DNA of 64,000 bases, taken from positions 9,672,001 through 9,736,000 of the forward strand of contig NC_043022.1 in the NCBI RefSeq assembly GCF_006345805.1, given 5' to 3'. The notes under the pieces were generated by a model. The model was not told where the DNA came from. It searched no databases and saw nothing but the letters and a program-made list of their open reading frames with translations. Made by a program: the position numbers and the translations under genes. The DNA comes from Octopus sinensis. Taxonomy: Eukaryota. Of this stretch, positions 1 through 64,000 are shown piece by piece (within the stretch, counting starts at the first letter, position 1; the number at the start of each line of letters is the position of its first letter).

Positions 1-8
1 AGCCACAC

Positions 9-290
9 AATCATCGTTTAACGTCCGCTTTCCATGCTAGCATAGGTTGGACGATTTGACTGAGGGCTGGCGAACCAGATGGCTGCACCAGGCTTCAATC
101 TTGACCTGGAAGAGTTTCTACAGCTGGATGTCCTTCCTAACGCCAACCACTCTGAGAATGTAGTGGGTGCTTTTACATGCCACCGGCACGGGGCCAGTCA
201 GGCAGTACTGGCAACGACCTCGCTCGAATCTTTTATGCATGCCACCGGCACAGGTGCCAGGAAGGCAATGCTGGTAATGATACTATGATT
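9..290 (-). mobile_element. RTE LINE 3' UTR fragment
   Basis: catcgtttaacgtccgctttccatgctagc...ctggatgtccttcctaacgccaacc, same as the 3' UTR of the 56140-57497 element. About 20 such short copies occur in the window (e.g. 2790, 9065, 10170, 10730, 14905, 27040, 35870, 36635, 37200, 42140, 46835, 62600). Confidence 0.75.
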
Positions 291-377
291 TTGGAAAAAA
301 TTTATCTGTGCACAGGGTATGTATCGCCTTTCTGACGCCTTTTTTTTTGTCATTTAATTTTTGTTTCTGTTTTTCAG

Positions 378-527
378 GCAATGCATTTGGTATATAGTGC
401 ATTGGAAAATAACCCGGTTCCTACGACATTGCCACCAAAATTAATCCCCCCTTCGAAGCGTAAGCGTGTCTCATTACCTGGTGGAACCATCACAGATTCA
501 TTACCACCAAGAACTGATTCTCCTGCT
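378..527 (+). CDS. EPS15: EPS15/EPS15L1-like, internal exon (end of EH2 and linker)
   Basis: ttttcag|GCA acceptor, GCT|gtgagt donor; 150 nt, phase 0/0. Encodes [50 protein letters not shown], matching the recalled EPS15 motif AMxLVYxALExxPVPxxLPPxLxPPSKRK. Confidence 0.93.
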
Positions 528-769
528 GTGAGTATATTCTTCATTTATAGATTTATTGATTTACTTAGTTGCTTGTTTAGATTATCAGTTAGGGCTCTTT
601 TCACTGCCCCTAACCTTTTCTCCCTGCAATACTGGGTAAAATGACACGTCCCCTGCCAATTATTTCTACCTTCCCCTATTGAGTGGGATCAGTAACCATA
701 CAACCTTTGTACAAGAACTTACTCCGTTCCCCTCATTCTCTTATACTCTAACCCAAGGGTTACTCTCTT

Positions 770-1285
770 TTTACTCTCTTTTACTTGTTCCAGTCATTTG
801 ACTGCAGCCATGCTAGAGCACCACCTTTAGTTGAGCAAATCAACCCCAGGATTTATTCTTCGTAAGCCTAGTACTTATTCTATCGGTCTCTTTTACTTGT
901 TCCAGTCATTTGACTGCAGCCATGCAACGTTTAGTTGAGCAAATCAACCCCAGGACTTATTCTTCGTAAGCCTAGTACTTATTCTATCAGTCTCTTTTGC
1001 TGAACTACTAAGTTACAGGGATGTAAACACACCAGCATCGGTTGTCAAGCGATGTTGGGGGGACAAACACAGACACACACACACACACACACCACACACA
1101 CACACACACACATATATATACACGATGGGCTTCCTTCAGTTTCCGTCTACTAAATCCACTCACAAGGCTTTGGTCAGCCCAAGGCTATACTAGAAGACAC
1201 TTGCCCAAGGTGCCACGCAGTGGGACTGATCCCGGAACCATGTGGTTGGTAAGCAAGCTACTTACCACACAGCCACTCCTGCGTC
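770..1285 (-). mobile_element. SINE family A with duplicated tail segment
   Basis: Reverse complement of family A; the tail segment occurs twice (~783-880 and ~895-990). Confidence 0.75.
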
Positions 1286-2475
1286 TCTCAACTATTTTTT
1301 TACCCATGGACCCCTTTTACCCCACTTTTACCTTTTTTTACTTATGGACCCTATTTTATTCTGGTGGACCCCAATAGCCATCCTATGTTTAAAAACTGTT
1401 TTTTTATACAGACTTCTTTCAAATTTCCTATTTTGTTGTTCACACATCAACTTATGTAGGTTGAACTATGTAAAATGTTAGAGAAAGAAACCTGGCTCTT
1501 TCTTGCAATACACACCGATACATACACCTGAAGCAAAATGCTATTGTGGATCCCCTATTTACTATTTCATTGCATGGAAACCCCACCAATCTTATATGGA
1601 CCCTGGTTGAGAACTACTGATCAAGGTCTCTCAGCCATTTTTCTATCTATGAACCCCTTTAACTACTATTTTATTCTGGTGGACCCCACTAACCATTTAA
1701 TAGTACTTATTCTATCAGTTTCTTTTGCTGAACTGCTAAGTTATGGGGATGTAAACACACCAGCATCGGTTGTCAAGCTATGTTGGTGGGACAGACACTT
1801 GCACACACACACGTGACGGGCTTCTTTCAGTTTCTGTCTACCAAATCCACTCACAAGGCTTTGGTCGGCCTGAGGCTATAGTAGAAGACACTTGCCCAAG
1901 GTGCTGTGCAGTGGGACTGAACCCGGAACCATGTGATTGGTAAGCAAGCTTCTTACCACACAGCCACTGCTATATGTATGTAGATATATACATACATATA
2001 TGCATGTTTATGTATGCATCTGTATACGTATAGACATGCACGTATGCACACACGCATGCATGCACGCTCACGCGCACACACATTTTGCGCCATAAGTTCA
2101 TGTACTCAACAAAGATTTAGCAAATTATGGTAAATACTTAGCTGAAACCACTTTGGTGTCCCCTGCTGAATACATCCATCTGTCTTTTACTATGTTTTTA
2201 TGTCTTGTGCCTTGCCTGAATATAATAGACATCGGTTATCCAATTACCAATGATGCTGTGCATTAAACAAACAAGCAGTCAGACAATAAGAAACCTTGAT
2301 GGTATTTATTCTGCCTGAGTAGCATCGACATTACCTTGTCAATCCCTGCATAGGAGTTGCAACTGATCTATTGAAAACCTACAAACTAATGCTGTTCTTC
2401 ACAGAATACGTAATCATGAAAAGAAAATAGAATTAACTGGGAGTAGAAAGTTAAAATGAAAAAAGTAATTATATT

Positions 2476-3220
2476 TGCAGCGTGGAAGGTGTTTATAAGC
2501 CGTTTAAGAAACACACAAAAACTGTTAGATAGATTCACTTCAACATTTAAATTTTGTTTGTCAAAATATTTTCGTTGCTTTGAAACCTCGACCTGTTCAC
2601 TGAGAAAATTCCATGTTGCATCAGTGTGTATATATATATATATATGACAATTGCAGCGTGGAAGGTGTTTATAAGCCATTTAAGAAACACACAAAAGCTG
2701 TTAGATTCACTTCAACATTTAAATTTTATTTGTCAAAATATTTTTGTTGCTTTGAAACCGTGACCTGTTCACTGTATATATCAGTATATATAGGAAGGGC
2801 ATCCAGCCGTAGAAACACTGCCACATCAGACTGGGCCTGATGCAGCCTTCTGGCTTCACAGACCCCAGTTGAACCGTCCAACCCATGCTAGCATGGAAAG
2901 CGGATGCTAAATGATGATGATGATGATGATATATATATGACAATTGCAGTGTGGAAGGTGTTTATAAGCCATTTGAGAAACACAAAAACTGTTAGATTCA
3001 CTTCAACATATAAATTTAAATTGTCAAAATATTTTTGTCGTTTTGAAACCACGACCTGTTCATTGACAAAATTTTGTGCTGCATGGAATTTTGTCTGTGA
3101 ACAGGTCACGGTTTCAAAGCGATGAAAGTATTTTGACAGAAATTACATTTAAATGTTGAGGTGAATCTAACGGTTTTTGTGTTTTTAAATGACTCATAAA
3201 CACCTTCCATACTGCAATTG
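2476..3220. repeat. Foldback element plus two orphan arms
   Basis: Arm caattgcagygtggaaggtgtttataagcc... at 2476, 2648 and 2941; inverted arm ends ...ataaacaccttccatactgcaattg at 3220. Confidence 0.75.
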
Positions 3221-3666
3221 TTTTTGTTTCAGCATACGATCTCAGATCAAGTCACTTGCTATGCAAGTACATCTCCATAAATAATTACAATGGATTTGAT
3301 TAAATAGGGAGAAGTAAATTTATAAATACAATACTCCTCTTTTGTCAATTTTCCATTATGCAGTTTGATTGACGCACAGGCTGGTGGGAGATCATGTGAT
3401 GTGATGACATCATATTTTTGTACCTATTTCGTGCATTCCCTCTCCACAGTTTAGTATCCTTATCGCTAAAATTTCACTCAGCCTGTTGCTGTGTAAACAA
3501 AGCCTGTTAGGTAATCACGGCTGTAAAGTTAATTGAAGCCATTGATGCCATAATGATTTTTGTATTTAAACCAATATTTACCAGGTTTGATAATGCAGTG
3601 CACAGTTTAGGTTTGGGCTCTTTATATTAGCTGTTGCAACTACAGATACTTCTGTGTGCAATCTAG

Positions 3667-4120
3667 CTTGCAACAGAGCTAGAAAGGAAACTCTATGTGG
3701 TCTTTTAACATGCTAGAAACAGCAGCTAGATAGATAGTCCTTGAATGATGCCCAACTATCTTTAAAAACTGCAGATGCACTATAGCTTAGAACAGCTATA
3801 TTTAATAGCAACTGCATGAGTCACAATCTCACTTGCAGCAGATCTGGAAAGGAAACTATGTGGTCTTTTAACATGCTAGAAACAGCAGCTAGATATGCAC
3901 TGTAGTTTGTAGCAGCTTTTTTTATTTAGTAGCAACAGCATCAGCTGCACTCTCACTTGCAACAGATCTGGAGAGTAAACTCTATGTGGTCTTTTAACAT
4001 GCTAGAAACAGCAGCTAGATAGATAGTCCTTGAATCACGCCTTACTGTCTTTAAAAACTGCAGATGCACTGTAGCTTGTAGCAGCTTTATTAATTTAGTA
4101 GCCAGAGCATCAGCTGCACT
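3667..4120. repeat. Degenerate tandem repeat, three units of 120-165 bp
   Basis: cttgcarcaga...aactctatgtggtcttttaacatgctagaaacagcagctagat at ~3667, 3832 and 3956. Confidence 0.75.
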
Positions 4121-4136
4121 TGCAAATACACACACA

Positions 4137-4173
<37 letters not shown>

Positions 4174-4946
4174 TTTCAGTTTCTATCTACCAAATCCACT
4201 CACAAGGCTTTGGTTGGCCCAAAGCTATAGTAGAAGACACTTACCCAAGGTGCCACGCAGTGGGACTGAACCCAAAACCATGTGGTTGGTAAGCAAGCTA
4301 CTTACCACACAGCCACTCCTGCGTCTATAGCTACTCCTGGTAAACATTTTTTGAGAAGTGTGCTGCACAATACATGACTTATCATCAGCCAGGCTGCACT
4401 CCTAAAAGGAAAATAAAATTACCGCTATTCTTGTTTTGAAATTATGCCATTCAGAAAGTACCATGACTACACTTCCCATGCTACAAATAGCAGTTCAATC
4501 TTCCTTGAATCACACCCTACCATGTTTTAAAACCCCAGGTGCATTGTAATTTGCAATTGTTTTGGTTCAACAGCAACAGCTACAATTTATGTTATGAAAC
4601 ATAAAAGGAGTAGCTATATGGTCATCTAATATACTAGAAACAGCCATCAAATGTGGTAAATATATTCAGGGTTATAACCCCTAAAGAAGCTCAGCAACTT
4701 TTGACCTCAGTGTTTCGTTTCATTTTAGCAGAAGTAACTTGACAGAATGTTTCTTGATTACATTTAGGGTTCAGATCTTAGTAAGGTTTACTTTATCATT
4801 TCACCCCTCCAAGGTTGATAAAATATTTACCAGTTAAATACTGGGGGTTGATTGCATTGTCTATTCGCATTCCTTAGATTTGTTGTTAAAAATCTGTGTT
4901 TATAAATGTACTTTATTTTGTTTTTTTCTTTCCTTTTCAATATTAA

Positions 4947-5902
4947 CCCTTTACCTATCCAAAGCATTTTCATAAGTTTGTCCTAACACCCATGGTTGTT
5001 TTCAGACTTTTAGGTGGCCCTTGTTTCATATGTTCTGAATGATTTAAAGCTTTCCCTTCATAAAATCCAAGTTTAGTGCTTTTTAAAAAAATTGGGCAGG
5101 TCTATCAAATATGATGCATGGACTTCAGGCATATATGTCAGGTGTATTACATGTAATAAACAAGACAGGTAAAGCACTAAGCTGTTTCTGAAGGAATAAC
5201 TAATCTTATTTAACGGCTATTTTAAGCCTTTTCCTGTCCAATGCATGTTCATAAGTTTGTCCTATATGTTCATACTTGTTTAGCATTTAAAGTTTGCCCT
5301 TGTTTCTTTGGTTTCTTCCTCGCCTGCACCTAGCTGTCGTCACTGCTGTGCACCTCTGCGCCTTTGCCCATGCAACCGGGACTGCGCTGCTTTGCCTCGC
5401 GCTTCCTGCCTGACAGTGACAATGACGTGCTCTTCCTTGCCTCTCTCTCGCGACTGTCTCTCTGCATGCTGCTGGCCGTTGTATGCTCTCGCACACACTC
5501 CGGTAGCTTGCTGGCCAATGCTGTTTCGGCTCCACCGGCTGGTTTGCTGCCAGGAATGAGTTCATCACTAGTGCCACAGAAATGGTAAATGGTTTATGGT
5601 ACAAAAGAAATCACTTTAAACTTGCTAAAATAATATTCGAGATGCCTTTATCGGGACTAAGTATAGATGCAGATGTGTTACCTGAGATTAATTTTGAGGA
5701 TCTAATCAAAGACTCTATGCCTACTATTACTCTCACTCCAGAATGAATAGTGGAAGTGTCATTGAATAGTGAGAGAGGGGGTAAAAGTATGACACACTGA
5801 CACACACAAATTCATTTTCGCATTTATTATTATAAATGATGCTTAGACATCGTGGGGAAACTGTTCTTTGTATCATAGGTGATACAGAAGTCAGGCAAAG
5901 GG
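4947..5902. mobile_element. piggyBac-like non-autonomous element
   Basis: TTAA-CCCTTTACCT...AGGCAAAGGG-TTAA. Related ends near 58774 and 63457 share the tgatgcatggact motif. Confidence 0.6.
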
Positions 5903-5984
5903 TTAAAATTGATATTAACATTTGTTATTTTTGTTTGCTTTTCTTACTATATTTCCTTTCTCTTTTCTTTTTTTGCTGTTGTAG

Positions 5985-6139
5985 CCTTTGCAATGGGTGG
6001 TAACCAACACCGAAAAGGCAAATTATGATATTCTTTTTAAAAAAACTGACACAGATATGGATGGATTTGTATCTGGCAAGGAAATCCGGGATGTTTTCCT
6101 GCAAAGTGGATTAAGCAATAATGTTTTAGCTCATATTTG
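5985..6139 (+). CDS. EPS15: EPS15-like exon, first half of EH3
   Basis: gttgtag|CCT acceptor, TG|gtaagt donor; 155 nt, phase 0/2. Encodes PLQWVVTNTEKANYDILFKKTDTDMDGFVSGKEIRDVFLQSGLSNNVLAHIW with the EF-hand loop DTDMDGFVSGKE. Confidence 0.95.
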
Positions 6140-6849
6140 GTAAGTTCCTTATTTAATTTTCATCAAGAGGAAAAAACAAAAAAAAAGTCTTTTGCCTTTT
6201 TTAAAAAAAAAATTTTTTACTTAATATCTATTTATGTGTTATCATCATTGTCATCGTCATCGTTATTGTCGCCGTCATCATCATTGTTTAATGTTCACTT
6301 TTCCATGGGTTGAATGAAATAGATTTTTTTAAGGTGGATTTTCTGTGGCCAGATGTCTTTCTGACCCTCACCTGTATCCAAGTAAGGTAGAATTCGCCCT
6401 TCACCAAACATGTTTTCATGAAGATTGGAGACAAAAGACACTGCTTGCATGATGCTGACTCTCACAACAGTCACATGATGTCATGGCAAAGAGACAGTAA
6501 CACACACACACACACACAAACTCTTGTTATTTTGCTCGTTTCAGTTGTTTGACTGCGGCCATGCTGCAGCACCTTGAGAGGTTTTAGCTGAACAAATCGA
6601 CTCCGGGACTTATTTTTTAAGCCTAGTACTTATTCTATTGGTCCTTTTTGCCGAACTGCTGTGTTAGGGGGCGGTAAACTCACCAACAGCGGTTGTCAAG
6701 CAGTGATGGTGGGACAAACACAGACAGAAAGACACACAGACACACATACGACGGGCTTCTTTCAGTTTCCGTCTACCAAATCCACTCACAAGGCTTTGGT
6801 TGGCCTGAGGTTATAGTATAAAATAAAAAGGCACAAAAAGAAAATGACT

Positions 6850-7900
6850 CTCCCCAGACACAATAAAATATGCTTCAACACGCGAACTCATATAAAGAAT
6901 CTTGCAAACCAAATCCAAAAACGAAATATAATATAGTTCATTATATCATTATTTATCATATCTTAATACAATATATTGATATTCCCTACACTGTTAATAT
7001 CTCCCCTGTCATTTGCCGCAAAGGGTTTCTCGGGCTGTGTGGTTAAGAATCTTACTCTGCATCCACGTGGTTTCAGGTTGAGTTCCATTACATGACCCCT
7101 TTGGCAAGTGCCTCCCACTAGGATAGATATTTTGAGCAACAGTTTCCATAATACTCTTGCAGCCAGTTTTAGCAATTTCTTTTACAATTCCCTCTAATCC
7201 AGGAGACTTTCTCCTCTTTGTAATTATTTAATGGCTTTTGCTATTTCTTCAACAGCTATTTCAGTGTTTGGCTATTTCCAGCTCTTCTTGTGGTCAAGGA
7301 ATTAAGAAAGCATTTCTCCCTATTAAAAATGTCTTGTTTTTGATTATTACTCTAAAACTGTTCTTTCTGTTGTTCTTGCACACTTACATCAGATGGTATT
7401 AATTACCCATTAGCACTAAACACAGTCCTTTTCATCTTTCTACTTGACCTGTAATCTCGTTTAATATTTCATAAGCTTTCTCAATCCCTCTTTTCATCTC
7501 ATCTTAAACACCTTTAAACCTTTCTATCGAATCTCCAGTATTTACCTGTTTCTAGTTAAAGACCCCCCACCTTATTCTCTCACCCCAACTTTAAACAATT
7601 CATTTTCATTCCTTTCATGCTTCAATTACTTCCTATGTTTCTTCTGAAATCCCAAAATCCCATTTCCTTTTTATATTTCTTTACCTAGAATGCCTCTGGC
7701 TACATTCTGCTGTACTTCCTTTACATTCTTCCATTCACTGCTGTTATCTACCTCTTCATCTATATAGCTCCAAGCACTACACATTCGATGTCTGACCTTC
7801 TATCACTACATATATATTATGTTTTGATATATCATGCTATTCTCTATAGTTCTTATCTATTCAGCATAGCACATGATGTCTGTACTTGCACATACACACA
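6850..7900 (-). mobile_element. Highly decayed LINE RT-region remnant (L1/Tx1-like?)
   Basis: Minus strand fragments VEEIAKAIK...SPGL and ISFLDLVCKIL resemble RT N-terminal motifs; heavily disrupted. Confidence 0.4.
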
Positions 7901-9475
7901 CACATGCCTCTCTCTGTGTATTTGTATGTATTCAAAGCATATGACACATACCTAGCCTCAGTTTCTTCTTAATGTGGCTCATCACATCATCATTCTTTAT
8001 CATAATTATCTACTAAGATATTACTCTCATGTTTTTCTCTGTCACAACATATGAATGAGAAAAGAAGGGAAGACAGCAAAAAACAAACAAACAAACAAAC
8101 AAACAGCGTGTGAGTATGTGTGTGTGTGTATGTTAAAGGGAGGTTTGTGAATGTTTGTGTCTGTGTGTGCAATGGAAGTGGGGTGGTGAATATTTAACAC
8201 TGAAAAGAAAAATCAAACAGTGTTTCAACTCTGTGAGTATGTGTGTATGTGTGTGCATGTGCAAGGGAAGTATGTGAACATTTGTATCTGTGTATCTTAT
8301 TTTTTATTTTATTTACATATAAAGTACTACAATTAGCTGTCATTTTCGATGGTACAGAGCCAGCTAGTCTACTATAATAATACTCTTGTGTTTTTCTCCG
8401 TCACAACATATAAATGAGGAAGGAAGGGGTGATAGGTGAATGAGGAAGGAAGGAGTGATAGGTGAATAAGGAAGGAAGGGGTGATGGCAAAGTGGTAGTG
8501 GGATGATGGAAGTTCTACCACAAGTTCTACACAGAGAGAGAGAGGAAATTTTGGGTCTACTCTTTGACATGCTGGTTCCTATACAACAGGAAATGACTTG
8601 GTGATTGTTAACATCTATTATCTAAAGCAAGAATTCTTCTCAGTGGATAAATTTCATTTATTGTTGTTTAGCCCAGGGCAACCTAGTTTGAGCAGATTTT
8701 AGGTTTAATGCAATCCTGGCTAGCATTGGACATTTGATGATATGGGGTTGTGGGTTTTTTTGAGAGATTTGGCTGCTGCTTCTAGCAGGTTGAGTGACCA
8801 CAATAGCTGCTCCTTTGTTAGTGATATTTTGTTTTGGCCATTGGACAATGGTTATGCTCAGGCACCTCTCCAAATGGCTTTGGTCAACTATATCGATCAC
8901 CCTGCTTTGGTAATTATCTTTTTCATTGATTTCTCTTTATTGTTTGGTTTAACTTATTTCAAGGTAAAGGGATGTCACTCGGATGGAATAAATACAACAA
9001 GGTATTTGCTGTCTGTCATTAATACACACACACACGTGATGAACAGCTTATCTTCCAAGCATAGACATCATCATCATCATCATTATTTAGTATCTGTTTG
9101 CCATGCTAGCATGGGTTGGATGGTTTGACAAGGAACTGGCAAAGCCAGGGTCCACACCAGGTCCCATGGTCTATTTTGGCCTGGTTTCTACAGTTGGATG
9201 CCCTTCCTAATGCCAACCACTCCTCAGAGTGCACTGGGTGCATTTTACATGACACCAGCACCACTGCTTTTTAAGTGGCATTAGTACCAGTGACCTTCAT
9301 GGGCAAGCATTACCAAGGTGGTTTTAGGTAATCATAATAATTGCATTTCGCCCAGCATACTTAACATGCTGCACATGTTTCTGCGACTCTTATGCAATTA
9401 TTGTGGCATTCTGCTGAAATACCTGTGTACCTGAATGAATTATATGATCCTTTTTACCTCACCTTCTCATTGCAG

Positions 9476-9653
9476 GTCATTATGTGATATAAAAAGTACT
9501 GGTAAGCTGAATGCAGAGCAGTTTGCATTAGCGATGTATCTGATGGGCGAAAAGAAGAAAGGAGCGACCCTACCACAGCAGCTCACACCTGAGATGGTAC
9601 CTCCGACCATGAGGTCGCAGACTAATGCTGGACCAGCTGCTTTCGGAGTCATG
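9476..9653 (+). CDS. EPS15: EPS15-like exon, second half of EH3
   Basis: ttgcag|G acceptor completes Trp; ATG|gtttgt donor; 178 nt, phase 2/0. Encodes SLCDIKSTGKLNAEQFALAMYLMGEKKKGATLPQQLTPEMVPPTMRSQTNAGPAAFGVM. Confidence 0.93.
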
Positions 9654-9724
9654 GTTTGTTCACTCTACTATTACTCTTTATATACTCCACCTACCTCTTT
9701 CCCTACCCCACACAAGCACACACA

Positions 9725-9767
<43 letters not shown>

Positions 9768-11086
9768 CCCCCTCTCCTATCTCTCTCTGCATTTCTTTGC
9801 CTACCTACCTACCTGTCTGTCTGTCTGTCTGTCAGTCTGCCTGTCTGTCTGCCTCTCTGTCTGTCTCTCTCTCTTTCTCTCTCTTCTCCTCATCTTTTCT
9901 TTAGACCCTCACCCTCTTTGGCATTCGTTTTCTTTGTATAGGTACAACACTGACCTTTTGGACATTGATGGTCGAAAACCTCTTATAAATCTGCACCAAT
10001 TTACAAGCAGGAATTACAAATTCCTGCGGCTGCCAGACCCTGTACCTTGCACAGTACAGTATTAACCCTTTAGTGTTTAAACCGGTCGTATCCGGTTCAA
10101 ATATTCTTCCTGTTTTATGGTTGCACTAGCCAGGTCTGGCCTCTTACACATGCCCTACAATCATCATCATTATCATCATCATCGTTTAATGTCCTCCTTC
10201 CGTACTGGCATCGGTTGGATGGTTTAACGGGAACTGGTCAGGCAGATGCCTGCACCATACTTCTGTGTTTTTTTATGGCTGGATGCCCTTCCTAACACCA
10301 ACCACTCTACAGCATGGACTGAGTGCTTTTAACATGGCACCAGCACAGGCAAGGTCAGTTTTGGCATGGTTTTTATAGCTGGATGCCCTTCCAAATGCCA
10401 ACCACTCCACAGAGTGGACTGGATGCTTTTTTAAGCGACAACAAGACACACGCCAGACATTCCATTCATTTCCCAGCTCAAAGGGGTGGGCCCCGTCTTA
10501 TACTCGGGTCAAGGCATAGAATGCAACCCCCGATACAAGCAGCGGGGCCTGACGGCATATGCTGGTTTACCCTTGCCGCATCATGCTGGTTCCTAACCCC
10601 TTTGAGCAACATCAGTTCACTCATTTGAGAGAATGTGAAATAGCCATTTTTGGGAATAGTGGATCTCGAAGCATGTATAAAGCTATGAATTGTAATAAGT
10701 AAATATTAGGCTGCCATGTACACTCTGTAAAGTGGTTGGCATTAAGAAGGACATCCAGCTATAGGAACCATGCCAAATGCGACAGTTGGAACCTGGTGCA
10801 GCTCTCTGGTTTGCCAGCTTCTATTAAACTGTTCAACCCATGCCAGCATGGAAAATGTTCATTAAATGATGATGATGATGATAGAAAAAGTTAAAAGGTG
10901 CCTGTGAGACATGAACCCTCATCTCCTTTTCGTGTACTTTTGAGATTCACTATTCCAAAAACGAAAGATTTATGCAAATGTATGGGTACTTGTATGTCAT
11001 TTAATTATTCAAGTATATTTAATATTTGTTTGTTTTAGCATGTGTTAGTGGCACACGGTCATTTGCTCATGAGTTTGATTTCTTGT

Positions 11087-11600
11087 GGCATGTTGTGTCC
11101 TTGAGCGACACGGTGTGTTCTTGAGCAGCACATTGTGTCCTTGAGCAGCATGCCATGTCCTTGAGCGGCACGCTGTGTCCTTGAGTGGCACATTGTGTCC
11201 TTGAGCAGCACATTGTGTCCTTGAGCGGCATGTTGTGTCCTTGAGCAGCACGTTGTGTTGTTGAGTGGCATGTTGTGTCTTTGAGCGGCATGTCGTGTCC
11301 TTCAGTGGCATGTCGTGTCCTTGAGCAGCACGTCGTGTTCCTGAGTGGCACACTGTGTCCCTGAGCGGCACGCTGTGTCCTTGAGCGACATGTCGTGTCC
11401 TTGAGTGGCACGTTGTGTCCTTGAGCGGCATGTCATGTCCTTGAGCGGCATGCCGTGTCCTTGAGCAGCATGCCGTGTCCTTGAGCGGCTTGTCGTGTCC
11501 TTGATTGGCACGTTGTGTCCTTGAGCGGCATGTCATGTCCTTGAGCAGCACGTCGTGTCCTTGAGTGGCACATTGTGTCTTTGAGCAGTATGTTATGTCC
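11087..11600. repeat. 20-bp minisatellite, ~25 units
   Basis: Consensus GGCAYGTYGTGTCCTTGAGC. Confidence 0.95.
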
Positions 11601-11764
11601 CAGAACACAACACAGCACGGTCCAGGAATCAAACTCACTACCTCATGAGACTCGGACATTGCTTAGAAAATATTTTTCATTTTTAACCTCATATATAGTA
11701 TACACTAGGGATTTTGACCTTTAAATTTTGGGGAAAAAATGCAGATTATACTTGAGGATTTCGG

Positions 11765-11796
<32 letters not shown>

Positions 11797-12133
11797 TTGT
11801 ATGGATGTTTAGGCTACTCTGTCTTGCCATAACAAGCTGCTGTGAAGAGGAAAGAAGAGATAAGATACATTAAAGATAGCAAAGGGGATTCTCTCTTCCC
11901 CACGCCTTTGTCTTTTCCTCTTGCTTCATCTTCTAAGCAATCTTAATGGCTCCTTGGGACCATCATCATCATCATCATCTTTGTTTAATGTCTGTTTTCC
12001 ATGAAGCATCTCATTAAAATTTGCACCCATGCTACACCCCATCTTTTTTGTTGTTACCAGCTTCCTTTTATTCTACTACCATTACTCGTTCTCTTCATAC
12101 GCCATATTATGCACACATATACATCCATACATG

Positions 12134-12738
12134 CGAGGGTACTAAAAAGTTCCTGGCTTTAAGGGTATTGGGAAAAGCCTGGTTGGAGGCCCGACCTTCC
12201 AAGTCCTTTTACAGGGCTTAGAAAAACTAAAGGACTGCTATAATAAGTGTGAATCTGATAGGGGAATATCTATATCTATATAAAGCTGAAGTTGTCTGTG
12301 TGTGTGGCAGGTTTGGTAGCCTTCAACTAACACTGTTTCCTCCGTGACCCTGTGGCGCAAGTTGACCAAAGTTGAGAGTATGATAGAAGGCTTACTCTTC
12401 ATTCCATAGAAGATAAGATTCAAATCAGACCATGTTAAGACCAAAAATTATTTACACCAAAAAAGTGCTTTTTTTTCCTATGAAAATCCCTATTTTTTAC
12501 GATTTTTTGACTGCTGTGTCACCATTTTCGGTGTATTTCAACCAGAAAAATGTTCACTTAAAGAGAATAACAAGCTACATAATGCAAAATTTTTACTTTT
12601 CAAAAATTCCAATTCTAAAGGGTTGAAATAAACCTGAGCAACACTGGGCGATACTGCTAGTGTTGAATAAAATCATAATTAGCTGATCCTCCTTTATTTT
12701 CTCTTACTCAAAGTCACCAACTTTTCAGCATCCACTCG
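12134..12738 (+). mobile_element. Internally deleted mariner (Tc1/mariner) element
   Basis: Left end CGAGGGtactaaaaagtt, right end aacttttcagcatccactCG. Residual C-terminus GLEKLKDCYNKC/NLIGEYVE* once the Helitron is removed. Confidence 0.7.
12269..12660 (+). mobile_element. Non-autonomous Helitron
   Basis: Starts TC, ends with degenerate hairpin cctgagcaacactggg then CTAG; inserted between A(12268) and T(12661) with no TSD. Confidence 0.8.
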
Positions 12739-12749
12739 TGTACACACAC

Positions 12750-12804
<55 letters not shown>

Positions 12805-13078
12805 TACACACACGCACATATATGCACATCTTGTATACATCACAATTTTGCACGCTGCATGTATTGTTGCTTCATTGCATGATTGTTCATTTCAGGACGA
12901 AGATTCTGACCCCCAAAATCAAAACCCAGCCACTGATTTGAGTGGGACCGAGCATTCAAATACTGACTTTCTGGTTTGTTTTGTTCTTGTATAAAAAACA
13001 CCCCCTAAAAATAATAACAACAATAATAGTAATAACCCAATTGGTGGCTGGCATTGGTTCCTTACTTTTTTCATTTTC

Positions 13079-13118
<40 letters not shown>

Positions 13119-13681
13119 CCCATTTTTTTAACAATCATCATTATCACCCTTATCATCTGCAGCTGTTTATTTAACATACATTTGCTTGTTTGCTTCCACC
13201 CTCCCCTGCCATCAATTCCTCTATTTCTATTTCGCTAATTAACACATTGCTAAATCTATCAAACATGATTTCATTAGCAGTTATCTCTGCCATTATTTAA
13301 TTTACAAATAAAAGAAAAAGAAAAAAAGTGGGAGGTAAAAAAAAAAAATTGCGTAGGAGGTGATATGCTGTATTTTCTGGCAGGCAAGTTGACTTTTTCT
13401 GACCAAAATTTAAAGCCAAAATAGGTAGGTTGACTCATGCACCAAGACAAGTTTGGAGGACTAACAATGGCATGTGAAATAAAGCAGGATTTGGAAAGAT
13501 AATGACAATGTTTGAATGTTGACATTATGTACTACGTTTATTAGTATGCCCTGAAAATATATATATATACATACATACATATACATACATAAATATATAT
13601 ATACATATATATATATATATATTATATATATATATATATATATATTAGAAGGTTTGGAGATGATGTACAGGTATTATATAT

Positions 13682-13920
13682 TAGAAGAAATAAGGTACTC
13701 AGAAATCTAGATAAGTTTATATTTACAGATTTTTTATTAATGTCACATGCTTTTATAAGTTATGTATTAGCGCTTGCATCTACTCTAGTAGAATCTCCAA
13801 ATCTGGAGATTCTACTAGAATAGATGCAAGCGCTAATACATAACTTATAAAAGCATGTGACATTAATAAAAATCTGTAAATATAAACTCATCCAGATTTC
13901 TGAGTTCCTTATTTCTTCTA
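13682..13920. repeat. Near-perfect 118/117-bp palindrome with a 4-nt loop
   Basis: Arms 13682-13799 and 13804-13920 differ by about 4 substitutions and 1 indel; set in (TA)n. Confidence 0.92.
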
Positions 13921-14264
13921 TATATATATATAATATATATATATATAATATATATATATATATATTGTGTGTGTGTGTGTGATACAGACAAGAAGAAGAT
14001 ATTTTTGGAATGCAGAATTGTTGTTAGAATGGTAGAAATACTAAATAAATTATCCTTGCAAGGTGGAAAAATTTGTCAATAAACAGCCTGGTTATTTGTT
14101 GACAATTTTTTTTCCACCTTGCAAGGGTAATTTAGCCAGTATTTCTGTTGTTCTAACAACAATTCTGCATTTGAAAAAATATCTTCTTGTTTGTATTGTA
14201 GAATAAACATTTCAACGTTTCTCATAAAAACAAATGTTAGTTTGTTTATATTTACACACAGACG

Positions 14265-14309
<45 letters not shown>

Positions 14310-15363
14310 CACTGTGTTTTCCAGCATACAGTTCAAATTTTTTTCAGACCAAAATTTACTGCTGAAAAAGCCAGGCTAACTTGTACACCAAAACTACTTT
14401 GGAGAACCAAAAATTCCATCCAACATGTAGAAGGGTTTAGAGATATTATGTTGACTTGTATGCCTGAAAATATGGTGTGTGTGTATGTGTGCGAATGCAC
14501 ACATGAATGCATGTGTTTCTATACATACATATGCACATACATACATGTACCTAACTGTATCTTCCAACATGTAAGTCTAATTTTTTCTGGACAAAATTGA
14601 CTGCTAACGATGGTAGATCAACTTATCAACCAATGTGACATTAGAAGAGCAAAACCTCCATGTGAAATGCCACATGATTTTCAAAGATAGTGACAATGCT
14701 TGAATGTTTACCCTACATATTTACCCTATATACTATGTCAACTTGTATGCTGGAAAAAAACAAGGGTTTTGCTGCAAGCATGACTCAGTTACTCTTATTA
14801 ATGATTTGGCGGGATACAGTATTTCATTATGCAACCATGATGTACTATATGATGTATTGTGTTAGCTGTGTGCTTTACATCACTTGTTAAGGTTTTCGCT
14901 GTAGCTCATCATCAGCATCATTTAATGCCCACGTTCCATGCTGGCATCTGTTGGATGGTTTGACAGGAGCTGGTGAAATGAAGATCTGCACCAGGTTCCA
15001 GTTTGATATGGCATGGTTTCTGGGGCTGGATGCCCTTTCTAATGTCAATCATTCCCATAGTGTAATCTGTGCTTTAGTATGTGCCACCTGCATGGGTGCC
15101 ATTTATATGGCACCTGCGGCAGCTATGACTATGATTTCATCTGTGCCATTTGCATGATGCTAGCAATGTTAGTGATTATGGTTTCACTTGGCTTGACGAA
15201 TCTTCTCAAGCACAACGTACCTCCAATGTTTCTGCCACTTTGGTTGGTCTGAGGTTATAGTAGAAGACACTTGGCCAAGGTGCCATGCAGTGAGGCTGAA
15301 CTAGGAACCATGGATGTAAACAGGGATGTAAACACACCAATATTGGCTGTCAAGTGGTAGTGG

Positions 15364-15394
<31 letters not shown>

Positions 15395-16035
15395 CACACA
15401 CACATAAATATAGATAGTAGATAGACAGACAGACAAATAGATATAGACAGACAGATGGATAGATACATAGATAGATAGATGGACAGACGGATGGACAGAC
15501 AGACAAATAGGTAGTTAGATAGATAGACGGACAGACAGACAGACAGACAGACAAAATATGGCATGTACGCCCATTACCTTTTTTCCATCTTTGTTCTCAT
15601 TGCTTGTTTGCTTCTGATGTCATAACAGAATCAATTTTGGCTGCAGAGAAAACCTTAACAAGTCATTTACTCATTTTTCAATCAGCCATGTTTAGGGGCC
15701 ACTTTTTATTATTAATTTTTCATATTTTTCTGAAGTATATTTTGTACATGCTTGGAAAAGTGAAGAAAGTTTCTGAAAAACCAAATAAGTCTTTTATTTT
15801 CTCCCTTGCTTATTATTAATTCTAAATCTCACCTGGCTTATCATTTTGCAGCTTACTGATTTTTAATTTGAGGAATTACTAACATTTAATTAATTAATTT
15901 TTTTTATTCATTTTACACTATGTTTTATATGATGGGATGTTTCTTGCGTTCTTCTGTTTTATTTTTAAGAAATGTTTATTTATTATAAAATTATTAGTAT
16001 TGTTATTATTAGCAAGTGGTGTTATGTTTACCGTG

Positions 16036-16207
16036 TTAACGGGCCATTTTTCTGTGCCTACCACTGTACATACAACAGGTGGTCATTAGCAACCCGAAGA
16101 TGGTAATTCCACACAGAGAATAGATGATATACGGATCTGCACTATCTGGCATCGGTTCTGTCACAACCAGTTTTGTTGTCTGCAGCAGGAGAGTCTCTTT
16201 CCAGCAA
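16036..16207 (-). CDS. FAM187A: Nested FAM187A-like gene, terminal exon (Ig2 end, TM helix, short tail, stop)
   Basis: ttttgtacag|T completes Ser. Encodes CWKETLLLQTTKLVVTEPMPDSADPYIIYSLCGITIFGLLMTTCCMYSGRHRKMAR* with TAA at 16038-16036. The six exons sum to 1464 nt = 487 aa + stop. Not in the ORF track. Confidence 0.87.
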
Positions 16208-16270
16208 CTGTACAAAAGATTCCATTATGAATTTTTTGGTTTGTTGTTGTTATTATTATTATTATTATTA

Positions 16271-16472
16271 AGGTGGCAAGCTGGCTGAATCGTTAACATG
16301 CTGGATGAAATGCTTAGCAATATTACGCAGGTTGCTATGTTCCAAGTTCAAATTCCACCGGGAAAATAAATACCAATTGAACACTGGGGTTGATGTAATC
16401 TATTTATCCCCTCTCCTAAAACTGCTGTCCTTGTGGCAAAATTTGAAGCCATTATTATTATTGTTATTATTA

Positions 16473-16512
<40 letters not shown>

Positions 16513-16735
16513 CATTATCAAGTGGTGACCTGGCAGAGCTGTTAGCATGCTAGGTGAAATGCATAGCAGTATTTCATCTGTTGCTATATTCTGAGTTCAA
16601 ATTCCACCATGGTCGACTTTGCGTTTTATCATTTCGTGGTTGATAAATTAAGTACCAGTGAAACACTGGGGTCAATGTAATCGACAATCCCTTCCCATCG
16701 AATTTCAGGCCTTGTGCTTATAGGAGAAAGGATTA

Positions 16736-16769
<34 letters not shown>

Positions 16770-16985
16770 AGGTAGCGACCTGGCACAGTTGTTAGCACGC
16801 TGGGCAAAATGCTTAGTGGCATTTCATCTGTCTTTGTGTTTTGAGTTCAATCTATGCCGAGGTCGATTTTTATCTTTCATCCTTTCGGGGTCGATTAAAT
16901 AAGTACCAGTTATGCACTGGGGTTGATGTAATTGACTTACATCCTCCCTGCAAATTTCAGGCTTTGTGCCTACTGTAGAAAGATT
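16271..16985 (+). mobile_element. Three head-to-tail SINE family B copies separated by (ATT)n
   Basis: Copies at ~16271-16445, 16522-16735 and 16770-16985. Confidence 0.75.
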
Positions 16986-17080
16986 AGCATCATCATCATC
17001 ATCATAATAAGAAGGTGGTGAGCTGGCAGAAATAAGTAAAAGATAAACGATATGTATGTATATATGATATGTACATAGTA

Positions 17081-17118
<38 letters not shown>

Positions 17119-17334
17119 GTATATATTTAGGTGTCTGTGTTTGTCCCCCCACCATCACTTGATAACTGATGTTGGTGTGTTTATGTCTCCGTAACTTAGC
17201 GGTTCAGCAAAAAAGATGGATAGGACAAGTCCAGGGTTCGATTTGTTTGACTTAAAGGCAGTGCTCCAGCATGGCCGCAGTCAAATGACTGAAACAAGTA
17301 AAAGAATAAAAGAATACATATGTAAGTATGTATA

Positions 17335-17675
17335 GAAGCAGGAGTGGCTGTGTGGTAAATAGCTTGCTCACCAACCATATGGTTCCGGGTTCAGTCCCAC
17401 TGCATGGCACCTTGAGCAAGTGTCTTCTTCTATAGCCTTGGTCTGACCAAAGCCTTGTGAGTGGATTTGGTTGACGGAAACTGAAAGAAGCTTGTATATA
17501 TGTATATATGTGTGTGTGTTTATATGTTTGACAACCGATGCTGTAACTTAGCGGTTCACCAAAAAGAGACCAATAAAATAAGTACTAGGCTTACAAAGAA
17601 TAAGTCCTGGGGTCGATTTGCTCGACTAAAGGCGGTGCTCAAGCATGGCCACAGTCAAATGACTGAAACAACTAA
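17335..17675 (+). mobile_element. SINE family A
   Basis: Head gcaggagtggctgtgtggtaa through tail gactgaaacaac; preceded by an isolated tail at ~17120-17310. Confidence 0.7.
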
Positions 17676-18009
17676 AAAAAAAAAAAATGAGATGTGTACA
17701 AAGTTTGTTGCTAAAACTAGTTTCCGGTTTGCCAAACGTACACAAGTGGAAGCAGATTGCATCCAGCTTCGTGGTTGCTAGTTGAAACACCTGCTGTTGG
17801 TGACTAGCAGCAAGCTGGTCACGTGTTTCAGTTTTACTTGTATTGACTGTAGCTTATTGTGTTGGGTGCCTAAAGCAAGCATTGAAGTGGAAGCATCTGG
17901 CCAGCTATATCACTAGGTGGGAAAGGGGTACGAGTGTTGTCCAGATGCAGGTCCTCCCACGCGGAAAATCGTTGGTGCTAGCCTGTTTAAGTGTGTAAAC
18001 ATATGGTTA

Positions 18010-18590
18010 AGAACTAGTGATGTAACAGTCATAACAATGATGAAGGTGATGATGATGATAATGATGATGGTTGTGGTGGAGGTAGTGGTCATGACGACAA
18101 TGCTGGTCATGATGATCATGATGAGGATGGATGATGATGGTCATACTGATGATGATAGTGATGATGATGGTGATGGTCTTAATGATGATGGTGATGATGA
18201 TGATGATGATAATAATGATGGTGGTGGAGGTAGTGGTCATGACGACAGTGGCGGTCATGATGATCATGATAAGGATGGATGGTGGTGGTCATACTGATGA
18301 TGATAGTGATGATAATGGTGATGATGATGGTGATGGTGGTGGTGGTGGTGGTGGTGGTAATGGTGGTGGAGGTAGTGGTGATGACGACAGTGGCGGTCAT
18401 GATGATCATGATGATGATGGATGATGGTGGTCATACTGATGATGGTCATAATAATGATGATGATGGTGATGGTCTTAATGATGGTGGTGGTGGTGATGAT
18501 GATGATAATGATGGTCATAATGACAATGATGATGATGATCATGATGGTCACAATGAGAACAGTGTTAATTATAGTTCCAGTAGATAATGA
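18010..18590. repeat. Compound (GAT/GGT)n low-complexity tract with a ~150-bp superperiod
   Basis: ggtggaggtagtggtcatgacgaca...ggatggatg..ggtcatactgatgatg recurs three times; followed by (TAA)n to ~18900. Confidence 0.85.
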
Positions 18591-18726
18591 TGTTAATTAA
18601 TAATATTACTAATGACGGTGACTAATAATATAATTATCTAATGTAACTGGGGTGCTGATGATGACGGTGATAACTAACGATGACAGCATTGAAGAGAATA
18701 GCCAGAATAGACATGATGACAGTATG

Positions 18727-18759
<33 letters not shown>

Positions 18760-19009
18760 GTAATATAATAATAATAATAATAATAATAGTAGTAGTAGTC
18801 GTAATAATAAAAATATAATAAAAATAATAATAATAATAGTAATAATAATAATAATAATAATAATGATAATTCAAAAAATAATAATAATAATAATGATTTC
18901 CTCATTAACCACAAGGGTTTACATTAAGAAAAGCATTATGGACAGTACAGGGCAAAACAAAGAATGTGTGTATGTGTGAGAGCGTGTGTTTTTGTGAGGG
19001 TAATTATAA

Positions 19010-19557
19010 CAATCCTTTCTACTAAAGGCACATAGTCTGAAATTTTGGGGGAAGGGGATAGTTGATTTCATCGACCCCCATGGTTTCACTGGTACTTAAT
19101 TTATCGACCTTGAAAGAATGAAAAGCAAAGTCGACCCTGATGGAATTTGAACTTGCAATGTAAGGGTGGATGAAATACTGTCAAGCATTTTGCCCGGCGT
19201 GCTAACAATTCTGCTAGCTTGGCGCCTTAATAATAATAATAATAATAATAATCGTAATAATAAGCAAATAATAGCAAAAGGGACTGATTGTTACCTAACT
19301 CAGATACCAGGAAACCTAAAAATGGCAGAAATTCAAAAGATAGTGCTCATGGGAACTGCTCATATCCTACGCAAAATACTTTCTTTTTAAAACAAACATA
19401 ATTTTCGTATAGTTTTTTTAGGCATTCACTAGTACAACACTAAGTACAAAACCAAATATATGGCACCCTAGGCATAACACCAACACGAACTTCCAACTTG
19501 TTGTCTCTTGAGGTCTCTGGGTGAGACTTGGAGCCAGCTTGTGCAAATGTAAACATG

Positions 19558-19594
<37 letters not shown>

Positions 19595-19817
19595 CCTCCT
19601 CCTCCTTTCCGCTATAGGCACAAGGTCTGAAATTTTTGGGGAGTGGGATAGTTGTTTGCATTGATCCCAGTGTTTCATTGGTATTGAATTTATTGACCCC
19701 GAAAGGATGAAAGGCAAAGTTGACTGGTTGAATTTGAACTCCCAACGTAGCAGCAGATGAAATACTGTTAAGCATTTCACCTTGTGTGCTAATGATTTTG
19801 CCAGATTGCCACCTCCC

Positions 19818-19849
<32 letters not shown>

Positions 19850-20335
19850 CAATAACAAGAACAACAACAACCCCTTTCTACTATAGGTGCAAGGCCTGAA
19901 GTTTGGGGAGGGGGATAGTCGATTATTTCGACCCCAGTACGAAACTGGTACTTTATTTATCGACCCCGAAAGGATGAAAGGCAAAGTTGACCTCGGTGGA
20001 ATTGAACTCAGAACGTAGCGGCAGATGAAATACCCCTAAGCATCTTGCCCGGTGTGCTAACGATTCTTCCAGCTCAACACCTTAAAAAAAAAAAAATAAT
20101 AATAATAATATATTTCTTTACTACCCACAAGGGGCTAAACACAGAGGGGACAAACAAGGACAGACAAACGGATTAAGTCGATTACATCGACCCCAGTGTG
20201 TAACTGGTACTTAATTTATCGACCCCAAAAAGATGAAAGGCAAAGTTGACCTCGGCGAAATTTGAACCCAGAACGTAACGGCAGACGAAATATGGCTACG
20301 CATTTCGCCTGGCGTTAGCACACCGGGCGAATGAA
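19010..20335 (-). mobile_element. Cluster of four SINE family B copies separated by (TAA)n
   Basis: Copies at ~19010-19225, 19600-19815, 19870-20082 and 20110-20335. Further copies at ~34337, 39884, 44591, 47630 and 57890. Confidence 0.75.
19262..19560 (+). mobile_element. R4/Dong-like element extreme 3' end within (TAA)n
   Basis: YLTQIPGNLKMAEIQKIVLMGTAHILRKILS* plus 3' UTR; (TAA)n on both sides. Confidence 0.7.
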
Positions 20336-20359
20336 ATAGTCAATATCATTACGGCTCAC

Positions 20360-20506
20360 CTGTATATCGAAGTGTCTGTGAACTGAGTATTTCTGATGTG
20401 AAGTGAATTAGTGACGTCAATAAACACCCGTCCTCTCGTTTTGCGGCTCTCTAGGAAATGTTTCAGTGGTGCTGACCTATTCTGCCATCGGATAATATCC
20501 TCATCT
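20360..20506 (-). CDS. FAM187A: Nested FAM187A-like gene, exon 5 (Ig domain 2)
   Basis: ttatgacag|A acceptor, AG|gtgagc donor; 147 nt, phase 2/2. Encodes DEDIIRWQNRSAPLKHFLESRKTRGRVFIDVTNSLHIRNTQFTDTSIY, close to recalled FAM187A [23 protein letters not shown]. Confidence 0.88.
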
Positions 20507-20689
20507 CTGTCATAAACAGGAAAAAAAAAAAACAGAAAAAAAATATGTACGAAGAAGCTTGCTTCCCAGCCACATGGTCCTAGGTTCAATCCCACTGCCT
20601 GACACCACCCTAGGCAAGTGTGTTCTACTGTAGCCACCAACCAAAGCCTTGTGAGTGGATTTGGTTGATGGAAACTGAAAGAAGCCAAT

Positions 20690-20702
<13 letters not shown>

Positions 20703-20749
<47 letters not shown>

Positions 20750-20808
20750 ATATATATAATATATATATATGTATGTATGTATATATATATATATATATAA
20801 TATATATA

Positions 20809-20849
<41 letters not shown>

Positions 20850-20935
20850 TATATATGTATGTATATATATATATATGTATGTATATATATATATATGTAT
20901 GTATATATATATATATATGTATTATATATATATAT

Positions 20936-20966
<31 letters not shown>

Positions 20967-21101
20967 GTATATGTATATATGTATATGTATATATATGTAT
21001 ATATTATATATGTATATATATATATATATATATGTATGTATATATATAATATTATGTATATATAATATATGTATATATATATATGTATATATATATATAT
21101 G

Positions 21102-21146
<45 letters not shown>

Positions 21147-21159
21147 GTATATATATATG

Positions 21160-21193
<34 letters not shown>

Positions 21194-21205
21194 ATATATA
21201 TATAT

Positions 21206-21254
<49 letters not shown>
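20703..21254. repeat. Long (TA)n/(TATG) microsatellite
   Basis: Visible dinucleotide tract; similar tracts at ~30960-31238, 38990-39660 and 49480-49915. Confidence 0.95.
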
Positions 21255-21259
<5 letters not shown>

Positions 21260-21378
21260 TACAAATTTAAGGTGAATACTTGATAAGTGAAGGCACCTGT
21301 ATACCTATTATGGGTAATGCTACATGTACTTTTCATATTTTTCATAGTGTGATGTAACTCTTTGGAATAATAATGCAT

Positions 21379-21469
21379 GCGGCTGAAGAGAGCTTTAAAC
21401 CATCTTTTATATCTATTATACACTGATGAAAGAACAGGTCGTTTATAAAGCTTGAAACACGTGTACCGC
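21379..21469 (+). ncRNA. Type I hammerhead ribozyme motif (Penelope-like), core intact
   Basis: Stem I GCGG(21379-82)/CCGC(21466-69); core CTGAAGA(21383-89); stem II GAGCTTTA(21390-97)/TAAAGCTT(21446-53); GAAA(21454-57); C-ACGT-G stem III; GTA cleavage triplet (21463-65). Confidence 0.7.
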
Positions 21470-22058
21470 TACATCCTTTGTGTTCTGTTTTTGATTCTAT
21501 TTGTTATATATATATATATATATATACATACACACACACACATAGATGTGGCAGTATGGTAAGAAGCTTGCTTCATAACCACATGGTTCTGGGTTCAGTC
21601 CCATTGCATGACACCACCCTGGGCAAGCATTGTGAGTGGATTTGTTTGATGGAAACTGAAAGAAGCCTGTTGTTGTGTGGATGTATGTATATCTATATCT
21701 GTCTGTCTGTCTACATAGATGTGTCAGTGTGGTAAGAAGCTTGCTTCCCAATCACATGGTTCATGGTTCAGTCCCACTGCATGGCAGCTTGGACAAGTGT
21801 ATTCTAATATATCCTTGGGCCAACCAAAGCCTTGTGCATGGCTTTCGTAGACAGAAACTGAAAGAAGTTTGTCATATATCCATATGTGTGTATGCCTTTG
21901 TGTTAGTGTTTGTGTCCCTCCCCACCTGACAATTGGTGTTTGTGTGTTTACATCCCCATAACTTATCAGTTTGGCAGAAGAGACTGATGGAATAAGTACT
22001 AGGTTTAAAAAAAACCTAGTCATTCAACTAAAATTCTTCATGGTGGTGCCACAGCATG

Positions 22059-22375
22059 TTTGTTGTTGTTGTTGTTTGTTCCTTCTTGATCCATGCCTGG
22101 CTCATAAGGGCCGGTTTCCCGGTTTCTTGGCGTATAGGTCCCCCATTTTGACGGGACGCCGGTCCGTCGCAGGTGAGCTGCAAGATGCAGGAGGAAAGAG
22201 TGAGAGAAAGTTGTGGCGAAAGAGTCAGCAGAAGTTTGCCATTACCTTCTGCCGGAGCCGCGTGGAGCTTAGGTGTTTTCGCTCATAAACACACACATCG
22301 CCCGGTCTGAGATTCGAACCCGCGATCCCTCGACCACGAGTCCGCTGCTCTAACCACTCAGCCATGTGCCTCCAC
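22059..22375 (-). mobile_element. tRNA-derived SINE family C1 with 13-bp TSD
   Basis: A box TGGCTGAGTGGTTAG, B box GGTTCGAATCTC, (AAC)n tail; GTGCCACAGCATG at 22046-22058 and 22376-22388. Confidence 0.85.
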
Positions 22376-22434
22376 GTGCCACAGCATGGCCACAGATTAA
22401 TTACTGAAAGAAGGAAGGGATAAAAGATACTCAC

Positions 22435-22769
22435 GTGCGACATCTAATTATGACGTCACTGCCCTTCGTTGTGTAGATCACGTCACGTATTACAGGGCGG
22501 GCCAGTTTCCGTTTTTGATGGAGCGACAAGTAGCCTGCATTCACGACTTCTACCACCTTTCCTGACTGGTCTTTAATGATTGTACTGGCTGCTTTCTTAG
22601 GGCATGCCACCTTACACTTGTTGTAAAATACTTCGTTGGGGCGTGACTTGATTGCTGGGAGTTCCCGTATCTGCTCAGGCAAGGCAGTTGACTGACAAGA
22701 TAAACTTCCATTAAAGTAATAAAATATGTAGATGTCGACTGGCCTTACTGGAGCACTCTTATTAAGTTT
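22435..22769 (-). CDS. FAM187A: Nested FAM187A-like gene, exon 4
   Basis: ttcattacag|AAA acceptor, AC|gtgagt donor; 335 nt, phase 0/2. Encodes KLNKSAPVRPVDIYIFYYFNGSLSCQSTALPEQIRELPAIKSRPNEVFYNKCKVACPKK...VIYTTKGSDVIIRCR. Confidence 0.85.
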
Positions 22770-22869
22770 CTGTAATGAAGGAATGGGGATGTAGTATACA
22801 TTTATAATTCATAATTTATAATTAACAATACTTTAGCATTTCAAGACAGTAAAGACCCGACAAATAAAG

Positions 22870-23575
22870 TGAGTTCATGGCTCGCAGGATGGCTTGCTAT
22901 GCTAACCTTTGGATTGTAGGGTGACCCGTTGTGCTTGAGGAGATCTATTGAGTCAAGTACATTAACATCAACATCAAAATAAGAATCAAATGGAAATTGT
23001 AGCGATACCTGTGCTGGTGGCACGTAAAAAGCACCGTCCAAATGTGGCTGATATCAGCGGCGCTTGACTGGCGTCCGTGTCAGTGACAGGTATAAAGCAC
23101 CAAGGCGGCGAGCTGGCAGAAACGTTAGCACGCCGGGTGAAATGCTTGGCGGTATTTTGTCTGTCGTTACGTGGTGAGTTCAAATTCCGCTGAGGTCGAC
23201 TTTGCCTTTCATCCTTTCGGGGTCGATAAATTAAGTACCAGTTACGCACTGGGGTCAATGTAATCGACTTAATACCTATGTCTGTCCTTGTTTGTCCCCT
23301 CTATGTTTAGCCCCTTGTGGGTAATAAAGAAATAGGTATAAAGCACCAACCGATCATGGCCATTTGCCAACCTCCTCTGGCTCCTGTGCTGGTGGCATGT
23401 AAAAAGCACCTACTACACTCACGGAGTGGTTGGCGTTAGGAAGGGCATCCAGCTGTAGAAACACTGCTAGATCAGACTGGAGTCTGGTGCAGCCTCCTAG
23501 TTTCCCAGACCCCGGTCAAACCGTCCAACCCATGCTAGCATGGAAAACGGATGTTAAACGATGATGATGATGATA
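22870..23575 (+). mobile_element. RTE LINE 3' UTR copy interrupted by a SINE
   Basis: 3' UTR from gattgtagggtgacc...gagatctattgagtcaagtac to a gatgatgat tail; split at 23104-23333. Confidence 0.75.
23104..23333 (+). mobile_element. tRNA-derived SINE family B with 16-bp TSD
   Basis: GGCGGCGAGCTGGCAGAAACGTTAGC...GAGTTCAAATTCC...CTTTCATCCTTTCGGGGTCGATAAATTAAGTACCAG; flanked by AGGTATAAAGCACCAA at 23088-23103 and 23334-23349. Confidence 0.85.
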
Positions 23576-24049
23576 AGCTGGCAGAATTATTAATACATAG
23601 AGCAAAATGCTTAGTAACATTTTGTCAATCTTTACATTCTGAGTTCAAATTCCACTGAGGTCAACTTTTCATCTTTTATGGGGGCGGGGGTCAATGAAAT
23701 AAATACCAGTTAAACACTGGGGTTGATGTAATCGCCTTATACTTGCCTCTGAAATTGCTGGTCTTTGCCAAACAAATTTCAAATTATCATTGTCATCATC
23801 ATCATTGTATTGATATTATTATGATTATTAACATCCTTCCAGTGGGTATGGTGGTATGTTAGCGAGTCCCTCCCGACCCACCAGTGGGTTGTTTCTTAAT
23901 TTCTTTCCTATGGGCTTTCTGAGAGGTATGGTACAGTGTAAAAATATTACACCACTCATGTCAAAATTAATTAAGATATCGTACTGGGACCCTGTGATAA
24001 AACATAAAATGAGCCAACGTGTTAAAATAGTTTGTTATTATTATTATTG

Positions 24050-24420
24050 AGTCAAGTACACCAACATCAAAAATCAATGGAAATTGTAGTTGTGATACCC
24101 ATGCCGGTGGCACATAAAAAGCACCATCTGAACGTGGCCAATGCCAACGCCGCCTTGACTGGCTTCCATGCCGGTGGCACGTAAAAAGCACCAATCCGAT
24201 CGTGGCCGTTGGCAGCCTTGCCTGGCACCTGTGCCGGTGGCACGTAAAAAGCACCCACTACACTCACGGAGTAGTTGGCGTTAGGAAGGGCATCCAGCTG
24301 TAGAAACACTGCCAGATCAGACTGGAGCCTGGTGCAGCCTTCTGGCTTCCCAGATCCTCAGTCGAACTGTCCAACCCATGCTAGCATGGAAAGTTGACGC
24401 TAAATGATGATGATGAAGAT
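24050..24420 (+). mobile_element. RTE LINE 3' UTR copy
   Basis: gagtcaagtac...three gtgccggtggcac(a/g)taaaaagcacc units...ggcgttaggaagggcatccag...gatgatgat. Confidence 0.78.
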
Positions 24421-24643
24421 AGATTAAAAGATAGATTGGTATATATAAAACTGTTTTCTACAGTGAAGGGTAATGATATTTTGAGTGGATATATCTGATT
24501 TCCACAGCAAAAGGGGTAAAATCAAGTATAAAATAGTGTGGCTTATACACGAGTTAATACAGTATCACCTGTAATGATAAAGAAAAGGATGAAATGAATG
24601 TTTAAAACTAACAGGATCTGTTTAAATGTTATGGTTATGTTAA

Positions 24644-25233
24644 CCCTTTAGCATTTAAACCATCTGTATCTTATTTTTTTATTGCCCACAAGGGGCTAAA
24701 CAGAGGGGACAAACAAGGACAGACAAAGGGATAAAGTCAATTACATCGACCTCAGTGTGTAACTGGTACATAATTTATCGACCCCGAAAGGATGAATGGC
24801 AAAGTCGACTTCGGCAGAATTTGAACTCAGAACGTAACGGCAAACGAAATACCGCTAAGCATTTCGCCCGGCATGCTAACGTTTCTGCCAGCTCGCCGCC
24901 TTCAAAACCATCCGTATCTGGCTCAAATTATTCTGTTTTACATTCAAACTGACTAGATTCAGCCTCTCGTACCTATCCTACAATGTCATTCTCAAAATGA
25001 ATAGTCACATCATTGAAATCTTTCCCACCTGGACAGGTGTTTCCACTTCAATGCTTGCTTTAGGGACCCAACACAATAAGCTACAGTTAATACAACTAAG
25101 ATTGAAATATGCGACCAGCTTGCTGCTAGTCACAACACCAGCTGTTCAAGATTTCATGATAATGCGTGTTTAATTCAAAAGAATGTAAATAAATAGACAT
25201 TACACTTGACAGAATAATCTGAATGCTAACGGG
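24644..25233. mobile_element. piggyBac-like MITE with SINE insertion
   Basis: TTAA-CCCTTTAGCATT...AATGCTAACGGG-TTAA; SINE at ~24671-24901. Confidence 0.75.
24671..24901 (-). mobile_element. SINE family B
   Basis: Reverse complement of 23104-23333; imperfect TSD aaaccatc(t/c)gtatc. Confidence 0.8.
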
Positions 25234-25366
25234 TTAAATGCTGTGAGATTCTTGCAAGCTTATGGAGGACCCGAAACATAGGTTTTGCAGTTCTGTATTT
25301 AAGAGATGAAGAATTATTTACATTATTTACATTTGACAGGTATTTGTCCACTGCTTGTTTGTTGTT

Positions 25367-25412
25367 AACACAACGTTTTGGCTGATATACCCTCCAGCAT
25401 TCGTCAGGTGTC
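25367..25412 (-). ncRNA. Degenerate minimal hammerhead motif (G12->A)
   Basis: Minus strand: GACAC-CTGACGA-A-tGCTG-gagggtatat-CAGCc-AAAAC-GTT-GTGTT. Stems I and II pair, but GAAA reads AAAA. Confidence 0.5.
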
Positions 25413-25709
25413 TTGGGGAAATTTTAAACCTGGGTTCTCATTCCTAAGGTATTTTTCGATGTTATTATTATTATTACTATTATTATTCAGGTCACTGCTT
25501 GGAATCGAACTCGGAATTTTGGGGTTAGTAGCCCGCGCTCTTAACCACTATGCCATATGCTCATGGGCATATGTAAATAATGTAGGTTTTGCAGTTGTAT
25601 TTGTTTTGGAGCAGTGGAACCTTGACATGGTGTTATCCCACTTAGGTACTTCTTAGGAGGCTTAGAAGAGAATACCTTTGAAAATTATATTGTTCGTTTC
25701 ATCTGGTCT

Positions 25710-25960
25710 CCGTGCCGGTGGCATGTAAAAAGCACCATTCGATCGTGGTCGTTTGCCAGCCTCATCTGGCACCTGTGCCAGTGGCACGTAAAAAGCACCC
25801 ACTACACTCACGGAGTGGTTGGCGTTAGGAAGGGCATCCAGCTGTAGAAACACTGCCAGATCTGACTGGTCTGGTGCAGCCTTCTGGCTTCCCAGATCCC
25901 AGTTGAACCGTCCAACCCATGCTAGCATGGAAAGCGGATGTTAAACGATGATGATGATGA
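25710..25960 (+). mobile_element. RTE LINE 3' UTR copy
   Basis: Well-preserved 3' end with (GAT)n tail. Confidence 0.75.
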
Positions 25961-26553
25961 TACTTGTTACTTCTTCAATCTTGAGAGTTATCTGCTAGTT
26001 TTTCTTTACCCACCTACACTCTTAGTTCTTCTTTTCCAGCACACTTTAACTTGAACTTTGAGGAACCACCTGGACTCGAAGCCCCCTATTAATCATTCTC
26101 ACTTTCTCTCTCTCCTAAAGGTGAATTACCATGTAGCTCATCTACAAGGACCTGTTTGCCCTTTACTCCTCCTTCTTCATATTTTATTTGCTTATATCCT
26201 TGAGATGGTATAAGCCCACTTAGGTACTATGCAGGAGTCTTAGGAGAGAACACCTTTGGAACTTATATTTTTTGCTATACCCTTGTCACTTCTTCATTCT
26301 TAAGAACTGCTATCAGTTAGTTTTTCTTTATACACCCACATTCCTAGTTCTTCTGTTCCATCACACTTTAGCTCAAATTCAAACTTTGATGAACCACCTG
26401 GACTTGAAGCTCCTACCAATAATTCTCTCTCTGTGTCTCTGCCTGTTGCTCTGTCTCACTCTCCCTCCTGAAGGTGAATTACCATGTAGCTTCTCTACTA
26501 GAACCTACTTGCCCCTTTCTCCTTCTCTTTCATATTTTATATCTGCTTATATA

Positions 26554-26955
26554 GGCGCAGGAGTGGCTGTGTGGTAAGTAGCTTGTTTACCAACCACATG
26601 GTTCCGGCTTCATTCCCACTGCGTGGCACCTTGGGCAAGTGTCTTCTACTATAGCCCCGGGTCGACCAAAGCCTTGTGAGTGGATTTGGTAGACGGAAAC
26701 TGAAAGAAGCCCATCGTATATATGTATATATATGCGTGTGTGTGTTTGTGTGTCTGTGTTTGTCCCCCTAGCATTGCTTGACAACCGATGCTGGTGTGTT
26801 TATGTCCCCGTTACTTAGCGGTTCGGCAAAAGAGACCGATAGAATAAGTACTGGGCTTACAAAAGAATAAGTCCCGGTGTCGAGTTGCTCGATTAAAGGT
26901 GGTGCTCCAGCATGGCCGCAGTCAAATGACTGAAACAAGTAAAAGAGTAAAAGAG
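26554..26955 (+). mobile_element. tRNA-derived CORE-like SINE, family A (full length)
   Basis: A box TGGCTGTGTGG, B-box-like GGCTTCATTCCC (GGTTCAGTCCC in other copies), CORE-like CACCTTGGGCAAGTG, central microsatellite, tail ...gactgaaacaagtaaaagag. More than 12 copies in the window. Confidence 0.8.
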
Positions 26956-27517
26956 TTATGTCTTATACCCTTGTATAACTCCTACTACCTCCACCCAATT
27001 TTTCTAGTCTTGTGAGCTACTTGGTAGCCCCATTAGTACTGGCGTCATGAAAAAGCAGCCAGTACACTCTGTAAAACGTTTGGTGTTTGGAAGGGCACCA
27101 GCCATAGAAACCATACCAAACCAAACCAGACAGTAGAGCACACTGGGGTCCTTGAGCCCATTGGATCTTGTCAAACCATTCAGCCCATGGCATTATTGAA
27201 CATGGATGATGCAAATGATGATGATGATGATGATGATGATGAAGTGAACACACTTGACTAAAACAGAAACAGCCATGCCCGGACCCTATACATGCACAAA
27301 TGTACATACATGCTCAAAAAATACATAAACTTAAGTGACTCAACTGGAAAAGAAATTGAAGAAATTTTATGAAAATTACTGAATACTTTCAGTTTTGATA
27401 GACTTTGTCTGAAAGATCACCACACAGCCTTATCTAAAGAACGAAAGAGATTTTTTATTAAAATTTCTTTGCTGGGGTGAGTTGTTGAAAAAATAGAGTT
27501 AATGGAGAAATATTTAC

Positions 27518-27667
27518 CTTTATTGAGCAAAGACCAATTTTTCTCCGAAATCCTTCTTTCCCACACTCACTGCATTTGCTCCAGTTTGACCAGGTACTGA
27601 ATATTTTCAAATTGTTACTTGTTAGGTGTTTCATTGTTAGAAGGCTTTTTGTAGTGTTCTCGATAAC
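27518..27667 (-). CDS. FAM187A: Nested FAM187A-like gene, exon 3 (WxxWxxCxxCG segment)
   Basis: cactgctag|GTT acceptor, AAG|gtaaat donor; 150 nt, phase 0/0. Encodes VIENTTKSLLTMKHLTSNNLKIFSTWSNWSKCSECGKEGFRRKIGLCSIK, paralleling recalled human FAM187A [25 protein letters not shown]. Not in the supplied ORF track. Confidence 0.88.
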
Positions 27668-27707
27668 CTAGCAGTGAAACAAGTATAATTAAGCAAGTCA
27701 GAGTAAC

Positions 27708-27765
<58 letters not shown>

Positions 27766-27769
27766 CATC

Positions 27770-28230
27770 ATTGCCTTTGCACAGCTTCTAACGCTGGAGA
27801 TGTACTACAGTGTCAGTTGTTCACTACTAGTGAACAAAGGTAACGCCTTTATTTTTAGAGCACCTTTCGGAGCATTTGAGCGGTTCCAAGCAGTGCTATT
27901 TTCTGGAAGTGCTCCACCCTTATTGCAGCCCCTTTTTGCTCCACGTACTTTTCAAGATTTTTGCTCACCGTTCCCAGGGCTCTGACAATTATTGGTACTA
28001 TTGCTACCTTTTTCATCAACCACAACTGCTTAACTTCCCAAGCTAACCTGTCATCTCTCTCAAATTTTCTTTCTTCCTTATCGCATACCTTGTTGTCAGC
28101 TGGGCATGCTATATCTATGATCCAGCATAGTTTGTTTCCTTTCTCAATTAAGACTATGTTTGGCTTCCTATTCTCTATCTCATGGTTGCACTGAATCATA
28201 AAATCCTATAGCTCAAAAACCTCCTGGCCC
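27770..28230 (-). mobile_element. R4/Dong-like non-LTR element 3' end (restriction-like endonuclease remnant)
   Basis: RKPNIVLIEKGNKLCWIIDIACPADNKVCDKEERK...VPIIVRALG...FQKIALLGTAQMLRKVL is a PD-(D/E)xK-type RLE C-terminus; 3' end abuts (TAA)n at 27713-27770. Confidence 0.8.
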
Positions 28231-28269
28231 ATTTTTTTTCATCCATCTGCTCTCATCCACACAAAGTTC

Positions 28270-28660
28270 ATACTTAATCAGTGTACTCATCATATAATCT
28301 GTCCCTCATTCTGAGGGAGGAGCCCTTTCTTACCAACAAAGGCAGAAACTCTCCGAACATCACCCAACCCATTCTTATTCTAGTAGCTACACCCTCAGAA
28401 CATCCCCTTCCACTGTTCACTTGGTCACCTAAGAAACAGACACTGTCTGCTATTTCTGAGGATCCCACCTGACATTTGATGAAGTCTATTTTTCTGTCTG
28501 TTTCTAGTGTTTAATTGTACCTGTACACCTGACACACACAAAGACTATTTCCCCTCTTAACCCTCCTCTGATGTTGCTACATCACTAATGTGTCCATAGC
28601 TTGCACTGGGTACACCTTATGGAGTTTCTACATCCACCTTTTCTACATATTGACCAGGGC
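28270..28660 (-). mobile_element. Decayed fragment of the same RTE LINE ORF2
   Basis: WPWSICRKG..NSIRCTQCKLWTH and DSVCFLGDQVNSGRGCSEGVATRIRMGW align with the 56-57 kb copy; ends at a (CT)n tract. Confidence 0.75.
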
Positions 28661-28661
28661 C

Positions 28662-28737
<76 letters not shown>

Positions 28738-28944
28738 ACGCACACATACGCACCACAGAATGGTCGTGGCTGGAATGCCTTTGATCATAGGTATGTTGTA
28801 CTATTACTTTGGCTGCTGCATTGTTACTACTACTACTACTACCACCACCACCACCACAACAACAACAACAACAAACATGCTTCCAGACCATGTAAAATAT
28901 CAAAATATACAAAATATAAAAAAAAATTCAAGTCAGTTTAATAC

Positions 28945-29182
28945 CGCATGGAATTGGACGCTTGTCACTGTTGTTAGATGGTGGATGGCTTCATATTGAT
29001 TTCTTTTGATGCAGTAATAATAACCATCCAGATCACTGTTAATTGCTTTGATGATTAAGTCCCGCTTTGGAGTTATTTTGTAGTTTCCATTGGATTGGAT
29101 GTGAGAAAGTACTGTTCCTTTCTCCTGGAGATGTTGCCAGGTCACTCTTGTCTTCATTTCAGTTGTGGTCCCTGGTTTAAAA
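28945..29182 (-). CDS. FAM187A: Nested FAM187A-like gene, exon 2 (Ig domain 1)
   Basis: tccttcag|T completes Cys; GCG|gtatta donor; 238 nt, phase 2/0. Encodes FKPGTTTEMKTRVTWQH...DLIIKAINSDLDGYYYCIKRNQYEAIHHLTTVTSVQFHA, with the Ig C-W-DxGxYxC signature. Confidence 0.85.
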
Positions 29183-29432
29183 CTGAAGGACATACAAGCA
29201 CATATATATATAAAGACATAAATAACAGATAAATATTTTGATGAACTTTTATGTAACAATAAGTAAGATCGTAAAATGATGACAAATTGTTTCATAGCTC
29301 AAAAACATGCAGTTAGTTTATATTATCATAGTTGATGCTAGGAGAATGAGAGGAATAAAAATCTGAAGGCTTTCTCTGTGGTTAATCAAGGACAAGGACA
29401 ACAGTATTTTTTCATCCTGCCTCTAGAACAAC

Positions 29433-29474
<42 letters not shown>

Positions 29475-29498
29475 CACCCACTCCACATATAGACTCAC

Positions 29499-29920
29499 CA
29501 TTGGTGACATTTCAATAATACTCTTTGGCCAGGCTTTGTGATGTAGGTTTGATAGACAGATCTTCCTCGTGTGTGGGTTCTTTTTATGCAGTCATAGTAC
29601 TGCGTTAACAAGTCCATCGTGAGGGTGTATGGAAGTTTGTTGTGCCTTTGGTTGTTCAATTTGTAGACATCATCTACGTTGTTGAGGCTCCGTCTCACAA
29701 ACATAGCGGATTCCTGTGCCGTTTTCTCATGGACCCCGGGTAACTTCATTTCTGGCACCCCAAGCCAAGTTTCGAGGTCTTTCTCTCCATTTCCACTCAC
29801 ATTACTGACTCCACTTCTCGCATGTCCTACACATTCGGTCTTTATTATCTGAGCCAGGAAAATAACAAAGCACAATTGTCCAAAGATTGAGGAAAAGTAA
29901 AACTTCTTTCTTGCAAACAT
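29499..29920 (-). CDS. FAM187A: Nested FAM187A-like Ig/TM protein, exon 1 (ATG, signal peptide, start of Ig1)
   Basis: ATG at 29920; hydrophobic N-terminus (FSSIFGQLCFVIFLAQIIKTEC); ends TYITKPGQRVLLKCHQ then TG|gtgagt donor. 422 nt, phase 2. Confidence 0.8.
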
Positions 29921-30357
29921 ATTTTCTGAAACTTTATGAGTTATCTATATTGCTGTTTACTTTGTTATTGCTCGTAGGAACAAACTGTTCCTAGGAGCAA
30001 ACAAGCTGGACTTTTTACTATGGATGCAGTTTATGATTAGCAGTAATATATTGTAAGGAAGCGATTAAATATTGTTAGGAAAGGAGACTATCGTCTGACA
30101 ACTAAGATTCTGTTAAATTTGTAATATTTCGATTTTGAAAGCGATTTAAGAGAACCAGGTATTCTTAGGTTTACAGCGGTTTTTTTATTCTTATTATAAA
30201 GTCAACCTCAAATTCCACCGGGTTTGACTTGGTCTTTCATCCTTGCGGGGTCAGTAACTTAAGTACCAGTGAAACAGGGAATTTGATATAATCGACTTGT
30301 TTCCTCCCCCAAAATTTCAGGCCTTGTTCCTTTAGCAGAAAGGATTATTATTGTTGC

Positions 30358-30416
<59 letters not shown>

Positions 30417-30803
30417 CGTGCTTTCAGTGCATAACTGAATGTAGTGCTCTGTGTCTCATTTCATTTATCTTTTTTTTTTTAATAAAATCTGAGAGAAAAT
30501 TTAGCAATTGAATTTTCTTTTTGTTTGGCTTGTCTGATGGACTAATCAAAGAATTGCCACAACAATTGCTAAATATTTTGCTGTTTCCTATATTCCTGCA
30601 TCATTTCTCTCTTGTGTAATTTCCTTTTATTATTTCTGACGTTTGGTTTATTTTCTTTGTGTGTGTGTGTGTGTGTGTTTCTGGTTTGCTTTTCTTCTTT
30701 TTGTTCCTTCCTTCCTTTCGTCCTTCCTTTCTTTCTTTCTGCCTTTTACTTTGTCACTTTTCTTCCAGTGTCCTGCAATGTCCAATGTTGCTCTATAGTT
30801 TCA

Positions 30804-30817
30804 GTTGCCATGGAGAC
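30804..30817. promoter_or_regulatory. Candidate RFX X-box
   Basis: GTTGCCATGGAGAC (reverse complement GTCTCCATGGCAAC) fits the 14-bp X-box consensus; 884 bp upstream of the nested gene ATG. Confidence 0.45.
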
Positions 30818-31334
30818 ACCTGGTGATGTCATCATGTGTTGCATCATCATTATACTCTGTGATCAACCACACTCTCATGAATGATAAATGGAAGACCATT
30901 CTGTGACATATGGAGAATGTCGGTGTGTGTGTGTGTGTGTCTGCATTTGTGTTTTGTGTAAGTGTATGTTTTATATATGTGTATTCATGCATGTGTGTGT
31001 GTTTATATGTGTGTATATGTATATACATATGTATATATGTATATATATGTATGTATATATATATATATATATGTATGTATATATATATATATATATGTAT
31101 GTATATGTATGTATATATATATGTATGAATGTATGTATATATATATATATATATATATGTACGTATATGTATGTATGTATATGTATATATCTATGTGTAT
31201 ATATATGTATATATATATCTATGTGTATATATATATAATGGGAAAGTTTACAAAAATAAACAAAAGACGACGGCAGGTGGTGTACAAACAAACAAATTTA
31301 TTAGTATAGCGCTCAGGAATAGAAATAGAAAAAG

Positions 31335-31372
31335 TCTTTTACGTTTCGAGCCTACGCTCTTCGACAGAAAGA
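31335..31372 (-). ncRNA. Minimal hammerhead-like motif (core CUGUCGA variant)
   Basis: Minus strand: TCTTT-CTGTCGA-A-GAGC-gtag-GCTC-GAAAC-GTA-AAAGA. 5-bp stem I, 4-bp stem II; inside a ~270-bp insert between (TA)n tracts. Confidence 0.55.
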
Positions 31373-31620
31373 TACACAGAAAAAAACAAGGAGAGAAAAA
31401 AATGCATGTAGGAGCTAACGATCTATCATGGCGTCCTGACTTCGGACAGTGGTCAGACGTGAGAAGGACAGTAGGGGAGATAACAGGGTCAAGTGACTTC
31501 CAAAACGAAGGTGGCCCCAACATATATAGAACTGTATATATATTTATGTGTATGTGTATATATATGTATGTATATGAATACATATATATGTATATGTATA
31601 TATATATATATTATATATAT

Positions 31621-31665
<45 letters not shown>

Positions 31666-32550
31666 GTATATATACAACCCAGATGTCGATAGTCTAGAAC
31701 CTAGATTTTGAACTTTCCAAATTATGTTTGTTACTGTAAATCTGATGAGTTCACATTGGCTAGATTTACCTTGACAAAATCTCGAATGTTGCTACATCAA
31801 TGCCAGTATTTACCCATCTGAAGCACCTAGCCATTAACAGACCAAGAACAGTGAAAAAAACTATTAAATCGTGCAATTCAGTAGTATTGCTTCCCAGTAA
31901 AACAAAGCACCATCAGGTTAAACTTTAAATAAGATAGTGGTACAACAATTCACTAATATTTCCATGGTTTGTAAGTGATTGAGACATCAACATTCCCGTT
32001 AAACAAAATTCCAGTGCGTTGTGGGGTTTCATGTTTACAGCTGCATGGACTGGAGCAATGTGATGGATTAGTCATGAATGGAATGTCTTTTATGGTAGAC
32101 CTGTTAGATTGGAGCTGACCTGGTGCTAAAAACATGTCTGGGTGCAGGTTTGGCTGACCATAACCACATGAGCATGTCCCTTAGTGGATGATATTATGTG
32201 CACCTCTGATTATGAGCAGGAGTAGTGGGGGAGCATTATATCCATGTGTTGAAGGGGATTCTTTGAGTATTCAAATAAATGTAACAAAAGTAAAGTTTGA
32301 AGGCAAGATTAGCCATTTTTCATGCTTTCTAGGGGCCAGTAAATAGGAGATAACAGTTGCTACCCAAGGACAAAAATTGTCCTTATACGGTGTTTTTGAT
32401 GGAAACACAAATATCTGTATATTAGTATAAGTGATACAAGTTTATTGATACTGTACTGTAGGAGGCAGTGTGAAACTGGTCTGGTGGTCATGGGAAGATG
32501 AAGTTCTTGTTTGTAAATCTGTGTGGATCATAAGAGGTTCTTGACTATTA

Positions 32551-33298
32551 AGTAGGGTAGAGTGAAAATAAAGAATTGTGGAAATTGAAAATGCTTGAGG
32601 CTTAAAATATTGCTTATATTTGATTACTAGAATAATGTTAAATTTTTGCTGCTGAGATCAATAAAGGGCATTTACTCTCTCAAGCCCCCTAAACTCCAAA
32701 AATGGGGGATTCTTGTAAACATTTTACACCAGCAGATGTTGGGCAGTTTGAGGGAGTAAATGTCCCTAGCGAAAATTTAACATTTTTCTAGTAATAATAT
32801 ATAGCAAGATTTTAGGCCTCAGGCATTTTCAATTCCAGGATTTTTTGTTTTCACTCCACTCTAACCCATATGTATGTGTGTGCAGGTATATAGATGGTGT
32901 AATCTAGGGTGGAGTTAAAGTAAAAAATAGTGGAAATTGAAAATGCCTGAAGCCTAAAATCTTGGTATATATTATTTCTAGAAAAATGCTAAATTTGTAA
33001 AAAATTTACAAAATATTGTGGAAATGCTAAACTTGTAAAAAATTTACAAAAAAATTGTGGAAATTGAAAATGCTTGAAGCCTAAAATCTTGGTATATATT
33101 ATTTCTAGAAAAATGCTAAATTTGTAAAAAAAATTTACAAAAATCTCTCAATTTTGGAGTTTAGTGAGCTTGAGGGATTAAATGCTCTTGGTTGATCTCA
33201 GCAAAAATTGAGCATTTTTCTTGTAATCAAATATAGTAACATTTTAGCCCTCAGGCATTTTCAATTTCCCCATTTCTTTTATTTCCCCCCCACCTTCA
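32551..33298. mobile_element. Pair of long-TIR MITEs in inverted orientation
   Basis: 32551-32870 and 32904-33298 each carry gggtrgag...gtggaaattgaaaatgcytgargc TIRs; the second copy mirrors the first. Confidence 0.6.
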
Positions 33299-33551
33299 TT
33301 AGTGTCCAGAAATTTGGTGCTGTAATTGTATTTCACTAATTTGTTTAGTTTTAGCCTTCCAGTTAATTATGGAAGAGAGATGTTGGCCTTCACTTCATTG
33401 AAACAAAAAAGAACTGTTTTATTTTCTTTCTTATTCTTTTCATTTTTTTGGCAGGGGAAATGATATTTATGTGAATAGAAATAATATTTTAAAAAATAAA
33501 TTCATAGATAAATCTAATTTTTCGGTACTTCTTTTTCTTTTTTTCCATCAG

Positions 33552-33646
33552 GATGGTACCAATTCTGGCCCATACAGTCACGTAGCTGACTTCTCCGCCA
33601 TCAAAGAGCTTGACACAATCACTAAAGATATCGACGACATGAAAAA
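33552..33646 (+). CDS. EPS15: EPS15-like exon, start of coiled coil
   Basis: ccatcag|GAT acceptor, AA|gtatgt donor; 95 nt, phase 0/2. Encodes DGTNSGPYSHVADFSAIKELDTITKDIDDMK; ADFSAIKELD is the recalled EPS15 motif. Confidence 0.93.
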
Positions 33647-33769
33647 GTATGTACGATTCTCTCACACAAGCAAGCACTTACTGCTAAGTACTTATTTCTG
33701 TAAATGAATATATATAATGGCCTAACCGCCAAGCAATAATGAAAATAATAATAATAATAATGAATTTGC

Positions 33770-34310
33770 CGTGATGCAGTACCAGGCTGTGGCTCTCATG
33801 GCTTCTGATCTTAACTGATTGGAAGTGTTATCATGTACATTGTCTTGTTTTGATATAAACGAGAGACTACAGCCAATATTCTGCACAATATCACAGATTT
33901 CGCTTGTCAGTTGTTAGACCGTAACCAGTTGAGCATCTCCCTTAGTGGTGATGATATGTGCATCTCTGATCACGAGTAGAAGTAGTGGGGGAGCATCATA
34001 GCCATGTGTTGAGAGGGATTCTTTGGGGTTCGAATAATTCACCTCTGGAAACATGGGTGTTTCGTTCAACATCCTTAAACAACCCTTATTCAGGGATCTT
34101 TTGAGTGGGATGGGCTACTTGACCAGAAGAAAATTCTAACTGGGCTCCACCTGCAAGGTCATGTGCTGTTTATCTTGATACGAGATCACCATGTCGCACA
34201 CATATGGTTGTAATGCATGTACCTGGTGTACCCTTATCAGACGGGTAGTCATGATGGGTATACTGGGCTTCGTATATTTTACCCCAGTGTCACTTTGATG
34301 TCATGTACTG
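33770..34310. repeat. Interspersed repeat of unknown class
   Basis: Homologous fragment at ~32140-32280 (gagcatgtcccttagtgg...gtagtgggggagcat...ccatgtgttgaagggattctttg). Confidence 0.5.
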
Positions 34311-34551
34311 CTCTCTCACTCAATAATAATAATAATAATCCTTTCTGCTGAAGGCACAAGACCTGAAATCTCAGGGAAGCGGGTAAATCAATTACATTGA
34401 CCCCAGTACACAACTGGTGCTTATTTTTTTGACCCCGAAAGTATGAAAGGTAAAGTCGACCTTGGTAGAATTTGAACTCAAAACATGCAGACAGACGAAG
34501 TGCTGCGAAGCATTTCATCCGGCGTGCTAATAATTCTGCCAGCTTGCTACC

Positions 34552-34584
<33 letters not shown>

Positions 34585-34810
34585 TAATAATAATAATAAT
34601 AATGATAATTCTTTCTACTATAGGCAAAAGGCCTGAAATTTTGAGAGAGGGAGTAAGTCGATCACATTGACCCCAGTACTCAACTGGTACTCATTTTATA
34701 ATCCCACAGCAACAACAACAACTACTCTTCATTCCAGTTTTTTTTCTTTGTTTTTATTCTTATTTCAAAAATTTTTTTTTTCCCATATTTTTCGCAATGT
34801 GATTGTTTAG

Positions 34811-34982
34811 GGAGAAGCTTCTATTGGAGAAAGAGAAGTCACAACGAGATGCTGACATCAAGATCAAGAATGGAGAAGTGCAAGCTTTACAGAAGGACCT
34901 TGATGCCATCACGGCTACTCTGCATCAGTTGGAAAACCAGAAGAGAGAAGCACAGAAGCGCTTAGATGAGCTTGATGATAAG
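34811..34982 (+). CDS. EPS15: EPS15-like exon, coiled coil
   Basis: tgtttag|G acceptor, AAG|gtggga donor; 172 nt, phase 2/0. Encodes EKLLLEKEKSQRDADIKIKNGEVQALQKDLDAITATLHQLENQKREAQKRLDELDDK. Confidence 0.92.
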
Positions 34983-35231
34983 GTGGGAACATCGTCACAC
35001 CGATGGACTTCTCCTTTCTTTCTTCCTTTCTCTGCATCTTTAGTCTTGCTTTTCGGCTTTTTTCTTTGTTTTTTGTTATTATTCAATTTGTTTCTTCTTT
35101 GGTGTTGTTACTGTCTTTCTCTTTTTCTGTTTTTTCTGTTTTCTTCTATTCTTCTACCTTTCCTTCCTTGTTTCCTTTTTTTCTCTTCCCTTCCTCCTCT
35201 TCCATACTGTCCTCCCACTCTTGCCTCGCCC

Positions 35232-35266
<35 letters not shown>

Positions 35267-36303
35267 TTTCTATTTCTCATCCCTCACCCATACCCTTTCC
35301 TTCCCTCCATCACACCCTTTCCTTCCTTACCACCCTCCCACTCTTTCTTTCCTTCAGTCACTCCCACCCTCTCCTTCCTTCCCTCTCCTCCTACCTTTTC
35401 CTTCTCCCCTCACTCTCACTCTTCCCTTTGTTCATTGATTTGTTCCTTCATCCTTTTTTTCCCCTCTTTCAACAAGCTTCTTTACAGTTTCCATATATCA
35501 GTTTTCACACACTTGTATTTGGCTGACACAAAGCCTTCCTTGCAGTAACAACTGAAGACCCACATTGTGGTGAAGTGGTTTTCAAATTTTGCCACAAGGT
35601 CAACAAGTTCGGGGGGAGGGGTATGTTGATGCGACCTGAGAGCTCAAATGGTACTTATTTTATTGACCCCGAAAGGATGAGAAGCAAAGTTGACCATGGC
35701 AGTATTTGAACTCAGAACATAAAACGGTAAAGATCCTCTTTGGTCATGAAGGACCATGGAATTGCACCTACAAAGCTCCCCTCCGAGGCACAAGGCCAGG
35801 CAAGAGTGGGAGGAATGGAGGACAAGCTTCCTAACCACACAACTATGCCTGCACCTCGTCAAGCCAAGTGAAACCATAGTTGTGGTCAGCGCCAGTGGCA
35901 CATAACTGGCACCTGTGTTGGTGGTACATAAAAAGCACCCATTACTTTTTTGGAGTGGTTGGTCTTAGGAAGGGCATCCGGCTATAGAAACCATGCCAAA
36001 TCAAATTGGAACCTGGTGCAGCTCTCCAGCTGACCAGTTTTCAGTCAAGCTGTCCAACTCCTGCCAGCATGGAAAGCGGACATTAAATGATGATGACAAT
36101 GATGATGGTGTTGAAGCTTTGAGTTTTCAGCGGTGTTTTTGTATATTTTTAGAATGGCATTGTAGGTTAGGTGTGAGAGGCCAGTTTCAACATAATTTCG
36201 AGATGGAATATTTGGGCTCTGATATGGCCGGATTAAACGTTAAAGGGTCAAATATTCTTTCTTAGTGTGACACCTGTATATTTTTCTCCTTTTCCATTTC
36301 CAG

Positions 36304-36366
36304 CGGTCCAATTTAGAAAGCAGCGTGAAGGAGATGAAAGATAAATGTGATGATGAACAGAGACAA
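36304..36366 (+). CDS. EPS15: EPS15-like exon, coiled coil
   Basis: ttccag|CGG acceptor after a long pyrimidine tract, CAA|gtaagt donor; 63 nt, phase 0/0. Encodes RSNLESSVKEMKDKCDDEQRQ. Confidence 0.88.
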
Positions 36367-36889
36367 GTAAGTGGTTGGTTTTTTGTTTTCTTATTCTTCT
36401 TCTTTCTTTCTTTCTTTCTTTTTTTTTTTTTTTTTACAAATTTCTGTTTTTTAATGTGCTGAAATAGATGCAGGCAAGGCTAAGTGGTTAAGAAGTCTGC
36501 TTTGCAACCATGTGGTTTTGGATTCACTCCCTCTGCATGGCACCTTGGGCATGTTTCTTCTCCTATACCCTTGGGCCGACCAAAGCCTTGTTAGTGGATT
36601 TGATCGACAGAAACTAAAAGAAGCCTGTTTATACATCATCATCATTTAGCATCCGTTCTCCATGCTAGCATGGGTTGGACGGGTCAACTGGGGTCTGTGA
36701 AGCTGGAAGGCTTCGTCAGGCCCAGTCAGATCTGGCAGTGTTTCTACGGCTGGATGCCCTTCCTAACGCCAACCACTCCGCGAGTGTAGTGGGTGTTTTT
36801 TACGTGCCACCTGCACAGGTGCCAGACAGAGCTGGCAAACGGCCACGAACGGATGGTGCTTTTACATGTCACCGGCACGGGGCCAGGCG

Positions 36890-36921
<32 letters not shown>

Positions 36922-37351
36922 CACACACACACACACATACATAAAGGTGTAGACGTAGCTGTGTGGTAAAAAGCTTGCTTCTCAGCCACATGCTTCTGGG
37001 TTCAGTCCTTCTGCATGGCACCTTGGGTATGTGTCTTCTACTATAGTCTCTGGTCAACCAAACCTGTGCGAGTGGATTTGGTAGACGGAAACTGAAAGGC
37101 CCGTCATACATATGTATGTACATACATACATACATACACACACACACATACATGCATACACACACACACACACATACATACATACATACATAATTATGTC
37201 TGTTGGATGGCTGGTGTCGGAAGGGCGTCTCGCCATAAAAACCCTGCCAAAATAGACAGAAATCTGGTGGGTGCTCCCGCCTGGCCAGCTCCCATCAAAC
37301 TGTCTGACTCATGCTACCATGGAAGTTGGATGTTAAATGATGATGATGACG

Positions 37352-37382
<31 letters not shown>

Positions 37383-37607
37383 TTTATATATATATATGTA
37401 TTTGTGTGTGTGTCCTTCTACCTGTTCTTGTAACCCCCTCCCTCCACTTGACAACCAATGTTGGTATATTTACATCCACACAATGTAGTAGTTTAACAAA
37501 AGAGACTGACAGAATAAGCACCAGGCTTAAAAAGTACTGGGGTTGACAGGCAGTGCCCCAGCATGACCAGAGTCTAATGGCTGAAATAAGTAAAAGATAA
37601 AGATATA

Positions 37608-38016
37608 GGTGTAGGAGTGGCTGTATGGTAAGTAGCTTGCTTACGAACCGCATGCATCTAGGTTCAGTCGCACTGTGTGGCACCTTGGGCAAGTGTCTTC
37701 TACTATAACCTCGGGCTGACCAAAGCCTTGTGAATGGATTTGGTAGACGGAAACTGAAAGAAGCCCGTCGTATATATGTGTATATATATATATATGCATG
37801 TGTGTGTATGTTTGTGTGTCTGTGTTTGTCCCACCAACATCGCTTGACAACCAATGCTGGTGTGCTTATGTCACCGTAACTTAGCGGTTCCGCAAAAGAG
37901 ACCGATAGAATAAGTACTAGGCTTACAAAGAATGAGTCCTGGAGGCGATTTGCTCGACTAAATGCGGTGCTCCAGCATGGCCGCAGTCAAATGACTGAAA
38001 CAAGTAAAAGAGTAAA
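37608..38016 (+). mobile_element. SINE family A (full length)
   Basis: Same head, core and tail as 26554-26955; ends ~80 bp before an EPS15 acceptor. Confidence 0.8.
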
Positions 38017-38097
38017 GAGAGAGAGAGAATATAAAATTAAAGATATTTTTTATTTTTGACTGCAGAATGTTTTTTAAACTCGTTTGTGTAATTTCAG

Positions 38098-38145
38098 ATT
38101 GATGAATACAAACTGAAGATATCAAATCAAGAAAAATCTGTTCAA
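38098..38145 (+). CDS. EPS15: EPS15-like exon, coiled coil (last one found in window)
   Basis: tttcag|ATT acceptor, CAA|gtaagc donor; 48 nt, phase 0/0. Encodes IDEYKLKISNQEKSVQ, continuing the heptad pattern. Confidence 0.82.
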
Positions 38146-38207
38146 GTAAGCAACTTAATGTAATTTGTATACATTTATGAGTATAAAACATGCCATTTTT
38201 ACATATA

Positions 38208-38437
38208 CAGGGTGGTCGCTAGAAAATTTGAAAAATTTGTGAAAAGCCGTTTTATATTTTCGCAAGATCTATTTGAAGTAAACAATAAGCATCACAAAGC
38301 ATAATATAAATATCAACACTCACAAATGTTGAAAATGAAACAATAAATCAGAAACAATAAATCAGAAACCACCGATCACAAAGTTTATTGATGAGCCAAT
38401 TAATGTTCGTTAATTTTCCACTTTTCTAGCGAGCACC

Positions 38438-38440
<3 letters not shown>
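38208..38440. mobile_element. Tc1/mariner-type MITE
   Basis: TA-CAGGGTGGTCGCTAGAAAA...TTTTCTAGCGAGCACCCTG-TA. Confidence 0.8.
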
Positions 38441-38468
<28 letters not shown>

Positions 38469-38469
38469 A

Positions 38470-38514
<45 letters not shown>

Positions 38515-38535
38515 TATATATAAAAATGGTAAAAG

Positions 38536-38638
38536 AACTACAGAAGGCTTGTGTTATATGGTTAAAGAATTTATTTAAATCGTTATGTTAATGATTTTAA
38601 TATATTCTTTAACCATATAACACAAGCCTTCTGTAGTT
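38536..38638. repeat. 35-bp perfect inverted repeat with a 33-nt spacer
   Basis: aactacagaaggcttgtgttatatggttaaagaat and its reverse complement; between (TA)n tracts. Confidence 0.85.
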
Positions 38639-38700
38639 TTTTCACTCTTTTTCTGTCTTTTATACATCCAACCACATGCTTTCACATACCAACTCTCTCA

Positions 38701-38770
<70 letters not shown>

Positions 38771-39547
38771 TATATGATAATGAGAATGAAGAAGTTGAAC
38801 ATTCAAACTTTCTGTTTCTTTCCATTTAGCTTATTGATAATAATTGTCTGATGCATGTTTCTTGCACCCTAAGTTGCACTGTAAGTGGCCAAGAAAAGAA
38901 ATAAACTGTAAATGTTGGATGGGAGTTTAAGGAAGTTTACTTAAAAAATTGCACCATCTGAAGGAACCAGCCTTGGCATTTTACTTCTATATATATATAT
39001 GTATGTATGTTTATATATATGTATATATAGATATATGTATATATAGATATATGTATATACATATATGTATATATGTATGTGTATATATATGTATATATAG
39101 ATATATGTATATACATATATGTATATATATATGTATGTTTGTGTATATATATGTATGTATGTATATAAATATATATATATGTATATATGTGTGTATATAT
39201 GTGTATATATATATATATGTATGTATATATGTGTATATATATATAAATATATATATATAAAATGTGTGTATATATATATATATATCTATATATGTATGTG
39301 TATATATATCATATATATATACATATATATATATATATACAAATATATATATATACATATATATGTCTACATACATGTATATATATATGTATATTTTTAT
39401 ATATATATATATATATATGTATACATGTGTATATATATATGTGTGTGTGTGTGTGTATATATATATGTATTATATATGTATATATATTATGTATGTATAT
39501 ATATATTTAGATATGTATATATATATATTATATATGTATGTATGTAT

Positions 39548-39592
<45 letters not shown>

Positions 39593-39604
39593 TATGTATG
39601 TATG

Positions 39605-39654
<50 letters not shown>

Positions 39655-40814
39655 GATACGTTTGTGTGTGTGTATTGTTGTTGCTTAATACTAGGTCCTC
39701 CCTAATCAAGCTGACCTCTAACTAAAGCCATCCCAGCCATGACCATCTTATTTACCCAGGAGCACATAGGTTTCATTGTGATGCAGTCACCGGAATTTAT
39801 GTTTGCTTCCATTTGCTTGCATGCTGAGTGACGGATGGACATTGTAAATGTGACAGTTGCTAACGTATGTAGTGTTGTTGCTATGGCGGTGAGCTGCCAG
39901 AGTCGTTGGCACGTCGGGGTAAATGCTTAGCGGCATTTCGCCCGTCAGTATGTTCTGAGTTCAAATTCCGCTGAGGTCGACTTTGCCTCTCATTTTTCTG
40001 AGGTTGATAAAATAAGTACCAGTTGTGTGCTGGCGGTCGATGCAATTGACTTAACCCCTTCCCTGAAATTGCTAGCCTGGGGCCAAATTTGAAAATCAAT
40101 ATTTTATGCATGCTTTTTCTGCTTATTTATTTTTTTTTTTATATTTTGTATTATGAATGAAGGATAGTTTCTGTTGGTGTTGTTTGTTTAAGCTCTAAAT
40201 TACTTTCTTGTTTGGTAGACCTATGATCAAAAGCACTCCATCCACGACCATCCTGCATGTTTAAAATTTTTATATAAGAGACTACATTGATCAATGTCAC
40301 TTGTTTTTTATTTTTTATACAGTGGAAGGGAAATTGAGGGAGATGTGACTGCTATTTCTAGTATATTGAGCCATTGCTTAGGATCTTTATAATAGGTCAT
40401 AGCCAATTGGTTAAGCAATTTGCTTTGCAATTATATGGTCTTTAGTTTAATTTAGTGCACAGTACCTTGGGCAAGTGTACTGTCCAGTTGCTCTGGCCTT
40501 ACTTAACCCCATGGCATTCAGATTACTCGGTCAAATATCATGTTTTTTTCTCCACATCATTTTGAATATATCATGTGTTATCTCATAGCTTTGAGATTCT
40601 GTTGATGTAGTTGTGTATTTTTACGATGATATTCTTGGGTAGGTGTGAGAGGTCAGATCTGGCTAGTTTGAACATAAAACAGGAAACAGGTAGAATTAGA
40701 ATGTTTGGGTAGGTGTGAGAAGTGAGATCTGGCTAGTTTGGTTGTTGCAGCCTCCATATTCTTTCTTGCCGTTTCTCTTCTTTCCTCTGTTGTTCAGCTT
40801 CAAAATCATCTGTC

Positions 40815-41250
40815 ACATCATCATCATTGTTCGACCGTGGTCGAGACAATGGAATTTACTATGCTACGCCAGACTTCACGGTCCATCATAGCATTACGGA
40901 GGTCCTGTTGCTGGATGCCTGTATCCCTGGAGATTACATCAGGGTAGGAGAGTGTGTGCCCTCTGGTATCGCGAGCAGATGGCTTCCAGAGGAGAAGAGT
41001 AGAAATTACCTCATTTTCAGCTCTACAACAATGTCCAGCAAACTAGACTCTTCTACCTTTCACAAGAGATGATACAGGTGGTAGTTTCCCATATATTTGC
41101 ATTTTGGTTGGATGACGCTTCCACGAAAGATTTTGAGCTCTCATAAGGAGGCAAGTTTAAGTTCCATCCAACCGCCTCTCAAGCTTCTTTGATAACGCCC
41201 AGGTTTCTGAGCCATTTAGTAGAATTGGTTTGACTGTGGCTTTGAAGATT
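40815..41250 (-). mobile_element. Second RTE-family LINE 3' end, inserted into another LINE
   Basis: KIFKATVKPILLNGSETWALSKKLERRLDGT*...FAGHCCRAENEVISTLLLWKPSARDTRGHTLSYPDVISRDTG...MMDREVWRSIV, then a (TGA)n tail. Confidence 0.75.
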
Positions 41251-41454
41251 TTAAGTGGAGATAGAATGATGCCAGTCAGGACTGTCCTGAGCTTCAATGC
41301 CCCAGGCTGTGGGATCAATTTCAGGCAGTTCCAGGTTTTGCCTCAGCTGGTCTTTGTATTGATGGAGGGTACAGCCACGGAGCCTTCTTTCAGTGGAAAG
41401 TTCACCATATAAAATTTGACAAGGCAGCCTGATCTCTTTCATTCTTGCTACATG
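41251..41454 (-). mobile_element. Host RTE LINE fragment (continues at 40740-40815)
   Basis: HVARMKEIRLPCQILYGELSTERRLRG...YKDQLRQNL...IDPTAW...DSPDWHHSI, resuming as DDFEAEQQRKEEKRQER beyond the insert. Confidence 0.65.
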
Positions 41455-41692
41455 GTTGTCAAGCGATGTTGGGGGGGACAAACACAGACACACAAACATA
41501 TACACACATATATATCTATATACATATATATGACGGCTTCTTTCAGTTTCTGTCTACCAAATCCACTCACAAGGCTTTGGTTGATCTGAGGCTATAGTAG
41601 AAGACACTTGCCCAAGGTGCCACGCAGTGGGATTGAACCCGGAACCATGTGGTTTGTAAACAAGCTACTTACCACACAGCCACTCCTACGCC
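41455..41692 (-). mobile_element. SINE family A, tail-truncated
   Basis: Head at 41692 (ggcgtaggagtggctgtgtgg on the minus strand). Confidence 0.7.
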
Positions 41693-43649
41693 TTTTTTTT
41701 TTCTTTTAAAGAAATTTAAAGGAAAATACTCTGATTGATGAGAAAATGAATCCCAACTACCTTTCTGTGTGCCCAATTTGTGACAGACCATGCATTTCTC
41801 TTGTTGGGCTCAAATCTCTTTTGTGGACCCTAGGAAAACAAATCTCCACCAACTACTTGGCCTATCTATCTGTGCACACTTGAGAATGCTATGTATGCCA
41901 TAAAATCTGCAAATCTAAGGGAGGACCCCAAAAAGACATTCTAAGATCTAGAAAGATCTGAACTTAACTGCGGTGCTTGGAGATCCCAAAACGGATAGGC
42001 AGTTTATGTGAGTGTCTTTTTCAAACATTGATTTAAAAAAGCCACATTGGACAGCATGACATATCTAAGGTGTAAGTACAAGAGGTGGTCACACTCTGCA
42101 TTAAGGAGTACACAATAACCATATATATATATATATATAATCATCATCATCATTTAATGTCCGCTTTCCATGCTAGCATGGGCTGGACTATTTGACTGGG
42201 GTCTGGCGAACCAGACTCCAATCTGATCTGGCAGAGTTTCTACAGCTGGATGCCCTTCCTAACGCCAACCACTCCGTACTGGCAACGGCCACGCCCAAAT
42301 GGTGCTTTTTACGTGCCACCTGCACAGGAGCCAGTCCAGCGGCACTGGCGACGACCTCGCTCGAATATTTCACATCCCACCAGCACAAGTGCTAGTAATA
42401 TATATATATATATATATATATATATTGATCTAGAGAAATGCTAAAGAATGCATGCAGCCCCTGTTAGGTTCCTATAATGTATTTTCAGTGATGCCACCTT
42501 CCCTCACCTTGTTGCAAACCAGTAAGGAACCACCACTCTATCTCCAGTGTTAGAAAACAACCAGTAGGCTTCTATAAGCTTTTGTTAGAAAGCCGATTCA
42601 TAAATAATTTAGCAAACAATTGATTCGTTGGTTATTAATAATACCATTTCTCCCTCTCTCTATGTCTGTCTGTCTGTCTCTCTCTCTCACCAATGTATTC
42701 TTCCATGCCAATACTGTATCCTTTCCTAGATATTTCTATTCTTAATTTAATATTATTATTATTATTATTATTTTTATTGTTTTTGTTGTAGGTGGTCGAT
42801 GTGGTGATGGTTGTTTTCTTAGCTCTTGTTGTTTTAGTTTCTGTTGCTGTTGTTGTTGTTGTTCTGGTTCTGTTTCTGGTTTTGCTATTGTTACTGCTAA
42901 CAATGGTTTCTACTTAGAGAAGGAGCTGCTATAACTCGCCACCCCCCTCCACACACCTCCCTCCAAACACATATAGATTTTTTTTTTATCCTTCATTTCT
43001 TTTTTGTATAATAATTTTTTTGCATATTTTTTGTTTATACATTCCCCCTCCTTTCATATCACTTCTATATGTAATTGTGTGTGTGTGTGTGTGTAGTGTG
43101 TGTGTGTAGTGTGTAGTGTGTGTGTGTAGTGTGTGTGTGTAGTGTGTGTATTATATTTATATATATAAATATAGAAGTAAGTTTATATATATTATATATT
43201 TATTGATGTATTATATACATATATATATATATATTTATTTGTATGTGTATTAAATAAATATGTCGTGTATGTGTGTGAGAGTACACACAGATATGCACTC
43301 ATAATTTGTGTGTGTATATTATTTACATATATTATTTACATATATAATATTTACATATATATATATACATATATATATATATATGTCGTATGTGTGTATT
43401 CATATACATATGTACATACACACACACACACAAGTCCATCCATTCCATGCATGCATACATACATACACACATATGTACATATTCTTATAATTGCTAGATC
43501 TTGTGAGCAATAACCTTGTTGGGCATATGCACTGTAGGAGAAATCGAGCAAGGAGCAATCAATCAATCAATCAATCTAGCAATCAATCACTGCTTCATTA
43601 CCTCAGAAACACATTATGCCTGCCTCTGTGTGTGTGTGTGTGTGTATAC

Positions 43650-43962
43650 CTGTGTCGGTGGCACATAAAAACACCATCCGAGCGTGGCCGTCTGCCAGCC
43701 TCGTCTGGCACCTGTGTCGGTGGCACATAAAAAACACCATCCGAGCGTGGCCGTTTGCCAGCCTCGTCTGGCACCTGTGTCGGTGGCACATAAAATCACC
43801 CACTACACTCTCGGAGTGGTTGGCGTTAGGAAGGGCATCCAGCTGTAGAAACACTGCCAGATCTGACTGGACTGGTGCAGCTTTCGGGCTCCCCAGACCC
43901 CAGTTGAACCGTCCAACCCATGCTAGCATGGAAAGCGGACGTTAAATGATGATGATGATGAT
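43650..43962 (+). mobile_element. RTE LINE 3' UTR copy with internal ~58-bp tandem units
   Basis: cctgtgtcggtggcacataaaa occurs three times, then the standard 3' end. Confidence 0.75.
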
Positions 43963-44029
43963 ATATATAGTGTACACTTTAAAATAATGGTTTAAAATTA
44001 AATAAATACTTCATTGAATATTTGTCTTG

Positions 44030-44082
44030 TTGACCATTTGATGATCATCACATGTCAATACACACACACATATACATATATT

Positions 44083-44119
<37 letters not shown>

Positions 44120-44264
44120 GTGCATTCACACACAAACACTCACTCACATAGTGAGTGAGTGTTTGTGTATGAATGCATATATATATATACATACACACAC
44201 ACACAAATATATGTATGTGTATTGACATGTGATGATCGTAAAGTCAAATGGTCAAATGGTATAC

Positions 44265-44299
<35 letters not shown>

Positions 44300-44430
44300 G
44301 TGCATTCACACACAAACACTCACTCACATAGTGAGTGAGTGTTTGTGTATGAATGCATATATATATATACATACACACACACACAAATATATGTATGTGT
44401 ATTGACATGTGATGATCGTCAAATGGTCAA
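44030..44430. repeat. ~225-bp foldback followed by a 180-bp tandem copy
   Basis: Centre tgcattcacacacaaacactcactcac-ATA-gtgagtgagtgtttgtgtatgaatgca at 44121-44177 and again at 44301-44357. Confidence 0.85.
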
Positions 44431-44435
44431 ATGGT

Positions 44436-44491
<56 letters not shown>

Positions 44492-44851
44492 ATGTTAGCA
44501 TGTAATAAGTGTGGAAATGTGTTTATACATGATGATGATGAGTAACAATAATAATAATAATAGTAATCATAGTAATAATAATAATAATTAAGGTGGTGAA
44601 CTGGAAAATCGTTCTTGCATTGGACAAAAATGCTTAGCAGCATCTCTTCTGACTTTATGTTCTGAGTTCATATCCTACTGCGGTTGAATGCACTTGGGGT
44701 TGATGTAATCAACCTACCCCCTCCCGTCCCTGAAATTGCTGGCCTTGTGCGAAACTTTTAAGCCAATAGTAATAAGTGCTTGACTCAGCTCCACATTACT
44801 CAGGGTTTCATATGTGCAAATGAATAACTACACAGAAGAAGGAGAATATAA

Positions 44852-46160
44852 CCCTTTAGCATTGATATTTTCTGGTCAAATTTATTCCTTATTTATTCAC
44901 TTTGCTTTGAATTAATCACATTATTTTGTAGCTTCAACATTTCAATGATGTGTTTGTATGTTTTTAAAATGACATCGTAGAGTAGGTGTGGTCAGAATGA
45001 CATTGTAGGCATGGTTAAAAGGATATTGTAGGGTGGGTGTGGACAGAATGACATTGTAAGAAAGGTGTGGTCAGAATGTCATTATAGGGTAGGCATGAGT
45101 AGAATGACATTGTAGGGTAGGCATGGTCAGAATGACATTGTAGAGTAGGCATGGTTAAAATGATGTAGGGTGGGTGTGGTCAGAATGACATTGTAAGGAA
45201 GGTGTGGTCAGAATGTCATTATAGGGTAGGCATGGTTAGAATGACATTGTAGGGTAGGCATGGTTAGAATGACATTGTAGGATAGGTGTGGTTAGAATGA
45301 CATTATAGATTAGGCATGGTTAAAATGACATTGTAGGGTAGGCGTGGTCAGAATGACATTGTAGGGTAGGCATGGTTAGAATGACATTATAGAGTAGGCA
45401 TGGTTAAAATGATATTGTAAGGTGGGTGTGGTCAGAATGATATTGTAAGGAAGGTGTGGTCAGAATGACATTGTAGAGTAGGCATGTTTAGAATGACATT
45501 GTAGGGTAGGCATGGTTAAAATGACATTGTAGGGTAGGTGTGGTCAGAATGAAATTGTGGATGTAGTCAGAATGACATTGTAGGGTAGGCATGGTTAAAA
45601 TGACCTTGTAGGGTGGTTGTGGTCAGAATGACATTGTAGGGTAGGCATGGTTAAAATGACCTTGTAGGGTGGTTGTGGTCAGAATGACATTGTAGGGTAG
45701 GTTTGGTCAGAATGACATTGTAGGGTAGGCGTGGTCAGAATGACATTGTAGGGTGGGTGTGGTCAGAATGACATTATAGGGTAGGCATGGTTAGAATGAC
45801 ATTGTAGGGTAGGCATGGTTAAAATGACATTGTAGGATGGGTGTGGTCAGAATGACATTGTAGAGTAGGCATGTTTAGAATGACATTGTAGGGTAGGCAT
45901 GGTTAAAATGACATTGTAGTGGGTGTGGTCAGAATGACATTGTAGGGAAGGTGTGGTCAGAATGACATTGTAGAGTAGGCATGGTTAAAATGACATTGTA
46001 GTGTGGGTGTGGTAAGAAGGACATTGTGGGGTAGGTGTGGTCAGAATGACATTATAGGGTAGGCATGGTTAGAATGACATTGCAGGGTGGGTGTGGTCAG
46101 TTTTAACATAAAATAGGTAGAATATTTGGGCCGAGTATGGCTGGATTAAATGCTAAAGGG
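44852..46160. mobile_element. Same piggyBac-like MITE family, expanded by an internal minisatellite
   Basis: ATAA-CCCTTTAGCATT...AATGCTAAAGGG-TTAA enclosing the 28-bp array. Confidence 0.75.
44965..46100. repeat. 28-bp minisatellite, ~40 units
   Basis: Consensus AATGACATTGTAGGGTAGGYRTGGTYAG. Confidence 0.95.
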
Positions 46161-46739
46161 TTAAAGACTGTTTGTAAATAAGACTATTTGGTGGGCATCG
46201 TTGGTCAGTTCAGGTCACATGAATAGCTTGATAATATAGCAACACCAGAATCTCATACATGTTTCCATGTGGTGAACTCGACAGTCAAGTGGTGTCAGTT
46301 AGACAGTGACGAGTTGAACTTCGGAACCCTACGTTATCAAATAGTGATAGCAAAAGGAAGAGGCTGTTCCACATGGTGAGGTGACCAGTCTAGTGGTAAC
46401 ATATTGTGTATCAGCTTATGTACTGTGCATAGCTCTGTGGCTAAATGTAGCCGAGTGCTCATTTGACATGATGTTGACATGCAGGAGGGAAGCAATCTTA
46501 TGGTAAATGAGCTGTAGTTGTTTCTACTATAATTGTTGGCCAGACAAGATTAAGGTGGTCTTCCCAGGGTAGGGATAGCCCCAGTGGTTTGAAGATCATT
46601 TACAGAGCGTATCTTTAACATTGATCTGTTTTCTTATTGATGTATGTATGTAAAAATGTTTGTGCATGTGTCTGTGTGTGTGTGTGTGTGTCTATACATG
46701 TATGTATGGATATGTGTATATGTATGTTCGTATTTGTTG

Positions 46740-46790
<51 letters not shown>

Positions 46791-48278
46791 GTGTATATGT
46801 GCACACACACACACACACATATGTGTGTGTGTAAAGTGGTTGATGTTAAAAAAGGCATCCAACCATAGAAACCATGTCAAAACAGACAGGGAGCCTGAAT
46901 AGCCCCTCAGCTGGCCAGCTCCTGTCAAACTGTCAAACCCATGCAAGCATGGAAAACAGACATTAATTGATGATAATGATGATGATTGTGTGTGTGCATA
47001 TATATATATATATATATTTATATGTAGAAGGGCAGACATGGCTGGTATGTGCATGGCTGTATGATTGAGAACCTTGCTTCTCAACCATTTCGTTTTTGGT
47101 TCGTGGCCATGCTGTAGCAATACCTTAAAGGGTTTTAGTTGAAGAAATAGAGCCCAGGATTTACTCTTTGTAGCCCAAATACTTATTCTGTCAGTCTCTT
47201 TTGCCGAACTACTAGGTTACAGGGATGTAAACACACCAACATTGGTTGTGAAGCAATTGTGGGGTGACAAAGACAGACAGACACACACACCACACACACA
47301 CATATCCTCTTTGCTAGAACACTTTATTTTGTTGCATCTTGGGTGGGTTGTTATGCCAATAATAAACACATACACTGGTTCTCTTTCACTTCTTTTATTT
47401 ATCATTATTAGTCAGTTGGTTAGCCATTTAGCCAATTAAGAATTGATTGATTAATCTTTTGGTCAGTTAATCAAGTAGGTTTTCCGAAGTAATTTCGTTA
47501 CCATTCACAACCTCATCCATGATGCATCCTCTCTATTCTATGTCAAAGCAGACTTCCTCAAAAATAATTAGTTAATTGATCACCTAATTAATCAAACTGT
47601 CAGTTAATCAGTTAAATGGTACTACTAATAAATGCTTCAAATTTTGGCACAGGACCAGCAGTTTTGGGGGAGGGGGTAAGTCGATTATAGTGATCCTCAG
47701 TGTACAGCTGGTATTTATTTTTTTGACCCTGAAAGGATAAAGGGCAAGGTTGGCCCTGTTGGCATTTGAACTCAGATCGTAATGACAAAGAAAATGCCGC
47801 TAAGCATTTTGTCTGGTGTGCTTATACTTCTGCTAGTTTGCTGCTTTGCTGCTGCTGCTGATGATGATAGCAGTAGTAGTAGTAATAATAATAGTAAAAA
47901 TAATAAAAGAAGTAAAATAGAGCCAGTGCGTGTGTGTGTGTGTGTTTTGTTGGCATAATGACCTTCCCAAGATACAACAAATTGTTTTAGTACACTAGTT
48001 CACTGCATGTGTAAATATGCATTCACATGCACACACACACACATCAACCCACACTCCCACACGTGTTTTCAGTATTCTTTTGGTTAATGCATGTTTATTG
48101 CATTAACCATGTTGGTGTTTTTTTTTTAAATTCATGTTTGTCTGGCCGTATATTAACCGTTAATTAAAATTCTGTTAATTGTTAGTTTTGGCTGTTCATA
48201 TACATACATCGTTTTGTTGTGAAAATATTATGCTTGTTATCGTTATGGATACATAAACACACACACACATATATGTGC

Positions 48279-48313
<35 letters not shown>

Positions 48314-48573
48314 TATGCGTATGTATAATTTGTATATATCATCATTAGTTAGTGACTGTTTTCCATGTTGGCAAATATATATGTGTGCATATATAAAAAA
48401 ATACAATTTTCATGAACAATAGGGGTTTATTGACGTATAAGGCTGTAAATTTTTCCCATATCAAAAATTAACAAGCTGGAAAAAAGGTTATTTTATAGTT
48501 CACAGTTAGTAACTGGGGTTGCTGTGTATTCGAATAAAAATCCAAATTTAGGGAATACAGCAGGTAAAATCCA

Positions 48574-48657
48574 GGCTACATATGTTTCATGGGTAGCAGA
48601 ACCTTAGAAGTAGTAATTATGCATACGAGGGGTACTTGGCTAGCTACTCATCAGGCC
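48574..48657 (-). ncRNA. Hammerhead-like motif, copy 1
   Basis: Minus strand: GGC-CTGATGA-GTAGC...GCTAC-ccat-GAAAC-ATAT-GTA-GCC. Palindromic ATAT loop in stem III; stem II register offset by 4 nt. Confidence 0.5.
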
Positions 48658-48830
48658 GAATATACCTTGGTCAAATGAAGATTACATTGTTATCAAAGGA
48701 TCCCATATTAACTCACCAGAGATTTGGATTTTTATTCGCATATACAGAAACCCCAGTTGCTAACCACAAACCATGAAAAAACCTTTTTTCAGCTTATTTA
48801 ACTCTTCAGATATGTGTGCATATCTCTATA

Positions 48831-48863
<33 letters not shown>

Positions 48864-49182
48864 CTTTGTATGCTTCAATATATATATATATATATAATAT
48901 ATATATATATACACACACACACATATGCGTATGTATAATTTGTATATATCATCATTAGTTAGTGACTGTTTTCCATGTTGGCAATATATATGTGTGCATA
49001 TATAAAAAAATACAATTTTCAGGAACAATAGGGGTTTATTGACGTATAAGGCTGTAAATTTTTCCCATATCAAAAATTAACAAGCTGGAAAAAAGGTTAT
49101 TTTATAGTTCACAGTTAGTAACTGGGGTTGCTGTGTATTCGAATAAAAATCCAAATTTAGGGAATACAGCAGGTAAAATCCA

Positions 49183-49266
49183 GGCTACATATGTTTCATG
49201 GGTAGCAGAACCTTAGAAGTAGTAATTATGCATACGAGGGGTACTTGGCTAGCTACTCATCAGGCC
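49183..49266 (-). ncRNA. Hammerhead-like motif, copy 2 (tandem duplicate, +609 bp)
   Basis: Same sequence as 48574-48657, inside the 609-bp duplication. Confidence 0.5.
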
Positions 49267-49571
49267 GAATATACCTTGGTCAAATGAAGATTACATTGTT
49301 ATCAAAGGATCCCATATTAACTCACCAGAGATTTGGATTTTTATTCGCATATACAGAAACCCCAGTTGCTAACCACAAACCATGAAAAAACCTTTTTTCA
49401 GCTTATTTAACTCTTCAGATATGTGTGCATATCTCTATATGTATGTGTGTGTGTGTGTGTGTGTGTCTTTGTATGCTTCAATATATATATATAAAACATA
49501 CATGTATATGTGCGTGTCTATATATATATCTATAAATATGTCTATATATGTGTGTGTGTGTATATATATAA

Positions 49572-49606
<35 letters not shown>

Positions 49607-49617
49607 GATATATATAC

Positions 49618-49648
<31 letters not shown>

Positions 49649-49671
49649 CATACATACACATATATATATAC

Positions 49672-49702
<31 letters not shown>

Positions 49703-49829
49703 TACATACACATATATATATACATATATATATGTATATATATACACATATATACACACACATATATATATACATATATATATGTATATATATATATGTG
49801 TGTGTGTTATATATATATATATGTGTGTG

Positions 49830-49862
<33 letters not shown>

Positions 49863-49873
49863 ATATATATATA

Positions 49874-49904
<31 letters not shown>

Positions 49905-50887
49905 GTGTGTGTATATATTTTGCTTATATATTTCTTGTACACTGAATTTTTTCTGCAATGAGAGACTGCACGAAAAAAAAAAAGAATTAAATGGTAGGGG
50001 GATGGGGAAACGAATTTTTTTTTTATTTATTTATTTTGAAAATGGCTAAAATGATTTGCACCCTTTGCTTAATTTTCTTCGTATATTCATTCATCACCCT
50101 TTGCTTAACCTTAATCTGTCTGTACATTTTTAAGCTGACCAATGGAGCAATCCAGGCAAGTACTGTGATAACCACACTAGTTGGTTCAACCTAGGGTTCT
50201 ACTGAATCCTGCTTATGGATATGTTTTTGTAGTAGTAGTAGCTAGTTTATATGCATATACATACATATATACATACATATATGGGTATGAGACATTGTGG
50301 TACAGCTGTTTCGGTGCTATTTATTTGGTGTGTCATTGATTTAATGCTGACCCAGATGTTTTGTTATTTCTTTTGCTGGTTGATATTTCTTTCATTCATT
50401 CCTCCGTGCCTTCCTCCTCTCTCTCTGTCTTTAACTCTCTCTCTCTCTTTGACTATTTTTCTTTCTCCCTTTTTATGTGTGTGAGTATATTTCCGTTAAT
50501 GTGTTTGAAGAGAAAGGAAAGTGTTCATGTCAATCATGTTTAATATATAAATTGTGATGTCTCTCTTTGTCTGCCCCTCCTGCTTTCTCTCTCTCTCTGT
50601 CTCTCTCCCTGTTTATGTGTGTCATCATATTTCTCTTTATGCGTATGAGGAGAGGGATACTGTTCATGACAGTCATGCTCAGTCAATAAATTGTAATAAC
50701 TCACTTCTCCTCTCTCCCATTCCTTCCTTCTCTGTATGTGTATTTCTGTGCACATATGCATGTGAGTGTGTTTGCCTCCAGTGCTAAAAAATACTGCCAC
50801 CAAAAACAGGCTGAATATCCAATCAGCCATGCTAAATCTTTAGCATCCAAACAGCTGTATCAAGTTATCTCATTATATATATATATA

Positions 50888-50918
<31 letters not shown>

Positions 50919-53269
50919 GTATGTATATGTCTCATTATCTCTTCACCATCCATCCATCCTCTAAGACATGAATTCTTTGATTCAAGTAGCTAATGGAATT
51001 TCAATTCAAGTTGTTTTTCTTGTTTTTGTCTGTTTATGGTAATTTTTATCTATATACTTGAAATTTGGAATTAAGAAAAAAAAAAAAAATGATTGTGTAA
51101 CATCAAAAAACAGAAAAATGAAAATAATAATGGAGTAGAATAAAAACAAAACTCGGAAGAAATGAAATATGTAAATGCAGATTTTTTTAAAATATGTAAA
51201 TTTGTGATTGATAAAATTAAAATTTAAAATTTAAAATTATTTGGTTGTTATCATGTTACAATTATACAGAAGACATCTGCTATCTTGTCAAATAGGCCAG
51301 TCACTAATGCACATACACACATACATGTATATAATTACATACACACACACAGACATATGGTAATCAAGTCAAGCTGTCACATGGTTCCAAACCCCCAGTG
51401 CATCTCTGGGTGTAATTAGCTGAGTCTAATCCCTTTACAAGCATTAATGTCTGGTGTTTGGTTTAAAGACAACTTCCTCCCGCCTGCCTCAGGCATTGAA
51501 AAATTTTTAATTCATTGGCACTGCACTCCCCTCTTTTGCTTTTTGTTTGCAATTGTGAGTGTGACCACATTTAAGGTAGGGACCAATCAAAAGCCAATTA
51601 GAAATATATACATAGTGAAAATTAAAAAAAGAAAAAAGAAAAACAACCTAACATTAGCCTGTGACCAATTATGTATTATTTAAACATAAATTATCTAAGA
51701 GAGTGGCATGTATTTGAACATGTATTTGTAGGGATTGTCACCATCATTGTTTATCTACATTGTTTTTGAATTCTAAGGATGAGGTACAACCTTATTAGCA
51801 ACTTGTTCTCTAGCATTATAACTCAATATACACATAATGTGTAAATACAGGTCTGTCAAATACTGTACAAAAAATGTTTTTGGTTTATTAAAATTTTATC
51901 CACCTCTAGAAGATGTATTATAATTGCTAAGTGGCAATTAAGACCAGCGCCACTAGAAAAGTAGAGATATTCTGAAGATTTGAGGATTTCACCATGGAGA
52001 ATTTCTGCCATGGAGGAAGAGAACAGGTTTATTGTCTGGTGATAAGAGGACAGTTGGGTACACCTGTTTTTGGTACCATAGTCTTCATGAGCACAACAAT
52101 CATTCTAGCTTATAGTCTTAACTTATATCCAGTAGTCAAAGGCCTTAGACCATTACAAAATAAGCTGAATACATCTATGTCTTGGGTAATTTGTTTAATT
52201 TAAACGAAAATGAGCCAAGAGAAATAACTGAGAGTTGCTAGTAGTACGTATTTGAAGAACATAGACTAATGGTGGTGGCTGCCCCCTCGTTATCGAGTAT
52301 GGCCATTGCATGAAGCTTAATCAATGTTGTTATCGTGCAATGCCTGTGCAAGAAGATTTTTTTTTAAAGTGAGGAAAGGCTGTGCACTGAGTCAATCCCA
52401 CTCACTAAGCAACCGCAGCCATAATCCGAAAAGAAGAACAAGTCAACATCATCGGTAACCACTGAGCCGCAGGTTTTATGTCTGAGTTATCCCAGTTACT
52501 TGAGTTACCTTCTCATAGTAGGATGCCCTAACAAAGGCTAGGAGTCCTTCAATCCCAATGGTTTAACCGCGCAATCGGGTATTCTGTCCGATTATTTCTA
52601 TGTCCCCGCGCATGATACAGCCCTAAGACATTTATTGGTTGGCCGTTGACTCTCAAGAGTTCCTTTGCCCTTTGACAGGTTTTGTTTTTCATCCCACAGG
52701 GTATCCAATAAACACTTTCATCACCAAGCACGCTTGGTTGGGTTGCCGGTTTAGTCACCGACGACCCGACCATGCAACAGGTTGTACTGGGTTACATGTT
52801 AACAGTAGCACTCGAAAGTGACCTGACATAGACATAGACAAATACAGGCATATCAAACACCATAAAACCTAAATTTTTGATTCATTAAATTATGTGTACC
52901 TCTAGAAGATGTATCATAACTGCCAAATAGCAATTAAGATGAGCTCCATTTAACGAAGGGGGAATTCTCTAAAACTGACATTCCATGAAGGAACAGGATA
53001 TGTTTATTATCAGGAGATAAGAGGACAGTCATGAACATGTGATTCTGGTTCAATGACCATCATCAGCATGACAATTTTCTGTCCCTGTCTTCAGTAGCCA
53101 CAAGACATAGACTTATACAAAGCAACTATGAGAGAGAACTCTGGTCAGGTTTCAATGTTATTCTAACCTCATTGATTAGACCTCACTGTACTTACTAGAC
53201 TAGTGACGAGGGAATCGTTACATAAAAGGACAAGGTTCTACATTTTTTGGTGTTGCTTAGATTACATTA

Positions 53270-53620
53270 CTCTGCAAGAAGCACTCGGCTGGTTTCCTGG
53301 TTTCTCTGGTCTATATATTCCTCCCTGGATGGAATGCAGGTCTGTCGTAGGGTCACTCATTTTTACCAGCTGAGCGGACTGGAGCAACGTGAAATGAAGT
53401 GTTTTGCTCAAGAACACAACACGTCATCCAGTCCTGGAATTGAAACCATGATGTTTCCATCATGAGTCCAACACCCTAAATACTCATTTTTGCCAGCTGA
53501 GTGGAGTGCAGGAATGTGAAATGAAGTGTTTTGCACAAGAACACAATGCATCACCTGATCCAGGAATTGAAACCACAATCTTATGATCATGAATCCAATA
53601 CCCTAACCACTAAACCATGC
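53270..53620 (-). mobile_element. SINE family D with tandemly duplicated head
   Basis: The segment cagctgagyggactggagcaacgtgaaatgaagtgttttgc..aagaacacaa...ggaattgaaacca occurs twice. Confidence 0.6.
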
Positions 53621-54369
53621 ATTTGCACATGTATTGGTGTAGAAATCTAGAATTGTTTAGAGAGAAAAGAAAAAAAAAAGGAGGAAAGAAATACTTCAGA
53701 AATGCCATTGGCATCAAAAGAAATCATTGGAGAATGTTGCTTTAATACATGTTTCTAAATAATCTAAATTTTTTATTTATCTGTTTTTTGGAACAGTGAA
53801 TCTTGGAGCGCATAAAGCTATAAATAACAACATGTAAGTATTGGGTTCAGAATCCCCTTTTGGACAGATAAAGTCAAATGGAGATGTGGGTTTGAGTCAC
53901 ATTGTCAGCTTTTGAGTTTTTCTATCCAAAAGGTCTTCCCACCCAGTATTTACAGGTTGTTTGTTGTTATTCATATTTTTGCTGTGCTTCAAGTTCCACT
54001 GTTTTAAAAGAAAGAAGAAAAAAAAGACGTGCTTCTTGATTAACCATGAATCTCTGTTAGACATTTCTACTGAAAATCTCAACTAAACAACCATTTCTGA
54101 GCTGAAATTGTGTCATCATAATGGTTTTTTAAAAGAAAAATTTTTTAAATCAGTTATTTGAGTTGGTAATTCAGTTTTGGTTTAAAAGAAGAAGAAAAAC
54201 ATTTTTTTTTTATTTAAATTCAATCTCTTCTTGTATTTTTATATCCATTCTGATTTGATCTATCAAAAATAAATGGAAATTTTTGATGAATCTTGTTTTA
54301 TCAGCCAAAAGTTTTACGAAGTTAAAAATTTCAAAGAATGAACAAATGAAAATGTTACACAAAAGTATA

Positions 54370-54400
<31 letters not shown>

Positions 54401-54733
54401 GAATAGGGTAAAAATATTCACAGACAAAAAAATTTTTTTTTTAAACTTGAATTAAAATTCCTGATTACAATTTATTTTAGTCTTGCACAATGCATTTGCT
54501 TTTTCTTTCATTTCTTTTTCCTTTTTTTTATTCTCATCTCTGTTTCCATTTAAAGACAAAATGACAAGGAGAAAAAAGAATCCAAAAAACAAAGAAAGAC
54601 AACTAAAAAAAAATTTCTATTCGTTTCTATATTTATTTCTCCCTCATCTTTTTGTTCACTTGCAGCCTGATGCATGTTTATTTAGGTTATTATCTTTGTT
54701 GGCAGTTTCTTTTCTCCTCACTGTTCAGTCAGC

Positions 54734-54777
<44 letters not shown>

Positions 54778-55208
54778 TGTGTAATCAGTGTCTATATTGC
54801 CTACTTGTGTCATCATTTTCCATGCTGTTATACAGCACAGTGGGGCCAAAACCCCTGTAGTTGCAAAAGGAACTTTGTAATCACACACCTATGCTTGCAT
54901 CCAATAGTTTTTTCGTTTCTTTTCTTTTTTCTCTCTTCTGGTGTGCACTGCAGACAATTCAAGACATGTTTTAGTTTTATTCTGAGCTCATCAGCAAATA
55001 CTGTTATATAACATCAAATGACTTCTTGGATAATTTCAGCAATATGTGTACACACACACACAGACACACACATGTATATTGTACATTTGCATGGAGTTCT
55101 TATGAACTTTCATTACGATAGTTTTTGTAAATTGATCAGAGTTTAGAGCAAGTCTTTTTTTTGGGGGGATTGGGATCATTGCCCGTACTTTACAAGGACC
55201 CAAGTATT

Positions 55209-55600
55209 GCATGGATGGAAGCACTCCATCAGTTACGACGACGAGGGTTCCGGTTGATCCGATCAACGGAACAGCCTGCTTGTGAAATTAACGTGCAAGT
55301 GGCTGAGCATTCCACAGACACGTGTACCCTTAACGTAGTTCTCGGGGATATTCAGCGTGACACAGAGAGTGACAAGGCCGGCCCTTTGAAATACAGGTAC
55401 AACAGAAACAGGAAGAAAGAGTGAGAGAAAGTTGTGGTGAAAGAGTACAGCAGGGATCACCACCATCCCCTGCTGGAGCCTCGTGGAGCTTTAGGTGTTT
55501 TAGCTCAATAAACACTCACAATGCCCGGTCTGGGAATTGAAACCGCGATCCTACGACCGCGAGTCCGCTGCCCTAACCACTGGGCCATTGCACCTCCACT
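55209..55600 (-). mobile_element. tRNA-derived SINE family C2 with 11-bp TSD
   Basis: A box TGGCCCAGTGGTTAG, B box GGTTTCAATTCC; ACCCAAGTATT at 55198-55208 and 55601-55611. Confidence 0.82.
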
Positions 55601-56139
55601 ACCCAAGTATTAATAGATACTGAAAATCCACGACCAGATGTGATTTGTAACTTACTCCTAGTTGCAAAATTAATTTAAAGAAAATATTATGATATAATAG
55701 GGAGCGTGGGTGTGTAATGTGAAGATGGTGTATAGTGTGAATAGAAAAATATACATCTACAAAATGCATTTATGTAATATAAAATAAAGTGTATATAAGA
55801 AAATTAAATCTTTTGTTATCATGTTTGTGTTGAAAATCTCTTTGTTAAAATTAATAATGAAAATAAAGTAGAATTTATTACAATAATTTTGTCTTTGTTA
55901 AGCTGGTATTTGGAACATAGATTAATATAGAATTTTGGTGGAAGGCTTAAATTTGGATCACTTCAACTATTTTGTTACCATATTTCTGTTGAAATGCACT
56001 GCTTTTGTTATAATTAATTCTGGAGGTTTTCATTTAGATCACTTTAGTAGAAGAATACCGCCTTTGTTCTAATTGATTTTGAAAATAATGAAAAATTTAG
56101 TAATATAACTTAGCAATCATTTTGTTCATCTTTATATTC

Positions 56140-57497
56140 ATCATCATTCATCATTGTTTAGCGTCTGTTTTCCATGCTGGCATGGGTTGGGTGGTTTGAC
56201 TGTGATCTTGGTAGCCAAGAAGCTGCACCAGGCTCCAGTCTGATCTGGCAATGTTTCTACAGCAGGATGCCCTTCGTAATGCCAACCACTCAGAGAGTGA
56301 AGTGGGTGCTTTTTATGTGCCACCGGCACAGGACCAGAGAGGGCTGGCAACAACCACGATCAGTTGGTGCTTTTTACGTGCCACTGGCACAGAAGCCAGT
56401 CAAGGTGGCTCTGGCATCGACCATGTTCAAACGGTGCTTTGTACATGCCACTGGCATGGGGATCACCACTACAATTTCCATTTGATTTTGATGTACTTGA
56501 CTCAATAGGTCTCCTGAAGCACGGCATGTCACCCTACGATCCAAGGTACTTTGGAGTGGGCTAGTTATGCGACACTGATGTAGGTTACAGCTGTGAACTC
56601 ACTTTATTTTCCAGGTCTTTACAGTCACAGCATACCTCCAGAGGTCTCGGTCTTTTGTCATTGCCTCTGTGAAGCCCAACGTTCGAAGGTCATGCTTCAC
56701 TACCTCATCCCATGTCTTCCTAGGTCTCCTTCTACTCCAGATTCCTTCCACTCTTTGGGAGTGGCACTTCTTCAATTAGCTGTCCTCAGCCATCCATAGT
56801 ACATGACCATACCAATGCAAACGTCTCTCTTGCACACCACATCTGATGCTTCTTAGGTTTAACATTTCTCTCAGGGCGCTTACATTCTGTCGTGTGTGCA
56901 CACTGACATTACACATCTAGCAGATCATGCTAGCTTCATTTCTTTCGAGCCTACGCATGTCTTCAGCAGTCATGGCCCATGTTTCACGGCCGTGAAGCTT
57001 GGAAGTTCACACACACGCATCGTACAATCTACCTTTCACTCTGAGCAAGAGGCTCTTTGTCACCAGTAGGAGTAGAAGCTTTCTGAACTTTGCTCAGGTT
57101 GTTCTTATTCTAGTGGTAACACTCTCTGAGCATCCACCCCCACCACAGACTTGCTCACCTAGGTAGCGAAAGCTATCAATTACTTCTAGTTTCTTCCCCT
57201 GGCATGTGATGGAATCTGTTTTCTGAGCATCTGTGGTGTTTATTGCCCCTGTGCATCTGCTGCACATGAAAGCTATCTTCCTGGTTAATCTCCCTTTGAT
57301 GTTGCTGCACCTCTTATGTGTCCATAGCTTACACTGGGTACATCTTCTGGAGTCTCTACCTACACCTTTTCTACAGATCGAGCAGGGCCACCTACCTGAA
57401 GGGGTGTGTGATGTGTTCGCTTTCCTACTTACTAGAACTTTGGTCTTTGCAACATTGACTCTAAGGCTCTTCGATTCTAAACCTTGCTTCCACACCT
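56140..57497 (-). mobile_element. 5'-truncated RTE-clade LINE (ORF2 C-terminal part, 3' UTR, (GAT)n tail)
   Basis: Minus strand ORF ...LRVNVAKTKVL...WPCSICRKGVG...CTQCKLWTHKRCS...FMCSRC...LEVIDSFRYLG..., continuing through in-frame stops to WYGHVL...RPRKTW...DRDLWR. Followed by a 3' UTR with GGxxTTAxGAAGGGCATCC and a GAT tail. Confidence 0.85.
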
Positions 57498-58890
57498 GAA
57501 ATTTCTTGTGTGTTCAAATTCCACTGAGATCAACTTTGCTTTTCATCTTTTTTGGTATGCAAAGGTAGTACTGGGGGTCTGTGAGCAAAATTCAAAATTT
57601 CATATATATATAAGAATAAGCACATTAAAAGGGGCCTGTGGGAAAAATCATTTCTGTAAAAGGGTTGGGAACCACTGTCAGGAACCACTGTGAAAAAGTT
57701 GGGAACCACTGGCTTAGCAGCTATTTGTTTGTCTTTATATTCCGACTTCAGTTTCTGCTGAGATTGACTTTGTAAGTAATAACGTGTTAATATTGGGGTT
57801 TAAAAAAACACCCCTTGTAGATAAGAAAAGTCGAAGGTTGCCGTTTTTGTATCCAGTGACTTTTTAGATCCAATATTTACATGCTGCCGAATGGCAAACT
57901 GGCAGAATTGTCAGCCTACTGGGCAAAATTCTTTGTGGCATTTCGTCTGTCTTTATGTTCTGAGTTCAAATTCTGCCGAAGTCGATTTTTCTTTTCATCC
58001 CTTTTGGGGGTCATTACAATAAATAACAGTTGAGCACTGGTGTGAATGTAATCAATTTACCCCGCTCCCCTGAACTTGGCTGGCCTTGTGCCAAAATTTG
58101 AAACTAATATTTGCTGGTGTTTTAGGTCACACCCAGTGTCATTTAAATTTCTTACTCAAAACTGTAACGGAAGGTTTTAATTAAATACGAACATTTTAAA
58201 TAAAATCGAGATGTTATTGAGCTGGTTGGTTGGTTAGCTGGTTGCATGGTACAAAGGCAGTTGCTGGTGGGTTAGTATTAAATATTTTGTATTATATTTT
58301 CTAGCTTTTTTTTCAAAGCATGTATTTATATATCCTTTAGGAACATAAGGAATTTCTAAGGATTTGGAAAAAAAAATTGTGTTGATAATTTTGTTTGCAT
58401 TTATATGGGTAGGCTCTATAGGAATTTTCATTCTTTTCATTCCCAAGAATGGCAAATCATTGTATTGTTTATTTTTCTTTCTCAAAAATCCACAAAATGG
58501 TAAGTATGATATTTCTTCAGTGATCACATTTCACTTTTCAACAATATTCTCCTCCAAACGTTATCAGTAAATATTTTTTCTAAGAAGATGTAAAATGGAA
58601 GAACACAGGTAGACACACACACACGTATAGAAGAATATTCTTTATTTGAAGCATAACAGAATACGAGAAAGCTATAAGCAATGTAAATTGAACATTAACT
58701 CACAACAACGAATTACTGAAACAATTTCTAAGAAATAGGTATTTAGTTCTGATATTTCAGGTGAAATATCCCTTTAACTCTTTGCCTGTCTGCTGTATCA
58801 CATGTGAGACATGGGATATAGTTCCCTGAAGTCCATGCATCATATATATCATCATCATCATCATCTTCATCATCATTTAACATCTGTTTT

Positions 58891-61425
58891 CCATGCTGGT
58901 ATGGGCTGGACAGTTTGACAGGAGCTGACCAACTGAAGAGCTGCCCGGACTCCATTTCTGTTCTGGCATGGGCTGGACAGTTTGACAGGAGCTGACCAAC
59001 TGAAGAGCTGCCTGGAATCCATTTCTGTTCTGGCATGGGCTGGACAGTTTGACAGGAGTTGACCAATTGAAGAGCTGCTCGGACTCCATTTCTGTTCTGG
59101 CATGGGCTGGACAGTTTGACAGGAGCTGACCAACTGAAGAGCTGCCTGGAATCCATTTCTGTTCTGGCATGGGCTGGACAGTTTGACAGGAGCTGACCAA
59201 TTGAAGAGCTGCCCAGACTCCATTTCTGTTCTGGCATGGCTGGACAGTTTGACAGGAGTTGACCAATTGAAGAGCTGCCCGGACTCCATTTCTTGTTCTG
59301 GCATGGGCTGGACGTTTGACAGGAGCTGACCAACTGAAGAGCTGCCCTGACTCCATTTCTGTTCTGGCATGGGCTGGACAGTTTGACAGGAGCTGACCAA
59401 TTGAAGAGCTGCCCGGACTCCATTTCTGTTCTGGCATGGCTGGACAGTTTGACAGGAGCTGACCAATTGAAGTGCTGCCCAGACTCCATTTCTGTTCTGG
59501 CATGGGCTGGACAGTTTGACAGGAGTTGACCAATTGAAGAGCTGCTCGGACTCCATTTCTGTTCTGGCATGGGCTGGACAGTTGACAGGAGCTGACCAAC
59601 TGAAGAGCTGCCTGGAATCCATTTCTGTTCTGGCATGGGCTGGACAGTTTGACAGGAGTTGACCAATTGAAGAGCTGCTCGGACTCCATTTCTGTTCTGG
59701 CATGGGCTGGACAGTTTGACAGGAGCTGACCAACTGAAGAGCTGCCTGGAATCCATTTCTGTTCTGGCATGGGCTGGACAGTTTGACAGGAGCTGACCAA
59801 TTGAAGAGCTGCCCAGACTCCATTTCTGTTCTGGCATGGGCTGGACAGTTTGACAGGAGTTGACCAATTGAAGAGCTGCCCGGACTCCATTTCTGTTCTG
59901 GCATGGGCTGGACAGTTTGACAGGAGCTGACCAACTGAAGAGCTGCCCAGACTCCATTTCTGTTCTGGCATGGGCTGGACAGTTTGACAGGAGCTGACCA
60001 ATTGAAGAGCTGCCCGGACTCCATTTCTGTTCTGGCATGGGCTGGACAGTTTGACAGGAGCTGACCAATTGAAGTGCTGCCCAGACTCCATTTCTGTTCT
60101 GGCATGGGCTGGACAGTTTGACAGGAGTTGACCAATTGAAGAGCTGCTCGGACTCCATTTCTGTTCTGGCATGGGATGGACAGTTTGACAGGAGCTGACC
60201 AACTGAAGAGCTGCCTGGAATCCATTTCTGTTCTGGCATGGGCTGGACAGTTTGACAGGAGTTGACCAATTGAAGAGCTGCTCGGACTCCATTTCTGTTC
60301 TGGCATGGGCTGGACAGTTTGACAGGAGCTGACCAACTGAAGAGCTGCCTGGAATCCATTTCTGTTCTGGCATGGGCTGGACAGTTTGACAGGAGTTGAC
60401 CAATTGAAGAGCTGCTCGGACTCCATTTCTGTTCTGGCATGGGCTGGACAGTTTGACAGGAGTTGACCAATTGAAGAGCTGCCCGGTCTCCATTTCTGTT
60501 CTGGCATGGGATGGACAGTTTGACAGGAGCTGACCAACTGAAGAGCTGCTCGGACTCCATTTCTGTTCTGGCATGGGCTGGACTTTGACAGGAGCTGACC
60601 AACTGAAGAGCTGCCTGGACTCCATTTCTGTTCTGGCATGGGCTGGACAGTTTGACAGGAGTTGACCAATTGAAGAGCTGCCCGGACTCCATTTCTGTTC
60701 TGGCATGGGCTGGACAGTTTGACAGGAGCTGACCAACTGAAGAGCTGCCTGGAATCCATTTCTGTTCTGGCATGGGCTGGACAGTTTGACAGGAGCTGAC
60801 CAATTGAAGAGCTGCCCAGACTCCATTTCTGTTCTGGCATGGGCTGGACAGTTTGACAGGAGTTGACCAATTGAAGAGCTGCTCGGACTCCATTTCTGTT
60901 CTGGCATGGGCTGGACAGTTTGACAGGAGCTGACCAACTGAAGAGCTGCCTGGAATCCATTTCTGTTCTGGCATGGGCTGGACAGTTTGACAGGAGTTGA
61001 CCAATTGAAGAGCTGCTCGGACTCCATTTCTGTTCTGGCATGGGCTGGACAGTTTGACAGGAGTTGACCAATTGAAGAGCTGCCCGGACTCCATTTCTGT
61101 TCTGGCATGGGATGGACAGTTTGACAGGAGCTGACCAACTGAAGAGCTGCTCCGACTCCATTTCTGTTCTGGCATGGGCTGGACAGTTTGACAGGAGTTG
61201 ACCAATTGAAGAGCTGCTCCGACTCCATTTCTGTTCTGGCATGGGCTGGACAGTTTGACAGGAGTTGACCAATTGAAGAGCTGCCCGGACTCCATTTCTG
61301 TTCTGGCATGGGCTGGACAGTTTGACAGGAGTTGACCAATTGAAGAGCTGCCCGGACTCCATTTCTGTTCTGGCATGGGCTGGACAGTTTGACAGGAGCT
61401 GACCAACTGAAGAGCTGCCTGGACT
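58891..61425. repeat. 67-bp tandem array, ~38 highly similar units
   Basis: Unit CCATTTCTGTTCTGGCATGGGCTGGACAGTTTGACAGGAGYTGACCAAYTGAAGAGCTGCYYRGAMT; period measured from starts at 58952 and 59019. Confidence 0.97.
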
Positions 61426-62798
61426 TCAAGTCTGTTTTCGCATGGTTTCTACAGTTAGGTGACCTTCCAAGTGCCAACCACTTTACAAAGTGTACTTGGT
61501 GCTTTTACACAGCACTGGCATGAGTACAATTATGTGGCACTGGTTTTGGGTGCATTTTACGTGGCACCAGCACCCATGAACCTTCAAGATTAGGAATGCT
61601 CAGCTGGAGAGGGATGCAGGAGACAAGCCTGAATGCAAAGATAACCATTCTTTTACCTAGCTTGATATATCTTTTCAAGCACAGCAAACCGCTAGGAGTT
61701 TTGGTCCCTCGTCACCCCCTCTGTGAGTCCCAACATCTGTAGATCCTTTCTCACCACATTGTCCCATGTCTTCCTGGGTCTACCCCTTCCACATGTTCTC
61801 TCTACAATTAGAAATCAGCACCTCTTGATGCAACTGTCTTCCACATTCCCAATATTTTTCTTTTCAACCACTCGAGTGACTTGGGACCTATGAAAGGAAA
61901 GATTAATATTACTCAGAACATATGAAACAAAGATTAACTAAAAGTCTGAAAATAAGCATGGATGTTGAGGACAGACTTATGAATATGATTAGGACAAGCA
62001 AAGAGTTAAATATATATTTTATACAATTCCATGTCTTATACTTAGGGTAAAAAAAAAAGAGAAATAGGGTAACATTAAGTTTTCAGAAGAAATTATCACT
62101 ATTGCTTCTAATATCTTATTAAATAAGATATGTTATCAAGGATAATATTATTTGATCCACTGTAGTAGGGACTCAGCCATATGGATAACAAAACATGAAA
62201 TACAGTTATTCACTCTCAAAATGAATATGGAGGAGTTGGGCCTCATAGAGGCAACGACAAGTGACTGAGACCTTTGGCGATATGCCATGTTTGAGAAGAA
62301 CTGTTAAGCTGAGTGAAACTGTTGTTGTGGCCGATGTTGGTGTCATGTAATAGGCACCTGTTCTGGTGGCACGTAGAAAGGATCCTTTGAACGTTGGGCC
62401 TCATTGAGGTGGTAAATGACAGATCTTTGGCGATACGCTGTGCTTGAGAAGAGACGTCTTGCCAGGTGACATCATAGCTGTAACCGATGCTGGTGGCATG
62501 TAAAAAGCACCATTCGAACATTGGGCCACATGGAAATGATAAGTGACTGGGACTCTTGGCAATATGCTGTGCTTCAGTAGAGTTGTCAAGGCAAGTGAAA
62601 CTGTAGTTGTGGCTGATGCTGGCACCTGTGCTGGTGGAATATAACTGACACCTGTGCTGGTGGAACGTAAAAAGCACCCATTACATTCTCGAAGTGGTTG
62701 GTGTTTGGAAGGGCATCCAGTTGCAGAAACCATACCAAATCAGATTGTGGCCTGGTGCAGCTCTGCAGTTTACCAGTTTTCAATCAAACCGACCAACC

Positions 62799-63366
62799 TA
62801 GTGGTTCTCAACTGGGGTCCATATAAGATTTTTGGGGTCCACGCAACAGAATATTAAATTAGGGATTCACAACAGTATTTTAAGAGCCCCCTGAAAATAT
62901 TTTGCTTTAGATTTATGTATTGGTATGTATTGCAAGAAACAGCTGTTTTTTTTCTTTAATGCTTTACATAGTTCAACCTACACAAGTTAATGGGTGACAA
63001 ACAAAATAGGAATTTCTAAAGAAGTTTCTATAAAACTAGTTTCTAAACATTGAATGGCTATGGGAGTCCACCAGAATAAAATAAAAATCAAAAGTGTCCA
63101 TAGGTAAAAAATAGTTGAGAACCTGAAGAAATTTTGCTTTAGATATATGTATTGGTATTAATTGCAAGAAACAGTGAGGATTCTTTCTCTAATGTTTTAC
63201 ATAGTTCAACCTACACAAGTTAGTGTGTGAATAACAAAATAGGAATTTTGAAAGAAGTTTCTGTAAAACAAGGTTTTCAACAATGGATGGCTGTGGGGGT
63301 CCACCAGAGTAAAATAGTAATCAAAGGGGTCCATAGATAAAAAAACAAAATGGTTGAGAATCCCTG
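62799..63366. mobile_element. hAT-like MITE with internal duplication
   Basis: TAGTGGTTCTCAAC...GTTGAGAATCCCTG; right half duplicated (~62890-63125 vs 63125-63366); a related copy at ~1286-1619. Confidence 0.6.
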
Positions 63367-64000
63367 GTCTAACCCATGCCAGCATGGAAAACAGATGCTA
63401 AATAATAATGATGATGATGATGATTTCTGTATTGGATAAAACAATTCCCACCCCCCTTAACCCTCTTCTTGTCCTGTGTATCACGTGATACACAGGACAT
63501 ATTCTCCTGGTATAAATGCCCGATATAAATGATATGCAGGACACACGTCCCTAGAGTCCATGCATCATATATGATACACATTCTCAATTTTCTTCAACCA
63601 AAAGTGTAATTTAGACCTTATAAAAGGAAAACTCTGTATTATTCAGAACATATGAAACATGGGCAAACTAAAAGTTTGAAAACAAGCATGGATCTTTAGG
63701 AAAATGTTTAAAAAAGGTACTATGAGAACAGAAACTAACAATTTTGCTTTAGTTCAATGCTATGATCCCATCACCTACTTTGTACTTTATTTGATTGGCC
63801 CTGAAGGGGGACAGGCATGGTTGACCTATAAATGATTCCACATTCTCAATTTTCTTCATCCAACAAACTAAGCTGGAACTTATAAAAGAAAGGCTTTATA
63901 TTACTCAGAACACACAAAACATGGGCAAACTTAAAGTTTGCAGATGACCACAGACCTTTAGGAAAACATTTAAAAAAGTATTATGGGAACAAAGGGTGGC

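What the first reader, a model, noticed from the sequence alone, without database searches (positions are those of the whole stretch)
16036..29920. Complete six-exon Ig-superfamily gene nested antisense in an EPS15 intron
All five introns have GT-AG ends with compatible phases, giving an uninterrupted 487-aa type I membrane protein. The layout is signal peptide, Ig1, WSNWSKCSECG segment, Cys linker, Ig2, TM and an ~11-aa tail. Motifs match human FAM187A as recalled. Two exons (27518-27667, 16036-16207) are absent from the ORF track, so automated annotation could miss or fragment it. It lies wholly within the intron between EPS15 exons 9653 and 33552, raising possible transcriptional interference or mutually exclusive expression (inference).
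Basis: partly seen in the sequence, partly recalled or inferred. Interest (0 to 1): 0.72.

Follow-up and report, generated by a model that had tools for sequence, protein, structure and literature searches.

The report
Octopus FAM187A gene inside EPS15 intron

Summary
Minus-strand exons 29920-29499, 29182-28945, 27667-27518, 22769-22435, 20506-20360 and 16207-16036 join through five GT-AG introns (phases 2,0,0,2,2) into a 487-aa ORF. That protein is 100% identical over its full length to the NCBI protein 'Ig-like V-type domain-containing protein FAM187A [Octopus sinensis]'. The window is Octopus sinensis CM016884.1. The worry that annotation would miss the gene is therefore unfounded here.

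The architecture fits the published FAM187 definition: signal peptide, Ig-like domain 1, a TSR-like Trp/Cys/Arg module, a Cys linker, Ig-like domain 2, a transmembrane helix and a short tail.

The host is EPS15. The gene lies antisense in the intron between the last EH3 exon (ends 9653) and the 'DFSAIKELD' exon (starts 33552). The same nesting, orientation and six-exon structure occur in Haliotis rufescens and Patella vulgata. They were not found in the bivalves, apogastropods, annelid, nemertean or hemichordate checked.

By homology (2026 preprints: FAM187A/SPE-40 knockouts are male-sterile in mouse, zebrafish and C. elegans), the likely function is a sperm-surface fertilisation factor. Expression in octopus was not testable. 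Verdict: correct, already known, low to moderate interest.

The parts
29499..29920 (-). FAM187A exon 1 (422 nt): ATG, signal peptide (aa ~7-27), poorly conserved N-terminal region with two predicted helices, and the first strands of Ig-like domain 1 up to C138. Ends in phase 2.
   Evidence: donor TG|GTGAGT; hydrophobic window at aa 7-27; AF2 helices 66-89 and 98-118, strands from 122.
28945..29182 (-). FAM187A exon 2 (238 nt): rest of Ig-like domain 1 (C141, W156, G194-x-Y196-x-C198).
   Evidence: acceptor ttcag|T, donor GCG|gtatta; these residues invariant or >=90% conserved in the family.
27518..27667 (-). FAM187A exon 3 (150 nt, phase 0-0): the TSR-like module STWSNWSKCSECGKEGFRRKIGLC.
   Evidence: (W249 and C252 in 48/48; W246 43/48; C255 and C267 47/48). 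(Pfam TSP_1 reaches only 15.7 bits, cut-off 21.6). Exon length is identical in Haliotis.
22435..22769 (-). FAM187A exon 4 (335 nt): Cys linker (C295, C322, C326) and the first strands of Ig-like domain 2 up to C380.
   Evidence: tblastn to Haliotis exon 4, 37% identity, E=3e-18; identical length of 335 nt in Haliotis.
20360..20506 (-). FAM187A exon 5 (147 nt, phase 2-2): core of Ig-like domain 2 (W389, R408, D426, Y430).
   Evidence: Pfam Ig_3 at 370-432, 33.3 bits against a cut-off of 30.
16036..16207 (-). FAM187A exon 6 (172 nt): C432 of Ig2, the last strand, a transmembrane helix (aa ~455-477), a tail of about 10 aa, and the TAA stop at 16038-16036.
   Evidence: helix 454-486; identical length of 172 nt in Haliotis.
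15979..15984 (-). First AATAAA polyadenylation-signal match, 51 nt downstream of the stop. It implies a short 3' UTR that stays inside the host intron.
   Evidence: motif match only; usage not shown.
9654..33551 (+). EPS15 host intron (23,898 bp), which contains the whole FAM187A coding region on the opposite strand.
   Evidence: donor ATG|GTTTGT at 9653/9654; acceptor CATCAG|GATGGT at 33551/33552; the annotated 868-aa 3xEH gene spans the locus on the opposite strand.
9476..9653 (+). EPS15 exon encoding the C-terminal half of EH domain 3 (…SLCDIKSTGKLNAEQFALAMYL…AGPAAFGVM).
   Evidence: Pfam EH, 61.3 bits; best solved match is EPS15 EH3, 1c07, 3.9e-33.
5985..6139 (+). EPS15 exon encoding the N-terminal half of EH domain 3, including the EF-hand loop DTDMDGFVSGKE.
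33552..33646 (+). EPS15 exon DGTNSGPYSHVADFSAIKELDTITKDIDDMK, the start of the central region. It is 78-88% identical to the homologous exons of Haliotis and Patella.

Best explanation
Window 16036-29920 (minus strand) is the Octopus sinensis orthologue of FAM187A/SPE-40. It encodes a 487-aa type I membrane protein with this layout: cleavable signal peptide; a poorly conserved helical N-terminal stretch; Ig-like domain 1; a family-wide conserved thrombospondin-repeat-like module (W-x-x-W-S-x-C-x-x-C-G-x-x-G-x-R-x-R-x-G-x-C); a three-cysteine linker; Ig-like domain 2; one transmembrane helix; and a basic tail of about 10 residues.

Shown here: the gene model, its identity to the public annotation, the fold, family membership, purifying but relaxed selection, and the genomic position.

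Inferred from homologues: it most likely sits on the sperm surface as part of the ancient DCST1/2-TMDD1-FAM187 fertilisation machinery and is needed for sperm-egg adhesion or fusion. This rests on mouse, zebrafish and C. elegans knockouts, which are male-sterile with otherwise normal sperm.

The gene lies antisense inside the EPS15 intron that separates the last EH3 exon from the first exon of the central region. That arrangement was inherited from the common ancestor of cephalopods and gastropods. Most likely it persists as a passively retained nested pair rather than through a regulatory interaction (inference).
For: - Gene model.
- Match to annotation: 100% identity and coverage with NCBI 'FAM187A [Octopus sinensis]', 86% with O. 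bimaculoides, 33% with Haliotis. The window equals GCA_006345805.1 CM016884.1 and the annotated span equals 16036-29920.
- Family size and names: 456 representative clusters at E<=1e-3 and 64 at E<=1e-30. Hits are named FAM187A in molluscs, a nemertean, arthropods and the hemichordate Saccoglossus. BLASTP against Saccoglossus FAM187A gives 7e-29 over aa 73-473.
- Architecture: Pfam Ig_3 above threshold for Ig2, with sub-threshold Ig hits for Ig1. AF2 with a 148-sequence alignment gives pLDDT 85 and pTM 0.72, with beta domains at 122-222 and 364-447 and a helix at 454-486. Foldseek top hits are multi-Ig adhesion molecules, E~1e-11. Only two hydrophobic segments exist, at aa 7-27 and 457-477. 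This matches the FAM187 definition in the SPARK preprint (signal peptide, two Ig-like domains, TM, short tail, section 38).
- Function of homologues: 10.64898/2026.05.13.724128 and 10.64898/2026.05.14.723898.
- Selection: dN/dS 0.51.
- Nesting: EPS15 exons flank the gene on the opposite strand in Octopus, Haliotis L001, Patella L011 and, on one side, O. bimaculoides L004. Exon phases are identical and three exon lengths are identical between Octopus and Haliotis.
Against: - No expression data of any kind could be consulted. Transcription, testis specificity and the UTRs are unverified.
- The sperm role is transferred across more than 500 My from three model species.
- Human FAM187A and C. elegans SPE-40 were not compared directly, so orthology rests on intermediates and on NCBI naming.
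- dN/dS of 0.51 is high. That fits a reproductive protein but also fits relaxed constraint.
- The nesting was not found in the two apogastropods, two bivalves, annelid, nemertean and hemichordate examined. It is therefore dispensable. Its age depends on those genes being orthologues rather than paralogues, and on the absence of EPS15 exons beyond the 10-kb flanks.
Confidence: 0.85

Rival explanations
1. The antisense nesting is functional. FAM187A transcription in the male germ line and EPS15 transcription interfere with each other or are co-regulated (mutually exclusive expression, antisense control of EPS15 splicing around the EH3/central-region junction), and this keeps the pair together.
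For: The same intron, same orientation and same six-exon structure are retained in Octopus, Haliotis and Patella, lineages that separated in the Cambrian. In Patella the nested gene nearly fills the ~9.3-kb host intron.
Against: No EPS15 exon was found within 10 kb of the gene in Batillaria, Biomphalaria, Sinanodonta, Solemya, Owenia, Lineus or Saccoglossus, so the two genes do well apart. The coding exons of the two genes do not overlap: they are 6.4 kb and 3.6 kb apart in Octopus. Nested pairs are hard to separate without breaking the host, which alone explains long retention. No expression data are available.
Confidence: 0.1
2. The protein is a FAM187-family member, but in cephalopods it works somewhere other than sperm (for example as a neuronal or epithelial adhesion molecule), so the fertilisation role does not transfer.
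For: Foldseek and PDB profile hits are to neural Ig adhesion molecules such as contactin, sidekick, Dscam and Robo. No octopus expression data were available. An invertebrate chordate immune-response paper mentions FAM187A 14 times (not read).
Against: Those structural hits are generic IgSF matches with low global TM-scores. Loss-of-function phenotypes are sperm-specific in a nematode, a fish and a mammal, which argues for an ancestral bilaterian role. The fast evolution (dN/dS 0.51, 86% identity between two Octopus species against 97% for the neighbouring EPS15 exon) is typical of gamete-recognition proteins.
Confidence: 0.12
3. The model is a computational artefact or a decaying pseudogene. 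The exons are relics, and the identical NCBI protein simply reflects the same ab initio reasoning.
For: RefSeq invertebrate models can be purely predicted. dN/dS is not low (0.51). Introns are full of repeats.
Against: The 487-codon ORF is intact with identical exon lengths in two Octopus species. Synonymous changes are in excess over the neutral expectation (38 against ~24). All family-invariant Cys and Trp residues are present. All splice sites are canonical. Exon phases are conserved with Haliotis. AF2 gives a confident fold.
Confidence: 0.03

Closest known systems
FAM187A / FAM187B (vertebrates) and SPE-40/FAM187 (C. elegans Y37E11AR.7): sperm fertilisation factors, with FAM187A a member of the SPARK complex
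   Same: Type I membrane topology with a signal peptide, two Ig-like domains, one TM and a very short tail (definition in 10.64898/2026.05.13.724128, section 38). Sequence homology runs through named FAM187A proteins of protostomes and a hemichordate. NCBI names the identical protein FAM187A.
   Different: - At 487 aa the octopus protein is longer than the 413-aa Saccoglossus FAM187A. It carries an extra, poorly conserved N-terminal stretch of about 45 residues that Haliotis lacks (low pLDDT at aa 28-64).
- The C. elegans paper describes only one Ig-like domain.
- Neither preprint, in the parts read or term-searched, mentions the TSR-like module (no occurrence of 'thrombospondin' in the SPARK preprint).
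- No functional data exist for any mollusc.
- The vertebrate SPARK partners IZUMO1, SPACA6 and TMEM81 are vertebrate-restricted, so only the DCST1/2-TMDD1 core could be shared.
Thrombospondin type 1 repeat (TSR, Pfam PF00090)
   Same: The W-x-x-W-S-x-C-S-x-C-G…R-x-R-x-G-x-C signature resembles the Trp/Arg ladder and first cysteines of a TSR. A weak profile match covers TSP_1 positions 1-25, and there is a weak match to the F-spondin TSR 1vex. The motif is conserved in 43-48 of 48 family members.
   Different: The score is below the Pfam threshold (15.7 against 21.6 bits) and only the first half of the 49-residue model is matched. The spacing is C-S-x-C-G rather than C-S-x-x-C-G, so the POFUT2 O-fucosylation consensus is absent (my reading of the motif). 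It is not a certified TSR domain.
Evolutionarily conserved antisense nested genes (e.g. TIMP genes inside synapsin introns; OMG/EVI2A/EVI2B inside an NF1 intron; from my own knowledge)
   Same: A small tissue-specific gene lies entirely within one intron of a larger, broadly expressed host on the opposite strand. The relationship is retained over very long evolutionary time.
   Different: I found no report of this pair (FAM187A in EPS15) in the searchable literature. It was seen here only in Octopus, Haliotis and Patella, and was not found in the other seven taxa checked.
EPS15 / EPS15L1 (endocytic adaptor; the host gene)
   Same: The annotated host product has three EH domains. The window's EH peptide matches the solved human EPS15 EH3 domain best. 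The 'DFSAIKELD' exon follows it, as in vertebrate EPS15 (the vertebrate comparison is from my own knowledge).
   Different: In humans, neither EPS15 nor EPS15L1 hosts FAM187A or FAM187B (my recollection of the human map; not tested here).

Membership tests
FAM187 (FAM187A/B, SPE-40) | N-terminal signal peptide | tested here: met
   A basic n-region (MFARKK) is followed by a hydrophobic window at aa 7-27, one of only two in the protein, and AF2 predicts a helix at 5-26. No dedicated signal-peptide predictor was available.
FAM187 (FAM187A/B, SPE-40) | Ectodomain with two Ig-like domains | tested here: met
   Ig2: Pfam Ig_3 scores 33.3 bits against a cut-off of 30 at aa 370-432. Ig1: only sub-threshold Pfam hits (Ig_6 23.4, Ig_2 21.3 bits), but a confident AF2 beta-sandwich at 122-222 (pLDDT >90) and conserved C138/C141, W156 and Y196-x-C198. 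Foldseek matches multi-Ig proteins at E~1e-11.
FAM187 (FAM187A/B, SPE-40) | Single transmembrane helix followed by a short cytoplasmic tail | tested here: met
   Hydrophobic window at aa 457-477, AF2 helix at 454-486, then SGRHRKMAR and the stop.
FAM187 (FAM187A/B, SPE-40) | Significant full-length sequence similarity to recognised FAM187 proteins | tested here: met
   Identical to the NCBI record named FAM187A. BLASTP against Saccoglossus kowalevskii FAM187A gives 7e-29 over aa 73-473. Profile hits include proteins named FAM187A in Lineus, Centruroides, Bacillus rossius, Trachymyrmex, Eumeta, Patella and Biomphalaria.
FAM187 (FAM187A/B, SPE-40) | Orthology to human FAM187A (A6NFU0) and C. elegans Y37E11AR.7 by reciprocal search and phylogeny | not tested
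   Neither sequence was returned by any tool. The link rests on intermediates and on the bilaterian distribution stated in the SPARK preprint.
FAM187 (FAM187A/B, SPE-40) | Sperm/testis expression and a requirement for fertilisation | not testable with these tools
   No transcriptome or proteome data for octopus are reachable. Evidence exists only for mouse, zebrafish and C. elegans.
Thrombospondin type 1 repeat (PF00090) | Match to the TSP_1 profile at or above Pfam's gathering score over the whole ~50-residue repeat | tested here: not met
   15.7 bits against a cut-off of 21.6, E=0.018, with only profile positions 1-25 of 49 aligned. I therefore call it 'TSR-like', not a TSR.
EPS15 (host gene) | Three N-terminal EH domains followed by a central coiled-coil region; EH3 closest to EPS15 EH3 | tested here: met
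   The annotated host product has 868 aa and three PF12763 hits. The window peptide scores 61.3 bits on Pfam EH. The best solved match is EPS15 EH3 (1c07, 3.9e-33), against intersectin-1 at 5.9e-19. The coiled-coil region and DPF/UIM parts were not examined.
Antisense nested (intronic) gene | The whole coding region lies within one host intron on the opposite strand, with no exon overlap | tested here: met
   The host intron is 9654-33551 (+) and the nested CDS is 16036-29920 (-). UTR extents are unknown. The first AATAAA is 51 nt past the stop.

The most novel reading that the evidence does not exclude
The FAM187A-in-EPS15 antisense nesting may be an unreported, Cambrian-age molluscan synteny block kept together by function. 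One possible form is germline-specific antisense transcription through the EH3/central-region junction, tuning EPS15 isoforms or levels during spermatogenesis. In addition, the family-wide W-x-x-W TSR-like module, which the 2026 preprints do not describe in the parts I read or searched, may be a C-mannosylated interaction surface central to the ancient DCST1/2-TMDD1-FAM187 fertilisation machinery.
Probability: 0.08. Interest if true: 0.55.

Novelty: already known. Interest (0 to 1): 0.25.

Why it matters
The gene itself adds nothing new. It is already in RefSeq under the right name, and the family's role in fertilisation was published in 2026.

The small added value is comparative:

- The octopus carries a full-length, selectively maintained copy of one of the few fertilisation factors conserved across bilaterians. 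That gives a concrete candidate for studying cephalopod sperm-egg interaction.
- Its antisense position inside one particular EPS15 intron is shared with abalone and limpet, so the arrangement is more than 500 million years old. It is a useful synteny marker for mollusc genome evolution.
- The most conserved element of the family is a TSR-like Trp/Cys/Arg module between the two Ig domains. This deserves mention when the family is described only as an 'Ig-like V-type' protein.

Tried and rejected
- An alternative 'exon 4' in the stop-free segments at 27313-27007 (His-run and Cys-containing peptides) was considered and dropped. The acceptor at 22770/22769 continues phase 0 directly, and the resulting exon is homologous and equal in length (335 nt) to Haliotis exon 4.
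- Joining exon 4 directly to exon 6 keeps the frame but deletes the core of Ig2. It was rejected once exon 5 (20506-20360) was found.
- Word-indexed homologue searches with the 3-sequence and 48-sequence alignments returned essentially nothing new. The exhaustive HMMER search was needed.
- AF2 with only three aligned sequences failed (pLDDT 29). It was repeated with 148 sequences.
- The profile search against PDB sequences gave only generic weak Ig hits. No FAM187 structure has been solved.
- Pfam found nothing for the two transposon-like ORFs in intron 2. ARAGORN found no tRNA in 9000-34000, despite a tRNA-like SINE next to exon 4.
- Literature searches for an EPS15 nested gene, or for FAM187 in octopus, found nothing relevant.
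- The 'called genes' table did not list the EPS15 host in Patella. tblastn with the flanking-exon peptides showed it is there.

Full report
**1. What is in the sequence**

Working only from the window, I translated the minus strand and located splice sites. Six exons join through five GT...AG introns, each with a pyrimidine-rich acceptor:

- 29920-29499
- 29182-28945
- 27667-27518
- 22769-22435
- 20506-20360
- 16207-16036

Incoming phases are 0,2,0,0,2,2. The coding sequence is 1464 nt, giving 487 codons plus TAA. Intron lengths are 316, 1277, 4748, 1928 and 4152 nt.

The start codon has A at -3 and an in-frame stop eight codons upstream. The first AATAAA lies 51 nt after the stop.

**2. Provenance and prior annotation**

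The protein is 100% identical over 100% of its length to a 487-aa NCBI/UniRef protein named 'Ig-like V-type domain-containing protein FAM187A [Octopus sinensis]'. Window 6036-39920 is byte-identical to the reverse complement of GCA_006345805.1 CM016884.1:9678036-9711920. The annotated gene span there corresponds exactly to window 16036-29920.

The suggestion that pipelines might miss or fragment it does not hold for this genome.

**3. The protein**

Only two hydrophobic segments exist: aa 7-27, a signal peptide after MFARKK, and aa 457-477, a transmembrane helix. The latter is followed by the tail SGRHRKMAR.

Pfam gives Ig_3 above threshold for aa 370-432 and sub-threshold Ig hits for aa 129-219.

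A first AlphaFold run with three sequences failed (pLDDT 29). With a 148-sequence alignment built from an exhaustive HMMER search, the model reached pLDDT 85 and pTM 0.72. It has beta-sandwich regions at 122-222 and 364-447, a structured middle part, and a helix at 454-486. Residues 28-64 are disordered. Foldseek against the PDB returns multi-Ig adhesion molecules (contactin, sidekick, Dscam, Robo) at E~1e-11 with low global TM-scores. This is a generic IgSF signal.

In a 48-sequence family alignment:

- Invariant residues: C141, W156, W249, C252, C322, C380, W389 and C432.
- At least 90% conserved: C138, G194, Y196, C198, C255, G259, C267, C295, C326, R408, D426 and Y430.

I call it TSR-like only.

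**4. Family and likely function**

The exhaustive search found 456 representative clusters at E<=1e-3. Those with names include FAM187A of the following taxa:

- Haliotis asinina and H. rubra, Patella and Biomphalaria
- the nemertean Lineus
- a scorpion and several insects
- the hemichordate Saccoglossus

Unnamed proteins come from Owenia, Batillaria, Sinanodonta, Solemya, Elysia and Nucella.

Pairwise BLASTP against the Saccoglossus protein gives 7e-29 across aa 73-473.

The architecture equals the definition given for FAM187 in the SPARK preprint: signal peptide, two Ig-like domains, TM and a short cytoplasmic region.

Two 2026 preprints bear on function. They show that Fam187a-null male mice and zebrafish, and spe-40/fam187 C. 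elegans, are sterile because otherwise normal sperm cannot adhere to or fuse with the egg. They also show that FAM187A co-purifies with TMEM81, IZUMO1, SPACA6, DCST1/2 and TMDD1, and they propose that DCST1/2, TMDD1 and FAM187A are the ancient core.

By homology I infer that the octopus protein is a sperm-surface fertilisation factor. This inference is not shown, because no octopus expression data were reachable.

Between O. sinensis and O. bimaculoides the protein is 86% identical and dN/dS is 0.51 (38 synonymous and 75 non-synonymous differences). The gene is constrained but fast-evolving, as gamete proteins often are. The neighbouring EPS15 exon differs at 1 of 96 nt.

**5. The host gene**

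On the + strand the relevant exons are:

- 5985-6139 and 9476-9653, which together encode an EH domain. Pfam EH scores 61 bits, and the best solved match is the third EH domain of human EPS15 (1c07, 3.9e-33), against intersectin-1 at 5.9e-19.
- 33552-33646, which encodes DGTNSGPYSHVADFSAIKELDTITKDIDDMK.

The splice sites at 9653/9654 and 33551/33552 are canonical.

The assembly's annotation shows an 868-aa, three-EH-domain gene spanning the locus on the strand opposite to FAM187A. The FAM187A coding region thus lies wholly within one 23.9-kb EPS15 intron. It is 6.4 kb and 3.6 kb from the flanking exons.

**6. Is the nesting conserved?**

Taxa where the nesting is present:

| Species | FAM187A | Flanking EPS15 exons (opposite strand) |
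|---|---|---|
| Haliotis rufescens (L001) | 10001-17590, + | EH3-end exon 19446-19276; 'DFSAIKELD' exon 7261-7166 |
| Patella vulgata (L011) | exons ~8495-15267, + | 16219-16049 and 6713-6618 |
| O. bimaculoides (L004, 11-kb contig) | starts 3577, + | only the 'DFSAIKELD' exon (1302-1207) is on the contig |

In Haliotis the annotated 864-aa 3xEH gene spans the locus. In Patella the host was not listed in the gene table.

Exon structure is conserved. Octopus exons measure 422/238/150/335/147/172 nt and Haliotis exons 326/232/150/335/168/172 nt, with the same phases.

Taxa where no EPS15 exon lies within 10 kb of the FAM187 gene:

- Batillaria: neighbours are a cobW-domain gene and a GPCR.
- Biomphalaria: neighbours are tubulins.
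- The bivalves Sinanodonta and Solemya: both are next to a Na/Ca exchanger.
- Owenia: an intronless copy inside a MEI1-like gene on the same strand.
- Lineus: an intronless copy.
- Saccoglossus: lies between a dynein heavy chain gene and a ZO-like gene.

The simplest reading is that the nesting existed in the common ancestor of cephalopods and gastropods and was lost in several lineages. Some losses probably occurred through retroposition, given the intronless copies.

There are two caveats. Paralogy was not excluded, and only +/-10 kb was inspected.

Because the pair is dispensable in many lineages and the exons do not overlap, I favour passive retention over a regulatory interaction.

**7. 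Novelty and score**

The gene, its name and the family's function are already public. I found no paper mentioning FAM187 in octopus or a nested gene in EPS15. The conserved nesting and the TSR-like module are therefore small, probably unreported, comparative notes.

A specialist would not be surprised by any of this. Interest is 0.25.

Noticed in passing
L011 (Patella vulgata) 8495-8641 and 9611-9928, against the annotated gene 10001-15270: The annotated Patella vulgata FAM187A product has only 273 aa. tblastn with the Haliotis protein finds two further upstream exons (aa ~61-187) outside the annotated span.
   Followed up: partly
L003 (Owenia fusiformis) 10001-11308; L006 (Lineus longissimus) 10001-11128: The annelid and nemertean FAM187 genes are single uninterrupted ORFs and look like retrogenes. 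The Owenia copy lies inside a MEI1-like (meiosis-related) gene on the same strand.
   Followed up: no
L009 (Sinanodonta woodiana) and L010 (Solemya velum): In both bivalves, which are distantly related, FAM187 sits next to a Na/Ca-exchanger (Na_Ca_ex/Calx-beta) gene. This is a different conserved microsynteny from the EPS15 nesting.
   Followed up: no
window 27518-27667 (protein aa 240-267): The W-x-x-W-S-x-C-x-x-C-G...R-x-R-x-G-x-C module is the best conserved stretch of the whole family (W249 and C252 in 48/48 sequences). W-x-x-W is the consensus for tryptophan C-mannosylation (my own knowledge). The word 'thrombospondin' does not occur in the SPARK preprint, and the parts of the spe-40 preprint that I read describe only an Ig-like domain.
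   Followed up: partly
window 22225-22405 (-), immediately after the exon 4 donor; second copy at 55470-55599: A tRNA-like SINE (GGCTGAGTGGTTAGAGC...GGTTCGAATC box-A/box-B-like sequence) lies about 30 nt downstream of the exon 4 splice donor. ARAGORN does not call it a tRNA.
   Followed up: partly
window 26590-26800 and 14 other places (e.g. 1026-1249, 17371-17530, 20566-20708, 37646-37864): A ~210-bp interspersed repeat occurs 15 times in the window in both orientations at 77-91% identity. Seven copies are inside the EPS15 host intron, and one ends about 60 nt upstream of the exon 5 acceptor.
   Followed up: partly
window 27855-28510 (-), in FAM187A intron 2: Two stop-free segments (116 and 78 aa) resemble, as I recall it, the C-terminal tails of non-LTR retrotransposon ORFs. 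Pfam gives no hit. A weak second copy lies at 57015-57222.
   Followed up: partly
window 29730-29860 (protein aa ~23-66): Octopus FAM187A carries an N-terminal stretch of about 44 residues that is absent from Haliotis. AF2 predicts it to be disordered (pLDDT ~40).
   Followed up: no
window 17900-18900 and 20620-21260: The introns hold long low-complexity tracts: imperfect ATC/ATG-type repeats that give His/Ile/Asp-rich pseudo-ORFs, and a ~640-bp TA-rich (TATA/TATG) microsatellite. These produce many spurious ORFs in both strands of the ORF track.
   Followed up: no
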